Below are positions 1 through 41,174 of a stretch of 41,174 nucleotides of DNA, one piece after another. Under the pieces are notes generated by a model that made no database searches, was not told where the DNA came from, and saw only the letters and a program-made list of their open reading frames with translations. Numbering within the stretch: the stretch's first letter is position 1; each line of letters starts with the position of its first letter. The translations under genes were made by a program, and so were the position numbers. Source of the stretch: Candidatus Micrarchaeota archaeon (lineage in GTDB: Archaea; Micrarchaeota; Micrarchaeia; Anstonellales; J096); NCBI GenBank assembly GCA_030550115.1, contig JAUQPY010000031.1, positions 1 to 41,174 on the forward strand. The letters run 5' to 3'.

Positions 1-4
1 ATAG

Positions 5-619
5 ATAAGGAGAAAGGATAAGAAATATTTATTAAAACCATCTCCAGGTCCACATCCAAAAGATGATAGTATTAGTCTTGGCGTGTTGCTAAGAGATTAT
101 ATGGGCATAGCAGCTAATATGAGAGAGGTGAGATATATATTAAGAAATGGTAGGATTAAGGTTGATGGAAGAATTGTAAAAGAGCCTAAATTCCCTATAG
201 GTTTTCAGGATATAGTCGATATTGATGGAGTTGGAAAGTATATTATAGATATAGACTCACATGGCTATTTTGTACCAAGAGATTATAATGGAAATTCTCA
301 GATACTTAAAGTTATTAGAAAGACTAAGGTTAAAGGAGGAAAGCTCCAATACACTTTCCATAATGGTAGAACTCTACTATCAGAAGATTCTTCTATAAAG
401 GTTGGTGATTCTGTGGTTTATGATGTGAATAGCAAAAGTATATCAAAAATAATCTCTCAAGATCTAAATAGAGAATGTATAGTGCTAAGAGGAAAACACA
501 GAGGTTTCAGAGGAAAGATAAAACAGGTTTTGAATATAGGTAAGAGAGTTGCAGATGTGGTTAATGAGAAAGGGGAGAGCGTAAGGACAGATTACAAGTA
601 TCTATTCCTATTAGGGTGA
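5..619 (+). CDS. rps4e: 30S ribosomal protein S4e (eS4), 5' truncated
   Basis: Frame is open from nt 5 (IRRKDKKYLLKPSPGPHP..., the typical S4e PSPGPH motif) through KVDGRIVKEPKFPIGFQD and a KOW-like GKHRG; lies directly before uL5. In-frame TAG at nt 2-4 at the window edge. Confidence 0.95.
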   Translation: MRRKDKKYLLKPSPGPHPKDDSISLGVLLRDYMGIAANMREVRYILRNGRIKVDGRIVKEPKFPIGFQDIVDIDGVGKYIIDIDSHGYFVPRDYNGNSQILKVIRKTKVKGGKLQYTFHNGRTLLSEDSSIKVGDSVVYDVNSKSISKIISQDLNRECIVLRGKHRGFRGKIKQVLNIGKRVADVVNEKGESVRTDYKYLFLLG

Positions 620-624
620 GGAGA

Positions 625-1134
625 ATGGGTAAGATCACAGATGTTAAGATTGATAAAGTTGTTCTGAATATAGGGGTTGGTCAGCCTGGAGAGCGACTTG
701 ATAATGCAAAGAAGCTATTAGAGATTATTACTGGAAAGAAAGCAATCTATACTAAGGCAAAAGAGAGAAACCCTACATTTAAGATTAGACCAGGATTAGA
801 GATAGGTGTGAAAGTAACACTAAGAGGTAAAGATGCTGAAGAGATCTTAAGGAGAGCATTTGGGGCTCTGAAGAATACTATAAGAAAAAGTATGTTTGAT
901 AAGACTGGTAATCTATCTATTGGAATAAAAGAGTATATTGATTTCCCAGGGGTTAAATATATGCCTGAAATAGGAGTTATGGGATTTGATGTAGTGGTTA
1001 GATTAATCAAGCCTGGGTATAGAGTGGCTAGAAGAAAACGAAAACCTGGGAAGATTGGTAAGAAACAAAGAGTTACAATTGAAGAGGCTATTGATTTTAT
1101 ATCTAAGAAATTTGATGTTAAGGTGATATCATGA
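625..1134 (+). CDS. rpl5: 50S ribosomal protein L5 (uL5)
   Basis: [36 protein letters not shown] motifs; ATG 625 follows GGTGAGG SD. Confidence 0.97.
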
Positions 1135-1280
1135 AAATAGATAATGCTAGAGGAAAAGGAGAGAGAAAGTGCAAGATATGCGGAACTACTAGAGGACTGA
1201 TAAGAAAGTATGGTATTTACATATGCAGAAGATGCTTCAGAGAACATGCTGAAAAGCTCGGATTTAAGAAATATCATTGA
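1131..1280 (+). CDS. rps14: 30S ribosomal protein S14 (uS14, Zn-binding), absent from ORF track
   Basis: Manual translation [49 protein letters not shown]; CxxC...CxxC; canonical position between uL5 and uS8. Confidence 0.96.
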
Positions 1281-1292
1281 GGGTGAGATAAG

Positions 1293-1685
1293 ATGTCTGT
1301 AGATCCATTTGCAGAGGTTGTTAATCAGATCAAAACTTCTGCCAGAGTAGGAAAACGTGAGATTATTCTAAAGAGGAATAATAGATTGATTAGAAATGTG
1401 CTGAACGTTCTAAAAGAAGAGGGGTATATACAGGGATTTGAGTTAATAGGAGATGGATACCTACAGATGCTCAAAGTCACCCTGATACCTGAAAGAATTA
1501 GAGAGTTTCAAGTAGTTAATCCTAGAACTCCTGTTAAGTATTTAGAGATAATACAGAAAGAGATGCAATATTTACCTTCATATGTAGAGGGGATATTGAT
1601 ATTAACAACTCCCAAAGGAGTTATGAGTAATAGAAAGGCTAAGGAATTAAAAATTGGTGGTAGAATTATTGCTTATATATTCTGA
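1293..1685 (+). CDS. rps8: 30S ribosomal protein S8 (uS8)
   Basis: N-terminal DP, LKEEGYI, GILILTTPKGVMS...AKELKIGG. Confidence 0.96.
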   Translation: MSVDPFAEVVNQIKTSARVGKREIILKRNNRLIRNVLNVLKEEGYIQGFELIGDGYLQMLKVTLIPERIREFQVVNPRTPVKYLEIIQKEMQYLPSYVEGILILTTPKGVMSNRKAKELKIGGRIIAYIF

Positions 1686-1690
1686 GGTGA
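1686..1690 (+). promoter_or_regulatory. Archaeal Shine-Dalgarno GGTGA (example; recurs before many internal operon genes)
   Basis: GGTGA 6 nt before the uL6 ATG; the same motif precedes uS8, uL30, uL23, uL2, uS19 and others. Confidence 0.8.
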
Positions 1691-1696
1691 TAACAG

Positions 1697-2182
1697 ATGA
1701 GAGATATAAGAGTTGTGGTGGATAGTTCTGTTAGGGTTGAAGATAATAAGGTCATAATAGGAGATTACGAGTTAAAATTCAAGGGGGAAGGTTTGAGAAT
1801 ATGGATTGAAAATGGAGAGTTAATGGTGGAGGCAAAGAATAGAGCTATGATAAATACTGTAAAGAGGAAGGTGTTAAATCTACTCAAAGGCATCAAGGAA
1901 CCTTATAGAATAGAATTGGTAGCAAGGTATCTACACTTTCCTATAAAACTCGTATACAAGGACAATGTGCTAGAGATACAGAATTTTCTAGGTGAGAAAA
2001 AACCCAGATATGCAAAGATACCTAAAGGAGTAAAGGTAGAGATTAAAGGTCAGAATATCATCCTATCTTCTCCGGATAAAGAATTGCTAGGACAGGCTTA
2101 TACCAATATAAAGAGGGCTGTGTTTATTAGAGAGAAAGATAGGAGAGTATTCCAAGATGGTATTTATAAGGTGATATTATGA
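1697..2182 (+). CDS. rpl6: 50S ribosomal protein L6 (uL6)
   Basis: YLHFPI, QNFLGEKKPR, DRRVFQDGIY motifs; short N-terminal half. Confidence 0.95.
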   Translation: MRDIRVVVDSSVRVEDNKVIIGDYELKFKGEGLRIWIENGELMVEAKNRAMINTVKRKVLNLLKGIKEPYRIELVARYLHFPIKLVYKDNVLEIQNFLGEKKPRYAKIPKGVKVEIKGQNIILSSPDKELLGQAYTNIKRAVFIREKDRRVFQDGIYKVIL

Positions 2183-2550
2183 AGAAGAAAAAGGTTCCTG
2201 AATTTAAAAATATTGGACCTAGTGATGGTCATAGGATGAAGAGAAGAATAAAGGATAGCTGGAGAAAGCCTAGAGGTATTGATAATAAGAAACGAGTAAG
2301 GGCTAAGCAATACGGTAAATCCCCTAATATAGGATACAAGAATCCTGAAGAATTAAGAGGCATGCATCCTTCTGGATACTTTGAGATTTTAGTAGAGAGA
2401 GTTGAACAGTTGAATGATTTGGATAGAAATAGATATGCAATTAGATTGAGCGGTAGATTGGGTAAGAAGAAAAAGCTCGAGATTCAGAAGAGAGCCCAGG
2501 AATTAGGAATTCACATATTGAATCCTGTTAAGGAGGTGAGTTCAAAATGA
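2179..2550 (+). CDS. rpl32e: 50S ribosomal protein L32e
   Basis: SWRKPRGIDNK, PNIGY, RGMHPSG, ILNP. Confidence 0.97.
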   Translation: MKKKKVPEFKNIGPSDGHRMKRRIKDSWRKPRGIDNKKRVRAKQYGKSPNIGYKNPEELRGMHPSGYFEILVERVEQLNDLDRNRYAIRLSGRLGKKKKLEIQKRAQELGIHILNPVKEVSSK

Positions 2551-2975
2551 ATATCACTACATTTAAGAGGCTTTTAGCAGATATCAAAGGTGTGGGGACT
2601 AATAGAATTAGGATTAAACCAGGTAGGGAGATTTTAGAGATTATTAAAACTAGTCTTGTGACTAGAAATGATGTTAAGCAGAGATGGAAAGAGGTTGCTG
2701 ATATAGTACCTGAAAAGAAGTTGCTTAGAAAGAGAGAGAAGAGAAAGAGAGGACAGGGTAGTAGAAGAGGAGCTAAGTATTCTAGATTATCCAAAAAAAG
2801 AAGATGGATGATAAAAGTAAGAGCTCTTAGAAAGCAAGTAAAGATATTGAAAGAAGAAGGTAAGATTGATAATGCAACTAAGAAATTGTTGTACAGAAAG
2901 ATCAAAGGAGGGGAGATCAAGAGCAAGAGATCTATGATGGAATTTCTATCTAGGTTGGGTGGTTTGAATGGCTAG
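2547..2975 (+). CDS. rpl19e: 50S ribosomal protein L19e
   Basis: RGQGSRRG, KRRWMIKVRALRK, LYRKIKGG; synteny. Confidence 0.95.
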   Translation: MNITTFKRLLADIKGVGTNRIRIKPGREILEIIKTSLVTRNDVKQRWKEVADIVPEKKLLRKREKRKRGQGSRRGAKYSRLSKKRRWMIKVRALRKQVKILKEEGKIDNATKKLLYRKIKGGEIKSKRSMMEFLSRLGGLNG

Positions 2976-3468
2976 AGCTACTGGACCTAAGTATAGGGTT
3001 CACTTTAGGAGAAGGAGAGAGGGAAAAACTAATTATGCTAAGAGACTTAGATTGCTCAAATCTGGTCTTCCCAGATTAGTTGTTAGAAAAACCAATACTA
3101 GAGTTATAGCAAGTATAGTAAGATTTGCAGAGAAGGGGGATATTACTGAGATCTCTGTTGATGGGAAACATCTTAGAAAGATGGGTTGGAAAGGCAGTTT
3201 GAAGAGTATAGCTGCAGCATATTTGATCGGTCTAAAGATAGGTAAGGAAGCTGTTAGTAGAAACATACAGAAAGCTGTATTAGATATTGGATTGCATACA
3301 CCTACTAAGAACAATTTCTCTTTCTTTGTTGCCTATGGTGCTAAAGAGGCAGGATTAGATGTGAAAGTACCTGAAGATTTAGACATGAGTAGAATTGAGA
3401 AATCGAAAACTTTCGATAAGAATGCATTTGAAAATATTAGAAAAATGATACTTGGTGATGTTAAATGA
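2968..3468 (+). CDS. rpl18: 50S ribosomal protein L18 (uL18)
   Basis: FRRRREGKTNY, PRLVVRKTN, AAAYLIG, AVLDIGL. Confidence 0.97.
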   Translation: MARATGPKYRVHFRRRREGKTNYAKRLRLLKSGLPRLVVRKTNTRVIASIVRFAEKGDITEISVDGKHLRKMGWKGSLKSIAAAYLIGLKIGKEAVSRNIQKAVLDIGLHTPTKNNFSFFVAYGAKEAGLDVKVPEDLDMSRIEKSKTFDKNAFENIRKMILGDVK

Positions 3469-4049
3469 TGGAAGATTGGGTACCTAAGACCGAACTTGGT
3501 AAGGCAGTTAAAGCAGGAACATATAAAAATATAGATGAAGTGCTAGCTACAGGTAAACCTATATTAGAGCATGAAATTGTAGATTATCTATTACCAAATC
3601 TTAAATCTGAGATATTAGAAATTAGAGCTACTCAGAGAGTTACTGATTCCGGAAGGAAAACTGCATATAAAGTATTAGCTGTAGTTGGAGATGAAAATGG
3701 ACATGTTGGTTATGGAATTGGGAAATCTGCTGAGTTAGCAATTGCCAGAGATAAGGCTGTGAATAACGCTAAGAGAAATATAATATCTATTAAAAGAGGA
3801 TGCGGATCTTGGGAGTGTAGATGTGAATTGGAACACTCTATTCCAAAGAAAGTATCCGCAAAAGTTAGTGCTACTTATGTAGAATTGTTACCAGCTCCTA
3901 GAGGTCTTGGTCTAGCAGCTAATGATAACCTAAAGGTGATCCTATCTTTAGCAGGAGTAAGAGATATATGGAGTAGTGTTAGAGGGTCCAAATCTAACAT
4001 TCAGTCTTTAGTGGCTGCAACTTTCAAAGCTCTTAAACAATTATATTGA
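3465..4049 (+). CDS. rps5: 30S ribosomal protein S5 (uS5)
   Basis: WVPKTELG, QRVTDSGR, RGCGSWEC, PAPRGLGL. Confidence 0.97.
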   Translation: MMEDWVPKTELGKAVKAGTYKNIDEVLATGKPILEHEIVDYLLPNLKSEILEIRATQRVTDSGRKTAYKVLAVVGDENGHVGYGIGKSAELAIARDKAVNNAKRNIISIKRGCGSWECRCELEHSIPKKVSAKVSATYVELLPAPRGLGLAANDNLKVILSLAGVRDIWSSVRGSKSNIQSLVAATFKALKQLY

Positions 4050-4060
4050 GGTGAATTGTT

Positions 4061-4465
4061 ATGATAGCTATCATTAGAGTTAGAGGTAGATTTGGTCTGA
4101 AACCTAAAATCGCAGAAACTTTGAGATTGCTCAGATTGAATAAACCAAATCACTGTGTTGTATACAAAGACAGTGAATCTCTAAGAGGTATGTTAAAGAT
4201 AGTAGAGAATTATGTTGCTTATGGGGAGATTAATGAAATTACTCTTAGGGCTCTGATTAGTAAAAGAGGTGAGATAGGTAGTAAAAGTGTTGATAATGTT
4301 GATGAGGTTATTGAACACTTCAAGAACACTGGTAAATGGATTATAGATCCTGTATTTAGATTACACCCTCCAAGAGGAGGATGGAAGTCCATAAAGGAGA
4401 GATACCCTAGAGGTGCTTTGGGTAAACGTGATGATATGGATGATCTGTTAAAGAGGATGATGTGA
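4061..4465 (+). CDS. rpl30: 50S ribosomal protein L30 (uL30, archaeal long form)
   Basis: IAIIRVRG, TLRLLRL, FRLHPPRGG, GALG. Confidence 0.96.
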   Translation: MIAIIRVRGRFGLKPKIAETLRLLRLNKPNHCVVYKDSESLRGMLKIVENYVAYGEINEITLRALISKRGEIGSKSVDNVDEVIEHFKNTGKWIIDPVFRLHPPRGGWKSIKERYPRGALGKRDDMDDLLKRMM

Positions 4466-4466
4466 T

Positions 4467-4886
4467 ATGGTCAAAAGAGTGAAGAAAACTAAGAAGACTA
4501 AAAAACTAGGGCATAGGACATTTGGTAGAGGTAATGTTAAGAATAGGAGAGGATCTGGTAACAGGGGTGGATTTGGTAAAGCAGGATTCTGGAAGCATGA
4601 GAAAACCGCATGGTTGAAGGATAAGGAAGAATTTCTCAAACAGAGAAAAGGATTTGTATCCAAGCGGGAGAAGCTACCTTCGATAAATCTATACCATATT
4701 CAGAGGATGATAGAGAGAGGAGAAGTAGAGAGGGAAGGAGATGTTTATAAATATAGATTTGAGGGAAAATTACTAGGTACAGGTGAATTAGACTATCCTG
4801 TTGTTATAGAGGTTATATCTGCTTCCAATAGGGCAAGAGAGAAAGTTCAGAAAGCTGGTGGAAAAGTAGTTGAGATAGGTAAATGA
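4467..4886 (+). CDS. rpl15: 50S ribosomal protein L15 (uL15)
   Basis: GHRTFGRG, RGSGNRGGFGKAG, KLLGTG, AREKVQKAGGKV. Confidence 0.96.
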   Translation: MVKRVKKTKKTKKLGHRTFGRGNVKNRRGSGNRGGFGKAGFWKHEKTAWLKDKEEFLKQRKGFVSKREKLPSINLYHIQRMIERGEVEREGDVYKYRFEGKLLGTGELDYPVVIEVISASNRAREKVQKAGGKVVEIGK

Positions 4887-6283
4887 TAGAGACTCTAGCA
4901 AAATTCCATAAATACCTACCAGCCATAGCATCCCCTAAATTGCCACCAAGTTTAGTGGATAAATTCAAATATACTGCTATCATCTTGTTTTTGTATTTTC
5001 TCATGTATCATACTTTTGTAATAGGTGTTAAGGGAATAGATACAAATGTAAATATAATCTCTACTCTAACAGCATCTAGAATAGGAACACTGTTAACCCT
5101 AGGAATTGCACCTATGATAATAGCTAGCCTATTATTACAGCTATTAGTTAAAGGAGGAGCTATACAATTTGATCTCTCTAATACCAAGAACCAGAAGATC
5201 TTCCAGGAAGCTCAGGTTACATTCGCAATAATAATCGCAATCTTCCAAGGAATATTCTCAAGTGTTTCAATGGTTGGATTTGATGGATTCGGTCCATTTG
5301 TTGCTGATAGTTTCAGGGGAAATTCTATTGTGTTTTTGATAGTTCTGATTCAGATAGTTCTTGGAGCTGTAATAGTAATATATTTGGATCAGATATCTAC
5401 TAAGTATGGACTTACCTCAGGAATATCACTATTCATAGCTGCTGGAGTTTCTTATTCAATATTATCTCTCCTCGGATATCTAATGCTGGATGAGTTCATA
5501 GGTATAATTCCAAATCTATTGTCTCAAGCAGGTATAGACAGATTGCAATTTATAATTATACAATTTATACCCATCTTAACTACATTCTTGGCAATATATG
5601 TAATAGCTTATATTCAGTCTTACAAGCTTCCCATACCTATTAACATAGCTGGGCAGAGCAGAAAGATAGAACTACCTTTTTTCTATCTAACTACAATTCC
5701 AGTAATATTCAGTTCTGCACTTCTATTCATATTCTATCAATTAGGCGTATCAATGATAAGTGTACCTGGAGAGGGATTGTTAGTTGATATCGTAAGAATA
5801 ATTGGAGGTGTTCTTTATATCTTAGGTCCTGTGGTTCATAGCTATAATATGTCTGAGTATATAGCAATTCTATTTACAGCAAAAACACCTATATTAGGAT
5901 TGCCAGAATATTTACACCTGATTATACATATCATCGCTATGGCATTGTTGAGTATGGTATTTGGAGTTATATGGGCTGAAACCACGGGTCAGGATGGGAA
6001 ATCTGTTGCAAAACTCCTATCAAACAATCCAAACATAAGCTTAGAGGGATATAGGAGAGATCCAAGACTCCTAGAGCGAAAAATTACTGAATACGTAGAT
6101 GGTCTAATAAGGTTGAGCTCATTTACTATAGGTTTAATAGCTGGAATAGGAGATGCACTTCTGGTTCTAGGAACGGCTACAGGAATACTTTTGATGATAT
6201 CTATTTATGATAGAATGATTCCTCAGATGAAAGAATTCCTAAAGATATATTATCCGCCATTGATTAAGATACTTGGTGAGTGA
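4883..6283 (+). CDS. secY: Preprotein translocase subunit SecY
   Basis: About 10 TM segments; GTLLTLGIAP, KYGLTSGISLFIAAGV, GYRRDPR, GTATGILL; follows uL15. Confidence 0.97.
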   Translation: MIETLAKFHKYLPAIASPKLPPSLVDKFKYTAIILFLYFLMYHTFVIGVKGIDTNVNIISTLTASRIGTLLTLGIAPMIIASLLLQLLVKGGAIQFDLSNTKNQKIFQEAQVTFAIIIAIFQGIFSSVSMVGFDGFGPFVADSFRGNSIVFLIVLIQIVLGAVIVIYLDQISTKYGLTSGISLFIAAGVSYSILSLLGYLMLDEFIGIIPNLLSQAGIDRLQFIIIQFIPILTTFLAIYVIAYIQSYKLPIPINIAGQSRKIELPFFYLTTIPVIFSSALLFIFYQLGVSMISVPGEGLLVDIVRIIGGVLYILGPVVHSYNMSEYIAILFTAKTPILGLPEYLHLIIHIIAMALLSMVFGVIWAETTGQDGKSVAKLLSNNPNISLEGYRRDPRLLERKITEYVDGLIRLSSFTIGLIAGIGDALLVLGTATGILLMISIYDRMIPQMKEFLKIYYPPLIKILGE

Positions 6284-6284
6284 T

Positions 6285-6872
6285 ATGATTATTGTGATTA
6301 CAGGTTTACCTGGAGCAGGTAAGACTACTACTATAAATGAAGTTGTGAAGAGATTAGGGGATAAGATAGTGGTGATATCTTTTGGTACAGAGATGATGAG
6401 AATTGTTGAGGATAGATATGGGATCAAGCACAGAGATGAGATTAGAAAGAAACTAACCCCCCCTCAGATTGAAGAGGTTCAGATAGAAGTTGCTAGAAGA
6501 ATTCAGGAAATAGCTAATACTACTAAAAAATTAATCCTTGTAGATACTCATGCAGCAATTAAAACTGAATTTGGATACATGCCTGGAATTCACGATGCAA
6601 TGCTAAACAATATGGAAATTGCATCTTTTATCTATATAACTACTAAATACGAGGAGATATTGCTAAGGAGGGCTAAAGATAGTTCAAGATATAGAGATGA
6701 GGAAGACAAGGTTGAGATATCGTTGCATAATGAAATGAACCTAGCAGTTCTAAGCTCCTGTTCTATCAAAACAGGTGCTCCGGTGAAGATAATTATAAAT
6801 AGAGATGGTGAATTAGAAAGGGCTGTTGAGGATCTACAGGAATATCTGCTAAAATGGATTCACCAGAGCTAG
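6285..6872 (+). CDS. adkA: Archaeal adenylate kinase
   Basis: P-loop TGLPGAGKTT, SFGTEM, RDEIRK, DTH...GYMPG; follows secY. ATG 6285 preferred to TTG 6273. Confidence 0.93.
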   Translation: MIIVITGLPGAGKTTTINEVVKRLGDKIVVISFGTEMMRIVEDRYGIKHRDEIRKKLTPPQIEEVQIEVARRIQEIANTTKKLILVDTHAAIKTEFGYMPGIHDAMLNNMEIASFIYITTKYEEILLRRAKDSSRYRDEEDKVEISLHNEMNLAVLSSCSIKTGAPVKIIINRDGELERAVEDLQEYLLKWIHQS

Positions 6873-7441
6873 ATCTCTGGATCATATTTTTATTAGCTCT
6901 TATTTACTCTTCGATTTCTGTATTTTTTATAGCTAGGCAAGATTTCTACAAGAAGTACCAAGAGGGTAATAAGAGATATTGGGAAGAATATGTAAAGTTT
7001 CTGAAAGATGGATTAAAAATGACTCCTGAACAGATTGAGGAACGTAAGAATTTGTTGAATTTGCTATTGATGGAGCAATTTAAAAATATGCTAAAGATAA
7101 GTGTGGTATATTTAATAATGTTCTTAGGTGCAGCAAGTATAATACAGTTCCTGATTGTAGAATCCCCAGCCAATCATCCATATGGAAGCATATGTATTGT
7201 TGATAATAAATATATATATGAGAACGGTGTTTATAAAGTTCCAGATTTATTTCATGATCAGATTGTTCAAGATATCAATCCAGAGAGCTATGTATGTCCT
7301 AGAGCAATTCTCTATCTACCTTTTCCTATACTAAATCTTCGATACGTGGTCGGTGAGATTAAGATATTTATATTTTTTGTCATAATTATATCAATAGTCT
7401 TAGGTATATTAAAGAAAAGAATTATGAAGATGGGCCCTTAG
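6854..7441 (+). CDS. DUF106 / EMC3-TMCO1-like (Oxa1 superfamily) membrane protein
   Basis: TM, coiled coil, TM, loop, TM layout with LPFP near the C-terminus; canonical position after adkA. Confidence 0.7.
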   Translation: MDSPELDLWIIFLLALIYSSISVFFIARQDFYKKYQEGNKRYWEEYVKFLKDGLKMTPEQIEERKNLLNLLLMEQFKNMLKISVVYLIMFLGAASIIQFLIVESPANHPYGSICIVDNKYIYENGVYKVPDLFHDQIVQDINPESYVCPRAILYLPFPILNLRYVVGEIKIFIFFVIIISIVLGILKKRIMKMGP

Positions 7442-7503
7442 ATCAGTGGTAGATCGCTCCCTTGGCATGGGAGAGGCCGGGGGTTCGAATCCCCCAGGGT
7501 CCA
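7432..7503 (+). tRNA. tRNA-Ala(GGC)
   Basis: Acceptor stem GGGCCCT/AGGGTCC with G3:U70, anticodon arm CTCCC-TTGGCAT-GGGAG, GTTCGAATC T-loop; no intron, CCA not encoded. Confidence 0.97.
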
Positions 7504-7555
7504 ATATATCTATAAATAAGATTTATTATTTCCGATAACAAATCAATCTGGATAA

Positions 7556-7629
7556 AGCCTCAGGAGGGATTTGAACCCTCGACCTACCGCTTACGAGGCG
7601 GTCGCTCTGCCAGGCTGAGCTACTGAGGC
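7556..7629 (-). tRNA. tRNA-Thr(CGT)
   Basis: Reverse complement GCCTCAGTAGCTCAG...ACCGC-CTCGTAA-GCGGT...GTTCAAATC...CTGAGGC-T. Confidence 0.96.
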
Positions 7630-8141
7630 ATAGATATCGATTCCTTATAATATCTTATATTTTCCTTTAAAATCTCTAACAGAGTTTTTCTGTAATTTTC
7701 CATAACCGAATCTATATCTCTATAAATTATTGGATTGTATCTCGAGCGTATTTCTAATATATCACCAATCTTATCATCGTAATTTATCACTATACGCTTC
7801 AACCTACTGTCATCTGAAATTATCTTACGTCGTATCAAATCGATTGCAATTCTTGATGAACTATCCTTTTTTAATACATACATAAGATCCTCTAAGAATT
7901 CTAATATATTTTGTATGAAATATTCCATATAGATAACTCTATGGATTGCAACATTGTCTTCAAGAGTAACCTCTCTTATCTGCTTATTAAAATTCTCACG
8001 GATTGAATTTAATCTCTCTATAGCATCTCTGACTGGAATGCTCTTATCCTGCACACTCTCTAGAGTTCTTTTTATCTCTGTGTAAGTATCTAGAAACAGT
8101 TTTTCCCTTGTGATATTATTATTCAATTCTCTTCTATTCAT
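7620..8141 (-). CDS. Hypothetical helical protein (173 aa)
   Basis: Long ORF with charged amphipathic composition; overlaps the upstream ORF by 8 nt; no family recognised. Confidence 0.6.
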   Translation of the reverse strand: MNRRELNNNITREKLFLDTYTEIKRTLESVQDKSIPVRDAIERLNSIRENFNKQIREVTLEDNVAIHRVIYMEYFIQNILEFLEDLMYVLKKDSSSRIAIDLIRRKIISDDSRLKRIVINYDDKIGDILEIRSRYNPIIYRDIDSVMENYRKTLLEILKENIRYYKESISMPQ

Positions 8142-10116
8142 AGAAAGTTACTCCAAAGGAATTACCGCTTATGGGCTCAGCCTGACGCAAGAATCTCAGA
8201 TTCAAGCCTGCAGCCCTACTCTCCAAATATTTATCCCCTATTTCTACATAAGGTACTTTTAGATTTTCATAGGCAGAACTGTAATATAGATTATTTCTGC
8301 TCAATACTAACTCTCCATTCAACAACGCCAATCTAAATATAACTCTGGCTACAGGTTTACTAAATTTTTTGCTCTCTATTACTAGAACTTTACTATTAGG
8401 ATCTGCTGCCAATCCAAATAGTTCTAGTCTCTTCTCAAGATGCCCATCATATCTTAAACATGAATTACTATTATTCAGTATCTCCTGTATTCTAAGGATC
8501 CTCTCAAAATCCCCTATTTCATATATCCGTATCCAAAACTGATCTATACTATCGATTATTTCTCTTATCCTACTATTCTGACGCTTTGTTACACTTTCTA
8601 TAACATTCATCATATTATTCAAATAGTTTTTCATTATCTGAATACCTTGGGGATCTGTAGGTTTAGTTAAGAGAATTTCCCTAAATTTATTCAAATTCTC
8701 CCTGTATTTTCTTCTCTGTTCTTCACTGATATTTGATCGATTCAGAAATAACTGATTATATGATTCTAGTTCAGAGATCACTCCTAAGTTAATCTGTTCG
8801 AATGCATCCCAATAGAACATATAATCTTTCTCTTTATCATCTATCCAATCTTTAGGATTCTTCAATCTTAGATATAGTAGATTTTCTCTGTTTAGGAATC
8901 TGTTATCGTATCTGAATAGGTGCCTATTCTCTGCCTTTTTATAATCCCTAACGTAATCCTGCATTATATTAAAATTATTTATAACGTACATATTATCCAG
9001 TTCTAATTGAACATCACCCTTTTGAGTTATAAACCTAAATATAATATCGACCATCTCGATATCTCTCGTATTGAGCTGCGTTCTAAGCTCTTCTAATATA
9101 TCGTTTTCATCTCTAATAGTTCTGGTATATTCATTTAATCCATATAGTTTAGCTACATCTATAGCAAGAGCTAATAGTCTTGGAGGAATCTTATGGTTTT
9201 TGGTTAGGATACTATAAGAAATTGAGATATCTTTTGTGATAGTATGGAATAATTCTCTATTAAATGTGTTCTTTGAATAGTAATCACCTGTTATTTTTAA
9301 TATCGATTCCACCATAGACATTTCCTGATCAGATTTAATATGAGTTAATAGAGTTGCAACCAGAGATATATTCTGAGTAATTTCCATTAATCTAATCATA
9401 TATATAATAGATTTAGAATTATCCAGATCGAGCAGACTCAAGTGATTGTTAGATACTACGTATTCGATTAATTTCTCCTTGTCATAAGGATAGTCTTGTA
9501 TTGCTCTATAGAAACTTATAACCTTTCTCAACCCTACTTTTGAGTTTGTGATTCCATAATTCAGCAATCTTATTAGTGTATAGTCTTCTGACTCCAATCC
9601 TAATTTTAAATAATCTTCTATAAATGTTTTAACCCAGTTCTCACCTACGCTGGATATAAAACCTAAATCCCTGAACATCAATCTGTAATGTAGTGTCGTG
9701 AGCTGAGATTTTATATCGTTATACAATCTACCAAATGTATATTTGGGTCTTATAGAGAGTTCTTCCTCTAGTGCTATATTGAGCATAGGTATAAATAGTT
9801 CGGGTATAGCAAGCCCATATTTTATTCTCTCTGGCCAATCAAACAATCTCATTGTTCCATAGCCTAATATCAATAATTTAAAGAAGTTATATTCAGATTG
9901 CTTGAGTCGCAAATCTCCTTTAGAATATATATCTAATATATGCCTATAAACTCTTCTCATGTTCTCAGTTGGTAACACAGAGAAGGCCATTAATTCTCTC
10001 GAATTATACTCTCTCTTTTTAATAGCATGGTTTTCTATAAAATTTGCTATGTATCTGTTATTTAATAGTATTGGTGGGGCGTAATCAACCAGTGCTCTAT
10101 ACACAGCTTCCCTCAT
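8134..10116 (-). CDS. Hypothetical protein (660 aa), helical body with C-terminal alpha/beta domain
   Basis: Long ORF; C-terminal SCL..DG...DPNSKVLVI...ARVIFRL...LY pattern; no confident family. Confidence 0.75.
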   Translation of the reverse strand: MREAVYRALVDYAPPILLNNRYIANFIENHAIKKREYNSRELMAFSVLPTENMRRVYRHILDIYSKGDLRLKQSEYNFFKLLILGYGTMRLFDWPERIKYGLAIPELFIPMLNIALEEELSIRPKYTFGRLYNDIKSQLTTLHYRLMFRDLGFISSVGENWVKTFIEDYLKLGLESEDYTLIRLLNYGITNSKVGLRKVISFYRAIQDYPYDKEKLIEYVVSNNHLSLLDLDNSKSIIYMIRLMEITQNISLVATLLTHIKSDQEMSMVESILKITGDYYSKNTFNRELFHTITKDISISYSILTKNHKIPPRLLALAIDVAKLYGLNEYTRTIRDENDILEELRTQLNTRDIEMVDIIFRFITQKGDVQLELDNMYVINNFNIMQDYVRDYKKAENRHLFRYDNRFLNRENLLYLRLKNPKDWIDDKEKDYMFYWDAFEQINLGVISELESYNQLFLNRSNISEEQRRKYRENLNKFREILLTKPTDPQGIQIMKNYLNNMMNVIESVTKRQNSRIREIIDSIDQFWIRIYEIGDFERILRIQEILNNSNSCLRYDGHLEKRLELFGLAADPNSKVLVIESKKFSKPVARVIFRLALLNGELVLSRNNLYYSSAYENLKVPYVEIGDKYLESRAAGLNLRFLRQAEPISGNSFGVTFYE

Positions 10117-10230
10117 GATCTCACGTCTGACATATGATTACAATACCTATAGGGCAACATTCACTGATAATCTGAGCTACTACCATTTTTGATAACATAT
10201 ATATCATATTAATTATATCTGTTTGAATAT

Positions 10231-10238
10231 TTTTAAAA
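10231..10238. promoter_or_regulatory. Palindromic TATA box TTTTAAAA (tRNA-Ile/eL40; possibly also the divergent ORF)
   Basis: TTTAAA starts 30 nt before tRNA-Ile G1 and, on the minus strand, 30 nt before ATG 10207. Confidence 0.65.
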
Positions 10239-10261
10239 TGTTTTGTTTTAGAATAAATTAA

Positions 10262-10336
10262 GGGCCTGTAGCTCAGCTAGGTACGAGCGCTCGACTGATA
10301 ATCGAGAGGTCGTGGGTTCAAATCCCACCAGGCCCA
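10262..10336 (+). tRNA. tRNA-Ile(GAT)
   Basis: GGGCCTG/CAGGCCC-A acceptor; CTCGA-CTGATAA-TCGAG anticodon arm; GTTCAAATC. Confidence 0.97.
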
Positions 10337-10349
10337 TTGGTGATGTGAT

Positions 10350-10502
10350 ATGGGTAAAATACCTGAGGCAAATGCAGAATTATTAGCTATAAAGATATGT
10401 TTAGATTGCAAAACTAAAAACAATATAAACGCAACTAGATGTAGAAAATGTGGTGGAACTAAGTTCAGGAAGAAGGACTTAGCACCAAGAGTTAAGAAAT
10501 AA
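10350..10502 (+). CDS. rpl40e: 50S ribosomal protein L40e, absent from ORF track
   Basis: Manual translation MGKIPEANAELLAIKICLDCKTKNNINATRCRKCGGTKFRKKDLAPRVKK; KICxxC...N...A..CRKC. Confidence 0.93.
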   Translation: MGKIPEANAELLAIKICLDCKTKNNINATRCRKCGGTKFRKKDLAPRVKK

Positions 10503-10540
10503 TTCTTGAAAATTTAGTAGTAAATATAAATAAAAAAAGA

Positions 10541-11521
10541 TTGGTTGTTAGAATTAATATGACCTCAAAGTTTTCAAATAAAGTTATCGAAGAAGCTTCA
10601 GAGAGAATAGTTAAAAAGTTAGAATATGTTATCTCCAAGGAGAATGAAGGTAGAATCAAAGAACCAAAAATAGATATTTCTAAAAATAGGGAGATGATCA
10701 AAAGCATGTTTAGAGAAATGCTCCAGAAATCTAAGGAGGATGCATATAGAAACTATTCAGGATTGATTAGCAACGATCGTAGAAAATTTGAAAATCTATA
10801 TGATGGCTTAATGAAAGAATTGTTCATAAATAGTAATGATGATCTAAGACCAAATATAAGGATAGGACATGATCTTATGATATTCAATCTCACATATGTA
10901 TTCCAGCTCTATCTAGCAAAATTAGAGAAAAATCCCCGAGAGTATTTGATAAAAACTATGGAATTATTAAAGATGATTAATAATGTAAACTCTTATATGT
11001 ATTCAATTATATCCAGATATGCTTCTAGGCTGGACGAGAGGAAATTAGATAAAATAAATATATTCAGTGATAATGAAATTGTTGTTCTGTCTTTTTCTGT
11101 AAACTTTAACAAAAAATATTTAGAACTAGTTACACCTGATCTCTTTCAGACCGAAACCATCAACAATAAATATCCAAAAGAAAATGCCAAAAATATAAAT
11201 CTCACAAAACTAAAAAATTATTCTGTAATACATTTATCAACCACTACTTATGACTCTCTGATCAAACTAGCAAAACAGATCAAGAAACTAGAGAATCTAG
11301 ATTTAAATCAGATTGCCGTTGCTTATGATGAGAATAATCAGAATATCAAAACTTATAAGAATATAAAACTTATATTCCCTCTTATAAGACGTCTTGGGGA
11401 ACTTGGTAATATGGCTATTCGTATCGAAAAATTGGATGATGTAACTAATCAAGGCATTCTGTATATGAACTTGATGGAATTGGGGTTGGATAATCCTTAT
11501 TCAGACAATATTACAGCATAA
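10541..11521 (+). CDS. Hypothetical protein (about 320 aa; start may be ATG 10559)
   Basis: Long AT-rich ORF, K/N/L/I-rich, no motif recognised. Confidence 0.7.
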   Translation: MVVRINMTSKFSNKVIEEASERIVKKLEYVISKENEGRIKEPKIDISKNREMIKSMFREMLQKSKEDAYRNYSGLISNDRRKFENLYDGLMKELFINSNDDLRPNIRIGHDLMIFNLTYVFQLYLAKLEKNPREYLIKTMELLKMINNVNSYMYSIISRYASRLDERKLDKINIFSDNEIVVLSFSVNFNKKYLELVTPDLFQTETINNKYPKENAKNINLTKLKNYSVIHLSTTTYDSLIKLAKQIKKLENLDLNQIAVAYDENNQNIKTYKNIKLIFPLIRRLGELGNMAIRIEKLDDVTNQGILYMNLMELGLDNPYSDNITA

Positions 11522-11552
11522 TCTTTTAAATAGAAATATAAAAATAAAATGT

Positions 11553-12293
11553 ATGTTAGAGAGTAATAGGGCATTCGAGGATAATCTGGAAAAAGTGATA
11601 AATGGTATATCTAATAGGATTAAAGAATTTAATATTGATAAAAATGTTGTCAATATTTCTAACTCTATATTGATATTTGATGAACATAAGAAAGAGGTTT
11701 TGAACCGAATTAGAAAGCTATTAGAGGAGAACCGTGATAAATATAGTAGCTTTTTGGACAGATTAACTAAGAGTAATATTCAGGAAATGCATGAGACTAA
11801 TACAGGAGAAATATATGTGATAAATATCCCTTTAGATGATATGATAAAAAGAAGTATCTATCGAGAAGCACTTTACGATAACGTGGGCTCGCAGAACCCT
11901 CAGGAATTGAATTATGAAATCCACAAGTATCTGGTATTAGATCTGCGTATCATACTAAGCTATACTGATTTTCTGATAGATGTCTTTGCCGACAGAGTTA
12001 GAGATGGGAAACTTAAAGACGGATTTGGTAAAAAAGAGGGACATATTCAAACGATCAATTTTCTACTAGACTTTCTATCGCAAGAACTCCCAAAAATGGA
12101 CGGAGAACAGAGAACTCTATTTAGAGAATATCAAAAATTAATAGAAGACAATCTAAAAACCCTTGAAAACCCAGAGTATATTAAGGTTATCAGCAACTAT
12201 AGAGAATTACAGAACAGTATATCGAGACTTAATGCAGAAATAGAAATAATGAGGAAAGTTGAGCCTACATTCATACCTAGACTCAAAGCTTAG
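11553..12293 (+). CDS. Hypothetical helical protein (246 aa)
   Basis: Long ORF with TTTAAA 28 nt upstream of ATG; no motif recognised. Confidence 0.75.
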   Translation: MLESNRAFEDNLEKVINGISNRIKEFNIDKNVVNISNSILIFDEHKKEVLNRIRKLLEENRDKYSSFLDRLTKSNIQEMHETNTGEIYVINIPLDDMIKRSIYREALYDNVGSQNPQELNYEIHKYLVLDLRIILSYTDFLIDVFADRVRDGKLKDGFGKKEGHIQTINFLLDFLSQELPKMDGEQRTLFREYQKLIEDNLKTLENPEYIKVISNYRELQNSISRLNAEIEIMRKVEPTFIPRLKA

Positions 12294-12325
12294 ATTTTTT
12301 AAAGTATTACATTATTAGTTAATTA

Positions 12326-12398
12326 AGCCCCGTCGTCTAGTGGTCCAGGACACCGGGCTTTGGACCCGGGAACCCAGGTTCGAATCCTGGCGGGGCTA
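12326..12398 (+). tRNA. tRNA-Gln(TTG)
   Basis: AGCCCCG/CGGGGCT-A with the archaeal Gln A1-U72 pair; CCGGG-CTTTGGA-CCCGG anticodon arm. Confidence 0.97.
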
Positions 12399-12460
12399 TG
12401 CACATATTGTTTTAAAAAGCTTCTATAGATATATAATGAAAATCGATAGGTGGTGAGGTA

Positions 12461-13402
12461 ATGACTGATATTAGAAAACCTAGAAGGGGATCTTTGGCTG
12501 TAAGACCGAGGAAGAGGGCAAAGCAGCTGATTTACAAGCTCAAACATATGAAAGTACCTGATAAATACACCTTATCTGGTTTTATTGGATACAAAGTAGG
12601 TATGGTTTCACTCAGTTTCAAGAAAACGGTTGATAAGATAGTTCAGACTGAAGTAGTAGCTGGAACTGTAATTGAAGTCCCTCCTATATTAGTGTATGGG
12701 ATTAGGTATTACTTAAGTGATGGTAAGGTTGTGGATGAGATAAGTGCTGACGAGAATATAAAGAAATTGCTAGGTATGAAAAGAACTCCTAAGTCAGTGA
12801 ATATCGATCCAAAAACCGTAAAATATGTTAGATTGTTAGTGTTATCAGATCCTACTGCTACTGGGGGAGTGGAGGTAAATCATATATTCAGAGCAGAGTT
12901 GGATATTGGAATGCCCAGAGATTCTGTAGAAGAACAGATAAAACTAGCTAGAAATTATTTGGGAAAGAGTGTGAGATTTGCAGATGTTTTTAAAGTAGGG
13001 GATATGGTTAATGTTGGAGCTGTAACCAAAGGTAAGGGTTGGCAAGGTGAGATCAAAAGATTTGGAGTTGCTAAACAGAGGAGAAAAGCTACTGGAAAAG
13101 TTAGACATGTTGGTACTCTAGGTCCTTGGCATCCTCATTACGTTATGTATTATGTTCCAAGAGCAGGTCAGACAGGTTTTCATAACAGATTAGAACTGAA
13201 CAAAACCATTATGGTAATTTCCTCTTCTGATCTGAATATAAAATTTGATCACTATGGGTTTGTAAAATCTGATTATGTAATAGTTAAGGGTAGTGTTCCT
13301 GGAACTGTTAAGAGACCTGTGATGTTAGGAATTTCTAGACGGGGAATGTCAGAGGGAGCTGGGGTTAAGGAGGAACTCAAAGATATTAAGGTGATACTAT
13401 GA
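12461..13402 (+). CDS. rpl3: 50S ribosomal protein L3 (uL3)
   Basis: PRRGSLAVRPRKRA, GYKVGM, TKGKGWQG, RHVGTLGPWHP, PRAGQTGFH. Confidence 0.98.
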   Translation: MTDIRKPRRGSLAVRPRKRAKQLIYKLKHMKVPDKYTLSGFIGYKVGMVSLSFKKTVDKIVQTEVVAGTVIEVPPILVYGIRYYLSDGKVVDEISADENIKKLLGMKRTPKSVNIDPKTVKYVRLLVLSDPTATGGVEVNHIFRAELDIGMPRDSVEEQIKLARNYLGKSVRFADVFKVGDMVNVGAVTKGKGWQGEIKRFGVAKQRRKATGKVRHVGTLGPWHPHYVMYYVPRAGQTGFHNRLELNKTIMVISSSDLNIKFDHYGFVKSDYVIVKGSVPGTVKRPVMLGISRRGMSEGAGVKEELKDIKVIL

Positions 13403-14124
13403 AAATTGAGATTCTGAACCTTGATGGACAAGTTGTTGATTATTTGGATCTACCAGAACTCAGATATATAAGATCCGATCTTATTAGAAGAGCAGTACTC
13501 AGTGAAGAGAGCTATATGTACCAACCTAAAGGTAATTATAGATGGGCTGGTATGGATACCTCAGCTAGATTTGTAGGTAGAGAAGGCATATATGGTTCTT
13601 TGAAAGATCAGGGTCAGGCTAGATTACCTAGAGAACTTTTAGGTGGAGGTAGATATGGTAGGGTTAGAATAGTTCCTCATTCAGTTAAAGGACGAAGAGC
13701 TCACCCTCCAAAACCTGAGAAAGTATTGATAGAAAAGATAAACAACAAGGAGAAGAAACTAGCTATGCTAAATGCAATAATTGGGGCCAAGCTGTTTGTT
13801 GTTAGAGATTTAGACAGTGTGAGTAAAGTTAAAGATGGGAAAAGAGTTATAGAGAAACTCATAGGGGAAATAGATGTGGACAGGAAGAGGATTACTGGAG
13901 TTAGAAGAAAGAGAAAAACCAGAGCCTACAAGGTACCGGTGAGAGTGACTGTTGTTACTGAAAACAATACTAAAGGTTTTGATAACATCCCTGGGGTTAG
14001 ATGTAGGACTGTGAAAAATCTTATGGTTAGAGATATTGCTCCTGGTGGGGAGATAAAGAATAGGAAACTTGTGATATCCGAGAATGCTATGAGAGAATTG
14101 CTATCTAAACTAATTGATATTTAG
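13399..14124 (+). CDS. rpl4: 50S ribosomal protein L4 (uL4)
   Basis: RSDLIRRAV, AGMDTSA, GRRAHPPK, KINNKEK, APGG. Confidence 0.96.
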   Translation: MKIEILNLDGQVVDYLDLPELRYIRSDLIRRAVLSEESYMYQPKGNYRWAGMDTSARFVGREGIYGSLKDQGQARLPRELLGGGRYGRVRIVPHSVKGRRAHPPKPEKVLIEKINNKEKKLAMLNAIIGAKLFVVRDLDSVSKVKDGKRVIEKLIGEIDVDRKRITGVRRKRKTRAYKVPVRVTVVTENNTKGFDNIPGVRCRTVKNLMVRDIAPGGEIKNRKLVISENAMRELLSKLIDI

Positions 14125-14132
14125 GTGATACT

Positions 14133-14375
14133 ATGATAATTGCTATTCTGAGAACTGAGAAGGCTATGAATGATTTAATGAATAATAAATTGTATTTCAT
14201 CGTAGATCTTAGAGCCACAAAGCCTCAGATCAAAGAGTTTGTCGAGAAGAACTTCAATGTAAAAGTGGAATCTGTGAGAACTCATATAAATATGAGAGGC
14301 GAGAAAATAGCTATAGTGAAGTTAGCAAAGGATTATAATGCTAATGAAATATTGGATAAAATCACTATCGGGTGA
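14133..14375 (+). CDS. rpl23: 50S ribosomal protein L23 (uL23)
   Basis: TEKAM, NNKLYFIVD..ATK..IK, GEKIAIVKL. Confidence 0.96.
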   Translation: MIIAILRTEKAMNDLMNNKLYFIVDLRATKPQIKEFVEKNFNVKVESVRTHINMRGEKIAIVKLAKDYNANEILDKITIG

Positions 14376-14380
14376 GTTGT

Positions 14381-15091
14381 ATGGGTAAGAGATTAAAACA
14401 GCAGGTTAGAGGTAAGGGAACTGGAAGATACAGAGTTCCAGATACAATCACAAAATATAAAGTAGAACTACCTAAATCAGAGAATGTTTATATAGGAAAA
14501 GTGGTAGACATCATAGATGATCCGGTTAGAACCGCTGTGATCGCAAAGATAGAATATGAAGGAGGAGTGTTCTATGTGCCTGCAGCAGAAGGTATCTATA
14601 CAGGTAGAGAAATAGAGATAAATGGTCAAACTCCGAAGTTAGGGAATATACTTAAATTGGAGAATATCCCAGATGGATACTATGTTTATATGATTGAGAG
14701 AAGAAAGTTAGATGGAGGGAAGTACATAAGATCTGCTGGAGGATATGCAATAGTCCTATCGAGAGATGAGAAAGGAGTTTATGTGAAGATGCCTAGTAGA
14801 AAAGTTATAGTCTTCCCTAAGGATGCTAGAGCAATTGTAGGGGTAGTGTCTGGAGGAGGATATCTAGATAAGCCATTGGTTAAAGCTGGAAATGCATATT
14901 ACAGATTTAGGAAACTGCATAGAATATGGCCTAGAAATAGAGGAGTTAAGATGTCTCCTTATGACCATCCTCATGGAGGTAAGCAGCACCACGAAGGTAA
15001 AGCAACCACTGTATCAAGAAATGCTGCTCCTGGACAGAAGGTAGGACACATCGCCGCTAGATCTACTGGTAGGAAGAAGTCTAAATCATGA
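14381..15091 (+). CDS. rpl2: 50S ribosomal protein L2 (uL2)
   Basis: MGKR..QQ.RGKG, RGVKMSPYDHPHGG, PGQKVGHIAARSTG. Confidence 0.98.
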   Translation: MGKRLKQQVRGKGTGRYRVPDTITKYKVELPKSENVYIGKVVDIIDDPVRTAVIAKIEYEGGVFYVPAAEGIYTGREIEINGQTPKLGNILKLENIPDGYYVYMIERRKLDGGKYIRSAGGYAIVLSRDEKGVYVKMPSRKVIVFPKDARAIVGVVSGGGYLDKPLVKAGNAYYRFRKLHRIWPRNRGVKMSPYDHPHGGKQHHEGKATTVSRNAAPGQKVGHIAARSTGRKKSKS

Positions 15092-15106
15092 TATTGAGGT
15101 GAGAAT

Positions 15107-15526
15107 ATGTATAGTTATCAACCTAATCTTAGAAAAGGATATTCTGAGGATGATCTGAAGAAACTCGATATAGAATCTGCTATGAAGTTGGTTAAGAGCA
15201 GAGCTAGAAGAGCTATTAAGAGAGCTCTGGAAGGGAAATCTATAGAATTTAGAAAATTAATTCTTAAAGTTAGAAAACTTAAGGAGAAAAACTCTAAGAA
15301 ATTGCAAGAGGGTATTAAGACTCATTGTAGAGAGGCAGTCATTTTGCCAGAATGGATAGGCCTGAAATTCTTAGTTTATAATGGTAAGGAATGGAAACCT
15401 GTAGAGATTTCGATGGAAAAGGTAGGACATAGATTGGGAGAATTTGCATTTACAACTAAATTTGAGAAACACGCTGGTCCAGGTATTGGAGCTACTAGAG
15501 GTAGTAAGTTCATAGCTATGAAGTGA
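15107..15526 (+). CDS. rps19: 30S ribosomal protein S19 (uS19)
   Basis: KTHCRE.VILPE, YNGK, GHRLGEF, GIGATRGSKF. Confidence 0.97.
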   Translation: MYSYQPNLRKGYSEDDLKKLDIESAMKLVKSRARRAIKRALEGKSIEFRKLILKVRKLKEKNSKKLQEGIKTHCREAVILPEWIGLKFLVYNGKEWKPVEISMEKVGHRLGEFAFTTKFEKHAGPGIGATRGSKFIAMK

Positions 15527-15960
15527 TGTTTATGAAAATTGCAAGAGCATCTATTGAAGGTGTAGATGCATCATACAAGGATTTAGTGGAAATAGCAAGT
15601 TTTATTAGATACAAAACATTAGTTCAGGCCAGAGAGTTACTTGAACAGGTAATAAGAGGGGAGAGATATGTGCCATATCGTAGGTACAATAAGAAAATGG
15701 GGCATAGGAAACACGGGGAAAAAGGAAGATACCCAAAGAAAGAGGCCAAGATAATGCTGAAGCTTCTGAACTCATGTGCTGCAAATGCTAGACAGGCAGG
15801 AATGGATGAGAACAATCTTAAGATCATACATGTAGCTGCTAATAAGAAAGCGATTTATTACAGAATTCAACCTAAAGGTAAACCTTTCAGACAGAGATAT
15901 GTTTTGTCACGAGCTGAGATTATATTGGGTGAGATAGATGCTAAAGGAGCAAAGGATTAA
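15523..15960 (+). CDS. rpl22: 50S ribosomal protein L22 (uL22); start may be ATG 15532
   Basis: SYKDLVEIA, VPYRRYNKKMGH, GRYPKK, ANA. Confidence 0.96.
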   Translation: MMFMKIARASIEGVDASYKDLVEIASFIRYKTLVQARELLEQVIRGERYVPYRRYNKKMGHRKHGEKGRYPKKEAKIMLKLLNSCAANARQAGMDENNLKIIHVAANKKAIYYRIQPKGKPFRQRYVLSRAEIILGEIDAKGAKD

Positions 15961-16606
15961 ATTCATCAATAACAGGATCTCAGAGATAATTATTGCAGAG
16001 GAACTCAAACACATGCTAAAGAATATAGGTGTAGTAGTTATCAATCTTAGAATTCAGAAGCTACCTATGGAAACCAAGATAAGCTTAGAGTATTTCCCTG
16101 TGAGTAAGGAATATGCGAATAGGAATGATCTAATCCAGAAAATTAGAGAGTTTGTAACCAACACATTCAGAATTCAGAATATAAATGTAGAGGTTAGTAG
16201 AACTAGAAATTATATCATGGAACCCGCTGTAATAGCTACTTTTATAGAAGAAGCTTTACAGACAAACAAACCAATTAGAAATATAATATATAGGTATCTC
16301 TACAAAATCAAAGAAGCAGGAGCTATAGGAGGGGAGATATACGTTAAAGGTAAGTTGGGTGCTAGAGGAGCTAAGGCAAGGAAGATCAAAGCATCTTTTG
16401 GGTTTATCCCTAAGGCAGGAGATTTGAGAAAATATGTTAAAATGATTAATTATCAAGCGGTAACCAAAGCAGGAGTAGTAGGAGTAGAGGTTATGATAAC
16501 TCCTCCAGAAGTGGAGCCATATTTGAAACCTCAACAGAAAGAGAAAGTCAAGAGAGAGATAGAGATCAAGCCAGATGAAGATATAGATGAATCATCTGAA
16601 GAATAG
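15938..16606 (+). CDS. rps3: 30S ribosomal protein S3 (uS3), divergent
   Basis: AGAIGGEIYVKGKL, G.IPKAG, TKAGVVGVEVMITPP; synteny. Confidence 0.92.
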   Translation: MLKEQRIKFINNRISEIIIAEELKHMLKNIGVVVINLRIQKLPMETKISLEYFPVSKEYANRNDLIQKIREFVTNTFRIQNINVEVSRTRNYIMEPAVIATFIEEALQTNKPIRNIIYRYLYKIKEAGAIGGEIYVKGKLGARGAKARKIKASFGFIPKAGDLRKYVKMINYQAVTKAGVVGVEVMITPPEVEPYLKPQQKEKVKREIEIKPDEDIDESSEE

Positions 16607-16640
16607 ATTTTTAAAATGTTTTTCCTATAAATAAATCAAT

Positions 16641-16808
16641 ATGAAACCTAAAGAACTAAGAGATATGAGTAATGATGAACTGCTTGCTCTTGAGAGAAAT
16701 CTGCGATTGTTACTTCTTAAAACAGATAGAATAAAGAGAAGGCCAATACGAAGAGAGATAGCTAGGGTTCTAACTGTCCTAGGTGAAAGGGGAATAAAAA
16801 TTGGCTAA
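16641..16808 (+). CDS. rpl29: 50S ribosomal protein L29 (uL29), absent from ORF track
   Basis: Manual translation MKPKELRDMSNDEL...IRREIARVLTVLGE; between uS3 and aIF1. Confidence 0.93.
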   Translation: MKPKELRDMSNDELLALERNLRLLLLKTDRIKRRPIRREIARVLTVLGERGIKIG

Positions 16809-17097
16809 GATTAACATCCCTGGATTTGATAATGAGATTGATTTTGAGAAAGAGGATATCTCAGTAAGAATTAAAATATACACAGAAACTTCAAAATTCA
16901 ATAAACTAGTTACAGTGATTTCTGGAGTAGGCAAGAAAAATTTAGAGGAGGTAGCAAAGTTTCTGAAGAAAAAATTGGCGTGTGGTGGTACTATCAGAGA
17001 TGATGGGGCGATAGTATTACAAGGAGATCATAAAAAGAGAGTACCTGGATTGCTGAAAGAATTCGGTTACAAAGAGGAACAGTTTGAATTATTGTAA
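16801..17097 (+). CDS. sui1: Translation initiation factor aIF1 / SUI1
   Basis: KLVTVISG, LKKKLACGGT, LQGDH; TTG start after GGTGA. Confidence 0.95.
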   Translation: MAKINIPGFDNEIDFEKEDISVRIKIYTETSKFNKLVTVISGVGKKNLEEVAKFLKKKLACGGTIRDDGAIVLQGDHKKRVPGLLKEFGYKEEQFELL

Positions 17098-18912
17098 TTT
17101 ATAAACATACAGAGATCTGTTCTGATAAATAAGTTTGTAATTATCATCTATTTTAATTCTTTCATAGTTCCTATAATCAATTATGTAAATTCTAAATGTT
17201 TTGATATAGAATTCTCTTATAGCAGGGTCTAACCAACCATCTGCGGTTATATATGAAATTCTATTTGCATCTAATTCAGATTTACATTCTAAACAGATCA
17301 GAGGATCTCTTATGTATTGTCTGTATTCGTACCTAGATAAGTGTTTTATATTGGGTATTATCGAACTGAATTCTGATGCGATGAATCCATTCAGATCAAT
17401 AACTATGTATTTTACTCTGTATTTGTTCAATAACTCCTGTGCTAGACTGCGATTTGATGAATATAACATAATAGCAGCGTCTAAATCTCTATTTGAGAAA
17501 TTAAGAAATGGTAAGTGGAATGATTGGGCCCATCTACTTGCTACAACATTGTTTCCCGTGTATGCATTTAGAGCAAAGGCAATAGGTTTATTACTAAGTA
17601 TTACACCTGGATCCTCAGATATTATCCTAATAGCTTCTGCGTATTCTGGAAAGAGATCTGTTAGGGTTAGGTTGTATTTCTTCAAATTTGTAAAGCTGCT
17701 TGTATAAGATTCATACGTAAAGTGGAGCTGTGCTAAGATGAATAATCCTAATAACATACCATATTCTGATTTTCTGTAGGGTATTGATAGCAAAATTAAG
17801 GGTGTTAATACTAGTGAAGTTGTGTAGGTAGGTACGGTATTGAATAGGAATAGATCTAGAATAGGAGATATTAATATTAGAATCGATGTGAGAATTATAT
17901 ATTGGTCAAATTCGTACAATCTCCTATCCTTGAATAGGCTATATAAATACGCCACGATGATCAATATCTTCGGCATCATCCATTCCGGAATATATTTTGT
18001 GTATAGAAACAACATACCCTCAGAATTGGAATACACTGGAAAATCCAATCTGTTTCTAGGAAAGTATTCGTTGAATATATCTAGTCTGTATATCATATAC
18101 AAACCTAGAGGTAATAGCAATAGGATTGGTATTATATCTTTGAATATATTATTTAATCTCTCCTGATTCATTAATCTACGGATGATATCGTATGAAATAA
18201 ATATTAATACATATAGTAGTAGTAGAAAGTGGGATATTGTTGATAGTAGAATAGCTAAAGCGTAATTACGTTTTAATATCAAATACAATACTATTGGACT
18301 GATAATAGATACGGCAAATTCAGTGTATTTTAGTATTACTGGAGTTAGAGACGATGCAACTATAAATACTAACATAGCCACTCCGTAGGATGCTCCTAAT
18401 CTCAAACTGATGTAATACCATATGATAGTTGAATATAATAAGATAGAAGATAGGAGTTTCATAGCTGAAATGCCATCGATATTCATCAATCTCATTGTGA
18501 TTACAACTAACCAGGAGTAGAGTGGGTTATAGGAGAACAATTTTCCCTCGTAATATTGGTTTCCAAAAATATCCAGAGTCCTGTTTACATAATTTATCTG
18601 CCCCAACTGAGCATAGTAATCCCCACCGAATACTGGTGAAGGGAGCTCCTTGAAAGATAGGAGAAATTGATATGAACTAGAGGAAAGAATAGAAGCTATT
18701 ACAAATACAATCCCTGTAAATAACCCTGGGATAAGATTGGATGACTTATAAGAATATATTCCGAGAGTAACTATTGATATAATGATACTTGGATTCAAAT
18801 AGAATATATCATAAATATTGATTGAATTGAAATATAATAAACCTAATGCATTGATGATTATAGATATTACTCCAATCTTTTCCAGATCTGTCCATCGAAG
18901 TATTCTATCCAT
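17089..18912 (-). CDS. Polytopic membrane protein, GT-C glycosyltransferase-like
   Basis: More than 10 hydrophobic segments; early-loop GGDYY and Y.PLY motifs; AglB/STT3-like C-terminus (A.ELL.KY.VKYIV); no WWDYG. Confidence 0.55.
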   Translation of the reverse strand: MDRILRWTDLEKIGVISIIINALGLLYFNSINIYDIFYLNPSIIISIVTLGIYSYKSSNLIPGLFTGIVFVIASILSSSSYQFLLSFKELPSPVFGGDYYAQLGQINYVNRTLDIFGNQYYEGKLFSYNPLYSWLVVITMRLMNIDGISAMKLLSSILLYSTIIWYYISLRLGASYGVAMLVFIVASSLTPVILKYTEFAVSIISPIVLYLILKRNYALAILLSTISHFLLLLYVLIFISYDIIRRLMNQERLNNIFKDIIPILLLLPLGLYMIYRLDIFNEYFPRNRLDFPVYSNSEGMLFLYTKYIPEWMMPKILIIVAYLYSLFKDRRLYEFDQYIILTSILILISPILDLFLFNTVPTYTTSLVLTPLILLSIPYRKSEYGMLLGLFILAQLHFTYESYTSSFTNLKKYNLTLTDLFPEYAEAIRIISEDPGVILSNKPIAFALNAYTGNNVVASRWAQSFHLPFLNFSNRDLDAAIMLYSSNRSLAQELLNKYRVKYIVIDLNGFIASEFSSIIPNIKHLSRYEYRQYIRDPLICLECKSELDANRISYITADGWLDPAIREFYIKTFRIYIIDYRNYERIKIDDNYKLIYQNRSLYVYKLQ

Positions 18913-19883
18913 TTCTCATGGATCACCATTAATATACGATTGGGTTCTTTAGCACATGTTGGTGAATTACACACTATGTATTTTCCACCTAGATCACCAA
19001 GAGTTATTCCTGTAAGAGGATCTACCACATATCCCCAGGTGAGATTCTGATATGATTGGACTGGGATAGATGATATTGCGACACCACAATGTCCAGATTT
19101 TTCTGTGTTAAAACATACTACTACAAAATCATACTCACTAACTTTTGCAAATAGCTGAGGCGTGTATCCTCTTAAAATCACATCTCGATATACTATATAA
19201 TTATAATATGGTGTATCCAGAATGCTCACCGGTCTTGTCCCCTCTAGATACATATTTGGATTCAATGATCGTAATAGTTCTCTCAACATCAATGCATGCT
19301 GTTTACAATCTCCATATCCTTGTTCAATAAACTTTTTCAAGGTATGAAACTCTGATATCCTATTATTATAACCATACTCCATTCTGGTAACATAGACTGC
19401 ACATGGTATCTTTAGATTAAAGCCATCACTACATTCTCTTAGAATTTTGGATCTAAGATAGGGGTCAGGATATTCTGAGTTCTCTCTAAACCATTGTGAG
19501 AGATTTTTAAATATTAACCACTCTTCCTGCTTACTGTGATTTTTCATAATCTCCTCCATAATCTTTAGAGTAGAATTCACCTGTAAGCTCAGGTTGTTAT
19601 ATTTTTGAAGTAGCTCCTGATATTCCATTTCCAATTTCTCCTTCTCATTACTTAATTCTGAATACTGATTAGATAGATTTTTGATTATCTCTGATGCTAA
19701 GAGATTTTGAGACTTTTCCTGTGCTAATTTATCCTGAAGTGAATTTATAGTTATGTAAAGTTCTGTTATTGTAGTATTATATTCATCTCTGATTGAGTCG
19801 ATAGTTGTTAAGTGTAAATAAACAACAGATATAATCGCAGATACCAAGATTGCTATGATTAAGTATATTGACTGATAGTTCAT
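18867..19883 (-). CDS. Membrane-anchored transglutaminase-like cysteine protease with coiled-coil stalk
   Basis: N-terminal TM, heptad region, then GDCKQHA (Cys), GHC (His), VVDP (Asp). Confidence 0.75.
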   Translation of the reverse strand: MNYQSIYLIIAILVSAIISVVYLHLTTIDSIRDEYNTTITELYITINSLQDKLAQEKSQNLLASEIIKNLSNQYSELSNEKEKLEMEYQELLQKYNNLSLQVNSTLKIMEEIMKNHSKQEEWLIFKNLSQWFRENSEYPDPYLRSKILRECSDGFNLKIPCAVYVTRMEYGYNNRISEFHTLKKFIEQGYGDCKQHALMLRELLRSLNPNMYLEGTRPVSILDTPYYNYIVYRDVILRGYTPQLFAKVSEYDFVVVCFNTEKSGHCGVAISSIPVQSYQNLTWGYVVDPLTGITLGDLGGKYIVCNSPTCAKEPNRILMVIHEKWIEYFDGQIWKRLE

Positions 19884-19917
19884 GTATTTATAATAAAAAC
19901 ATTTTTATAAAATATCC

Positions 19918-21099
19918 ATGGATCTTACTATTGATCTTCATATACATGGTAAATATTCTAGAGCTACCTCATCTAAGCTTGAACCATACATTCTAGCTAG
20001 AACAGCAGAGCGTAAAGGTATAAATGTGCTTGGAACCGGTGATTTCACCCATCCTAAGTGGTTGGAGATGTTCACAGGTTTAGAGCAAGAAGATGGTCTG
20101 TTAACTATGGGAGATATTAAATTTATGCTAAGTGTAGAGGTGAATAATGTTTTTGAATACAACTCTAAAACTCTTACTATCCACAATGTTATATTAACCG
20201 ATTCTATAGAATCTGCAAAACAAATTGCAGATGCTCTATCAAAATATGGTGATATTGAAGCTGACGGCAGGCCTACTCTTAATATATCTATGCTAGAGAT
20301 GATGGATCTACTAAAGAGCTTAAATCCAAAGACGGAAGTATTCGCTGCACACATATGGACTCCTTGGTTTTCTATACTGGGGGCTAGGAATGGATTGAAT
20401 AGCATTTATGAAGTTATAGATCGTAGACTATTGGCAGTAGAAACGGGTTTGAGCGCAGATCCAGAGATGACTTGGAGTACTCATGCTGGTGATTTTCCAA
20501 TAATATCTAACTCCGATGCTCATAGTCCTGATAATCTGGGAAGAGAAGCTACTGTTATAGATGTGGAGAGAATCACATACAATGAAATAATATCGTCTAT
20601 AAAGAACAGAAAGATAATTAAAACATATGAATTCTATCCTCAAGAGGGTAAGTACTACTATGATGGTCATAGAAACTGTGGGATCTCTTTACATCCGGGG
20701 GAGAGCATTCAGAATATGAATATATGTAGAAAATGTGGAAAGAAATTGACTATAGGGGTTCTCCATAGATGTATGGAATTAAGGGATAATATCTCCAGAC
20801 CTAGGCAGAAGTTTATTTATATAATACCGATTAGAAAAGTGGTATCTTATGCAACCGGTTTGAATGAGAATAGCAAACGTGTGGATGATTATGTAAATAG
20901 ATTGATATCTCTATATGGAAATGAGCTTAGTATATATGAGAAGATTACTAGAGAGGATATGGCTGAATATGGTGAAATTGGTGAGAGAATATACAGAATA
21001 ATAAAAGGAGATATAGAATGGCAGCCAGGCTACGATGGAGTATATGGAACTTTTAAATTAAGAGATAAGAAGGGATTATTTGAACAGTTAAAGCACTGA
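19918..21099 (+). CDS. endoQ: Endonuclease Q (PHP domain plus Zn finger)
   Basis: DLHIH..YSRATS, GTGDFTHP.W, AHIWTPWFS, ETGLS, NSDAHS, GKYYYDGHR.C...CxxC, PGYDGVYG. Confidence 0.9.
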   Translation: MDLTIDLHIHGKYSRATSSKLEPYILARTAERKGINVLGTGDFTHPKWLEMFTGLEQEDGLLTMGDIKFMLSVEVNNVFEYNSKTLTIHNVILTDSIESAKQIADALSKYGDIEADGRPTLNISMLEMMDLLKSLNPKTEVFAAHIWTPWFSILGARNGLNSIYEVIDRRLLAVETGLSADPEMTWSTHAGDFPIISNSDAHSPDNLGREATVIDVERITYNEIISSIKNRKIIKTYEFYPQEGKYYYDGHRNCGISLHPGESIQNMNICRKCGKKLTIGVLHRCMELRDNISRPRQKFIYIIPIRKVVSYATGLNENSKRVDDYVNRLISLYGNELSIYEKITREDMAEYGEIGERIYRIIKGDIEWQPGYDGVYGTFKLRDKKGLFEQLKH

Positions 21100-21445
21100 T
21101 GTACATCTCAGCTGAAGTGGGAATTCTGTTTCCATAGAATCTAGAGATTAATAAAATTAAGATTACATACAATATCGCAAATATGACTATATCTGAAATT
21201 GAATTCAGTATAATTATAGAATTGGCTAGATGGATATAATCGTCATAATCAATAAACCTGCTTCTTTTCAGATACATAGAAATTTCAAATACTAGAGCTG
21301 TAATCAAGAATGTAATAATCCATATTTGGTATTTACCCAATTCCAATAATAATGTCCCTGTGATCAATAGTGCTAATATATAATTGGATTTTACATATTT
21401 AAGGTCATAATATATCAAGATTGCAATTAGGATTAGAGCTATCAT
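21053..21445 (-). CDS. Small multi-pass membrane protein, possibly A24 prepilin-peptidase-like
   Basis: About 5 TM; YDLK after TM1, DYDD in the GxGD-equivalent position, RIP before the last TM. Confidence 0.4.
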   Translation of the reverse strand: MIALILIAILIYYDLKYVKSNYILALLITGTLLLELGKYQIWIITFLITALVFEISMYLKRSRFIDYDDYIHLANSIIILNSISDIVIFAILYVILILLISRFYGNRIPTSAEMYISALTVQIIPSYLLI

Positions 21446-21921
21446 TTACTCTTCTTGTATATCCCTCTATATTCTCCTAGTAATTTAGTGTTCTTTATAA
21501 ATACGACCTGCCCTATTCTTGCGTTCTCATATATCTCAACACCATTTGGATTGATAACATGCATTAGAACTTCAGCGTATCCTTCAAATCCAGGATCAAA
21601 CAGACCTGCATATATAGCCACCCCATTTCTCAGTAGTGTAGTTCTAGGAAATAGAATACCGATAGTTTTCCTATCAAGTTTAAAATACTCATTTAGCTTG
21701 ATCTTGTATACCCCTGGAGCTATATGTTCTTTTCCTTCTATTTCAATTGGGATTGTTTTTGCTAGTTTTCGATTTTTATTATCCAAATCCAAGCTACCAT
21801 AACCTACGAAATAATGGATTTCTTTAAGAGTTACATCGATTCCAGCCTGTTGAATCTGAAGATCTTTGCTTAAATATTCAGATACTATTCTATCTATAGC
21901 CTGTTCCGGGGGAATTATCAT
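21442..21921 (-). CDS. dut: Trimeric dUTPase (archaeal, dCTP-deaminase fold)
   Basis: QQAGIDVTL, PRTTLLRNG, GLFDPGFEG, RIGQ.VF, YRGIY. Confidence 0.85.
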   Translation of the reverse strand: MIIPPEQAIDRIVSEYLSKDLQIQQAGIDVTLKEIHYFVGYGSLDLDNKNRKLAKTIPIEIEGKEHIAPGVYKIKLNEYFKLDRKTIGILFPRTTLLRNGVAIYAGLFDPGFEGYAEVLMHVINPNGVEIYENARIGQVVFIKNTKLLGEYRGIYKKSK

Positions 21922-21973
21922 AAGTTATGATTTAAGCTTAGGTTTTAAAAATTAATGAATATATTAGAACATA

Positions 21974-22177
21974 ATGGTGGTATCTATGCCTAGCCCTAAG
22001 AAGCCCGAAGATGAGAAAAGACCAGACGAACGAAAACCTTATGAAGATGAGAAGAGAAGACCTAAAAGAGATGAAGATGAAGAAGAGGATTGGGAGGAGG
22101 AAGAGGAGGAGGATTGGGATGAGGATTGGGATGAGTGGGAAGAGGAGGAGGATTGGGAGGAGGAGGAAGAGGAATAG
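21974..22177 (+). CDS. Small low-complexity protein with acidic, Trp-spaced tail
   Basis: TATA 30 nt upstream; charged Pro-rich N-half and a 35-residue D/E/W-only tail. Confidence 0.65.
   Translation: MVVSMPSPKKPEDEKRPDERKPYEDEKRRPKRDEDEEEDWEEEEEEDWDEDWDEWEEEEDWEEEEEE
22070..22174 (+). repeat. Purine-rich coding repeat (GAGGATTGG / GAG-GAA runs)
   Basis: Imperfect EEDW-type units encoding 30 acidic residues and 5 Trp. Confidence 0.8.
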
Positions 22178-22657
22178 ATGAGATTTTATTTTTCTTATTA
22201 TTATGAGTTCTTAACTCATGGGTTATTAATATCGTTTTTAGGTCTAATTTTACTGATGCTACCGGAGATCATCACAGGTCTCCGGCTCAATCTTCCATTC
22301 GATTTTCTGTATTTTGAGCAGAATTTTATCTTCTTGAGGATAGTTGGATTATCTCTAATAATTCTTGCGATGATATTTAGCTATTTAAAATTCAAATTCA
22401 GCTTCTTGGATCTAGCTGATGATTATCTGTATTATGAGGAAGGAGTCGTGGCAAAGGTTAGGAAAAAAATTCCATATAAGAGTATCACAGATGTTCAACT
22501 GAAAAGATCTGTGTTGGATACTATTATGGGATGGGATACAATTTATATAAACACTGCAGGCCAGGCTACTTATGAACTGGTGATCAAAGGAGTGTCAATA
22601 GAGCATGGTGATATGATACTAGAGATTCTTAAGAAAAAAACTACATCTAGTAAATGA
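22178..22657 (+). CDS. bPH_2 (bacterial PH domain) membrane protein
   Basis: Two TM then G...K..KIPY.SITDV...RS.LD..MG...I.INTAG. Confidence 0.8.
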   Translation: MRFYFSYYYEFLTHGLLISFLGLILLMLPEIITGLRLNLPFDFLYFEQNFIFLRIVGLSLIILAMIFSYLKFKFSFLDLADDYLYYEEGVVAKVRKKIPYKSITDVQLKRSVLDTIMGWDTIYINTAGQATYELVIKGVSIEHGDMILEILKKKTTSSK

Positions 22658-23163
22658 GAATAGCTATAACAGGAGTACCAGGAACTGGTAAAACTACACT
22701 GGCAAAGATATTATCCTCTAGATTTGGGTATGATTATATAGATGTTGCAAAGATTGTAAGAGAATATCGTCTGGGAACAAGTGTGGATATTGATAAATTA
22801 CAAACTATACTTGAACAGATCCTCAGATCGAGAAATAATTATGTGATAGAGAGTCATCTGCTAGCTGAATTGGATATGGATTTTGACATCATAATAATCA
22901 CAAGGGCCTCATACAGAGCTCTATTAAGACGCTACGCAAGAAGACGATATGGTAAGAAGAAGATATGGGAGAATATAGCTGCTGAACTTTTGGATTATTT
23001 TCCAATAAAACTAGAGAATAAGAGATTTATACAGATTGATACAACTGGTCTGTCTATAAGAGAATTGGAGAGGAAAGCTATTAAGTATATTCAGCTGGGA
23101 ATTAGTGATGATGTGGATTGGAGTGATGATCTGTTTAGATTAGTGATTCGAGGAAAAATATAG
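22654..23163 (+). CDS. Adenylate kinase 6 / Fap7-hCINAP family NMP kinase
   Basis: ITGVPGTGKTT, ESH, RY..R.Y...KI.EN..AE, IDTT. Confidence 0.85.
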   Translation: MRIAITGVPGTGKTTLAKILSSRFGYDYIDVAKIVREYRLGTSVDIDKLQTILEQILRSRNNYVIESHLLAELDMDFDIIIITRASYRALLRRYARRRYGKKKIWENIAAELLDYFPIKLENKRFIQIDTTGLSIRELERKAIKYIQLGISDDVDWSDDLFRLVIRGKI

Positions 23164-23202
23164 TTTTTAAAAGATATCCGATTTATTAATAAAGCGTGAT
23201 TT

Positions 23203-23754
23203 GTGATGCAGAACAATAAAGAGGAGCTAGAGAAACTGATGAGAGAAAGAAAAGAGCTGTTACATTATCTAAGAGAGGTGGAGGAGAATCTTCTGTATCT
23301 GAGCAAGGAGAAAGAATATTTACAACCTAGTGTCGATAAATTCCATGAGTTAAAATTATTTGATTTGAAGAAGAAGCAGAAGAGAATTGAATACATGCTA
23401 GTCACTCAATCGAAAAATGCTAAGAATGAAAAGAAATATTTGGATAAATTGATAGATATTGAAAGGAAATTGAAGGAGTACTCCCCTCTATTTGAAGCAC
23501 ATGCTAGATATAATATAGTAACCAAACAAATTGAGACATTGGCCAAACAGAGAGATGAGATTAAACAGAAACTTCAAGAGATGGATAATAAAATTAAGGA
23601 GCAGGTGGATAGATTTAGATCCAGTGTGAGAAGGAGAGTGAGAAATAAGGAAGATAAGGAAGGGAATAATGACATACCAAATGATGAGCCAGATCAGGAG
23701 TTAGGAAAGGATTATATTTCATTAGAAGAATTACTAGGGGATAAGTTTAAATAA
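23203..23754 (+). CDS. Archaeal coiled-coil protein
   Basis: Heptad-rich, K/E-rich; IEY...T......EK..LD motif and acidic C-terminal ISLEEL. Confidence 0.65.
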   Translation: MMQNNKEELEKLMRERKELLHYLREVEENLLYLSKEKEYLQPSVDKFHELKLFDLKKKQKRIEYMLVTQSKNAKNEKKYLDKLIDIERKLKEYSPLFEAHARYNIVTKQIETLAKQRDEIKQKLQEMDNKIKEQVDRFRSSVRRRVRNKEDKEGNNDIPNDEPDQELGKDYISLEELLGDKFK

Positions 23755-23789
23755 ATTTGCTATTATGTTATATTTAAGAGGTGAATTGA

Positions 23790-24236
23790 ATGAGTAGTGG
23801 TTCTATTAATCAGTTAAATCTGAGTGTAGAGCGTATTCTAGCTTATGTAGTAGATGTTGTAGTTATGTATGTAGTACTTTTTATTATAAGTATTCTTATA
23901 GGAATAGTATTGGTAATATTCGTTAGTCTGCTAATATTCATTCCAGTGCTCTCGAGTATTATATCATTAGTAGGTCTGCTCATTCAATTGCTACTAGCAG
24001 TAGGATTCCCTATTGTATATTTCTACTTCACAGAGAACAAATACAAGCATACAGTAGGTCATAAATTATTTGGGTTGAAGGTAGAGGGAACAGAATCTGC
24101 TTCTAGAGATGCAAAGATCAAGAGAGCTGTTCTTAAACATCCCTTACTTATGATATTCGTATTTCTAATAGGATTACTGAATGGAGGTAAATTCTATCAT
24201 GAGACTCTGACAGGTATTCGAACCGTAAAGGCGTAA
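23790..24236 (+). CDS. RDD family membrane protein
   Basis: R..AY.VD, YF...E....TVGHKLFGLKV, C-terminal HE..TG.R.V. Confidence 0.85.
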   Translation: MSSGSINQLNLSVERILAYVVDVVVMYVVLFIISILIGIVLVIFVSLLIFIPVLSSIISLVGLLIQLLLAVGFPIVYFYFTENKYKHTVGHKLFGLKVEGTESASRDAKIKRAVLKHPLLMIFVFLIGLLNGGKFYHETLTGIRTVKA

Positions 24237-24304
24237 TCTCAGATCACTCTTCTGTTAAACATTTGATCTCTATTTTTTAAATATATCTTTTCATAAAGTT
24301 GACT

Positions 24305-25468
24305 ATGCGAAGAGTTGCTGTTATTGGAATAGGGATTACCAAATTTGGGGAACATTGGGATAAAGGTTTGCGAGAATTAGCTCTGGAAGCTGGTATAAAG
24401 GCTATTACTGATGCTGGATTGGAAGGGGAGAAAATAGATGCAGGATATTTGGGAAACATGGCTGCTGGTAGTTTTGCACTTCAAGAACATCTAGGAGCTC
24501 TGTTAGCTGATCAATTAGGTCTTAATCCAATTCCTGTTACAAAAGTGGAAGCAGCATGTGCGTCAGGAGCAGTTGCATTCAGGCAGGCCTACCTATCAGT
24601 GGCCTCCGGAGCACATGATATTGTTGTTGCAGGAGGAGTGGAGAAGATGACAGACTTGGATACAGAGACAGTTACTAAAATACTAGCTGCTGCTGGAGAT
24701 CAGGAGTGGGAAGCATTTCAAGGAGCAACATTCCCTGCTCTGTATGCTCTAATGATGAGGGCTTATATGTTAAAATATGGGGCCAAGGAGGAAGATTTTG
24801 CATATGTGGCTGTAAAAAACCATAGGCATGCTAAGAATGTAGAATATGCACAATTCAGGAATGAGATTACTGTTGAGCAGGTTATGGAATCAAAGTATGT
24901 CGCTGAACCAATAAAGGTTCTAGATTCATCACCCATCACAGATGGTGCAGCAGCAGTGATATTAGCTCCTCTGGATATAGCCTATTCATATACTTCAGAA
25001 CCTATTGAAGTATTAGCTAGTGCACAGGCTTCAGATACCATAGCACTACATGATCGTGAAGATATAACTTTCCTTAAAGCTACTTCAATAGCCTCTCAGA
25101 AAGCCTATGCTCAGGCGAATATATCCCCTTCTCAAATAGATATAGCTGAAGTACATGATGCATTTACTATAGGTGAGGTACTTGCTCTAGAAGCATTAGG
25201 TATATTCGAAAGAGGTACAGCATACAGAGCAGCTAGAGAAGGATTGACTACTTATGGGGGAAAGATAGTCGTGAATCCTAGCGGGGGTCTGAAGGCTGCT
25301 GGTCACCCTGTTGGAGCTACAGGCATAAAACAGATCTATGAAATAGTACTACAATTGAGAGGTAAGGCAGGAGCAAGACAGGTGAAGAATGCTAGTTATG
25401 GATTGGCAAATAATGTAGGTGGTAGTGGAGCTACATCAGTCGTCCATATATTTGGCAAGGTATATTAG
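24305..25468 (+). CDS. Acetyl-CoA acetyltransferase (archaeal thiolase)
   Basis: EAACASG, GVEKMTD, TDGAAA, EVHDAF, GHPVGATG, NVGG. Confidence 0.93.
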   Translation: MRRVAVIGIGITKFGEHWDKGLRELALEAGIKAITDAGLEGEKIDAGYLGNMAAGSFALQEHLGALLADQLGLNPIPVTKVEAACASGAVAFRQAYLSVASGAHDIVVAGGVEKMTDLDTETVTKILAAAGDQEWEAFQGATFPALYALMMRAYMLKYGAKEEDFAYVAVKNHRHAKNVEYAQFRNEITVEQVMESKYVAEPIKVLDSSPITDGAAAVILAPLDIAYSYTSEPIEVLASAQASDTIALHDREDITFLKATSIASQKAYAQANISPSQIDIAEVHDAFTIGEVLALEALGIFERGTAYRAAREGLTTYGGKIVVNPSGGLKAAGHPVGATGIKQIYEIVLQLRGKAGARQVKNASYGLANNVGGSGATSVVHIFGKVY

Positions 25469-25499
25469 ATTTAAAAACATAACTATGAACAATAATAAC

Positions 25500-25658
25500 A
25501 TGAATAAGTTTATAAAAGCTAGAATAATTGGAGCTAGAGCTCTGCAATTATCCTGTGGTGCTGAATCTGAACTCAAGAACAAGGTAAAGGATAGTGTTGA
25601 ATTAAGCTATTTGGAGTTTTCCAAATCAAAAATCCCATTGGAGGTGAGGAAGAGATGA
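25500..25658 (+). CDS. rpoK: DNA-directed RNA polymerase subunit Rpo6 (K)
   Basis: ARIIGARALQL..GA and KIPLEVR; ATG 25500 lies 30 nt after TTTAAA. Confidence 0.92.
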   Translation: MNKFIKARIIGARALQLSCGAESELKNKVKDSVELSYLEFSKSKIPLEVRKR

Positions 25659-26494
25659 ATCCAATGATATTTATTCTAGGTTTTCTAGTATTGTTATCTG
25701 GATGTATTGATCTGGGGAGTGGATCCGGAAATACAAAGCAGTGTAGTGCTGACAGCGATTGTAAGCCATATCAAACCTGCTCTGGTGGGAGTTGTGTATT
25801 GAAAGCTGGTGCATGCGAATCTGATAGAGATTGTGATTTCTACCAGGTATGTGATAGGAGAAACAATCAGTGTATTGTTAAAGAAGGGTTCTGTGTGGAT
25901 AATAACCAATGTAAGCTCCACCAATTCTGCAATCTTACCACAAAGAAATGTGATGTAAGACCTGGTTTCTGTGAGAAGAATAGTGATTGTGAGAGTTGGC
26001 AAACTTGTGATACCAAGACTTTTAGATGTGTAGCAAGAGCAGGATATTGTGTGAATGATAAGGATTGTCAATCTTGGGAGAGATGCGGATTGATGAATAG
26101 ATGTGAACCTCTGCCTGGTAGATGTAATGTAGATGGAGATTGTAGATCTTATGAAAAATGTGATAAGAAATCTAATAGGTGTGTCCCTAAAGATGGGTTC
26201 TGTAATGTGGATGGAGATTGTAAGAATTGGGAGTATTGTAATAATAATAAATGTGTAGTACTCCCTGGTAGATGTAATTCAAATTCAGATTGTGCCCAGT
26301 GGGAAACTTGTAATATGAGAAAGAATATATGTGAATTGGCTCCAGGTAGATGTGTATCAAATTCAGATTGTCAATCATGGCAATACTGTGATATAGGAGT
26401 TAAAATGTGTAAGCCCCAACCTGGTAGATGTGCAAGCTCTCAGGATTGTAGAGAGGGACAAATATGCGATACAATGACGAACACCTGCAGATAA
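25655..26494 (+). CDS. Cys-rich repeat lipoprotein
   Basis: Lipobox-like LLSGC signal followed by 10 tandem four-Cys repeats. Confidence 0.88.
   Translation: MNPMIFILGFLVLLSGCIDLGSGSGNTKQCSADSDCKPYQTCSGGSCVLKAGACESDRDCDFYQVCDRRNNQCIVKEGFCVDNNQCKLHQFCNLTTKKCDVRPGFCEKNSDCESWQTCDTKTFRCVARAGYCVNDKDCQSWERCGLMNRCEPLPGRCNVDGDCRSYEKCDKKSNRCVPKDGFCNVDGDCKNWEYCNNNKCVVLPGRCNSNSDCAQWETCNMRKNICELAPGRCVSNSDCQSWQYCDIGVKMCKPQPGRCASSQDCREGQICDTMTNTCR
25742..26488 (+). repeat. Ten tandem ~25-aa repeats C-x5-C-x5-C-x4-6-C-x4-G-x
   Basis: For example CNVDGDCRSYEKCDKKSNRC and CNSNSDCAQWETCNMRKNIC; DNA-level recurrence of cctggtagatgt and tcaaattcagattgt. Confidence 0.9.
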
Positions 26495-26967
26495 AAATTT
26501 TAACTCGCAAGAATCTGGATGAAGTAGTGGAATTTTTAGAAGAGGTTCGAGAGTTAGAGTTAGATGAGGATGAAATAAAAGATATAAATGATATTCTAGT
26601 AGAGGGATATAGTTTTGCCGTGTATGACAATGGGGTTCTATATAGTGTCATATTAATGTATGAAGCTAGTTTTGATGGTATACAAATTCTATTTGACGAG
26701 GAACCTAATGCCCTATCTGTAGAGCCCCATATAGACTATTCTTATGAGAATCTTGATGTTTTAGAAAGAGTAATATTCAGAAACATGAATAGAATAGCTA
26801 GTCAGAATGGATTTGAGTTCTTAGTTATACAATTAGCGAGAACCGTTCGGGAGATAAGAGATTCCCCTAATGATATAGTCCAATCTATAATAAGAGCTGG
26901 ATTCAAATTTATAGAGGCTCCTGATGATGTTACTATAGCATTTAGAGAAGTGAAATCAGAAGAGTGA
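26464..26967 (+). CDS. Acidic hypothetical protein, possible degenerate GNAT fold
   Basis: IKILT..NLDEV, SFAVYDNGVL, A...GF..L, RAGF pattern; no clear acetyl-CoA loop. Confidence 0.5.
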   Translation: MRYNDEHLQIKILTRKNLDEVVEFLEEVRELELDEDEIKDINDILVEGYSFAVYDNGVLYSVILMYEASFDGIQILFDEEPNALSVEPHIDYSYENLDVLERVIFRNMNRIASQNGFEFLVIQLARTVREIRDSPNDIVQSIIRAGFKFIEAPDDVTIAFREVKSEE

Positions 26968-27171
26968 TAGGCTTAGATGTATCACCTTATTATTCTTAAA
27001 CATCTTCCTGTACTGATTATTACTCCAACAATTCTTACATATATTTATTTTCTTTATCATCACATCGTTAGTATTTTTTGATGACTTGATCTTAGATATC
27101 TCTACTACTCTTCCACAGTAATTACATATTTCGGCTTTAGCAACCATCTTACCATCAGATGTCTTGATCAT
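26956..27171 (-). CDS. Small Zn-finger protein
   Basis: CNYC...CKNC; ATGA overlap with carbonic anhydrase. Confidence 0.6.
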   Translation of the reverse strand: MIKTSDGKMVAKAEICNYCGRVVEISKIKSSKNTNDVMIKKINICKNCWSNNQYRKMFKNNKVIHLSLSLF

Positions 27172-27719
27172 ATTCTTTTATTTACAACAATATCTTTTTT
27201 AATCTCCCAGTCCAACTTTACTAAAGATACTTCATTTATATTGTATATATATGCATTTATCTCAAGATTATCAACATCTTTGAAGATCTCTCTAAGTCTT
27301 CTAGCCAATCCAATTACATTTGCCATTTCTAAATCCTCTATATCTGGAGCTTGCCTGATATTTTTATGAATAGCTTGAAATATGGCTGGAAACTCATCAG
27401 AAGCATTTGAAGCATATGCTTTTATAGCTCCACAATCAGTATGCCCTATGATACATATCTCCCTGACCTTTAGATCGTATACAGCGTACTCCAAACTTTC
27501 TAATGCGTAGTTATCCAAACTATTTCCAGCGTTTCTTATAACAAAATTTTCACCAATAAAGCTATCTTTAAAGAGTTCATCTGGAATTCTAGAATCTGAA
27601 CATGTTATAATCACTCTTTTAGGTTTTTGGCCCATCTCTGCAAGATCACGTGCTAATTTGAAATTATTATCTGTAAGACGAGCTCGATTAGTCTCAAAAG
27701 TTCTAATAAGACCGTTCAC
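27168..27719 (-). CDS. can: Beta-class carbonic anhydrase
   Basis: CSDSR, RNAGN, SLEYAV..L, GHTDCGA Zn ligands. Confidence 0.93.
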   Translation of the reverse strand: MNGLIRTFETNRARLTDNNFKLARDLAEMGQKPKRVIITCSDSRIPDELFKDSFIGENFVIRNAGNSLDNYALESLEYAVYDLKVREICIIGHTDCGAIKAYASNASDEFPAIFQAIHKNIRQAPDIEDLEMANVIGLARRLREIFKDVDNLEINAYIYNINEVSLVKLDWEIKKDIVVNKRI

Positions 27720-27776
27720 GTTTGTGTTGTTTTATAAACATATTTTTTTAAATCTATTCCAAACATAAGTTAAGGT

Positions 27777-28847
27777 ATGTCTAAAATTCGAATTGATTTA
27801 AATGTAAAGTTAGATAATAGAACAGATCTTGCAGAGCATTATACTCCTGGTGTTGGTAAGATTGTGGAGATCCTAAGCCAGGACCCCAATAGATCCTTCG
27901 ATCTAACTTATAGAGGGGATTTTGTATCGATATTATCAAATGGTAGCTCTGTTCTTGGATATGGTGATTTGGGTCCAATACCTATGATGCCTGTTCTCGA
28001 AGGCAAGTCATTGATTCTTAAGAGATTCGGGAGAGTGAATCCAGTACCAATCGCAATTAGAGGTACATACAGAGATATATATGATGTTGCTATGAAAATT
28101 CAGGATAATTATTCATTGATAATGATAGAAGATGTGAAAGGTCCTGATTGTATAGAACTTCATGAGATGTTGAACAGAGATTTGCAGATTCCTGTATTCA
28201 ATGATGATATGTTTGGAAGTACTATTGCAGTTCTATCTATACTGAAAAGGGCTTTACTCAGATTGAATAAATCTAATCCTAGAGTGGTCTTATTAGGAGC
28301 AGGTGCAGCTGGATTAACTGTTGCAAAATACATAAGATTAATAGGTGTTAGAGATGTGGTGGTATTTGATTCCAAGGGCTCTCTTAATGAAAACAGAGAG
28401 GATCTGAATAAGTATAAGTTAGAAATAGCTAAGATGTATAAAGTTCCTGAAATATCTCTAAATGAGGCACTCACTGGAGCAGATGTATTCATAGGATTCT
28501 CCAAAGGAAATATCTTAAATCGTTCCCATATTGATATGATGAATAATGATGCAATAGTATTTGCTCTAGCCAATCCAATACCAGAAATAGGCGAAGAAGA
28601 GGCTAAATCGTCTAAAAAGATCGGTGTATATGCAAATGGGAGGAGTGATAATAGGAATCAGATAAACAATGCATTAGTATTTCCATCTGTAGTATCATAC
28701 ATGGCTCTTAAACAGATTAAGTTGGATGACAAATTGATAACCAGAGCTATTGATGCTATAACCTCCTATAACGCTTCTACCTTAGTTCCAGATATATTCG
28801 ATTTGAGGTTTCATAATTATCTGTTTGATCAGCTCATTAACAAGTAA
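27777..28847 (+). CDS. mae: NAD(P)-dependent malic enzyme
   Basis: YTPGVG, VLGYGDLG, PVLEGK, GAGAAG, FALANP.PEI, GRSD..NQINN.L.FP. Confidence 0.92.
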   Translation: MSKIRIDLNVKLDNRTDLAEHYTPGVGKIVEILSQDPNRSFDLTYRGDFVSILSNGSSVLGYGDLGPIPMMPVLEGKSLILKRFGRVNPVPIAIRGTYRDIYDVAMKIQDNYSLIMIEDVKGPDCIELHEMLNRDLQIPVFNDDMFGSTIAVLSILKRALLRLNKSNPRVVLLGAGAAGLTVAKYIRLIGVRDVVVFDSKGSLNENREDLNKYKLEIAKMYKVPEISLNEALTGADVFIGFSKGNILNRSHIDMMNNDAIVFALANPIPEIGEEEAKSSKKIGVYANGRSDNRNQINNALVFPSVVSYMALKQIKLDDKLITRAIDAITSYNASTLVPDIFDLRFHNYLFDQLINK

Positions 28848-30456
28848 ATATATATTCATTCTCCCTGTCTTTTATTACATAACCCAATCTATTTAGATAG
28901 AGTCGATCATTGTTGTAATATTTATCCGATATAACACCTTCGATGATTTCCATGGAATTAGGATTGAGCTCTTCTTCCCCTAAAAACAGTTCTCTGGGAA
29001 TTTTTACTCTTATGGTTTGAGGTTTCTCCACCCAATCTGTGACTGGTAATTGATTATCGGAAGGATAGCTTACAAAAACACCATTAATGTTCTTGACAAC
29101 TCCTAAACCTCTGAGATTCAGAATATCAGAATATTCTTTTTCATCAATATAGAGAGTCCCTTCCCAGAGAAATCTCTCCCCTTCTCTTTCTACTACTATC
29201 CTTGTAGATATCATCTTTGGATTCTTTATGAATGGAATTTTAGGGATATCTTTCATTTTCCTATCCATTATTTCTCGATTTATATTTAGCAACATATCCC
29301 AACCTACTTCGGTCTCCTGCTTACCTGGACCGAATCTAGATATGAACTCTTTTATAGCTGCGGGCAGTATCCCTCTTCTTCTAAGAGCCCTAACCGTAGT
29401 TAGTCTAGGATCATCCCAACCATCTACTATTCCCCTCTCTACAAGTTCTCTAATTTTTCTCTTAGATGTAACACTACCTCTAATCTCCAATCTGGAGAAA
29501 TGTATCAGGATTATATCCCTCAGTCCTAAATCTCTTAAGATAGAATGATAAAGCTCAGTTCTTAGTTCATACTCTTTGGATCTTAAAGCATGAGATACCA
29601 TCTGAATACTATCTAGAATAGGTGTGGCAAAATCGTAAGTTGGCCAGAATTTATACTTGGTCTTGTGTCTATAATGTGGGTGATTCACCACTCGGAACAT
29701 GGTTGGATCCCTCATAACAGTATTACTTGATGTCAGATCACCTTTATATAGTGCAACAATCTCCCCCTCGTCATAATCTCCATTAACAGCTGCTCTGAAC
29801 ATTTCTAGATTCTCCTCTACACTATTATTTCTTTCTGATACGGGAATCCCCTCCTTTCTCATTTTAGATATTTCCTCCTGACTAGCTAGGGTGAGATACA
29901 TTTTATCTGCAGCTATCAATTTCTCCGCATATTTATACAGAACATCCATATAATCTGAGGAATGTGTGACGTCTGAAAATTTGATCTTTAGCCACTCTAA
30001 ATCTTCTATCATAGCTCTTTCAAACTCTTCAGATACTTTCTCCGGATTAGTATCATCAAATCTTAATATCAATTTCCCAGAATACTTTTCTAGGTAGAAT
30101 GTGTTTAGAAAAACAGATTTACAATGTCCTATATGCATATATCCTGAGGGTTCAGGGGCAAATCTTAGTACTATATAGCTAGGATCGTTAGGTAATAAGT
30201 ATCTCTTCTCATCTCTCACATACTCCTGGTAATTATATTGAGCTAGCTCTTTCTCCGCCTCTCCTAGATCCATGTTGTTAACAGAATTAATTATGTTATT
30301 AAGTATTGGTATGATCTCTTTTACTCTTGTTTTTAGCTCTGGATGTTCATATAGAACCCAACTCACCGTAGATTTAAGATCAGCTTTACCATAATCTATT
30401 CTATTCTTGAGCGCCTGTTTTCTAAAATCATTATAATACCTCTCTAAATCATCCAT
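28837..30456 (-). CDS. gltX: Glutamyl-tRNA synthetase (archaeal)
   Basis: RFAPEPSG.MHIGH, RFDDTNP, RDP, WPTYDF, SKRK, GWDDPRL. Confidence 0.96.
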   Translation of the reverse strand: MDDLERYYNDFRKQALKNRIDYGKADLKSTVSWVLYEHPELKTRVKEIIPILNNIINSVNNMDLGEAEKELAQYNYQEYVRDEKRYLLPNDPSYIVLRFAPEPSGYMHIGHCKSVFLNTFYLEKYSGKLILRFDDTNPEKVSEEFERAMIEDLEWLKIKFSDVTHSSDYMDVLYKYAEKLIAADKMYLTLASQEEISKMRKEGIPVSERNNSVEENLEMFRAAVNGDYDEGEIVALYKGDLTSSNTVMRDPTMFRVVNHPHYRHKTKYKFWPTYDFATPILDSIQMVSHALRSKEYELRTELYHSILRDLGLRDIILIHFSRLEIRGSVTSKRKIRELVERGIVDGWDDPRLTTVRALRRRGILPAAIKEFISRFGPGKQETEVGWDMLLNINREIMDRKMKDIPKIPFIKNPKMISTRIVVEREGERFLWEGTLYIDEKEYSDILNLRGLGVVKNINGVFVSYPSDNQLPVTDWVEKPQTIRVKIPRELFLGEEELNPNSMEIIEGVISDKYYNNDRLYLNRLGYVIKDRENEYIFTC

Positions 30457-30478
30457 GCTATTTTTATAGAATACTTAT

Positions 30479-31306
30479 TTAAAAGTTCAACTCTTCATAG
30501 ATCCTGTTCTTCTCCTCTTTGGGAAGTGCTACTAGGGAGAATATAAGGAGCTTGGATAGATACAAAGCCTGTTCAGTATCGTAGAAAGCCAGTAATCCGA
30601 GGTAAGTACTCTTGATCAATTCTATTAATTTCTGTTTATTTTCTTCTATTTTAGTCTGTATTGCAGGTAAATTTGTTCTATTGATAAGTTTTCTGAGTTC
30701 AATAATTTTCCTATCTAAATAGAATATCTCTAAAAATTTCTCTCTTATGGATTTGGGTAATAGCATAGGATTATAACCTAATGGAAAACTGTAGCTGCCC
30801 AACAGATATTCTATTATTTCTGGCTTATATTCGATATTGTTCTCTAGTGCAAATACAACTGCCTGCATTTTCATTATCCTATCCACTACATCATCGCTAT
30901 AATTGATAGCTCTGTCCACCATACCCTGAATAGCAGATTTCTCAACAACAGTCCCTTTGGATCTGAAGTAATCGTATATTAGATAAACTATCGGATCGTA
31001 TTCCCCCTGCGAATATGGTTTTATGTTATGTATTAGGATCTCTATGTATTCTTTCAATTCTGGACTCTGATTAATACGTTCTAGAAGTTGATTTGCCTCC
31101 TGTATGGTTAATCTTAGCTCTACAAGGATCTGAATTGCCTTTTTTATGTATTCATCATCCAGATGTCTCTGAAAAAGTTTGATATATATGATAGCTAGTG
31201 ATAACTTATCCTCATCAGATAGATGTTTAGCTTTTCTGAATGCATATTCTGCTAACTGTACATACCCATTTGCATATAATACTTTTGCAGCGATATTATA
31301 TATCAT
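30479..31306 (-). CDS. Hypothetical all-helical (TPR-like N-terminus) protein
   Basis: A..LY..G....A..AF.KA pattern; ATGA overlap with the SMC-like gene. Confidence 0.65.
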   Translation of the reverse strand: MIYNIAAKVLYANGYVQLAEYAFRKAKHLSDEDKLSLAIIYIKLFQRHLDDEYIKKAIQILVELRLTIQEANQLLERINQSPELKEYIEILIHNIKPYSQGEYDPIVYLIYDYFRSKGTVVEKSAIQGMVDRAINYSDDVVDRIMKMQAVVFALENNIEYKPEIIEYLLGSYSFPLGYNPMLLPKSIREKFLEIFYLDRKIIELRKLINRTNLPAIQTKIEENKQKLIELIKSTYLGLLAFYDTEQALYLSKLLIFSLVALPKEEKNRIYEELNF

Positions 31307-33555
31307 AACAATACTTTACTATAATTTACAGATCCATCCTTGCTCTTTTCTCTGAATACTTGGATAACCTGATTCCACATCACATTATTCTTTAATCTAT
31401 CATCATGTGTTATTATTATAAATTGATCTATATGATCTAAACTCAGTCTATTGATATTGTCTACAAGATTATCTATTGAAGAATCATCTAGATTATGGGT
31501 TGGTTCATCTAGTATTATAACTCTTAATCTCCTAGTGATCAGATTCAGAATGGCCAGTCTCAATGATAGAGCATAAATAGTTTTCTCCCCTCCACTCAAT
31601 CGATCAGCGGAAACCTCATTATCTCCTATGGAGATCTTCAATTCATATCCATCAGATTTATCTACAGCTATCTTTGGATCATTGTAAACTACACCTGCGT
31701 AAAGAGAATTCCAGAATAGACCCATACCTAGATTGATGTTCTGTATATATACTTGTCTATTTTTCGTCTGTAGATCTGAAATTCTATTCTTTATCTCCTC
31801 TAATTCTTTCTGCAAAGCTCTTAATATCTCCACACGCTCTATTTTCCTTTTCATATCTTCAATATCTCTCTCCAGTATCTCTATAGACTTCTGGAACTCT
31901 TTGCTCTGATTAGTTAGTAGGTTTATTTCTGATTTAGTACGTTTTATAGCCTCTTGTAATTCTACATATCTTTTAGACCATTCTCTGTATATTTTATCGT
32001 TTATCTCTAGTGATTTGAGTGTTTGATCTATCGATTCTAAGTTTTTAACAAAATTTTCCAACTCCTGCCTCAACTCTAATAATCTTTTCTGATCTTTCTT
32101 ATAAGATTCTATATTTCCAAGTGCTCTAGATATCTGGTCTCTGCGTCTCTCCAATTCTTTACCATAATCAGAAGGGATTTTACTCATGATATCTTTAAGT
32201 TGTTCGGAGACACTATTCTTATCATTCTTCAATTTCTCCAACTCTTGCTCCAGAACATTTAACTCATTCCGGATAGAACTGATCTCGGCTTCAATCCTTT
32301 TGGTATCATTATTAACTCTTTCTAATTCATTACTCCATCTACTCTTCTGTTCATTGTACTTAATATGAAGATATAATGCTGCTATCCCAAAAACTATAGC
32401 AGGTAATAAGGCAAGATTTATTACAAATATCCCAATTCCAAGAGCACCCATAGCTAAAATTAAAGCTATTATAAAAGTTAAATTTGAGGGTTTGGACCTG
32501 TTCAGTTGTTCCAACTCCTTTCTTAATGTATCTAATTCAAGATTACGCTCCTGCAAGGTTCTATACAAATCTTCTCTATTTCTAAATACACTATCGTACT
32601 TCTGATTGAGCTGATTCTGCAGATCATTCAATTTCATCGATTGATCTGTATATAACCTAAACTGCTCAATCTCCTTCTCTAGCTGCAATCGTTTCTCTTC
32701 TAATACTTCTGGATCCTCTAACTGAGTATTGCTGATTATCTGTTGCAATTTTTTAATATCCTGATTTAACCTATCTATCTTGGTTTCAGTTGCTATTTTT
32801 TTATCTCTGTATTGAATATATGTATTGTATTTCTGTTCTATTGTTTCCTTCTGTTTAGTCATACTCTCATAATCATTCTGCAATGATCTGAATTGTGAGT
32901 TCAACTCCTCTATTCTGGAGAGAGTGGTTTGATATCCTGATTTGAGTCTCTCCAATTCTTTCTGCTTAGTTCTATAACCATCCAAATCAATCTCCGTCTG
33001 CTTTATCTGATCTTTGATCCTATTTATTATCTTAGTTATCTTATCTATTCTATCCTGTATCTCTTCTATTCCCAATACTCTATCTATATTTAGCTTTAGC
33101 TCTTTAGGAGGCATGTTTATTAGCTGATATATATTGTCTTGAGCTCCATAGAATACATTACCAAATAATCTTTCGTCTATATTCAGAACCCGAGTAATAT
33201 GTTTTAGTATTTCATCATCATTTTCAGATATAAGATTTGAGTTATAATATAGCGCAGATCTACTCGGCTTATCTCTATATAAATTCCTAACGATTCTGAA
33301 ATTCTTCCCATCAACAGAAAACTCAATCTCTACCTTTGCAGACTTCTCCCCATCTCGTATGAAATTCCTCCTATTCTGCTTATTAATCCCTCTGTAACTA
33401 GTCTTTACTTCACCGAATAGAGCAAACACAATTCCTTCTACAATACTAGTCTTCCCAGAACCATTCTTACCATGAATTAATATCTTACCATGTCTAAAGG
33501 AGATCTGTGTATCTCGATGAGACATCCAATTCTGCAGTATTAATTTTTGTATCAT
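31303..33555 (-). CDS. Rad50/SbcC-like SMC ATPase with central transmembrane hairpin
   Basis: Walker A GKNGSGKT, Q-loop YGAQ, long coiled coils, signature LSGGE, Walker B ILDEPT, D-loop NLD, H-loop ITHD; hydrophobic residues 359-398; no Cys. Confidence 0.9.
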   Translation of the reverse strand: MIQKLILQNWMSHRDTQISFRHGKILIHGKNGSGKTSIVEGIVFALFGEVKTSYRGINKQNRRNFIRDGEKSAKVEIEFSVDGKNFRIVRNLYRDKPSRSALYYNSNLISENDDEILKHITRVLNIDERLFGNVFYGAQDNIYQLINMPPKELKLNIDRVLGIEEIQDRIDKITKIINRIKDQIKQTEIDLDGYRTKQKELERLKSGYQTTLSRIEELNSQFRSLQNDYESMTKQKETIEQKYNTYIQYRDKKIATETKIDRLNQDIKKLQQIISNTQLEDPEVLEEKRLQLEKEIEQFRLYTDQSMKLNDLQNQLNQKYDSVFRNREDLYRTLQERNLELDTLRKELEQLNRSKPSNLTFIIALILAMGALGIGIFVINLALLPAIVFGIAALYLHIKYNEQKSRWSNELERVNNDTKRIEAEISSIRNELNVLEQELEKLKNDKNSVSEQLKDIMSKIPSDYGKELERRRDQISRALGNIESYKKDQKRLLELRQELENFVKNLESIDQTLKSLEINDKIYREWSKRYVELQEAIKRTKSEINLLTNQSKEFQKSIEILERDIEDMKRKIERVEILRALQKELEEIKNRISDLQTKNRQVYIQNINLGMGLFWNSLYAGVVYNDPKIAVDKSDGYELKISIGDNEVSADRLSGGEKTIYALSLRLAILNLITRRLRVIILDEPTHNLDDSSIDNLVDNINRLSLDHIDQFIIITHDDRLKNNVMWNQVIQVFREKSKDGSVNYSKVLL

Positions 33556-34289
33556 ATTTTTCTAATTGATAGAGAAAACTTATTAAAATATAAATTAGCC
33601 CCTAGAATCACAAGGAATGGTACTATTATAAATATGTTTATTATCAACATTATAATTCTAACAATATCCAATGGAAATACTAGACCAAATATGAAGATTA
33701 GAATTAGATTTATTATCAAGCCTATAGCAGAATACATAATAGGATAGATTGCTAGCTCTTTTCTAAAAATATATAGTTTCCTAATTGCTCTATCAAAATC
33801 GACTTCTTCTATAACAATAGCGTATGGTATAAATAGGAATATATAGCTGATTAGGAAGAATATTATAGAGAGTATCATCGGATCCCATGCATTTACATAC
33901 CATAACACTGAGAGATTGAACTGTATCAGAAACCAGATTATAAATATCTTATAAACCTCTGGAAAACTAGAGGTGATGTTTTTTATAAACACACTTGGAT
34001 ATATTCTATCGGCTCTGTATTCTTTGGTAGCTACTGTTAATATAATCAGAGATAGGGTATAGAGTGCAATAACGATCAGAAAAGAGAATAGTGCAAATAT
34101 GAACTCGAGTAGATTTATTTCAGTTATCTTAGATATACGCAGGAATATTCCTGTAACTGAAATATATATGTAATCTTGAAAGGTCAATATTAGAATACCC
34201 GTGACTATAAGTATAACAAATCCTAATAATATGATCAGATCATACGCCTGTTTAAATATCTCTATACTACTTTTAATCTCAAATATCAT
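33552..34289 (-). CDS. Multi-pass membrane protein (about 6 TM)
   Basis: Strongly hydrophobic ORF; ATG 34289 preferred (TATA 27 nt upstream, avoids overlap with the divergent gene); ATGA overlap with the SMC-like gene. Confidence 0.75.
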   Translation of the reverse strand: MIFEIKSSIEIFKQAYDLIILLGFVILIVTGILILTFQDYIYISVTGIFLRISKITEINLLEFIFALFSFLIVIALYTLSLIILTVATKEYRADRIYPSVFIKNITSSFPEVYKIFIIWFLIQFNLSVLWYVNAWDPMILSIIFFLISYIFLFIPYAIVIEEVDFDRAIRKLYIFRKELAIYPIMYSAIGLIINLILIFIFGLVFPLDIVRIIMLIINIFIIVPFLVILGANLYFNKFSLSIRKI

Positions 34290-34333
34290 ATATATATTAA
34301 AACCTAAGTTTTTAAATATAAACAGGTGATTCC

Positions 34334-34999
34334 ATGAGAAACTTATTAGATGCCGAGACAAGAAAGATCCTAACAGATTATCTGAGCAAGATGGAGAGCC
34401 AGGTAGAACTAGTTGTTATTCTAGATCACAATTCCCCAAATTGTGTTTACTGTAAAGATATACAACAACTGTTTACAGAACTAGCCGAATTGAATATACC
34501 TAAACTGAAGATAACTATATTTGATAAATATCATCCTGAATTTGAGAAGAGATATGGAATACGTGAATCTGATGTTCCTGCTATTGTGTTTGTGAATAAT
34601 AATATAAAAGGACAGATAGTCTATAGAGGCGTTCCATCAGAACAGGAATTTAGTGTATTTATAGAGACTATATTAGAGGTATCATTGGGACACATACATA
34701 TCCCTCAGGAACAAATAGAGAAATTAAATAGAATCGATAAGAAAATTAAGATAAATGTCTATGTAACCCCAACATGTCCATACTGTCCAACAGCAGTAGC
34801 AATGGCATTTGCAACAGCAATGGTTAATCCAAATCTCTCAGCACATGCAGTTGAAGTGACCGAATTTGAGGAGGAGGGAGCTAAATACAATATAAGAGCT
34901 GTACCTACAATAGTTATAAATGATGGAGCAGTTAAATTTGAGGGAGCATTGCCCTTGGATCGATTTATAGCTAAGATTGAGGAAGCTGCAAAGAAATGA
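34334..34999 (+). CDS. pdo: Protein disulfide oxidoreductase (two thioredoxin folds)
   Basis: CVYC and CPYC, RGVPS..EF, AVP.IVIN, FEGA.P. Confidence 0.9.
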   Translation: MRNLLDAETRKILTDYLSKMESQVELVVILDHNSPNCVYCKDIQQLFTELAELNIPKLKITIFDKYHPEFEKRYGIRESDVPAIVFVNNNIKGQIVYRGVPSEQEFSVFIETILEVSLGHIHIPQEQIEKLNRIDKKIKINVYVTPTCPYCPTAVAMAFATAMVNPNLSAHAVEVTEFEEEGAKYNIRAVPTIVINDGAVKFEGALPLDRFIAKIEEAAKK

Positions 35000-36036
35000 G
35001 TGATCTAGATAGTAGATTAGAACTATTCAAGAGAAGGCCTACAGAAGAGATAGTTAATGAGGATCTGCTGATTGCTAAACTAGAATCAGGAAAGACACTT
35101 AAGCATTACATAGGATTTGAAGTCTCCGGATTGATACATTTAGGTACCATATCAACATTGCTGAAAGTGAGAGATTTAAAGAGTGCTGGAGTGAATGTAA
35201 ACATATTTATAGCTGATTATCATAGTTGGATAAATCGTAAGTTTGGAGGTGATCTAGATCTTATAAGAAAAGTATCCTCGGAATATTTTAGACCATTTCT
35301 TGAGATTATGGGGATAGAAGCTAATTACATATTAGCATCAGAATTATATGATAACGATTATTGGAGATTGGTTTTGCAAATAGGTAACTCAAGTACTGTG
35401 AACAGAGTAAAGAGAACACTTACTATCATGGGAAGAGAAGAATCTGATAGTAATCCTGTCTCATTCTTCATATACCCTCTCATGCAGGCTGCAGATATAT
35501 TCAAGCTGGAAGTGGATATCGCTCATGCAGGTATGGATCAGAGAAAGGTTCATATGTTAGCAGTGGATGTTGCAGAGAAGATAAACAGAGAGAAACCAGT
35601 GTGTTTACATACTCATCTAATTCCTGCTCTAGATTATGATGGTAGAATGGATATAGTTGATGCAAAGATGAGTAAGAGCAAAGGGAACAGTGCTATATTT
35701 ATACACGACTCTGAGGAGGAAATACGTAGGAAGATAAATGGGGCATATTGTCCTCCAAGAGTCCTGGAGAATAATGTTGTATACGAGATATTGAAATGGA
35801 TTATAATTAGAACGGATACGGAGGAATTTACAATACCTAGAGATATGAAATATGGAGGGGATATAACTCTAACTATGCCTGAGTTTGAGAGATTATACAT
35901 TGAAGGTAAGATCCATCCAATGGATTTGAAGAGATTTGTTTCAGATAGTCTGATAAGAATGCTTGAACCTGCTAGAAAATTAACTGAGCAGAAAATGGAT
36001 CTGGTGAATTTTGTAAAATTATCTAGAACTAGATAA
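34996..36036 (+). CDS. tyrS: Tyrosyl-tRNA synthetase
   Basis: YIGFEVSG.IHLG, YPLMQAADIF, GMDQRK, KMSKS, HPMDLK. Confidence 0.97.
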   Translation: MSDLDSRLELFKRRPTEEIVNEDLLIAKLESGKTLKHYIGFEVSGLIHLGTISTLLKVRDLKSAGVNVNIFIADYHSWINRKFGGDLDLIRKVSSEYFRPFLEIMGIEANYILASELYDNDYWRLVLQIGNSSTVNRVKRTLTIMGREESDSNPVSFFIYPLMQAADIFKLEVDIAHAGMDQRKVHMLAVDVAEKINREKPVCLHTHLIPALDYDGRMDIVDAKMSKSKGNSAIFIHDSEEEIRRKINGAYCPPRVLENNVVYEILKWIIIRTDTEEFTIPRDMKYGGDITLTMPEFERLYIEGKIHPMDLKRFVSDSLIRMLEPARKLTEQKMDLVNFVKLSRTR

Positions 36037-36070
36037 AGGTTTTAAAAACTATTATAATTCTTTAATTAAC

Positions 36071-36478
36071 ATGCACGTACACCAAATAAGAGCAGATGTA
36101 TTAATAAGAAAACTTGCTGATCGATTGAAAAACGAATTACCCAAACCTGAATGGGTTGATTATGTGAAGGCTGGAGTATATGCAGAAAGACCTCCCGAAC
36201 AGGAAGATTTCTGGTGGATAAGAGCTGCGGCTATAATGCGAAAACTATATTTACATGGAGCTATAGGTGTGTCTAGATTGAGAAAAATGTATGGTAAGAG
36301 AAAGAAGAGAGGAGTTAAGCCAGAGCACAAATACCCTGCTGGAGGAAAATTGATTAGAAATATCCTTCAGGGTTTGGAGAGATTAGGATATGTGAGAAAG
36401 GTTCAGAAAGGTAGAGAATTGACTGGCAAGGGAAGAGCTCTATTGGATTCTCTTGCTAAGGAATATGGATCAGGATAA
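36071..36478 (+). CDS. rps19e: 30S ribosomal protein S19e
   Basis: PEW..YVK.G...ERPP...WWIRAAA.MRK, GRELT..G. Confidence 0.96.
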   Translation: MHVHQIRADVLIRKLADRLKNELPKPEWVDYVKAGVYAERPPEQEDFWWIRAAAIMRKLYLHGAIGVSRLRKMYGKRKKRGVKPEHKYPAGGKLIRNILQGLERLGYVRKVQKGRELTGKGRALLDSLAKEYGSG

Positions 36479-36743
36479 TAAACCAAAACAGGAACCTAGA
36501 GACAAGGAAGAAGAGATAAAGAGATTATTAGTAATTGCCCTTACTCCTGAGGCATATACAAGATTGATGAATGTTAGAATCGCCAATCCTGAATTTTTTC
36601 AACAGGCTGCATCTGTTGTGTTACAAATCTTCTCCAGATATGGAAAAAAGGTGGATGAGCAGAGTTTGATAGATATTCTTAGAAAACTCAAGGAGAGATC
36701 TGATAGTGATAAGGGCGGAAACATAATCATACGGAGGAAGTGA
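36465..36743 (+). CDS. PDCD5-family DNA-binding protein
   Basis: LTPEA..RL.NVR.ANPE, L..IL, C-terminal IRRK; follows S19e as in many archaea. Confidence 0.88.
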   Translation: MDQDNKPKQEPRDKEEEIKRLLVIALTPEAYTRLMNVRIANPEFFQQAASVVLQIFSRYGKKVDEQSLIDILRKLKERSDSDKGGNIIIRRK

Positions 36744-36780
36744 TAATTTTTTAAAAAGTGTTTAAATAATATAAAAATAG

Positions 36781-38319
36781 ATGGGAATTATTGATATCAT
36801 AACCAGAAATCTATTAATACTGGCTCTAGGTCTGGGGATCGGCCTAGCTATAGCTGTTTTGATATACTTCTACAATCTTATATTCAAGAAAGATCAGGCC
36901 AAATCCTTGGATGCAGTTAAAGATGTTATTATAGTTGTTTTCTATCTGATATTACTATTTGCAATTGATCTTGCGTATAATCTATTCCTATCGGCATGGT
37001 TAGGTATCCCTGTGGGTCCGGGTGATAATCTGAGGATTGCTGAGGCAGTAATCTACAAGGATATCGATAAATTCAGGGAGACTTTGATGTATATATACGT
37101 AGCAGATTTTGTGATTAATCTCTTTGGATCATTTTCAGCACATCTACATGCAGCAATAAATCCGGAGATGACCAAGTTGCAAGGAGTGTCTGTTCTAAAT
37201 AGAGTAATGGAAGGTATGACTTCATTATTACAAAAGGCTAGTTTGGATCCTTACAAAGCAGAGATGGGTATTGATTATTTCTATAAGATGAATTCTGTAA
37301 TACAACTGCTCTACAATGCCTCATATGGTCTGTTCCTAGTTCTTGTATATAAATATATCAAACTCACAGTTATAACTTACTTACCTCTAATTATGTCTAT
37401 CTTTATTCCTTTAGGTCTAGTTCTGATATTCATACCTATTACTAGAAAGGTAGGAATGACTATTGTTGGGTTGGCAGTAACACTTTACTATCTCTTCCCA
37501 GTGTTTATAATATACTCAGACACTGTTCTTAGGAATATGCCTGATTTTGATCACAGATATATTTCAGCTTATATCTCTCCTACCATAGTAGAATTTTTGG
37601 ATAAGAGTTCAGGATCTAATCCTGCCACAAGAGCAGGTTATAAGTACGCATTTATAGAGAGAGAAAAGGCAATACAGAAATCTCTGGATTACGTATTCCT
37701 AGAACAAGATAGGAGCAATATTATGGAGCCTGATCAGAACAATCCTGTGGGGAAGCTGGAGAAAGAAGGAGTAGGTGTGTTTCATATATATTCATTCGTA
37801 GATGCACAATCAGTATGTGACCCAGGGACCAATGACAGAGAAGTTTGTAGAGAATATCAAACAGCTAACATAGGTGACTACAGATCAGAGAATGTATTAG
37901 CTCCTCTTGGATCTCTGTATGCAAATACAGTAAAATACTCTGCAATAGTTAGAGTAGGAACAGCTATAAAACAGGTTATATCCACAGCATCCATAGTATC
38001 ATCTCTAAATCCATTTGCAGTTGCAATGATAAATATACTTGGAATGGCTGTTAATATGTTCCTGTTTGCAATCCAAATAACTCAGGTTTTACCTATCCCT
38101 GGATTGAGCCAAATCCTATATGGAGCTCTAAATATTCCATTCTTACCATTCCTAATGTTTAGAACTGCATTAGAAGCAGCATTGATAGCTTACAAGATAA
38201 TTATATATGGATCTATAACTATCTTTTTAGATATCTTTCTAATTATCACCGGATATAGAGCAGTAGCATCTGTAATTGGAGCTGAGCAGAGAATACTAGG
38301 TTTGGAGAGGGTGCTGTAG
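36781..38319 (+). CDS. Polytopic membrane protein, paralogue 1 (CedA/VirB6-like)
   Basis: Shared motif PLGLVLIFIPITRKVGMTIVGLAVTLYYLFP; large loop with a Cys pair; family call is by resemblance. Confidence 0.55.
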   Translation: MGIIDIITRNLLILALGLGIGLAIAVLIYFYNLIFKKDQAKSLDAVKDVIIVVFYLILLFAIDLAYNLFLSAWLGIPVGPGDNLRIAEAVIYKDIDKFRETLMYIYVADFVINLFGSFSAHLHAAINPEMTKLQGVSVLNRVMEGMTSLLQKASLDPYKAEMGIDYFYKMNSVIQLLYNASYGLFLVLVYKYIKLTVITYLPLIMSIFIPLGLVLIFIPITRKVGMTIVGLAVTLYYLFPVFIIYSDTVLRNMPDFDHRYISAYISPTIVEFLDKSSGSNPATRAGYKYAFIEREKAIQKSLDYVFLEQDRSNIMEPDQNNPVGKLEKEGVGVFHIYSFVDAQSVCDPGTNDREVCREYQTANIGDYRSENVLAPLGSLYANTVKYSAIVRVGTAIKQVISTASIVSSLNPFAVAMINILGMAVNMFLFAIQITQVLPIPGLSQILYGALNIPFLPFLMFRTALEAALIAYKIIIYGSITIFLDIFLIITGYRAVASVIGAEQRILGLERVL

Positions 38320-38320
38320 A

Positions 38321-39394
38321 ATGTTGTCGATCATAGATAGTTTTGTTGTAGCGTTGGTAATGATAGTTGCTGGATATATATTGTTACTATTTGTCATGGC
38401 TAGACTTAGTAGTAACGAAGAGTGGAAACAGAATTTCAAGATAGAGTTGCAACAGCTACTATTGAGTTTGCTATTACTAATAGGTGTATACGCGATAGCA
38501 GGTTTTGTTACTATGATCTATCAATACTATACAGGTGGATTGGATGCATTCAACTATCTATCCATTCAACTAATATCCATAATGAAAAACTTACACTTCT
38601 ATGCATCTCATCTAACTCTTTCAGCATCTCTAATGAGAATGTTCGGAGAGTTTACAAATATAGGTTATCCGCATGGTTCTTATGGATCAGCTAGATTACC
38701 TACTACTCCTGGTGTAGATCTGTTAGCATCAGTTACTTTTCAGATCAGAGATCTGCTTATGATAGCTACAGGTGGTTTGGTTATGCAATCTATACTTTTT
38801 GATCTTATAAAGAATCTAGCACTTACTGTAGTATTGCCTATAGGGATTGTTTTGAGAATCTTGCCAATCACTCGACAATTTGGAAATGAACTGATCGGCC
38901 TGAGTGTTTCATCATATATAATATTACCTATTATTTATTTGGTTTTCTTCCAAACCATCCAAGAAGTTGCTAATGAGAGAGGAGGGTTTATAGAGAGGTT
39001 TGTTGATGGATATCTTGCAATAGGTGACACTAGATTGATAGAGCCAGATAAGATAATCGTTGATATACAGAAAGATCACCAGACCAGTATTCAGGACAGT
39101 ATGGATAGATTGAACAACTATTTTGATAGATATAAATCAGAGATTGATTCAGAAGTAATGGGAAGTACTGCTGATGAGCATAGGCTCTACAGATTCTTTG
39201 AAACCTATTTAACTACTGGATTGATATTAGGATTTCTAAATGTAGGATTTCCCATATCATTTCTATTTCTTTACTCCTTATTGCTATATGCCTCAGGATT
39301 CTTAGTATTTGGATTTGGATTACCAGGATTTGCCATAGCAATAACACTGACAGCTGCTAAGAGTATTAGAGATTCTCTGGAGAGATTGGTATGA
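38321..39394 (+). CDS. Polytopic membrane protein, paralogue 2 (CedA/VirB6-like)
   Basis: PIGIVLRILPITRQFGNELIGLSVSSYIILP. Confidence 0.55.
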   Translation: MLSIIDSFVVALVMIVAGYILLLFVMARLSSNEEWKQNFKIELQQLLLSLLLLIGVYAIAGFVTMIYQYYTGGLDAFNYLSIQLISIMKNLHFYASHLTLSASLMRMFGEFTNIGYPHGSYGSARLPTTPGVDLLASVTFQIRDLLMIATGGLVMQSILFDLIKNLALTVVLPIGIVLRILPITRQFGNELIGLSVSSYIILPIIYLVFFQTIQEVANERGGFIERFVDGYLAIGDTRLIEPDKIIVDIQKDHQTSIQDSMDRLNNYFDRYKSEIDSEVMGSTADEHRLYRFFETYLTTGLILGFLNVGFPISFLFLYSLLLYASGFLVFGFGLPGFAIAITLTAAKSIRDSLERLV

Positions 39395-40578
39395 ACCCAA
39401 TTATAGATGCAGTTGCCCCTATTATAGGGATATCAATTTTAATATACATAATAGCTTATCTCGTTGGGAGAATTCTGAACAAACCTGATATACCTGCCTT
39501 TATCAACATGGAACTCTTATCTCTTATAATTTTCATAGCTCTACTGGTAGTGTTGTTGTATATGTTGGATTTTGCAGTTGATATAACTATATCGAATCTT
39601 AATCCTGATGCAAAATCTGAAGTATGTGATAAATATGGAATATCTATATCAAGATGTCATGTTGCTATAGCAGGATATTTTCTGGAGAGCGTACTTAGGG
39701 AACTTACAGATTATTATATACAGTTAAATGCAGTTCTTCTAACTACTAATTTTGTAAAACAGACTTATTCTGTGAAAGCAATTCAGGGAGATAAATTCGT
39801 AAAGCTAAACATGAATCCATTTATATTCGTACCCTCACTGTACATAGAACCTATAATCGGATTGGTTCAGACGATGTTGCAGTTCGCTATAGCCCAGTTC
39901 ATTGTTCTTTGGTATATCACATCTCCGCAGTTTTTCATAGGTTTCTTGACTTTAGGAATTGTTCTTAGATTATTTGCTGTAACCAAATCGGCTGGTGGAT
40001 TGATAATAGCTCTAGTTATAGGTTTATATTATGTATTCCCAATGGCATATGTTCTGATAGATGTACACTACAGATATTCATATCCTGGTACTTATGGGTT
40101 TGATAAGATAAATACCTATAGAGTTACTGATCATCTCCTATCTACATTTGGAATTCCATTTGGAGATCGATTGGATGCGGCCATAAATGCCATACTGAAT
40201 GTAGAGAGTAAACCTATTGATCCTAATGATCCAGATTCAGTAGTTAGTAGTTTGGGTGCTGCTCTCAGTAACATGGCTAGCATAGCTAAAGCGATTATAA
40301 AGATTGCTACTGTATTAGGTGCCATGCTATCAGTATATACCCTCTCATTTTTACCGCCTGTAGCTATAGGATATACTCTTGTAGGAGATGCTGTTCCAGA
40401 TATAATGAGTAGTATTATTAATATGCCTATTATTCTATTAAACATCTACACTGAATTTTTTATAATATTTGCAGTACTGATATACATATCTCTAATAAGC
40501 ACTGTGGCATTTGTTAAAACACTATCCCCAATATTAGGTGGTGACGTTGAAATTGCTGGTATTACTCGTTTTATATAG
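39391..40578 (+). CDS. Polytopic membrane protein, paralogue 3 (CedA/VirB6-like)
   Basis: TLGIVLRLFAVTKSAGGLIIALVIGLYYVFP; C-terminus LSPILGGDVEIAGITRFI. Confidence 0.55.
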   Translation: MNPIIDAVAPIIGISILIYIIAYLVGRILNKPDIPAFINMELLSLIIFIALLVVLLYMLDFAVDITISNLNPDAKSEVCDKYGISISRCHVAIAGYFLESVLRELTDYYIQLNAVLLTTNFVKQTYSVKAIQGDKFVKLNMNPFIFVPSLYIEPIIGLVQTMLQFAIAQFIVLWYITSPQFFIGFLTLGIVLRLFAVTKSAGGLIIALVIGLYYVFPMAYVLIDVHYRYSYPGTYGFDKINTYRVTDHLLSTFGIPFGDRLDAAINAILNVESKPIDPNDPDSVVSSLGAALSNMASIAKAIIKIATVLGAMLSVYTLSFLPPVAIGYTLVGDAVPDIMSSIINMPIILLNIYTEFFIIFAVLIYISLISTVAFVKTLSPILGGDVEIAGITRFI

Positions 40579-41174
40579 TATCCTATCATTAGCCTCCTCA
40601 TGTGACGATGGGGGGTTTATTAGTCAGGAGTGTATTGAGAGAGATATTTATGGTAAGTTTGATGAGAATCTTGTATATAATGGATTTAAAAAGGTGTTTT
40701 TAGATGCGAGAAATACTGCTCTAAATATGTTAGACAATCTAATCGTAAATGTGATAGGTCCTTATACATTCTGTAAAAGCACTAATCCTGTAGATGTGTC
40801 CAATCTTTTGAATACAGTCGGAATAATAGTATTCATATCACTACTTCTCATATACATTCTAAATGCTATTGCATCTATCTTTGGATTACAATGGAGAATA
40901 TCTCTGTTGGATGAGGCATTTCAGGCTCTATTAACCATATTAGTAGTAATACTGATAGTAGGGGTTATTAATTACTATACTTATAATAATATATTCATTC
41001 AGGCAAAACAGTATGTAGTTAATATAATTATAAATTTCTCCTTCTTCTCCATGTTGCTCAAGACTATTGAAACTATGTTAGTAGCTCTATCGAATATTAC
41101 AATCCCATTTGGTCCTCCAGATGCTAGAGGAATTTTTGGAGTATCATTCTCCCAATTATTCACAATAGTATTCA
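40547..41174 (+). CDS. Polytopic membrane protein, probable paralogue 4, 3' truncated, absent from ORF track
   Basis: Open from TTG 40547 (after GGTGGTGA) to the window end: MKLLVLLVLYSILSLASSCDDGG... then TM-loop-DEAFQALLTILVV, matching IELQQLLLSLLL of paralogue 2. Confidence 0.7.
   Translation, partial: MKLLVLLVLYSILSLASSCDDGGFISQECIERDIYGKFDENLVYNGFKKVFLDARNTALNMLDNLIVNVIGPYTFCKSTNPVDVSNLLNTVGIIVFISLLLIYILNAIASIFGLQWRISLLDEAFQALLTILVVILIVGVINYYTYNNIFIQAKQYVVNIIINFSFFSMLLKTIETMLVALSNITIPFGPPDARGIFGVSFSQLFTIVF

Follow-up and report, generated by a model that had tools for sequence, protein, structure and literature searches.

A Rad50-like ATPase of Micrarchaeota that carries a predicted membrane hairpin instead of a zinc hook

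An ATPase without a zinc hook

The zinc hook, a C-x-x-C motif at the apex of the coiled coil, is treated both as a hallmark of Rad50 and as indispensable for its function; yeast Rad50 that has lost it behaves much like a null. The closest described system without it is SbcE (YhaN) of Bacillus subtilis, an SbcC/Rad50-like ATPase that lacks the CxxC motif; Krishnamurthy et al. (2010, PMC2811018) describe its central domain as hydrophobic and insoluble, and name as its partner SbcF (YhaO), an Mre11/SbcD-like nuclease. Archaea also possess SMC-related ATPases with a coiled coil, among them ASRP, ClsN (coalescin) and Sph, and a zinc hook is present in the vast majority of ASRPs according to Yoshinaga et al. 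(2022, PMC9389158).

We analysed a window of 41,174 nucleotides (positions 1 to 41,174 of contig JAUQPY010000031.1) from a Micrarchaeota (DPANN) genome of 0.58 Mb that is 84% complete. A gene at 31303..33555 (minus strand, as are all features given here; stop codon included) encodes a Rad50-like ATPase of 750 amino acids (P0001). Like the canonical archaeal Rad50s of M. jannaschii (3AUX, 3AV0, 5F3W) and P. furiosus (1F2T, 1II8), it has the head fold and all the ATPase motifs, which an earlier sequence-only reading of this locus had already reported as intact. The N-terminal half of the ABC head (residues 1-160, 33076..33555), which is 52-57% identical within the clade described below, contains Walker A (GKNGSGKT, 29-36, nt 33448-33471) and the Q-loop (Q139, nt 33139-33141). 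The C-terminal half (residues 619-750, 31306..31701), delimited by motifs, alignment and the AF2 model, contains the signature LSGG (653-656, nt 31588-31599), Walker B (VIILDE, 679-684, nt 31504-31521), the D-loop (D690) and the H-loop (H717, nt 31405-31407); an alignment of 60 sequences shows no variation at either D690 or H717. AF2 modelled the heads with a pLDDT of about 81-96.

Between the two head halves run an ascending coiled-coil arm (residues 163-353, 32497..33069; AF2 helices 163-190, 194-275 and 282-353) and a descending one (residues 399-618, 31702..32361; AF2 helices 384-457, 464-515 and 520-618). This antiparallel coiled coil has the same length as that of the short (about 750-780 aa) hook-bearing Rad50s of other Micrarchaeota, which in sister species also stand in the same gene order. 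The apex differs. In contrast to the CxxC hook of canonical Rad50, the protein, which has no cysteine at all, as the sequence-only reading had said, carries there an uncharged hydrophobic helical hairpin (residues 356-398, 32362..32490). These 43 residues are its longest run free of D, E, K and R, lie mid-protein and include residues 359-398 (nt 32362-32481), the segment originally singled out, whose coordinates we confirmed. The best 19-residue Kyte-Doolittle mean was 2.86. Charged residues make up 32% of the protein, and when its sequence was shuffled 20,000 times no shuffle gave an uncharged run of 43 residues (maximum 41, mean 15).

In the alignment the hairpin occupies the very columns that hold the CPxC hook in related proteins, which upholds the original claim that it sits in the hook's place. 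AF2 placed a helix-loop-helix at 359-398 between the long helices 163-353 and 384-618, with low confidence at the apex (pLDDT 42-54). As to where the segment came from, neither the antisense strand nor the shifted frames of the apex DNA encoded any hook-like or coiled-coil sequence, and a tblastn search of the whole genome with the apex found no donor (best other match E 0.06). In the ESM Atlas the apex region matched unnamed clusters only, at 0.85-0.90. The hairpin is not an assembly artefact: contigs from two other studies run unbroken through 31000-34400 and differ by four substitutions but by no indel, and 31701-32824 is covered by a contig of yet another study. None of the runs listed for the locus is recorded as RNA.

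Relationship to hook-bearing Rad50s

The top NCBIfam match of the protein was the Rad50 model PRK03918, at 195 bits against an equivalog cut-off of 700; the models for ASRP (83 bits, cut-off 300) and arcadin-4 (107 bits) also scored, both below the Rad50 models. Taken on these values, the protein might be some other SMC-like ATPase, of the ASRP/ClsN/Sph, arcadin-4 or YhaN type, that merely resembles Rad50. We consider this very unlikely, given that Rad50 models come first, that among solved structures the best match is to Rad50 of M. jannaschii (5f3w, E 4.2e-34), against 1e-11 for SMC, that Pfam AAA_27 gave 16.6 bits, under its gathering score of 22, and that the hook-bearing sister proteins in the same gene order match Rad50 models and Pfam Rad50_zn_hook (28.9 bits for that of genome G260, cut-off 24.3). 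The top Foldseek match was likewise a Rad50 (7zr1, E 5e-27). Among the matches listed (25 of 29 families) there was none to Pfam SMC_hinge, and the true SMC of the same genome is a separate protein on another contig (C30; SMC_hinge 68.7 bits). Nor is the ASRP comparison close at the apex: ASRPs mostly have a zinc hook (PMC9389158), and this protein has no cysteine.

We compared the apex across relatives. A CPxC hook stood at the midpoint in 144 of 151 rows (the protein itself plus the best 150 library representatives); five rows had a hydrophobic stretch with at most one cysteine, and two had neither. In the other genomes of the phylum, 27 Rad50 loci out of 29 had the hook and two the hairpin. 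Both forms occur in one GTDB genus, in which genomes G000, G299, G176 and G308 have the hairpin, and G260 and G310 a CPVC hook. In a tree built with the apex masked, the hairpin clade (six rows) was monophyletic (SH-aLRT 100) and grouped with the hook forms of the genus and P0059 (97), within hook-bearing Rad50s; FastTree gave the same placement. By this phylogeny, and by the gene order shared with hook-bearing Rad50s, the protein is a Rad50 orthologue by descent. The best explanation of its apex would be that the zinc hook was replaced in place, once, by a hydrophobic helix-turn-helix in this clade.

The sequence-only reading had likened the protein to YhaN/SbcE. The comparison is apt, inasmuch as the hydrophobic central domain and the missing CxxC are shared with SbcE as described in PMC2811018. 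By descent the two appear distinct. In the tree, the hairpin proteins of YhaN type (P0051 and the P0021 family) fall beside SbcC-like proteins from bacteria and not with the Micrarchaeota clade, and a single clade of all hairpin-type proteins was rejected (delta lnL 111, p-AU 8.6e-07, for a group named after the first tree was seen), which also argues against the non-orthologous reading above. The protein is thus not nested in the SbcE/YhaN-like family, and its hairpin is, judged from the tree, independent in origin from that of SbcE/YhaN, SbcE itself being known here by description. A hairpin apex accordingly arose at least twice, in SbcE/YhaN-like proteins and in the Micrarchaeota clade, which suggests that membrane-tethered Mre11-Rad50-like machines are a recurrent, unstudied design.

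We found no paper on an archaeal Rad50 with a membrane apex, and 'transmembrane' occurs 0 times in the archaeal SMC-superfamily papers found. To the original statement that no characterised archaeal example is known it has to be added that a large uncharacterised archaeal family of the same design exists. These relatives of P0021 (sources: Nitrososphaeria/Bathyarchaeota archaeon), for which a literature search found no publication, are Rad50/SbcC-like proteins of 750-800 aa with a mid-protein hydrophobic hairpin and no hook, the case in at least 119 of 120 family members among the matches listed (the exception is a 437-aa fragment). P0021 is 23% identical to the window's protein (E 8.9e-15) and lies on the opposite side of the tree.

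The apex hairpin and the membrane

The apex proved to be the fastest-evolving part of the protein. The G000 and G299 proteins differ at 41 positions, and 11 of these lie within the 43-residue apex (25.6% versus 4.2% elsewhere, Fisher p 5e-6). Ten of these 11 exchanges replace one non-polar residue with another (G counted as non-polar) and the remaining one is H to Y, so the substitutions keep the hydrophobicity; in this the apex behaves like a lipid-facing segment. Between its flanking charges the stretch contains as polar side chains S, N, T, N, Y and H alone, and K or R stands on both sides of it in all six members of the clade. These flanking residues fit a hairpin with both arms cytoplasmic.

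We considered whether this might be a decaying gene in a shrinking genome, the apex being filler after loss of the hook. The genome is indeed very small, and within the clade the coiled coils share just 17-27% identity. Yet the frame is intact in six lineages at 34-39% overall identity, the heads are 52-62% identical, the catalytic residues are invariant, and the apex has kept its hydrophobicity through rapid turnover, which makes decay highly improbable. Because the heads are conserved and the catalytic residues invariant despite the low overall identity, the hairpin Rad50 is, by sequence criteria, still under selection.

Hydrophobicity, charge distribution and substitution pattern together make insertion of the hairpin into the cytoplasmic membrane most likely. 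The uncharged stretch ranges from 30 to 43 aa across the clade and is just 30-35 aa in four of the six members, short for two full spans plus a turn; a monotopic or re-entrant hairpin would for this reason be as likely as a true transmembrane one.

A compact bundle would accommodate the short hairpins of 30-35 aa no less well than a bilayer does, and the hairpin may instead stay out of the membrane as a zinc-free dimerisation or oligomerisation module, a buried helical bundle joining the arm tips in the cytoplasm. The established role of the hook is apex-to-apex joining, which a replacement would be expected to keep, and the 'insoluble' behaviour of the SbcE central domain on overproduction, as described in PMC2811018, is no proof of membrane residence. 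Against such a module, the stretch has almost no polar face and collars of K/R on both sides, typical of membrane segments, and it drifts fast by near-exclusively hydrophobic exchanges, unlike a specific interface or the near-invariant CPxC that it replaced. We therefore rate the soluble bundle as unlikely.

Nuclease, neighbouring genes and a proposed role

Besides its AAA_27 score under the cut-off, the gene differs from SbcE/YhaN in that no nuclease gene adjoins it; its neighbours encode a membrane protein and an all-alpha protein. The sequence-only reading had set the protein apart from nuclease-paired SbcE on this point, a contrast that needs correction: an Mre11-like nuclease gene exists elsewhere in the genome. 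It lies on contig C21 and encodes 348 aa with all phosphoesterase motif residues invariant, and its sole solved-structure matches are to MRE11 (E 0.003-0.009). For the homologues in G083 and G270, Mre11 models were the top matches, at 93 and 81 bits, under the 500-bit cut-off; indeed, the Rad50 and Mre11 family scores are all far below the curated equivalog cut-offs. Of five genomes searched, four have the Mre11-like gene; G260 (83% complete) yielded none. The gene does not adjoin Rad50. Elsewhere in the window's genome lie genes for RadA and for two HerA-like ATPases; NurA was not found in that genome (84% complete).

Upstream of the ATPase gene lies a gene for a polytopic membrane protein (33552..34289; 245 aa if translation begins at the ATG at 34289, the mechanical ORF beginning at a TTG at 34361). 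It has no Pfam or NCBIfam match, and its stop and the start of the Rad50 gene share 4 nt. The overlap recurs in all six genomes of the genus (four hairpin, two hook). The protein is single-copy, occurs in 138 out of 151 genomes from the order and does not adjoin Rad50 outside this lineage; it is probably linked to Rad50 by gene order only. Downstream is a lineage-specific gene for a 275-aa protein (30479..31306), with 4 nt common to its start and the stop of the Rad50 gene; its model is all-alpha (pLDDT 84.8) and had no Foldseek match in the PDB at E <= 0.001. In G260 its homologue is on another contig, beside GluRS, and at the hook-bearing metagenome locus L085 the order is thioredoxin, membrane protein, Rad50, helical protein and GluRS. 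A three-gene operon as a functional unit was rejected as specific evidence, because the membrane protein is widespread, unlinked elsewhere and also precedes the hook Rad50s of G260, G310 and L085, and because in G260 the 275-aa protein is encoded next to GluRS.

The reading we favour, and consider probable, is an Mre11-Rad50 machine in which the hairpin anchors the tips of the arms in the membrane. It builds on the sequence architecture, the descent from a hook-bearing Rad50, the retained catalytic residues and the presence of Mre11-like, RadA and HerA-like genes, and it predicts membrane insertion, topology, Mre11 binding and cellular role as follows. The hairpin would enter the cytoplasmic membrane from inside, spanning it or dipping into it, so that both arms return to the cytoplasm, and the ATPase heads would be carried on arms of about 190 residues, which at full extension measure roughly 28 nm. 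The heads would still bind ATP and DNA and cooperate with the Mre11-like nuclease encoded elsewhere, while the membrane would keep the arm tips of the complex together in two dimensions, the job of the zinc hook in other Rad50s. The cellular role would be the processing or tethering of DNA ends at the membrane.

A role away from DNA repair would make the protein a membrane-tethered ATPase for incoming DNA (uptake, defence) or a tie between chromosome and membrane, with or without Mre11. In competent cells SbcE, its closest analogue, gathers at the pole where DNA is taken up, and losing SbcE has a mild negative effect on transformation (PMC2811018); the unlinked Mre11-like gene also speaks for such a role. 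But no second Rad50-like gene was found in any of the four hairpin genomes (83-88% complete), so that canonical Rad50 duties would be vacant; the Mre11-like, RadA and HerA-like genes are kept, the gene order is that of hook-bearing sisters, and the other flanking genes are housekeeping (thioredoxin-like, GluRS, TyrRS/TrpRS-like, ribosomal protein). We consider a departure from repair improbable.

Within the membrane-anchored Mre11-Rad50 reading, a bolder version, which we think rather unlikely, is that the lipid membrane took over the zinc hook's job in this genus, holding the tips in two dimensions being all that Mre11-Rad50 needs. A symbiont attached to its host might use such a membrane-tethered machine on DNA at its cell envelope, perhaps on molecules that come in through cell-cell contacts. 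The sole Rad50 found in this organism has a membrane-type hairpin; sisters of the same genus, with the same gene order, keep the hook. The difference between these sister species amounts to a swap made by nature, in which one can ask what the hook contributes: the joining of apices, which a membrane could supply, or a specific zinc chemistry.

A metagenome scan with the clade alignment returned two loci only, the hook-bearing L085 and one weak match. The hosts of the hairpin form are a few tiny hot-spring archaea.

Family assignment and architecture of the hydrophobic-apex ATPase

The gene at 31303..33555 (minus strand) encodes a protein of 750 residues, P0001; the window is AT-rich, with a G+C content of ~32-36% around the gene, and the genome (G000), of which the window is contig C5, comprises 575,622 bases in 31 contigs and is rated 84% complete. 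As the sequence-only reading had it, the ABC head motifs of P0001 are intact: Walker A (residues 29-36), the Q-loop (Q139), the LSGG signature (653-656) and Walker B (679-684) are present, and an alignment of 60 sequences shows no variation at D690 and H717. The protein indeed contains no cysteine, and the uncharged stretch reported at residues 359-398 maps correctly to nt 32362-32481, inside the longest run free of D, E, K and R (356-398, 43 residues). Charged residues make up 32% of P0001, and an uncharged run of 43 residues appeared in none of 20,000 shuffled sequences. The AF2 model, with a mean pLDDT of 81 and values of mostly 81-96 in the head blocks, contains both head halves and long helices (163-353 and 384-618), with a helix-loop-helix at 359-398 and low pLDDT (42-54) at the apex. 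Contigs of two other studies span 31000-34400 unbroken, with 4 substitutions and 0 indels, and a contig of a third study spans 31701-32824, so the hairpin segment did not arise from misassembly.

By descent P0001 is a Rad50, yet it lacks the hook that defines the family. It matches Pfam AAA_23 and SMC_N, and its top NCBIfam models are all Rad50 (the first, PRK03918, at 195 bits, far below the 700-bit cut-off), with arcadin-4, SMC and ASRP ranking behind. The closest solved structures by sequence are Rad50 from M. jannaschii (E 4e-34), then from P. furiosus and T. maritima, and Foldseek also ranks Rad50 first for the model (7zr1, E 5e-27). A true SMC with a hinge domain is encoded separately, on contig C30, and a search of this genome (84% complete) turned up no further Rad50-like gene.

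Exchange of hook and hairpin within one genus

An exhaustive representative search returned 10,502 proteins at E <= 0.001. Among the query and the best 150 of these, 144 of 151 carry C-x-x-C at the midpoint, nearly always as CPxC, five combine 0-1 Cys with a hydrophobic stretch in mid-protein, and two show neither hook nor stretch. A word-based search added P0003 as the sixth hairpin protein. In the alignment, the hydrophobic stretch fills the columns of the CPxC hook. Rad50 loci of other genomes in the phylum (n=29, a tally that takes in two unpublished genomes, G198 and G029, on which no conclusion rests) have the hook in 27 cases and the hairpin in 2.

Both forms occur in the six genomes of one genus. 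The hairpin is found in four, namely G000, G299 (its Rad50 is 95% identical to P0001), G176 (P0004) and G308 (P0058), while Rad50 of G260 and of G310 (P0061) has CPVC and just two cysteines, the G260 protein passing the Pfam Rad50_zn_hook cut-off (24.3 bits) with a score of 28.9 bits. A gene for the same polytopic membrane protein overlaps the Rad50 start in all six genomes, and the metagenome locus of the hook-bearing P0059 (L085) has the order thioredoxin-like protein, then membrane protein, Rad50, helical protein and GluRS. Since hook and hairpin species share this gene order, it is older than the apex change, and the hairpin arose in place. In a quick IQ-TREE tree (50 rows, apex masked), the six hairpin proteins form one clade (SH-aLRT 100), which groups (97) with P0059 and the genus's own hook proteins, within the hook-bearing Micrarchaeota Rad50s.

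In the window, the membrane-protein gene lies upstream of the P0001 gene (33552-34361, minus strand). Homologues of the protein begin at ATG 34289, for a length of 245 aa; TTG 34361, the mechanical start, therefore probably lies further upstream than the real one. The protein has no Pfam or NCBIfam family, and similar entries in the Atlas belong to unnamed clusters of Microcaldota and Iainarchaeota. Within the order, 138 of the 151 genomes searched have the gene, in single copy, and outside the P0001 lineage it is not adjacent to Rad50. A lineage-specific 275-aa protein is encoded at 30479-31306 (minus strand); its G000 and G176 copies are 68% identical, compared with only ~38-40% by alignment for Rad50 of these two genomes, and it has only 7 relatives in 5.8 billion clusters. 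Its confident, all-alpha model had no fold match in the PDB. The G260 homologue adjoins GluRS, on a contig other than that of Rad50. We considered a three-gene operon as a sign of membrane partnership and dropped it: because the membrane gene is unlinked elsewhere and the genes are split in G260, the trio is read as inherited gene order. The gene right after the hook-bearing Rad50 in G260 (locus L051, 5619-6332, minus strand) is not that of the 275-aa protein: its 237-aa product has a single hydrophobic segment and matches no family, and its presence marks a rearrangement that separates Rad50 from the helical-protein/GluRS pair.

Relation to SbcE/YhaN and other hairpin families

PMC2811018 describes B. 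subtilis SbcE as without CxxC, with a hydrophobic, insoluble central domain, as partnered by the SbcD-like SbcF and as collecting at the pole of competent cells. P0001, in contrast, stays below threshold for Pfam AAA_27 (16.6 versus 22), and there is no nuclease gene beside its own. A second large hairpin family was found through P0021, a YhaN-like protein; in its sources it is labelled Nitrososphaeria/Bathyarchaeota archaeon, and its members are Rad50/SbcC-like ATPases of 750-800 aa whose apex is a hydrophobic hairpin. Of the 120 proteins listed, all but a 437-aa fragment (119) have the mid-protein hairpin, and none has the hook. This family, of at least 120 members, looks unpublished.

In a FastTree tree of 33 rows, the P0021 family and the bacterial YhaN-like P0051 group with bacterial SbcC-like proteins, and the Micrarchaeota hairpin clade remains within archaeal Rad50, apart from the YhaN-like hairpin proteins. 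Constraining every hairpin protein to a single clade cost 111 log-likelihood units (p-AU 8.6e-07, for a group defined with a tree already at hand). By the AAA_27 score, the missing adjacent nuclease, the tree and the AU test, P0001 is not a member of the SbcE/YhaN line, the kind of nesting that would have counted against the sequence-only reading. As the hairpin proteins fall apart in trees and their joint clade is rejected, the design arose at least twice, and the Micrarchaeota clade is convergent with SbcE/YhaN-type proteins.

Possible membrane association and candidate partners

The stretch is nearly devoid of polar residues, has a K/R collar on both flanks in all six members of the clade, and measures 43, 43, 32, 35, 30 and 35 residues in them. 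It is the fastest-changing part of P0001, with hydrophobicity retained: 11 of the 41 differences between G000 and G299 fall within the 43 hairpin residues (Fisher p 5e-6), ten being exchanges of one non-polar residue for another and one H to Y. A comparison of P0004 with P0003 gave the same ranking. Judged from sequence, this pattern is that of a lipid-facing segment, unlike a specific interface such as the near-invariant CPxC. Two full spans and a turn would be a tight fit in most of the stretches, so a hairpin of monotopic or re-entrant type is just as likely as one that truly crosses the membrane. In either case the coiled-coil arms must both end up in the cytoplasm, since the two halves of the head need to come together. 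The core of the sequence-only interpretation, a membrane-type hairpin in the hook's place, is supported by the alignment, hydrophobicity and K/R flanks; membrane insertion and the proposed function stay putative.

Heads within the clade are 52-62% identical, versus 34-39% overall, with invariant catalytic residues. A 348-aa phosphoesterase encoded on contig C21 of the same genome keeps all Mre11-type motif residues; its sole solved-structure matches are MRE11 (E 0.003-0.009). Homologues were present in four of five genomes searched (G299, G176, G083 and G270), those of G083 and G270 scoring best on Mre11 models (93 and 81 bits versus a 500-bit cut-off), and none was found in G260 (83% complete). 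The gene is a candidate, unlinked partner of P0001. RadA and two HerA-like ATPases are present in G000, and NurA was not found in this genome (84% complete). On contig C3, RadA and a HerA-like (DUF87) ATPase are ~2 kb apart; on C21, ~6 kb separates the Mre11-like gene from the second HerA-like one (locus set L087, L088, L089 and L017).

Elsewhere in the window, a 279-aa protein (25655-26494, plus strand) has an N-terminal hydrophobic segment and 41 cysteines, a count kept in G299 and G176 and contrasting with the cysteine-free Rad50. Four polytopic membrane proteins of 512, 357, 395 and at least 212 aa are encoded in a row at 36781-41174 (plus strand), the first three of them also in G299 and G176.

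Follow-up and report, generated by a model that had tools for sequence, protein, structure and literature searches.

A tandem array of six membrane-protein paralogues conserved in Micrarchaeota, a candidate membrane core of a Ced/Ted-like machine derived from type IV secretion systems

VirB6/TrbL proteins are polytopic, with variable extracytoplasmic parts, and the solved VirB6 and DotA assemblies are homo-pentamers and not hexamers. In the obligately host-associated Rickettsiales, which have reduced genomes, the vir-homolog type IV secretion system (T4SS) contains tandem, diverged, and often enlarged VirB6 paralogues; this is a system of diderm bacteria, its VirB6 proteins have recognisable TrbL domains, and their copy number is variable. 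In archaea, DNA is imported by the Ced and Ted systems, whose chromosomally encoded polytopic proteins, TedA in Thermoproteales and CedA in Sulfolobales, operate with a two-helix pilin and a VirB4-like ATPase. Both systems are built from counterparts of VirB2 (the pilin), VirB6 (the channel), and VirB4 (the ATPase), the sequences of which have diverged beyond recognition from one system to the other (PMC9905601). In a DPANN lineage, the Nanohaloarchaeota, giant proteins of the SPEARE type contain a VirB4/TraG-like ATPase domain and have been proposed as a host-interaction apparatus; in that account, giant protein and ATPase form one fused polypeptide, and a VirB6-like array is not described (PMC10266531).

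Here, we analyzed a Micrarchaeota locus at the end of a stretch of 41,174 nucleotides, hereafter called the window (contig C5). Four same-strand ORFs, A to D, abut or overlap at this end, with a 1-nt gap between A and B, a 4-nt overlap between B and C, and a 41-nt overlap between C and D; the abutting arrangement proposed in an earlier note on this DNA was thus borne out by the ORF coordinates (36781-41174). The same note had counted at least four tandem paralogues. Four are indeed present in the window, but the count was incomplete, as the array comprises six genes when the end of D, E, and F, located on contig C1, are included. The features are as follows:

36744-36780, + strand: spacer before A, 37 nt, AT-rich, with TATA-like words; the upstream gene ends at 36743
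36781-38319, + strand: gene A, position 1 of six, polytopic membrane protein of 512 aa
37408-37500, + strand: core motif of A, PLGLVLIFIPITRKVGMTIVGLAVTLYYLFP; G-x-x-L-x3-P-x-T-R-x2-G ... P
38321-39394, + strand: gene B, position 2, 357 aa
38837-38929, + strand: core motif of B, PIGIVLRILPITRQFGNELIGLSVSSYIILP (translation)
39391-40578, + strand: gene C, position 3, 395 aa
39949-40041, + strand: core motif of C, TLGIVLRLFAVTKSAGGLIIALVIGLYYVFP (translation)
40538-41174, + strand: gene D, position 4, 5' part, 212 aa, truncated where the contig stops
C1:1-471: remainder of gene D, separated from the window part by an assembly gap of ~170 nt
C1:476-1846: gene E, 457 aa
C1:1849-2829: gene F, 327 aa

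The spacer in front of A may be an archaeal promoter, which would be in keeping with the single promoter proposed in the earlier note. When mapped on an intact array of the same genus, in which D is 425 aa long, the end of C5 and the start of C1 were found to be 170 nt apart, and the two pieces of D shared 95% identity with the intact ortholog, in which they correspond to residues 1-212 and 270-425. The assembly gap swallows residues 213-269 of D, including its core motif. A second whole array is present in the same genome on contig C22, and its positions 1 and 3 contain large Cys-rich extracellular domains (933 and 893 aa).

The translations of all three complete paralogues contained the shared motif that had been claimed for them, and the similar C-termini and paired loop cysteines were likewise seen in the translated ORFs. 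The core motif corresponds to a turn between two membrane helices, and its R, G, and P columns are nearly invariant across the family. Pairwise BLASTP comparisons gave E-values of 2.6e-7 (A-B), 1.9e-4 (A-C), and 1e-3 (B-C); judged from their sequences, the array genes are paralogous beyond chance. A family profile built from 61 sequences matched A, B, and C (E 9.4e-39, 1.8e-51, and 5.9e-58, respectively) and also both pieces of D, with the window part matched over positions 19-157 (E 6.9e-14) and the C1 part over 228-348 (E 5.8e-14). A to D had no match in Pfam or NCBIfam at E-values up to 10, leaving the family unannotated, and our literature search found the array undescribed in print. The family was detected in 135 of the 151 sampled genomes of the phylum and in 30 of 31 close relatives; it is chromosomal and inherited vertically.

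Exactly six tandem family genes were found in 13 of the 14 arrays taken from relatives' genomes, the last one containing five, and the array of the window genome likewise adds up to six across the contig gap. In a tree of 74 proteins, the proteins clustered by array position, with 11 label changes for a minimum of 10. Shuffled labels required a mean of 51.3 changes, and none of 200 shuffles was as low as the observed value. Gene A clustered with the position-1 proteins, and the position-2 clade, to which gene B belongs, had an SH-aLRT support of 96. The same two array types recurred within every position, so that the duplication of the whole array must be old. According to this sequence phylogeny, the six positions are separate, ancient, and non-interchangeable lineages kept in a strict order. 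The strict number of six and the positional orthology across the phylum distinguish this array from the tandem VirB6 paralogues of Rickettsiales. Whereas a single channel gene is present in Ced and in Ted, the array has six fixed paralogues, and in the window genome it is duplicated and unlinked from the ATPase. Unlike in SPEARE proteins, the ATPase here is a protein of its own, accompanied by a membrane component of six paralogues.

The relationship of the family to VirB6 was examined by sequence, profile, and structure comparisons. No sequence or profile similarity to VirB6/TrbL was detected: TrbL (PF04610) matched none of 112 family members at E 0.1 and nothing in the genome at E 10; PDB sequences searched with the family profile returned only ABC-transporter noise (E 0.24), VirB6 being absent; and hhalign gave a probability of 0.1% for the family against a TrwI alignment, which was of low diversity. 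The array host also differs from VirB6-encoding bacteria in being a single-membrane archaeon in which VirD4 was not found. A divergence beyond the reach of BLAST and Pfam likewise separates Ced from Ted (PMC9905601). The T4SS_pilin profile (PF18895) matched the N-terminus of one paralogue (E 2.8e-5) and 2 of 112 family members, but the comparison by hhalign of pilin-like proteins with the family N-terminus yielded a probability of 1.7%, so that homology is unsupported. A protein-language-model search gave one lead, with a score of 0.89, to a Micrarchaeota cluster, 23% of whose members carry PF27251 (CedA1).

AlphaFold2 models of B (pLDDT 84, pTM 0.75) and C (pLDDT 80) were used as queries in a wide VIA search of 48,161 chains. 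The best structural matches were DotA of the Legionella Dot/Icm system (9ngy) and TrwI, the VirB6 protein of plasmid R388 (7o3v), which was covered over nearly its whole chain. For model B, DotA ranked first (Z 9.1, 272 aligned residues, rmsd 9.5) and TrwI (7o3v_F) second (Z 8.9, 213/261 residues, rmsd 6.4); in the remaining rows, rmsd values below 5 Å were obtained only with 100 residues or fewer, and longer alignments (up to 154 residues) had rmsd values of 5.3-15.7. For model C, TrwI ranked first (Z 7.4, 199/261 residues, rmsd 7.1). These Z values of 7.4-9.1 are in a non-decisive range, below the value of ~13 asked for helical proteins, and the two models count as one line of evidence because they share a fold and were built from overlapping alignments (59 of the 61 rows of A3 recur in A5). 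The N-terminal hairpin appears pilin-like, as in Ced and Ted: residues 1-69 of model C aligned to the CedA1 pilus subunit (8dfu_B) at rank 36, with a Z of 5.6, in addition to the PF18895 match mentioned above. Foldseek found no match in the PDB, its best E-value being 0.14. With TrwI/VirB6 and DotA at the top of the VIA ranking but nothing from Foldseek, hhalign, or the TrbL profile, the models suggest a modest resemblance to the VirB6 fold.

Partners of the putative channel were also searched for in the same genome. The earlier note had placed the VirB4-like ATPase outside the window, and such a protein is encoded on contig C21 (17622-19175, 517 aa), with matches to DUF87 (7.5e-14), P-loop_TraG (1.8e-11), AAA_10 (8.9e-10), and TrwB_AAD_bind. 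Its longest PDB match was VirB4 (4ag5, E 8.9e-11, residues 62-344), and it was present in all 31 relatives; the VirB4 N-terminal domain PF03135 was not found in the search for a CedB/TedB-type ATPase. Three VirB2-like pilin candidates (C29:4250-4564, C25:408-731, and C25:724-1059) matched the profile of family-adjacent pilin-like proteins with E-values of 3e-8 to 2.5e-7, and one of the three weakly matched TrbC (E 0.15). Among 13 small proteins tested, nine matched T4SS_pilin (PF18895), TrbC/VirB2 (PF04956), or both along almost the entire profile; none of the nine reached the curated cut-offs (best E 2e-5).

In the window genome, separate contigs carry the arrays (C5/C1 and C22), the ATPase operon (C21), and the pilin-like genes (C25 and C29), and none of the five main-ATPase loci of the window's order had an adjacent family gene. 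In all three genomes examined from other families within the class (G123, G062, and G041), the six-gene array is followed on its own strand, at a distance of 1.7-1.85 kb, by the ortholog of the C21 ATPase (45-49% identity to it). The interval encodes two proteins of ~275 aa that have 2-3 membrane helices, and pilin-like genes precede the array in two of the three. As for VirB6/TrbL, the family gene is found in relatives between a putative pilin and a VirB4-type ATPase. Single-copy family members occupy the slot of the array in eight further loci. In both genomes of another family, f17 (G163 and G165), a single family gene takes this slot beside the main ATPase ortholog, and in G041 (L060) and G062 (L061) a single family gene stands before a second, weaker ATPase match, with a pilin-like gene ahead of each. 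Within the window's order, the arrangement of a single family gene, a 2-TM protein, and the ATPase was observed at six of ten paralogous-ATPase loci, four of which have a same-strand small protein directly upstream; of the other two, L037 is truncated by the start of its contig, and L039 has a small ORF on the opposite strand. At L038, two giant proteins are encoded immediately ahead of a paralogous ATPase. A separate cluster in one relative (L046) encodes a membrane-anchored ATPase of 1,002 aa and a protein of 835 aa with eight TM helices, and may be a conjugative element.

Taken together, the fold and the gene context suggest, despite the negative sequence tests, that the family plays the role of VirB6, CedA, and TedA. 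The array is likened to Ced and Ted by architecture and context and not by CedA/TedA sequence; its proteins, like CedA and TedA, are archaeal, chromosomal, and polytopic. The reading of these genes as CedA/VirB6-like, put forward from the window alone, was supported, as both a structural match to VirB6 and a VirB4-like ATPase in the genome were found. We consider it fairly probable that the array products are the hetero-oligomeric core, within the membrane, of a Ced/Ted-like machine that is chromosomally encoded and descends from a T4SS. Proteins A to F would be the Micrarchaeota counterparts of the VirB6/CedA/TedA channel or platform subunit and, with one copy of each, could co-assemble in the cytoplasmic membrane as a hetero-oligomeric platform, probably with pseudo-six-fold symmetry. 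The hexameric VirB4/HerA-like ATPase from C21 would dock onto it and, together with small VirB2-like two-helix proteins, the platform might form a conduit or the base of a pilus for cell-to-cell contact or exchange. Its cargo may be DNA, metabolites, or effectors, transported in one direction or the other. The array is a concrete candidate for part of the cell-contact apparatus of these tiny symbiotic Micrarchaeota.

Alternatively, the six proteins may form a membrane base that exports, anchors, or operates giant Cys-rich surface proteins, with no translocation channel and with T4SS descent being irrelevant. Genes for giant secreted proteins (1,230-1,764 aa) lie beside 6 of 11 arrays inspected, namely all five second-type arrays and one of five window-type arrays. 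The Cys-rich extracellular domains in positions 1 and 3 of the second array, the two giant proteins in front of the paralogous ATPase at L038, and the unlinked position of arrays and ATPase in the window's order are also in agreement with such a base. However, a giant neighbor is absent at the window's own array, and in three other families the array lies within a pilin-ATPase cluster. We regard this explanation as unlikely, although it overlaps with that of a T4SS-derived core, since a base of this origin could bear an adhesin.

A more specific version of the T4SS-derived core may be considered in connection with Microcaldus variisymbioticus ARM-1, a cultured Micrarchaeota from a hot spring. 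According to PMC11329633, cryo-tomography revealed in its envelope a barrel-shaped docking platform of ~21 nm, the entry point of host nanotubes, whose molecular identity is unknown. A hetero-hexameric ring, symmetry-matched to the ATPase, might form with the giant proteins the core of this platform and act as a gate for the uptake of host cytoplasm, a proposal that we hold to be rather improbable. If true, the pseudo-six-fold hetero-hexameric ring would be a design without known precedent in any T4SS, and these genome-reduced cells would draw host cytoplasmic material through a gate encoded by the array.

It is very unlikely that each of the paralogues acts alone as a permease or channel for a different substrate and that they stand in tandem only through their duplication history. 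The proteins are polytopic, their extracellular loops differ, and the weak Foldseek rows correspond to membrane domains of ABC exporters, but with TM-scores of at most 0.25 and rmsd values of at least 15 Å. The absence of any transporter-family match for A to D at E-values up to 10 also argues against this view, as does the constant proximity of single-copy members to an ATPase, and exactly six genes in one order, with an old clade for each position across the phylum, would not be expected. Finally, although VirB2/VirB6/VirB4-like sets are typical of conjugative elements and the L046 cluster may be one, we give hardly any credit to the array being part of an integrated conjugative plasmid or mobile element serving its own transfer, as the best genome-wide match to a VirD4-type coupling protein (PF02534) was below the cut-off (E 0.008), the family occurs in 135 of the 151 sampled genomes with a positional orthology that follows kinship, the array lies amid housekeeping genes (presumably S19e, a PDCD5-like gene, and a seryl-tRNA synthetase-like gene) in a synteny kept in a same-genus genome, and its GC content resembles that of the remainder of the contig.

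The earlier note had described at least four tandem CedA/VirB6-like paralogues at the 3' end of the window, and four open reading frames (ORFs) on the same strand were found there, separated by a 1 nt gap and then by overlaps of 4 and 41 nt. Translation confirms the motif stretches given in that note, and the C-terminal tails and loop cysteine pairs are present as it described them. The window is all of contig C5 of a 575,622-base genome (31 contigs, 84% complete), and two further complete members lie on contig C1 of this genome.

36781-38319, same strand as B-D: gene A, ORF of 512 aa
38321-39394, same strand as A, C and D: gene B, ORF of 357 aa
39391-40578, same strand as A, B and D: gene C, ORF of 395 aa
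40538-41174, same strand as A-C: gene D, 3' end open at the contig end
C1:476-1846: gene E, complete family member
C1:1849-2829: gene F, complete family member

Pairwise BLASTP between A, B and C gave E-values of 2.6e-7 to 1e-3, so that the paralogy is real, and a profile built from 61 family sequences matched A-C at 9e-39 to 6e-58 and the D fragment at 6.9e-14. A further match to this profile (E 5.8e-14), over profile positions 228-348, fell at the beginning of contig C1 (1-471). A same-genus genome, G002, has the array intact, and C5 aligned to it stops 170 nt before C1 begins. In G002, D is 425 aa long, and the two D pieces cover residues 1-212 and 270-425 of this protein with 95% identity; the assembly gap removes only 57 residues of D, the core motif among them, and the array thus extends to six genes. 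Four further tandem members (933, 341, 893, and 379 aa) were found on contig C22, in an array reaching the contig end. No match beyond noise was obtained for A-D in Pfam and NCBIfam at E-values up to 10. A word-indexed homolog search with B returned only seven close relatives, one labelled as a Micrarchaeota MAG, and a structure-based search of a protein atlas with C returned only its own family (TM 0.66). Judging from that label, the source is a Micrarchaeota member from a hot spring. The family alignment contained no segment sufficiently conserved to serve as a query for related loci.

Members of the family were detected with the profile in 30 of 31 close relatives, the sole exception being a genome 83% complete without any candidate, and in 135 of the 151 sampled genomes of the phylum (134 of 150 when G054, flagged as unpublished, is left out). 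No members were found in the genomes searched from Micrarchaeota families f16, f20, and f22-24, and single copies occurred in two of eight f17 genomes. Among 1.84 billion cluster representatives, 3,532 clusters matched the profile at E ≤1e-3, 1,657 of them at E ≤1e-30.

The number of members per array was nearly invariant. Exactly six tandem members were present in 10 of the 11 arrays excised from seven relatives (five in the other), and three further arrays from other families of the class had six each. In a quick IQ-TREE phylogeny of 74 members, computed from profile-aligned match columns, the proteins clustered by array position, with 11 label changes compared to a possible minimum of 10 and a mean of 51.3 in shuffled data (0 of 200 shuffles were as low as 11). 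One change each suffices for positions 2, 5, and 6 and for the single-copy proteins; the deep order of this tree is not readable, owing to many long branches and 34 unresolved forks out of 71. A split into two groups of arrays appears at every position and is the same each time, with one group made up of the window array together with L023, L024, L026, L028, and L032, and the other of the C22 array together with L025, L027, L029, L030, and L033. Since this split recurs at each position, the six paralogues must be older than a duplication of the whole array, itself older than the taxonomic order of the window. Such a position-wise pattern is expected for obligate, non-interchangeable subunits of one complex, which is what we infer here. 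The family occupies about 12 genes of the 0.58-Mb genome.

A VirB4-like ATPase, placed outside the window by the earlier note, is indeed present in the genome. The gene at C21:17622-19175 encodes a 517 aa protein of the VirB4/HerA superfamily that matches DUF87, P-loop_TraG, AAA_10, and TrwB_AAD_bind; among its PDB matches, the one spanning the most residues (62-344) is 4ag5, the VirB4 C-terminal domain (E 8.9e-11). The VirB4 N-terminal domain (PF03135) had no match in this 84% complete genome. The ATPase was found in 31 of 31 relatives with 49-100% identity. Its operon reads, in order, a 274-aa protein with two transmembrane (TM) helices, the ATPase, a 135-aa TM protein, an EAP30-like protein (~232 aa), and a 786-aa TM protein. 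A canonical HerA repair helicase was discarded as a partner, the HerA-type gene at C3:4627-6066 being without membrane neighbours.

The EAP30-like gene, two genes downstream of the ATPase (C21:16555-17253, minus strand; L034:8555-9250), encodes a protein whose match to EAP30/Vps36 (ESCRT-II winged helix) narrowly passes the curated cut-off (E 1.2e-6). Weak matches to EAP30/Vps36 (E 7e-4 to 0.027) were seen for the counterparts of this protein beside paralogous ATPases.

Gene context in relatives was the stronger evidence, compared to the fold, for a VirB6/CedA-like role. In G123, G062, and G041 (families f15, f14, and f13, respectively), the array lies 1.7-1.85 kb upstream of an ortholog of the C21 ATPase (45-49% identity), on the same strand, with two proteins of ~275 aa and 2-3 TM helices encoded in between, and the downstream genes match those of the C21 operon. 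Small pilin-like genes precede the array in G123 (two) and G041 (one), and none was detected ahead of it in G062. The slot of the array is taken by a single family gene in each of the two f17 genomes examined. A single family gene was also found before a second, weaker ATPase match in G041 and G062 (L060 and L061), each with a pilin-like gene in front. Within the taxonomic order of the window, six of ten loci with a paralogous ATPase read single family gene (299-359 aa), 2-TM protein, ATPase, and a small protein with 2-3 TM helices is encoded directly upstream, on the same strand, at four of these six; at the four remaining loci the family gene is missing or a contig end truncates the locus. 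At the five loci of the main ATPase in this order, no family gene adjoins. The family holds the slot of VirB6/CedA/TedA in Ced, Ted, and T4SS clusters, following the layout given in passages of PMC9905601.

Three other loci of relatives differed in their layout. In L038 (G024:C46:26000-45999), the stretch 142-11400 contains an operon of a paralogous ATPase and a 2-TM protein, directly preceded by giant genes encoding 1,294 and 1,689 aa instead of a family gene. In L047 (G020:C30:1-19999; 8812-19997), an array of at least five members, in a stretch ending ~470 nt before the contig end, is separated by ~3 kb from the gene of a divergent ATPase of 508 aa, which is encoded on the other strand and matches the C21 ATPase at E 6.6e-12; proteins of 166 aa (5 TM helices) and 712 aa are encoded between them. 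In L046 (G023:C7:30000-47878; 4816-10915), a separate, more classical-looking cluster encodes a 1,002-aa ATPase that carries TM helices at its N-terminus and matches the C21 ATPase at E 6.6e-15, small TM proteins of 125 and 63 aa, and an 835-aa 8-TM protein unmatched by the family profile; this cluster may be the transfer system of a mobile element.

Of 13 small proteins tested, nine matched T4SS_pilin (PF18895) and/or TrbC/VirB2 (PF04956) over nearly the whole profile, all below the curated cut-offs (best E 2e-5). A profile of four such proteins matched three genes of the genome with E-values of 3e-8 to 2.5e-7.

C29:4250-4564: pilin-like gene
C25:408-731: pilin-like gene
C25:724-1059: pilin-like gene

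The N-terminus of CedA resembles CedA1, according to passages of Beltran et al. 2023 (PMC9905601). For the present family, a pilin-like N-terminus is a lead with a mixed result. In the C22 array, the position-2 protein matched PF18895 over its N-terminal part (E 2.8e-5, short of the cut-off), and the family profile weakly matched pilin-like proteins (E 0.0022 and 0.092 in the window's genome, 5e-6 and 9e-4 in G123). PF18895 matched just two of 112 family members, and hhalign of the four pilin-like proteins with the family gave a probability of 1.7%.

The CedA/VirB6-like reading of the earlier note was backed by gene context and by the fold, and received no support from sequence tests. TrbL (PF04610) matched neither A-D, nor the 112 family members, nor anything else in the genome, and apart from T4SS_pilin no Pfam family was found in more than one of the 112. 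The outcome was likewise negative when the family profile was run against PDB sequences, which returned ABC-transporter noise and no T4SS protein, and in an hhalign comparison with a TrwI alignment (probability 0.1%), made of 26 low-diversity sequences from relatives of plasmid R388 TrwI. These negative results are unsurprising, as Ced and Ted components themselves share no recognisable sequence similarity, according to passages of Beltran et al. 2023 (PMC9905601).

Structural comparison used AF2 models of B (pLDDT 84, pTM 0.75) and C (pLDDT 80). Foldseek with B against PDB gave a best E-value of 0.14, with ABC exporters and TTYH at TM-scores ≤0.25. In an exhaustive VIA search of 48,161 chains, the top two for B were T4SS inner-membrane proteins, namely the Dot/Icm protochannel protein DotA (9ngy; Z 9.1 and rmsd 9.5, 272 aligned) and TrwI/VirB6 (7o3v_F; Z 8.9, 213/261 residues, rmsd 6.4), and 7o3v_F again ranked first for C (Z 7.4, 199/261, rmsd 7.1), Z-scores in a range that is non-decisive for helical proteins and from models that are not independent. 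All other rows for B with an rmsd <5 Å align ≤100 residues. The CedA1 pilus subunit (8dfu_B) was placed on the N-terminal hairpin of model C at rank 36. These models are suggestive only of a VirB6-like fold. Complex prediction for B and C scored 0.24 against a mark of 0.32, which gives no verdict on binding. In three metatranscriptome runs of the same study, of which 3-5% each was sampled, no reads mapped to 34900-41174, housekeeping genes of that stretch included, a depth at which this absence carries no weight.

Taken as a functional assignment, the array is somewhat likely to be the VirB6-like six-paralogue core of a Ced/Ted/T4SS-type machine. The N-terminal and post-motif inserts are cysteine-rich and follow signal-like starts, suggesting an outward orientation for the variable loops and the N-terminus. 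In that case the near-invariant R...P-x-T-R-x2-G turn would be cytoplasmic, where the ATPase or the 2-TM proteins could be its contacts. With each position supplying one subunit, the six different proteins might form a pseudo-six-fold ring matching a hexameric ATPase, an arrangement in which we place less confidence than in the assignment itself. As the solved assemblies of VirB6 and DotA are pentamers, such a ring would be a novel arrangement. The small VirB2-like proteins would build a pilus or conduit. Six of the 11 arrays, among them all five of the second type, have giant secreted proteins as neighbours, which may be adhesins or an outer part of the machine.

These data bear on how DPANN archaea physically connect to hosts and draw material from them. 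DPANN-host contact structures have been seen by cryo-tomography, and we know of no genes assigned to them. The family is present in most sampled Micrarchaeota genomes, and in relatives its genes are linked with those for VirB2-like proteins and a VirB4-like ATPase; spread and linkage together define a set of parts that can be put to the test, comprising six membrane subunits, the ATPase, pilin-like proteins, and giant surface proteins. If the assignment is correct, the VirB6-like component of a T4SS-type machine would here, for the first time, consist of six different subunits in a fixed set, which would bear on how the symmetry between ATPase and channel is set. No description of VirB6-like arrays in Micrarchaeota was found in the literature searched, and none of the terms sought occur in the main text of Sakai et al. 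2022 (PMC8784108). Passages of PMC10266531 report T4SS-type ATPase domains inside giant SPEARE proteins of nanohaloarchaea. In the cultured Micrarchaeota ARM-1, a barrel-shaped docking platform of ~21 nm in the envelope, its identity unassigned in the passages concerned (PMC11329633), is a candidate for the corresponding structure.

Three other genes of the window lie upstream of the array. The overlap between the first two is 4 nt.

31303-33555, minus strand: 750-aa protein with a Walker A motif near residue 28 and an N-terminus that is Rad50/SMC-like by look
33552-34361, minus strand: 269-aa multi-pass membrane protein
34334-34999, plus strand: 221-aa protein with two CxxC motifs (CVYC and CPYC), ~1.8 kb upstream of the array

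The last of these, by its motifs a putative protein-disulfide oxidoreductase, is encoded near an array whose loops bear cysteine pairs.
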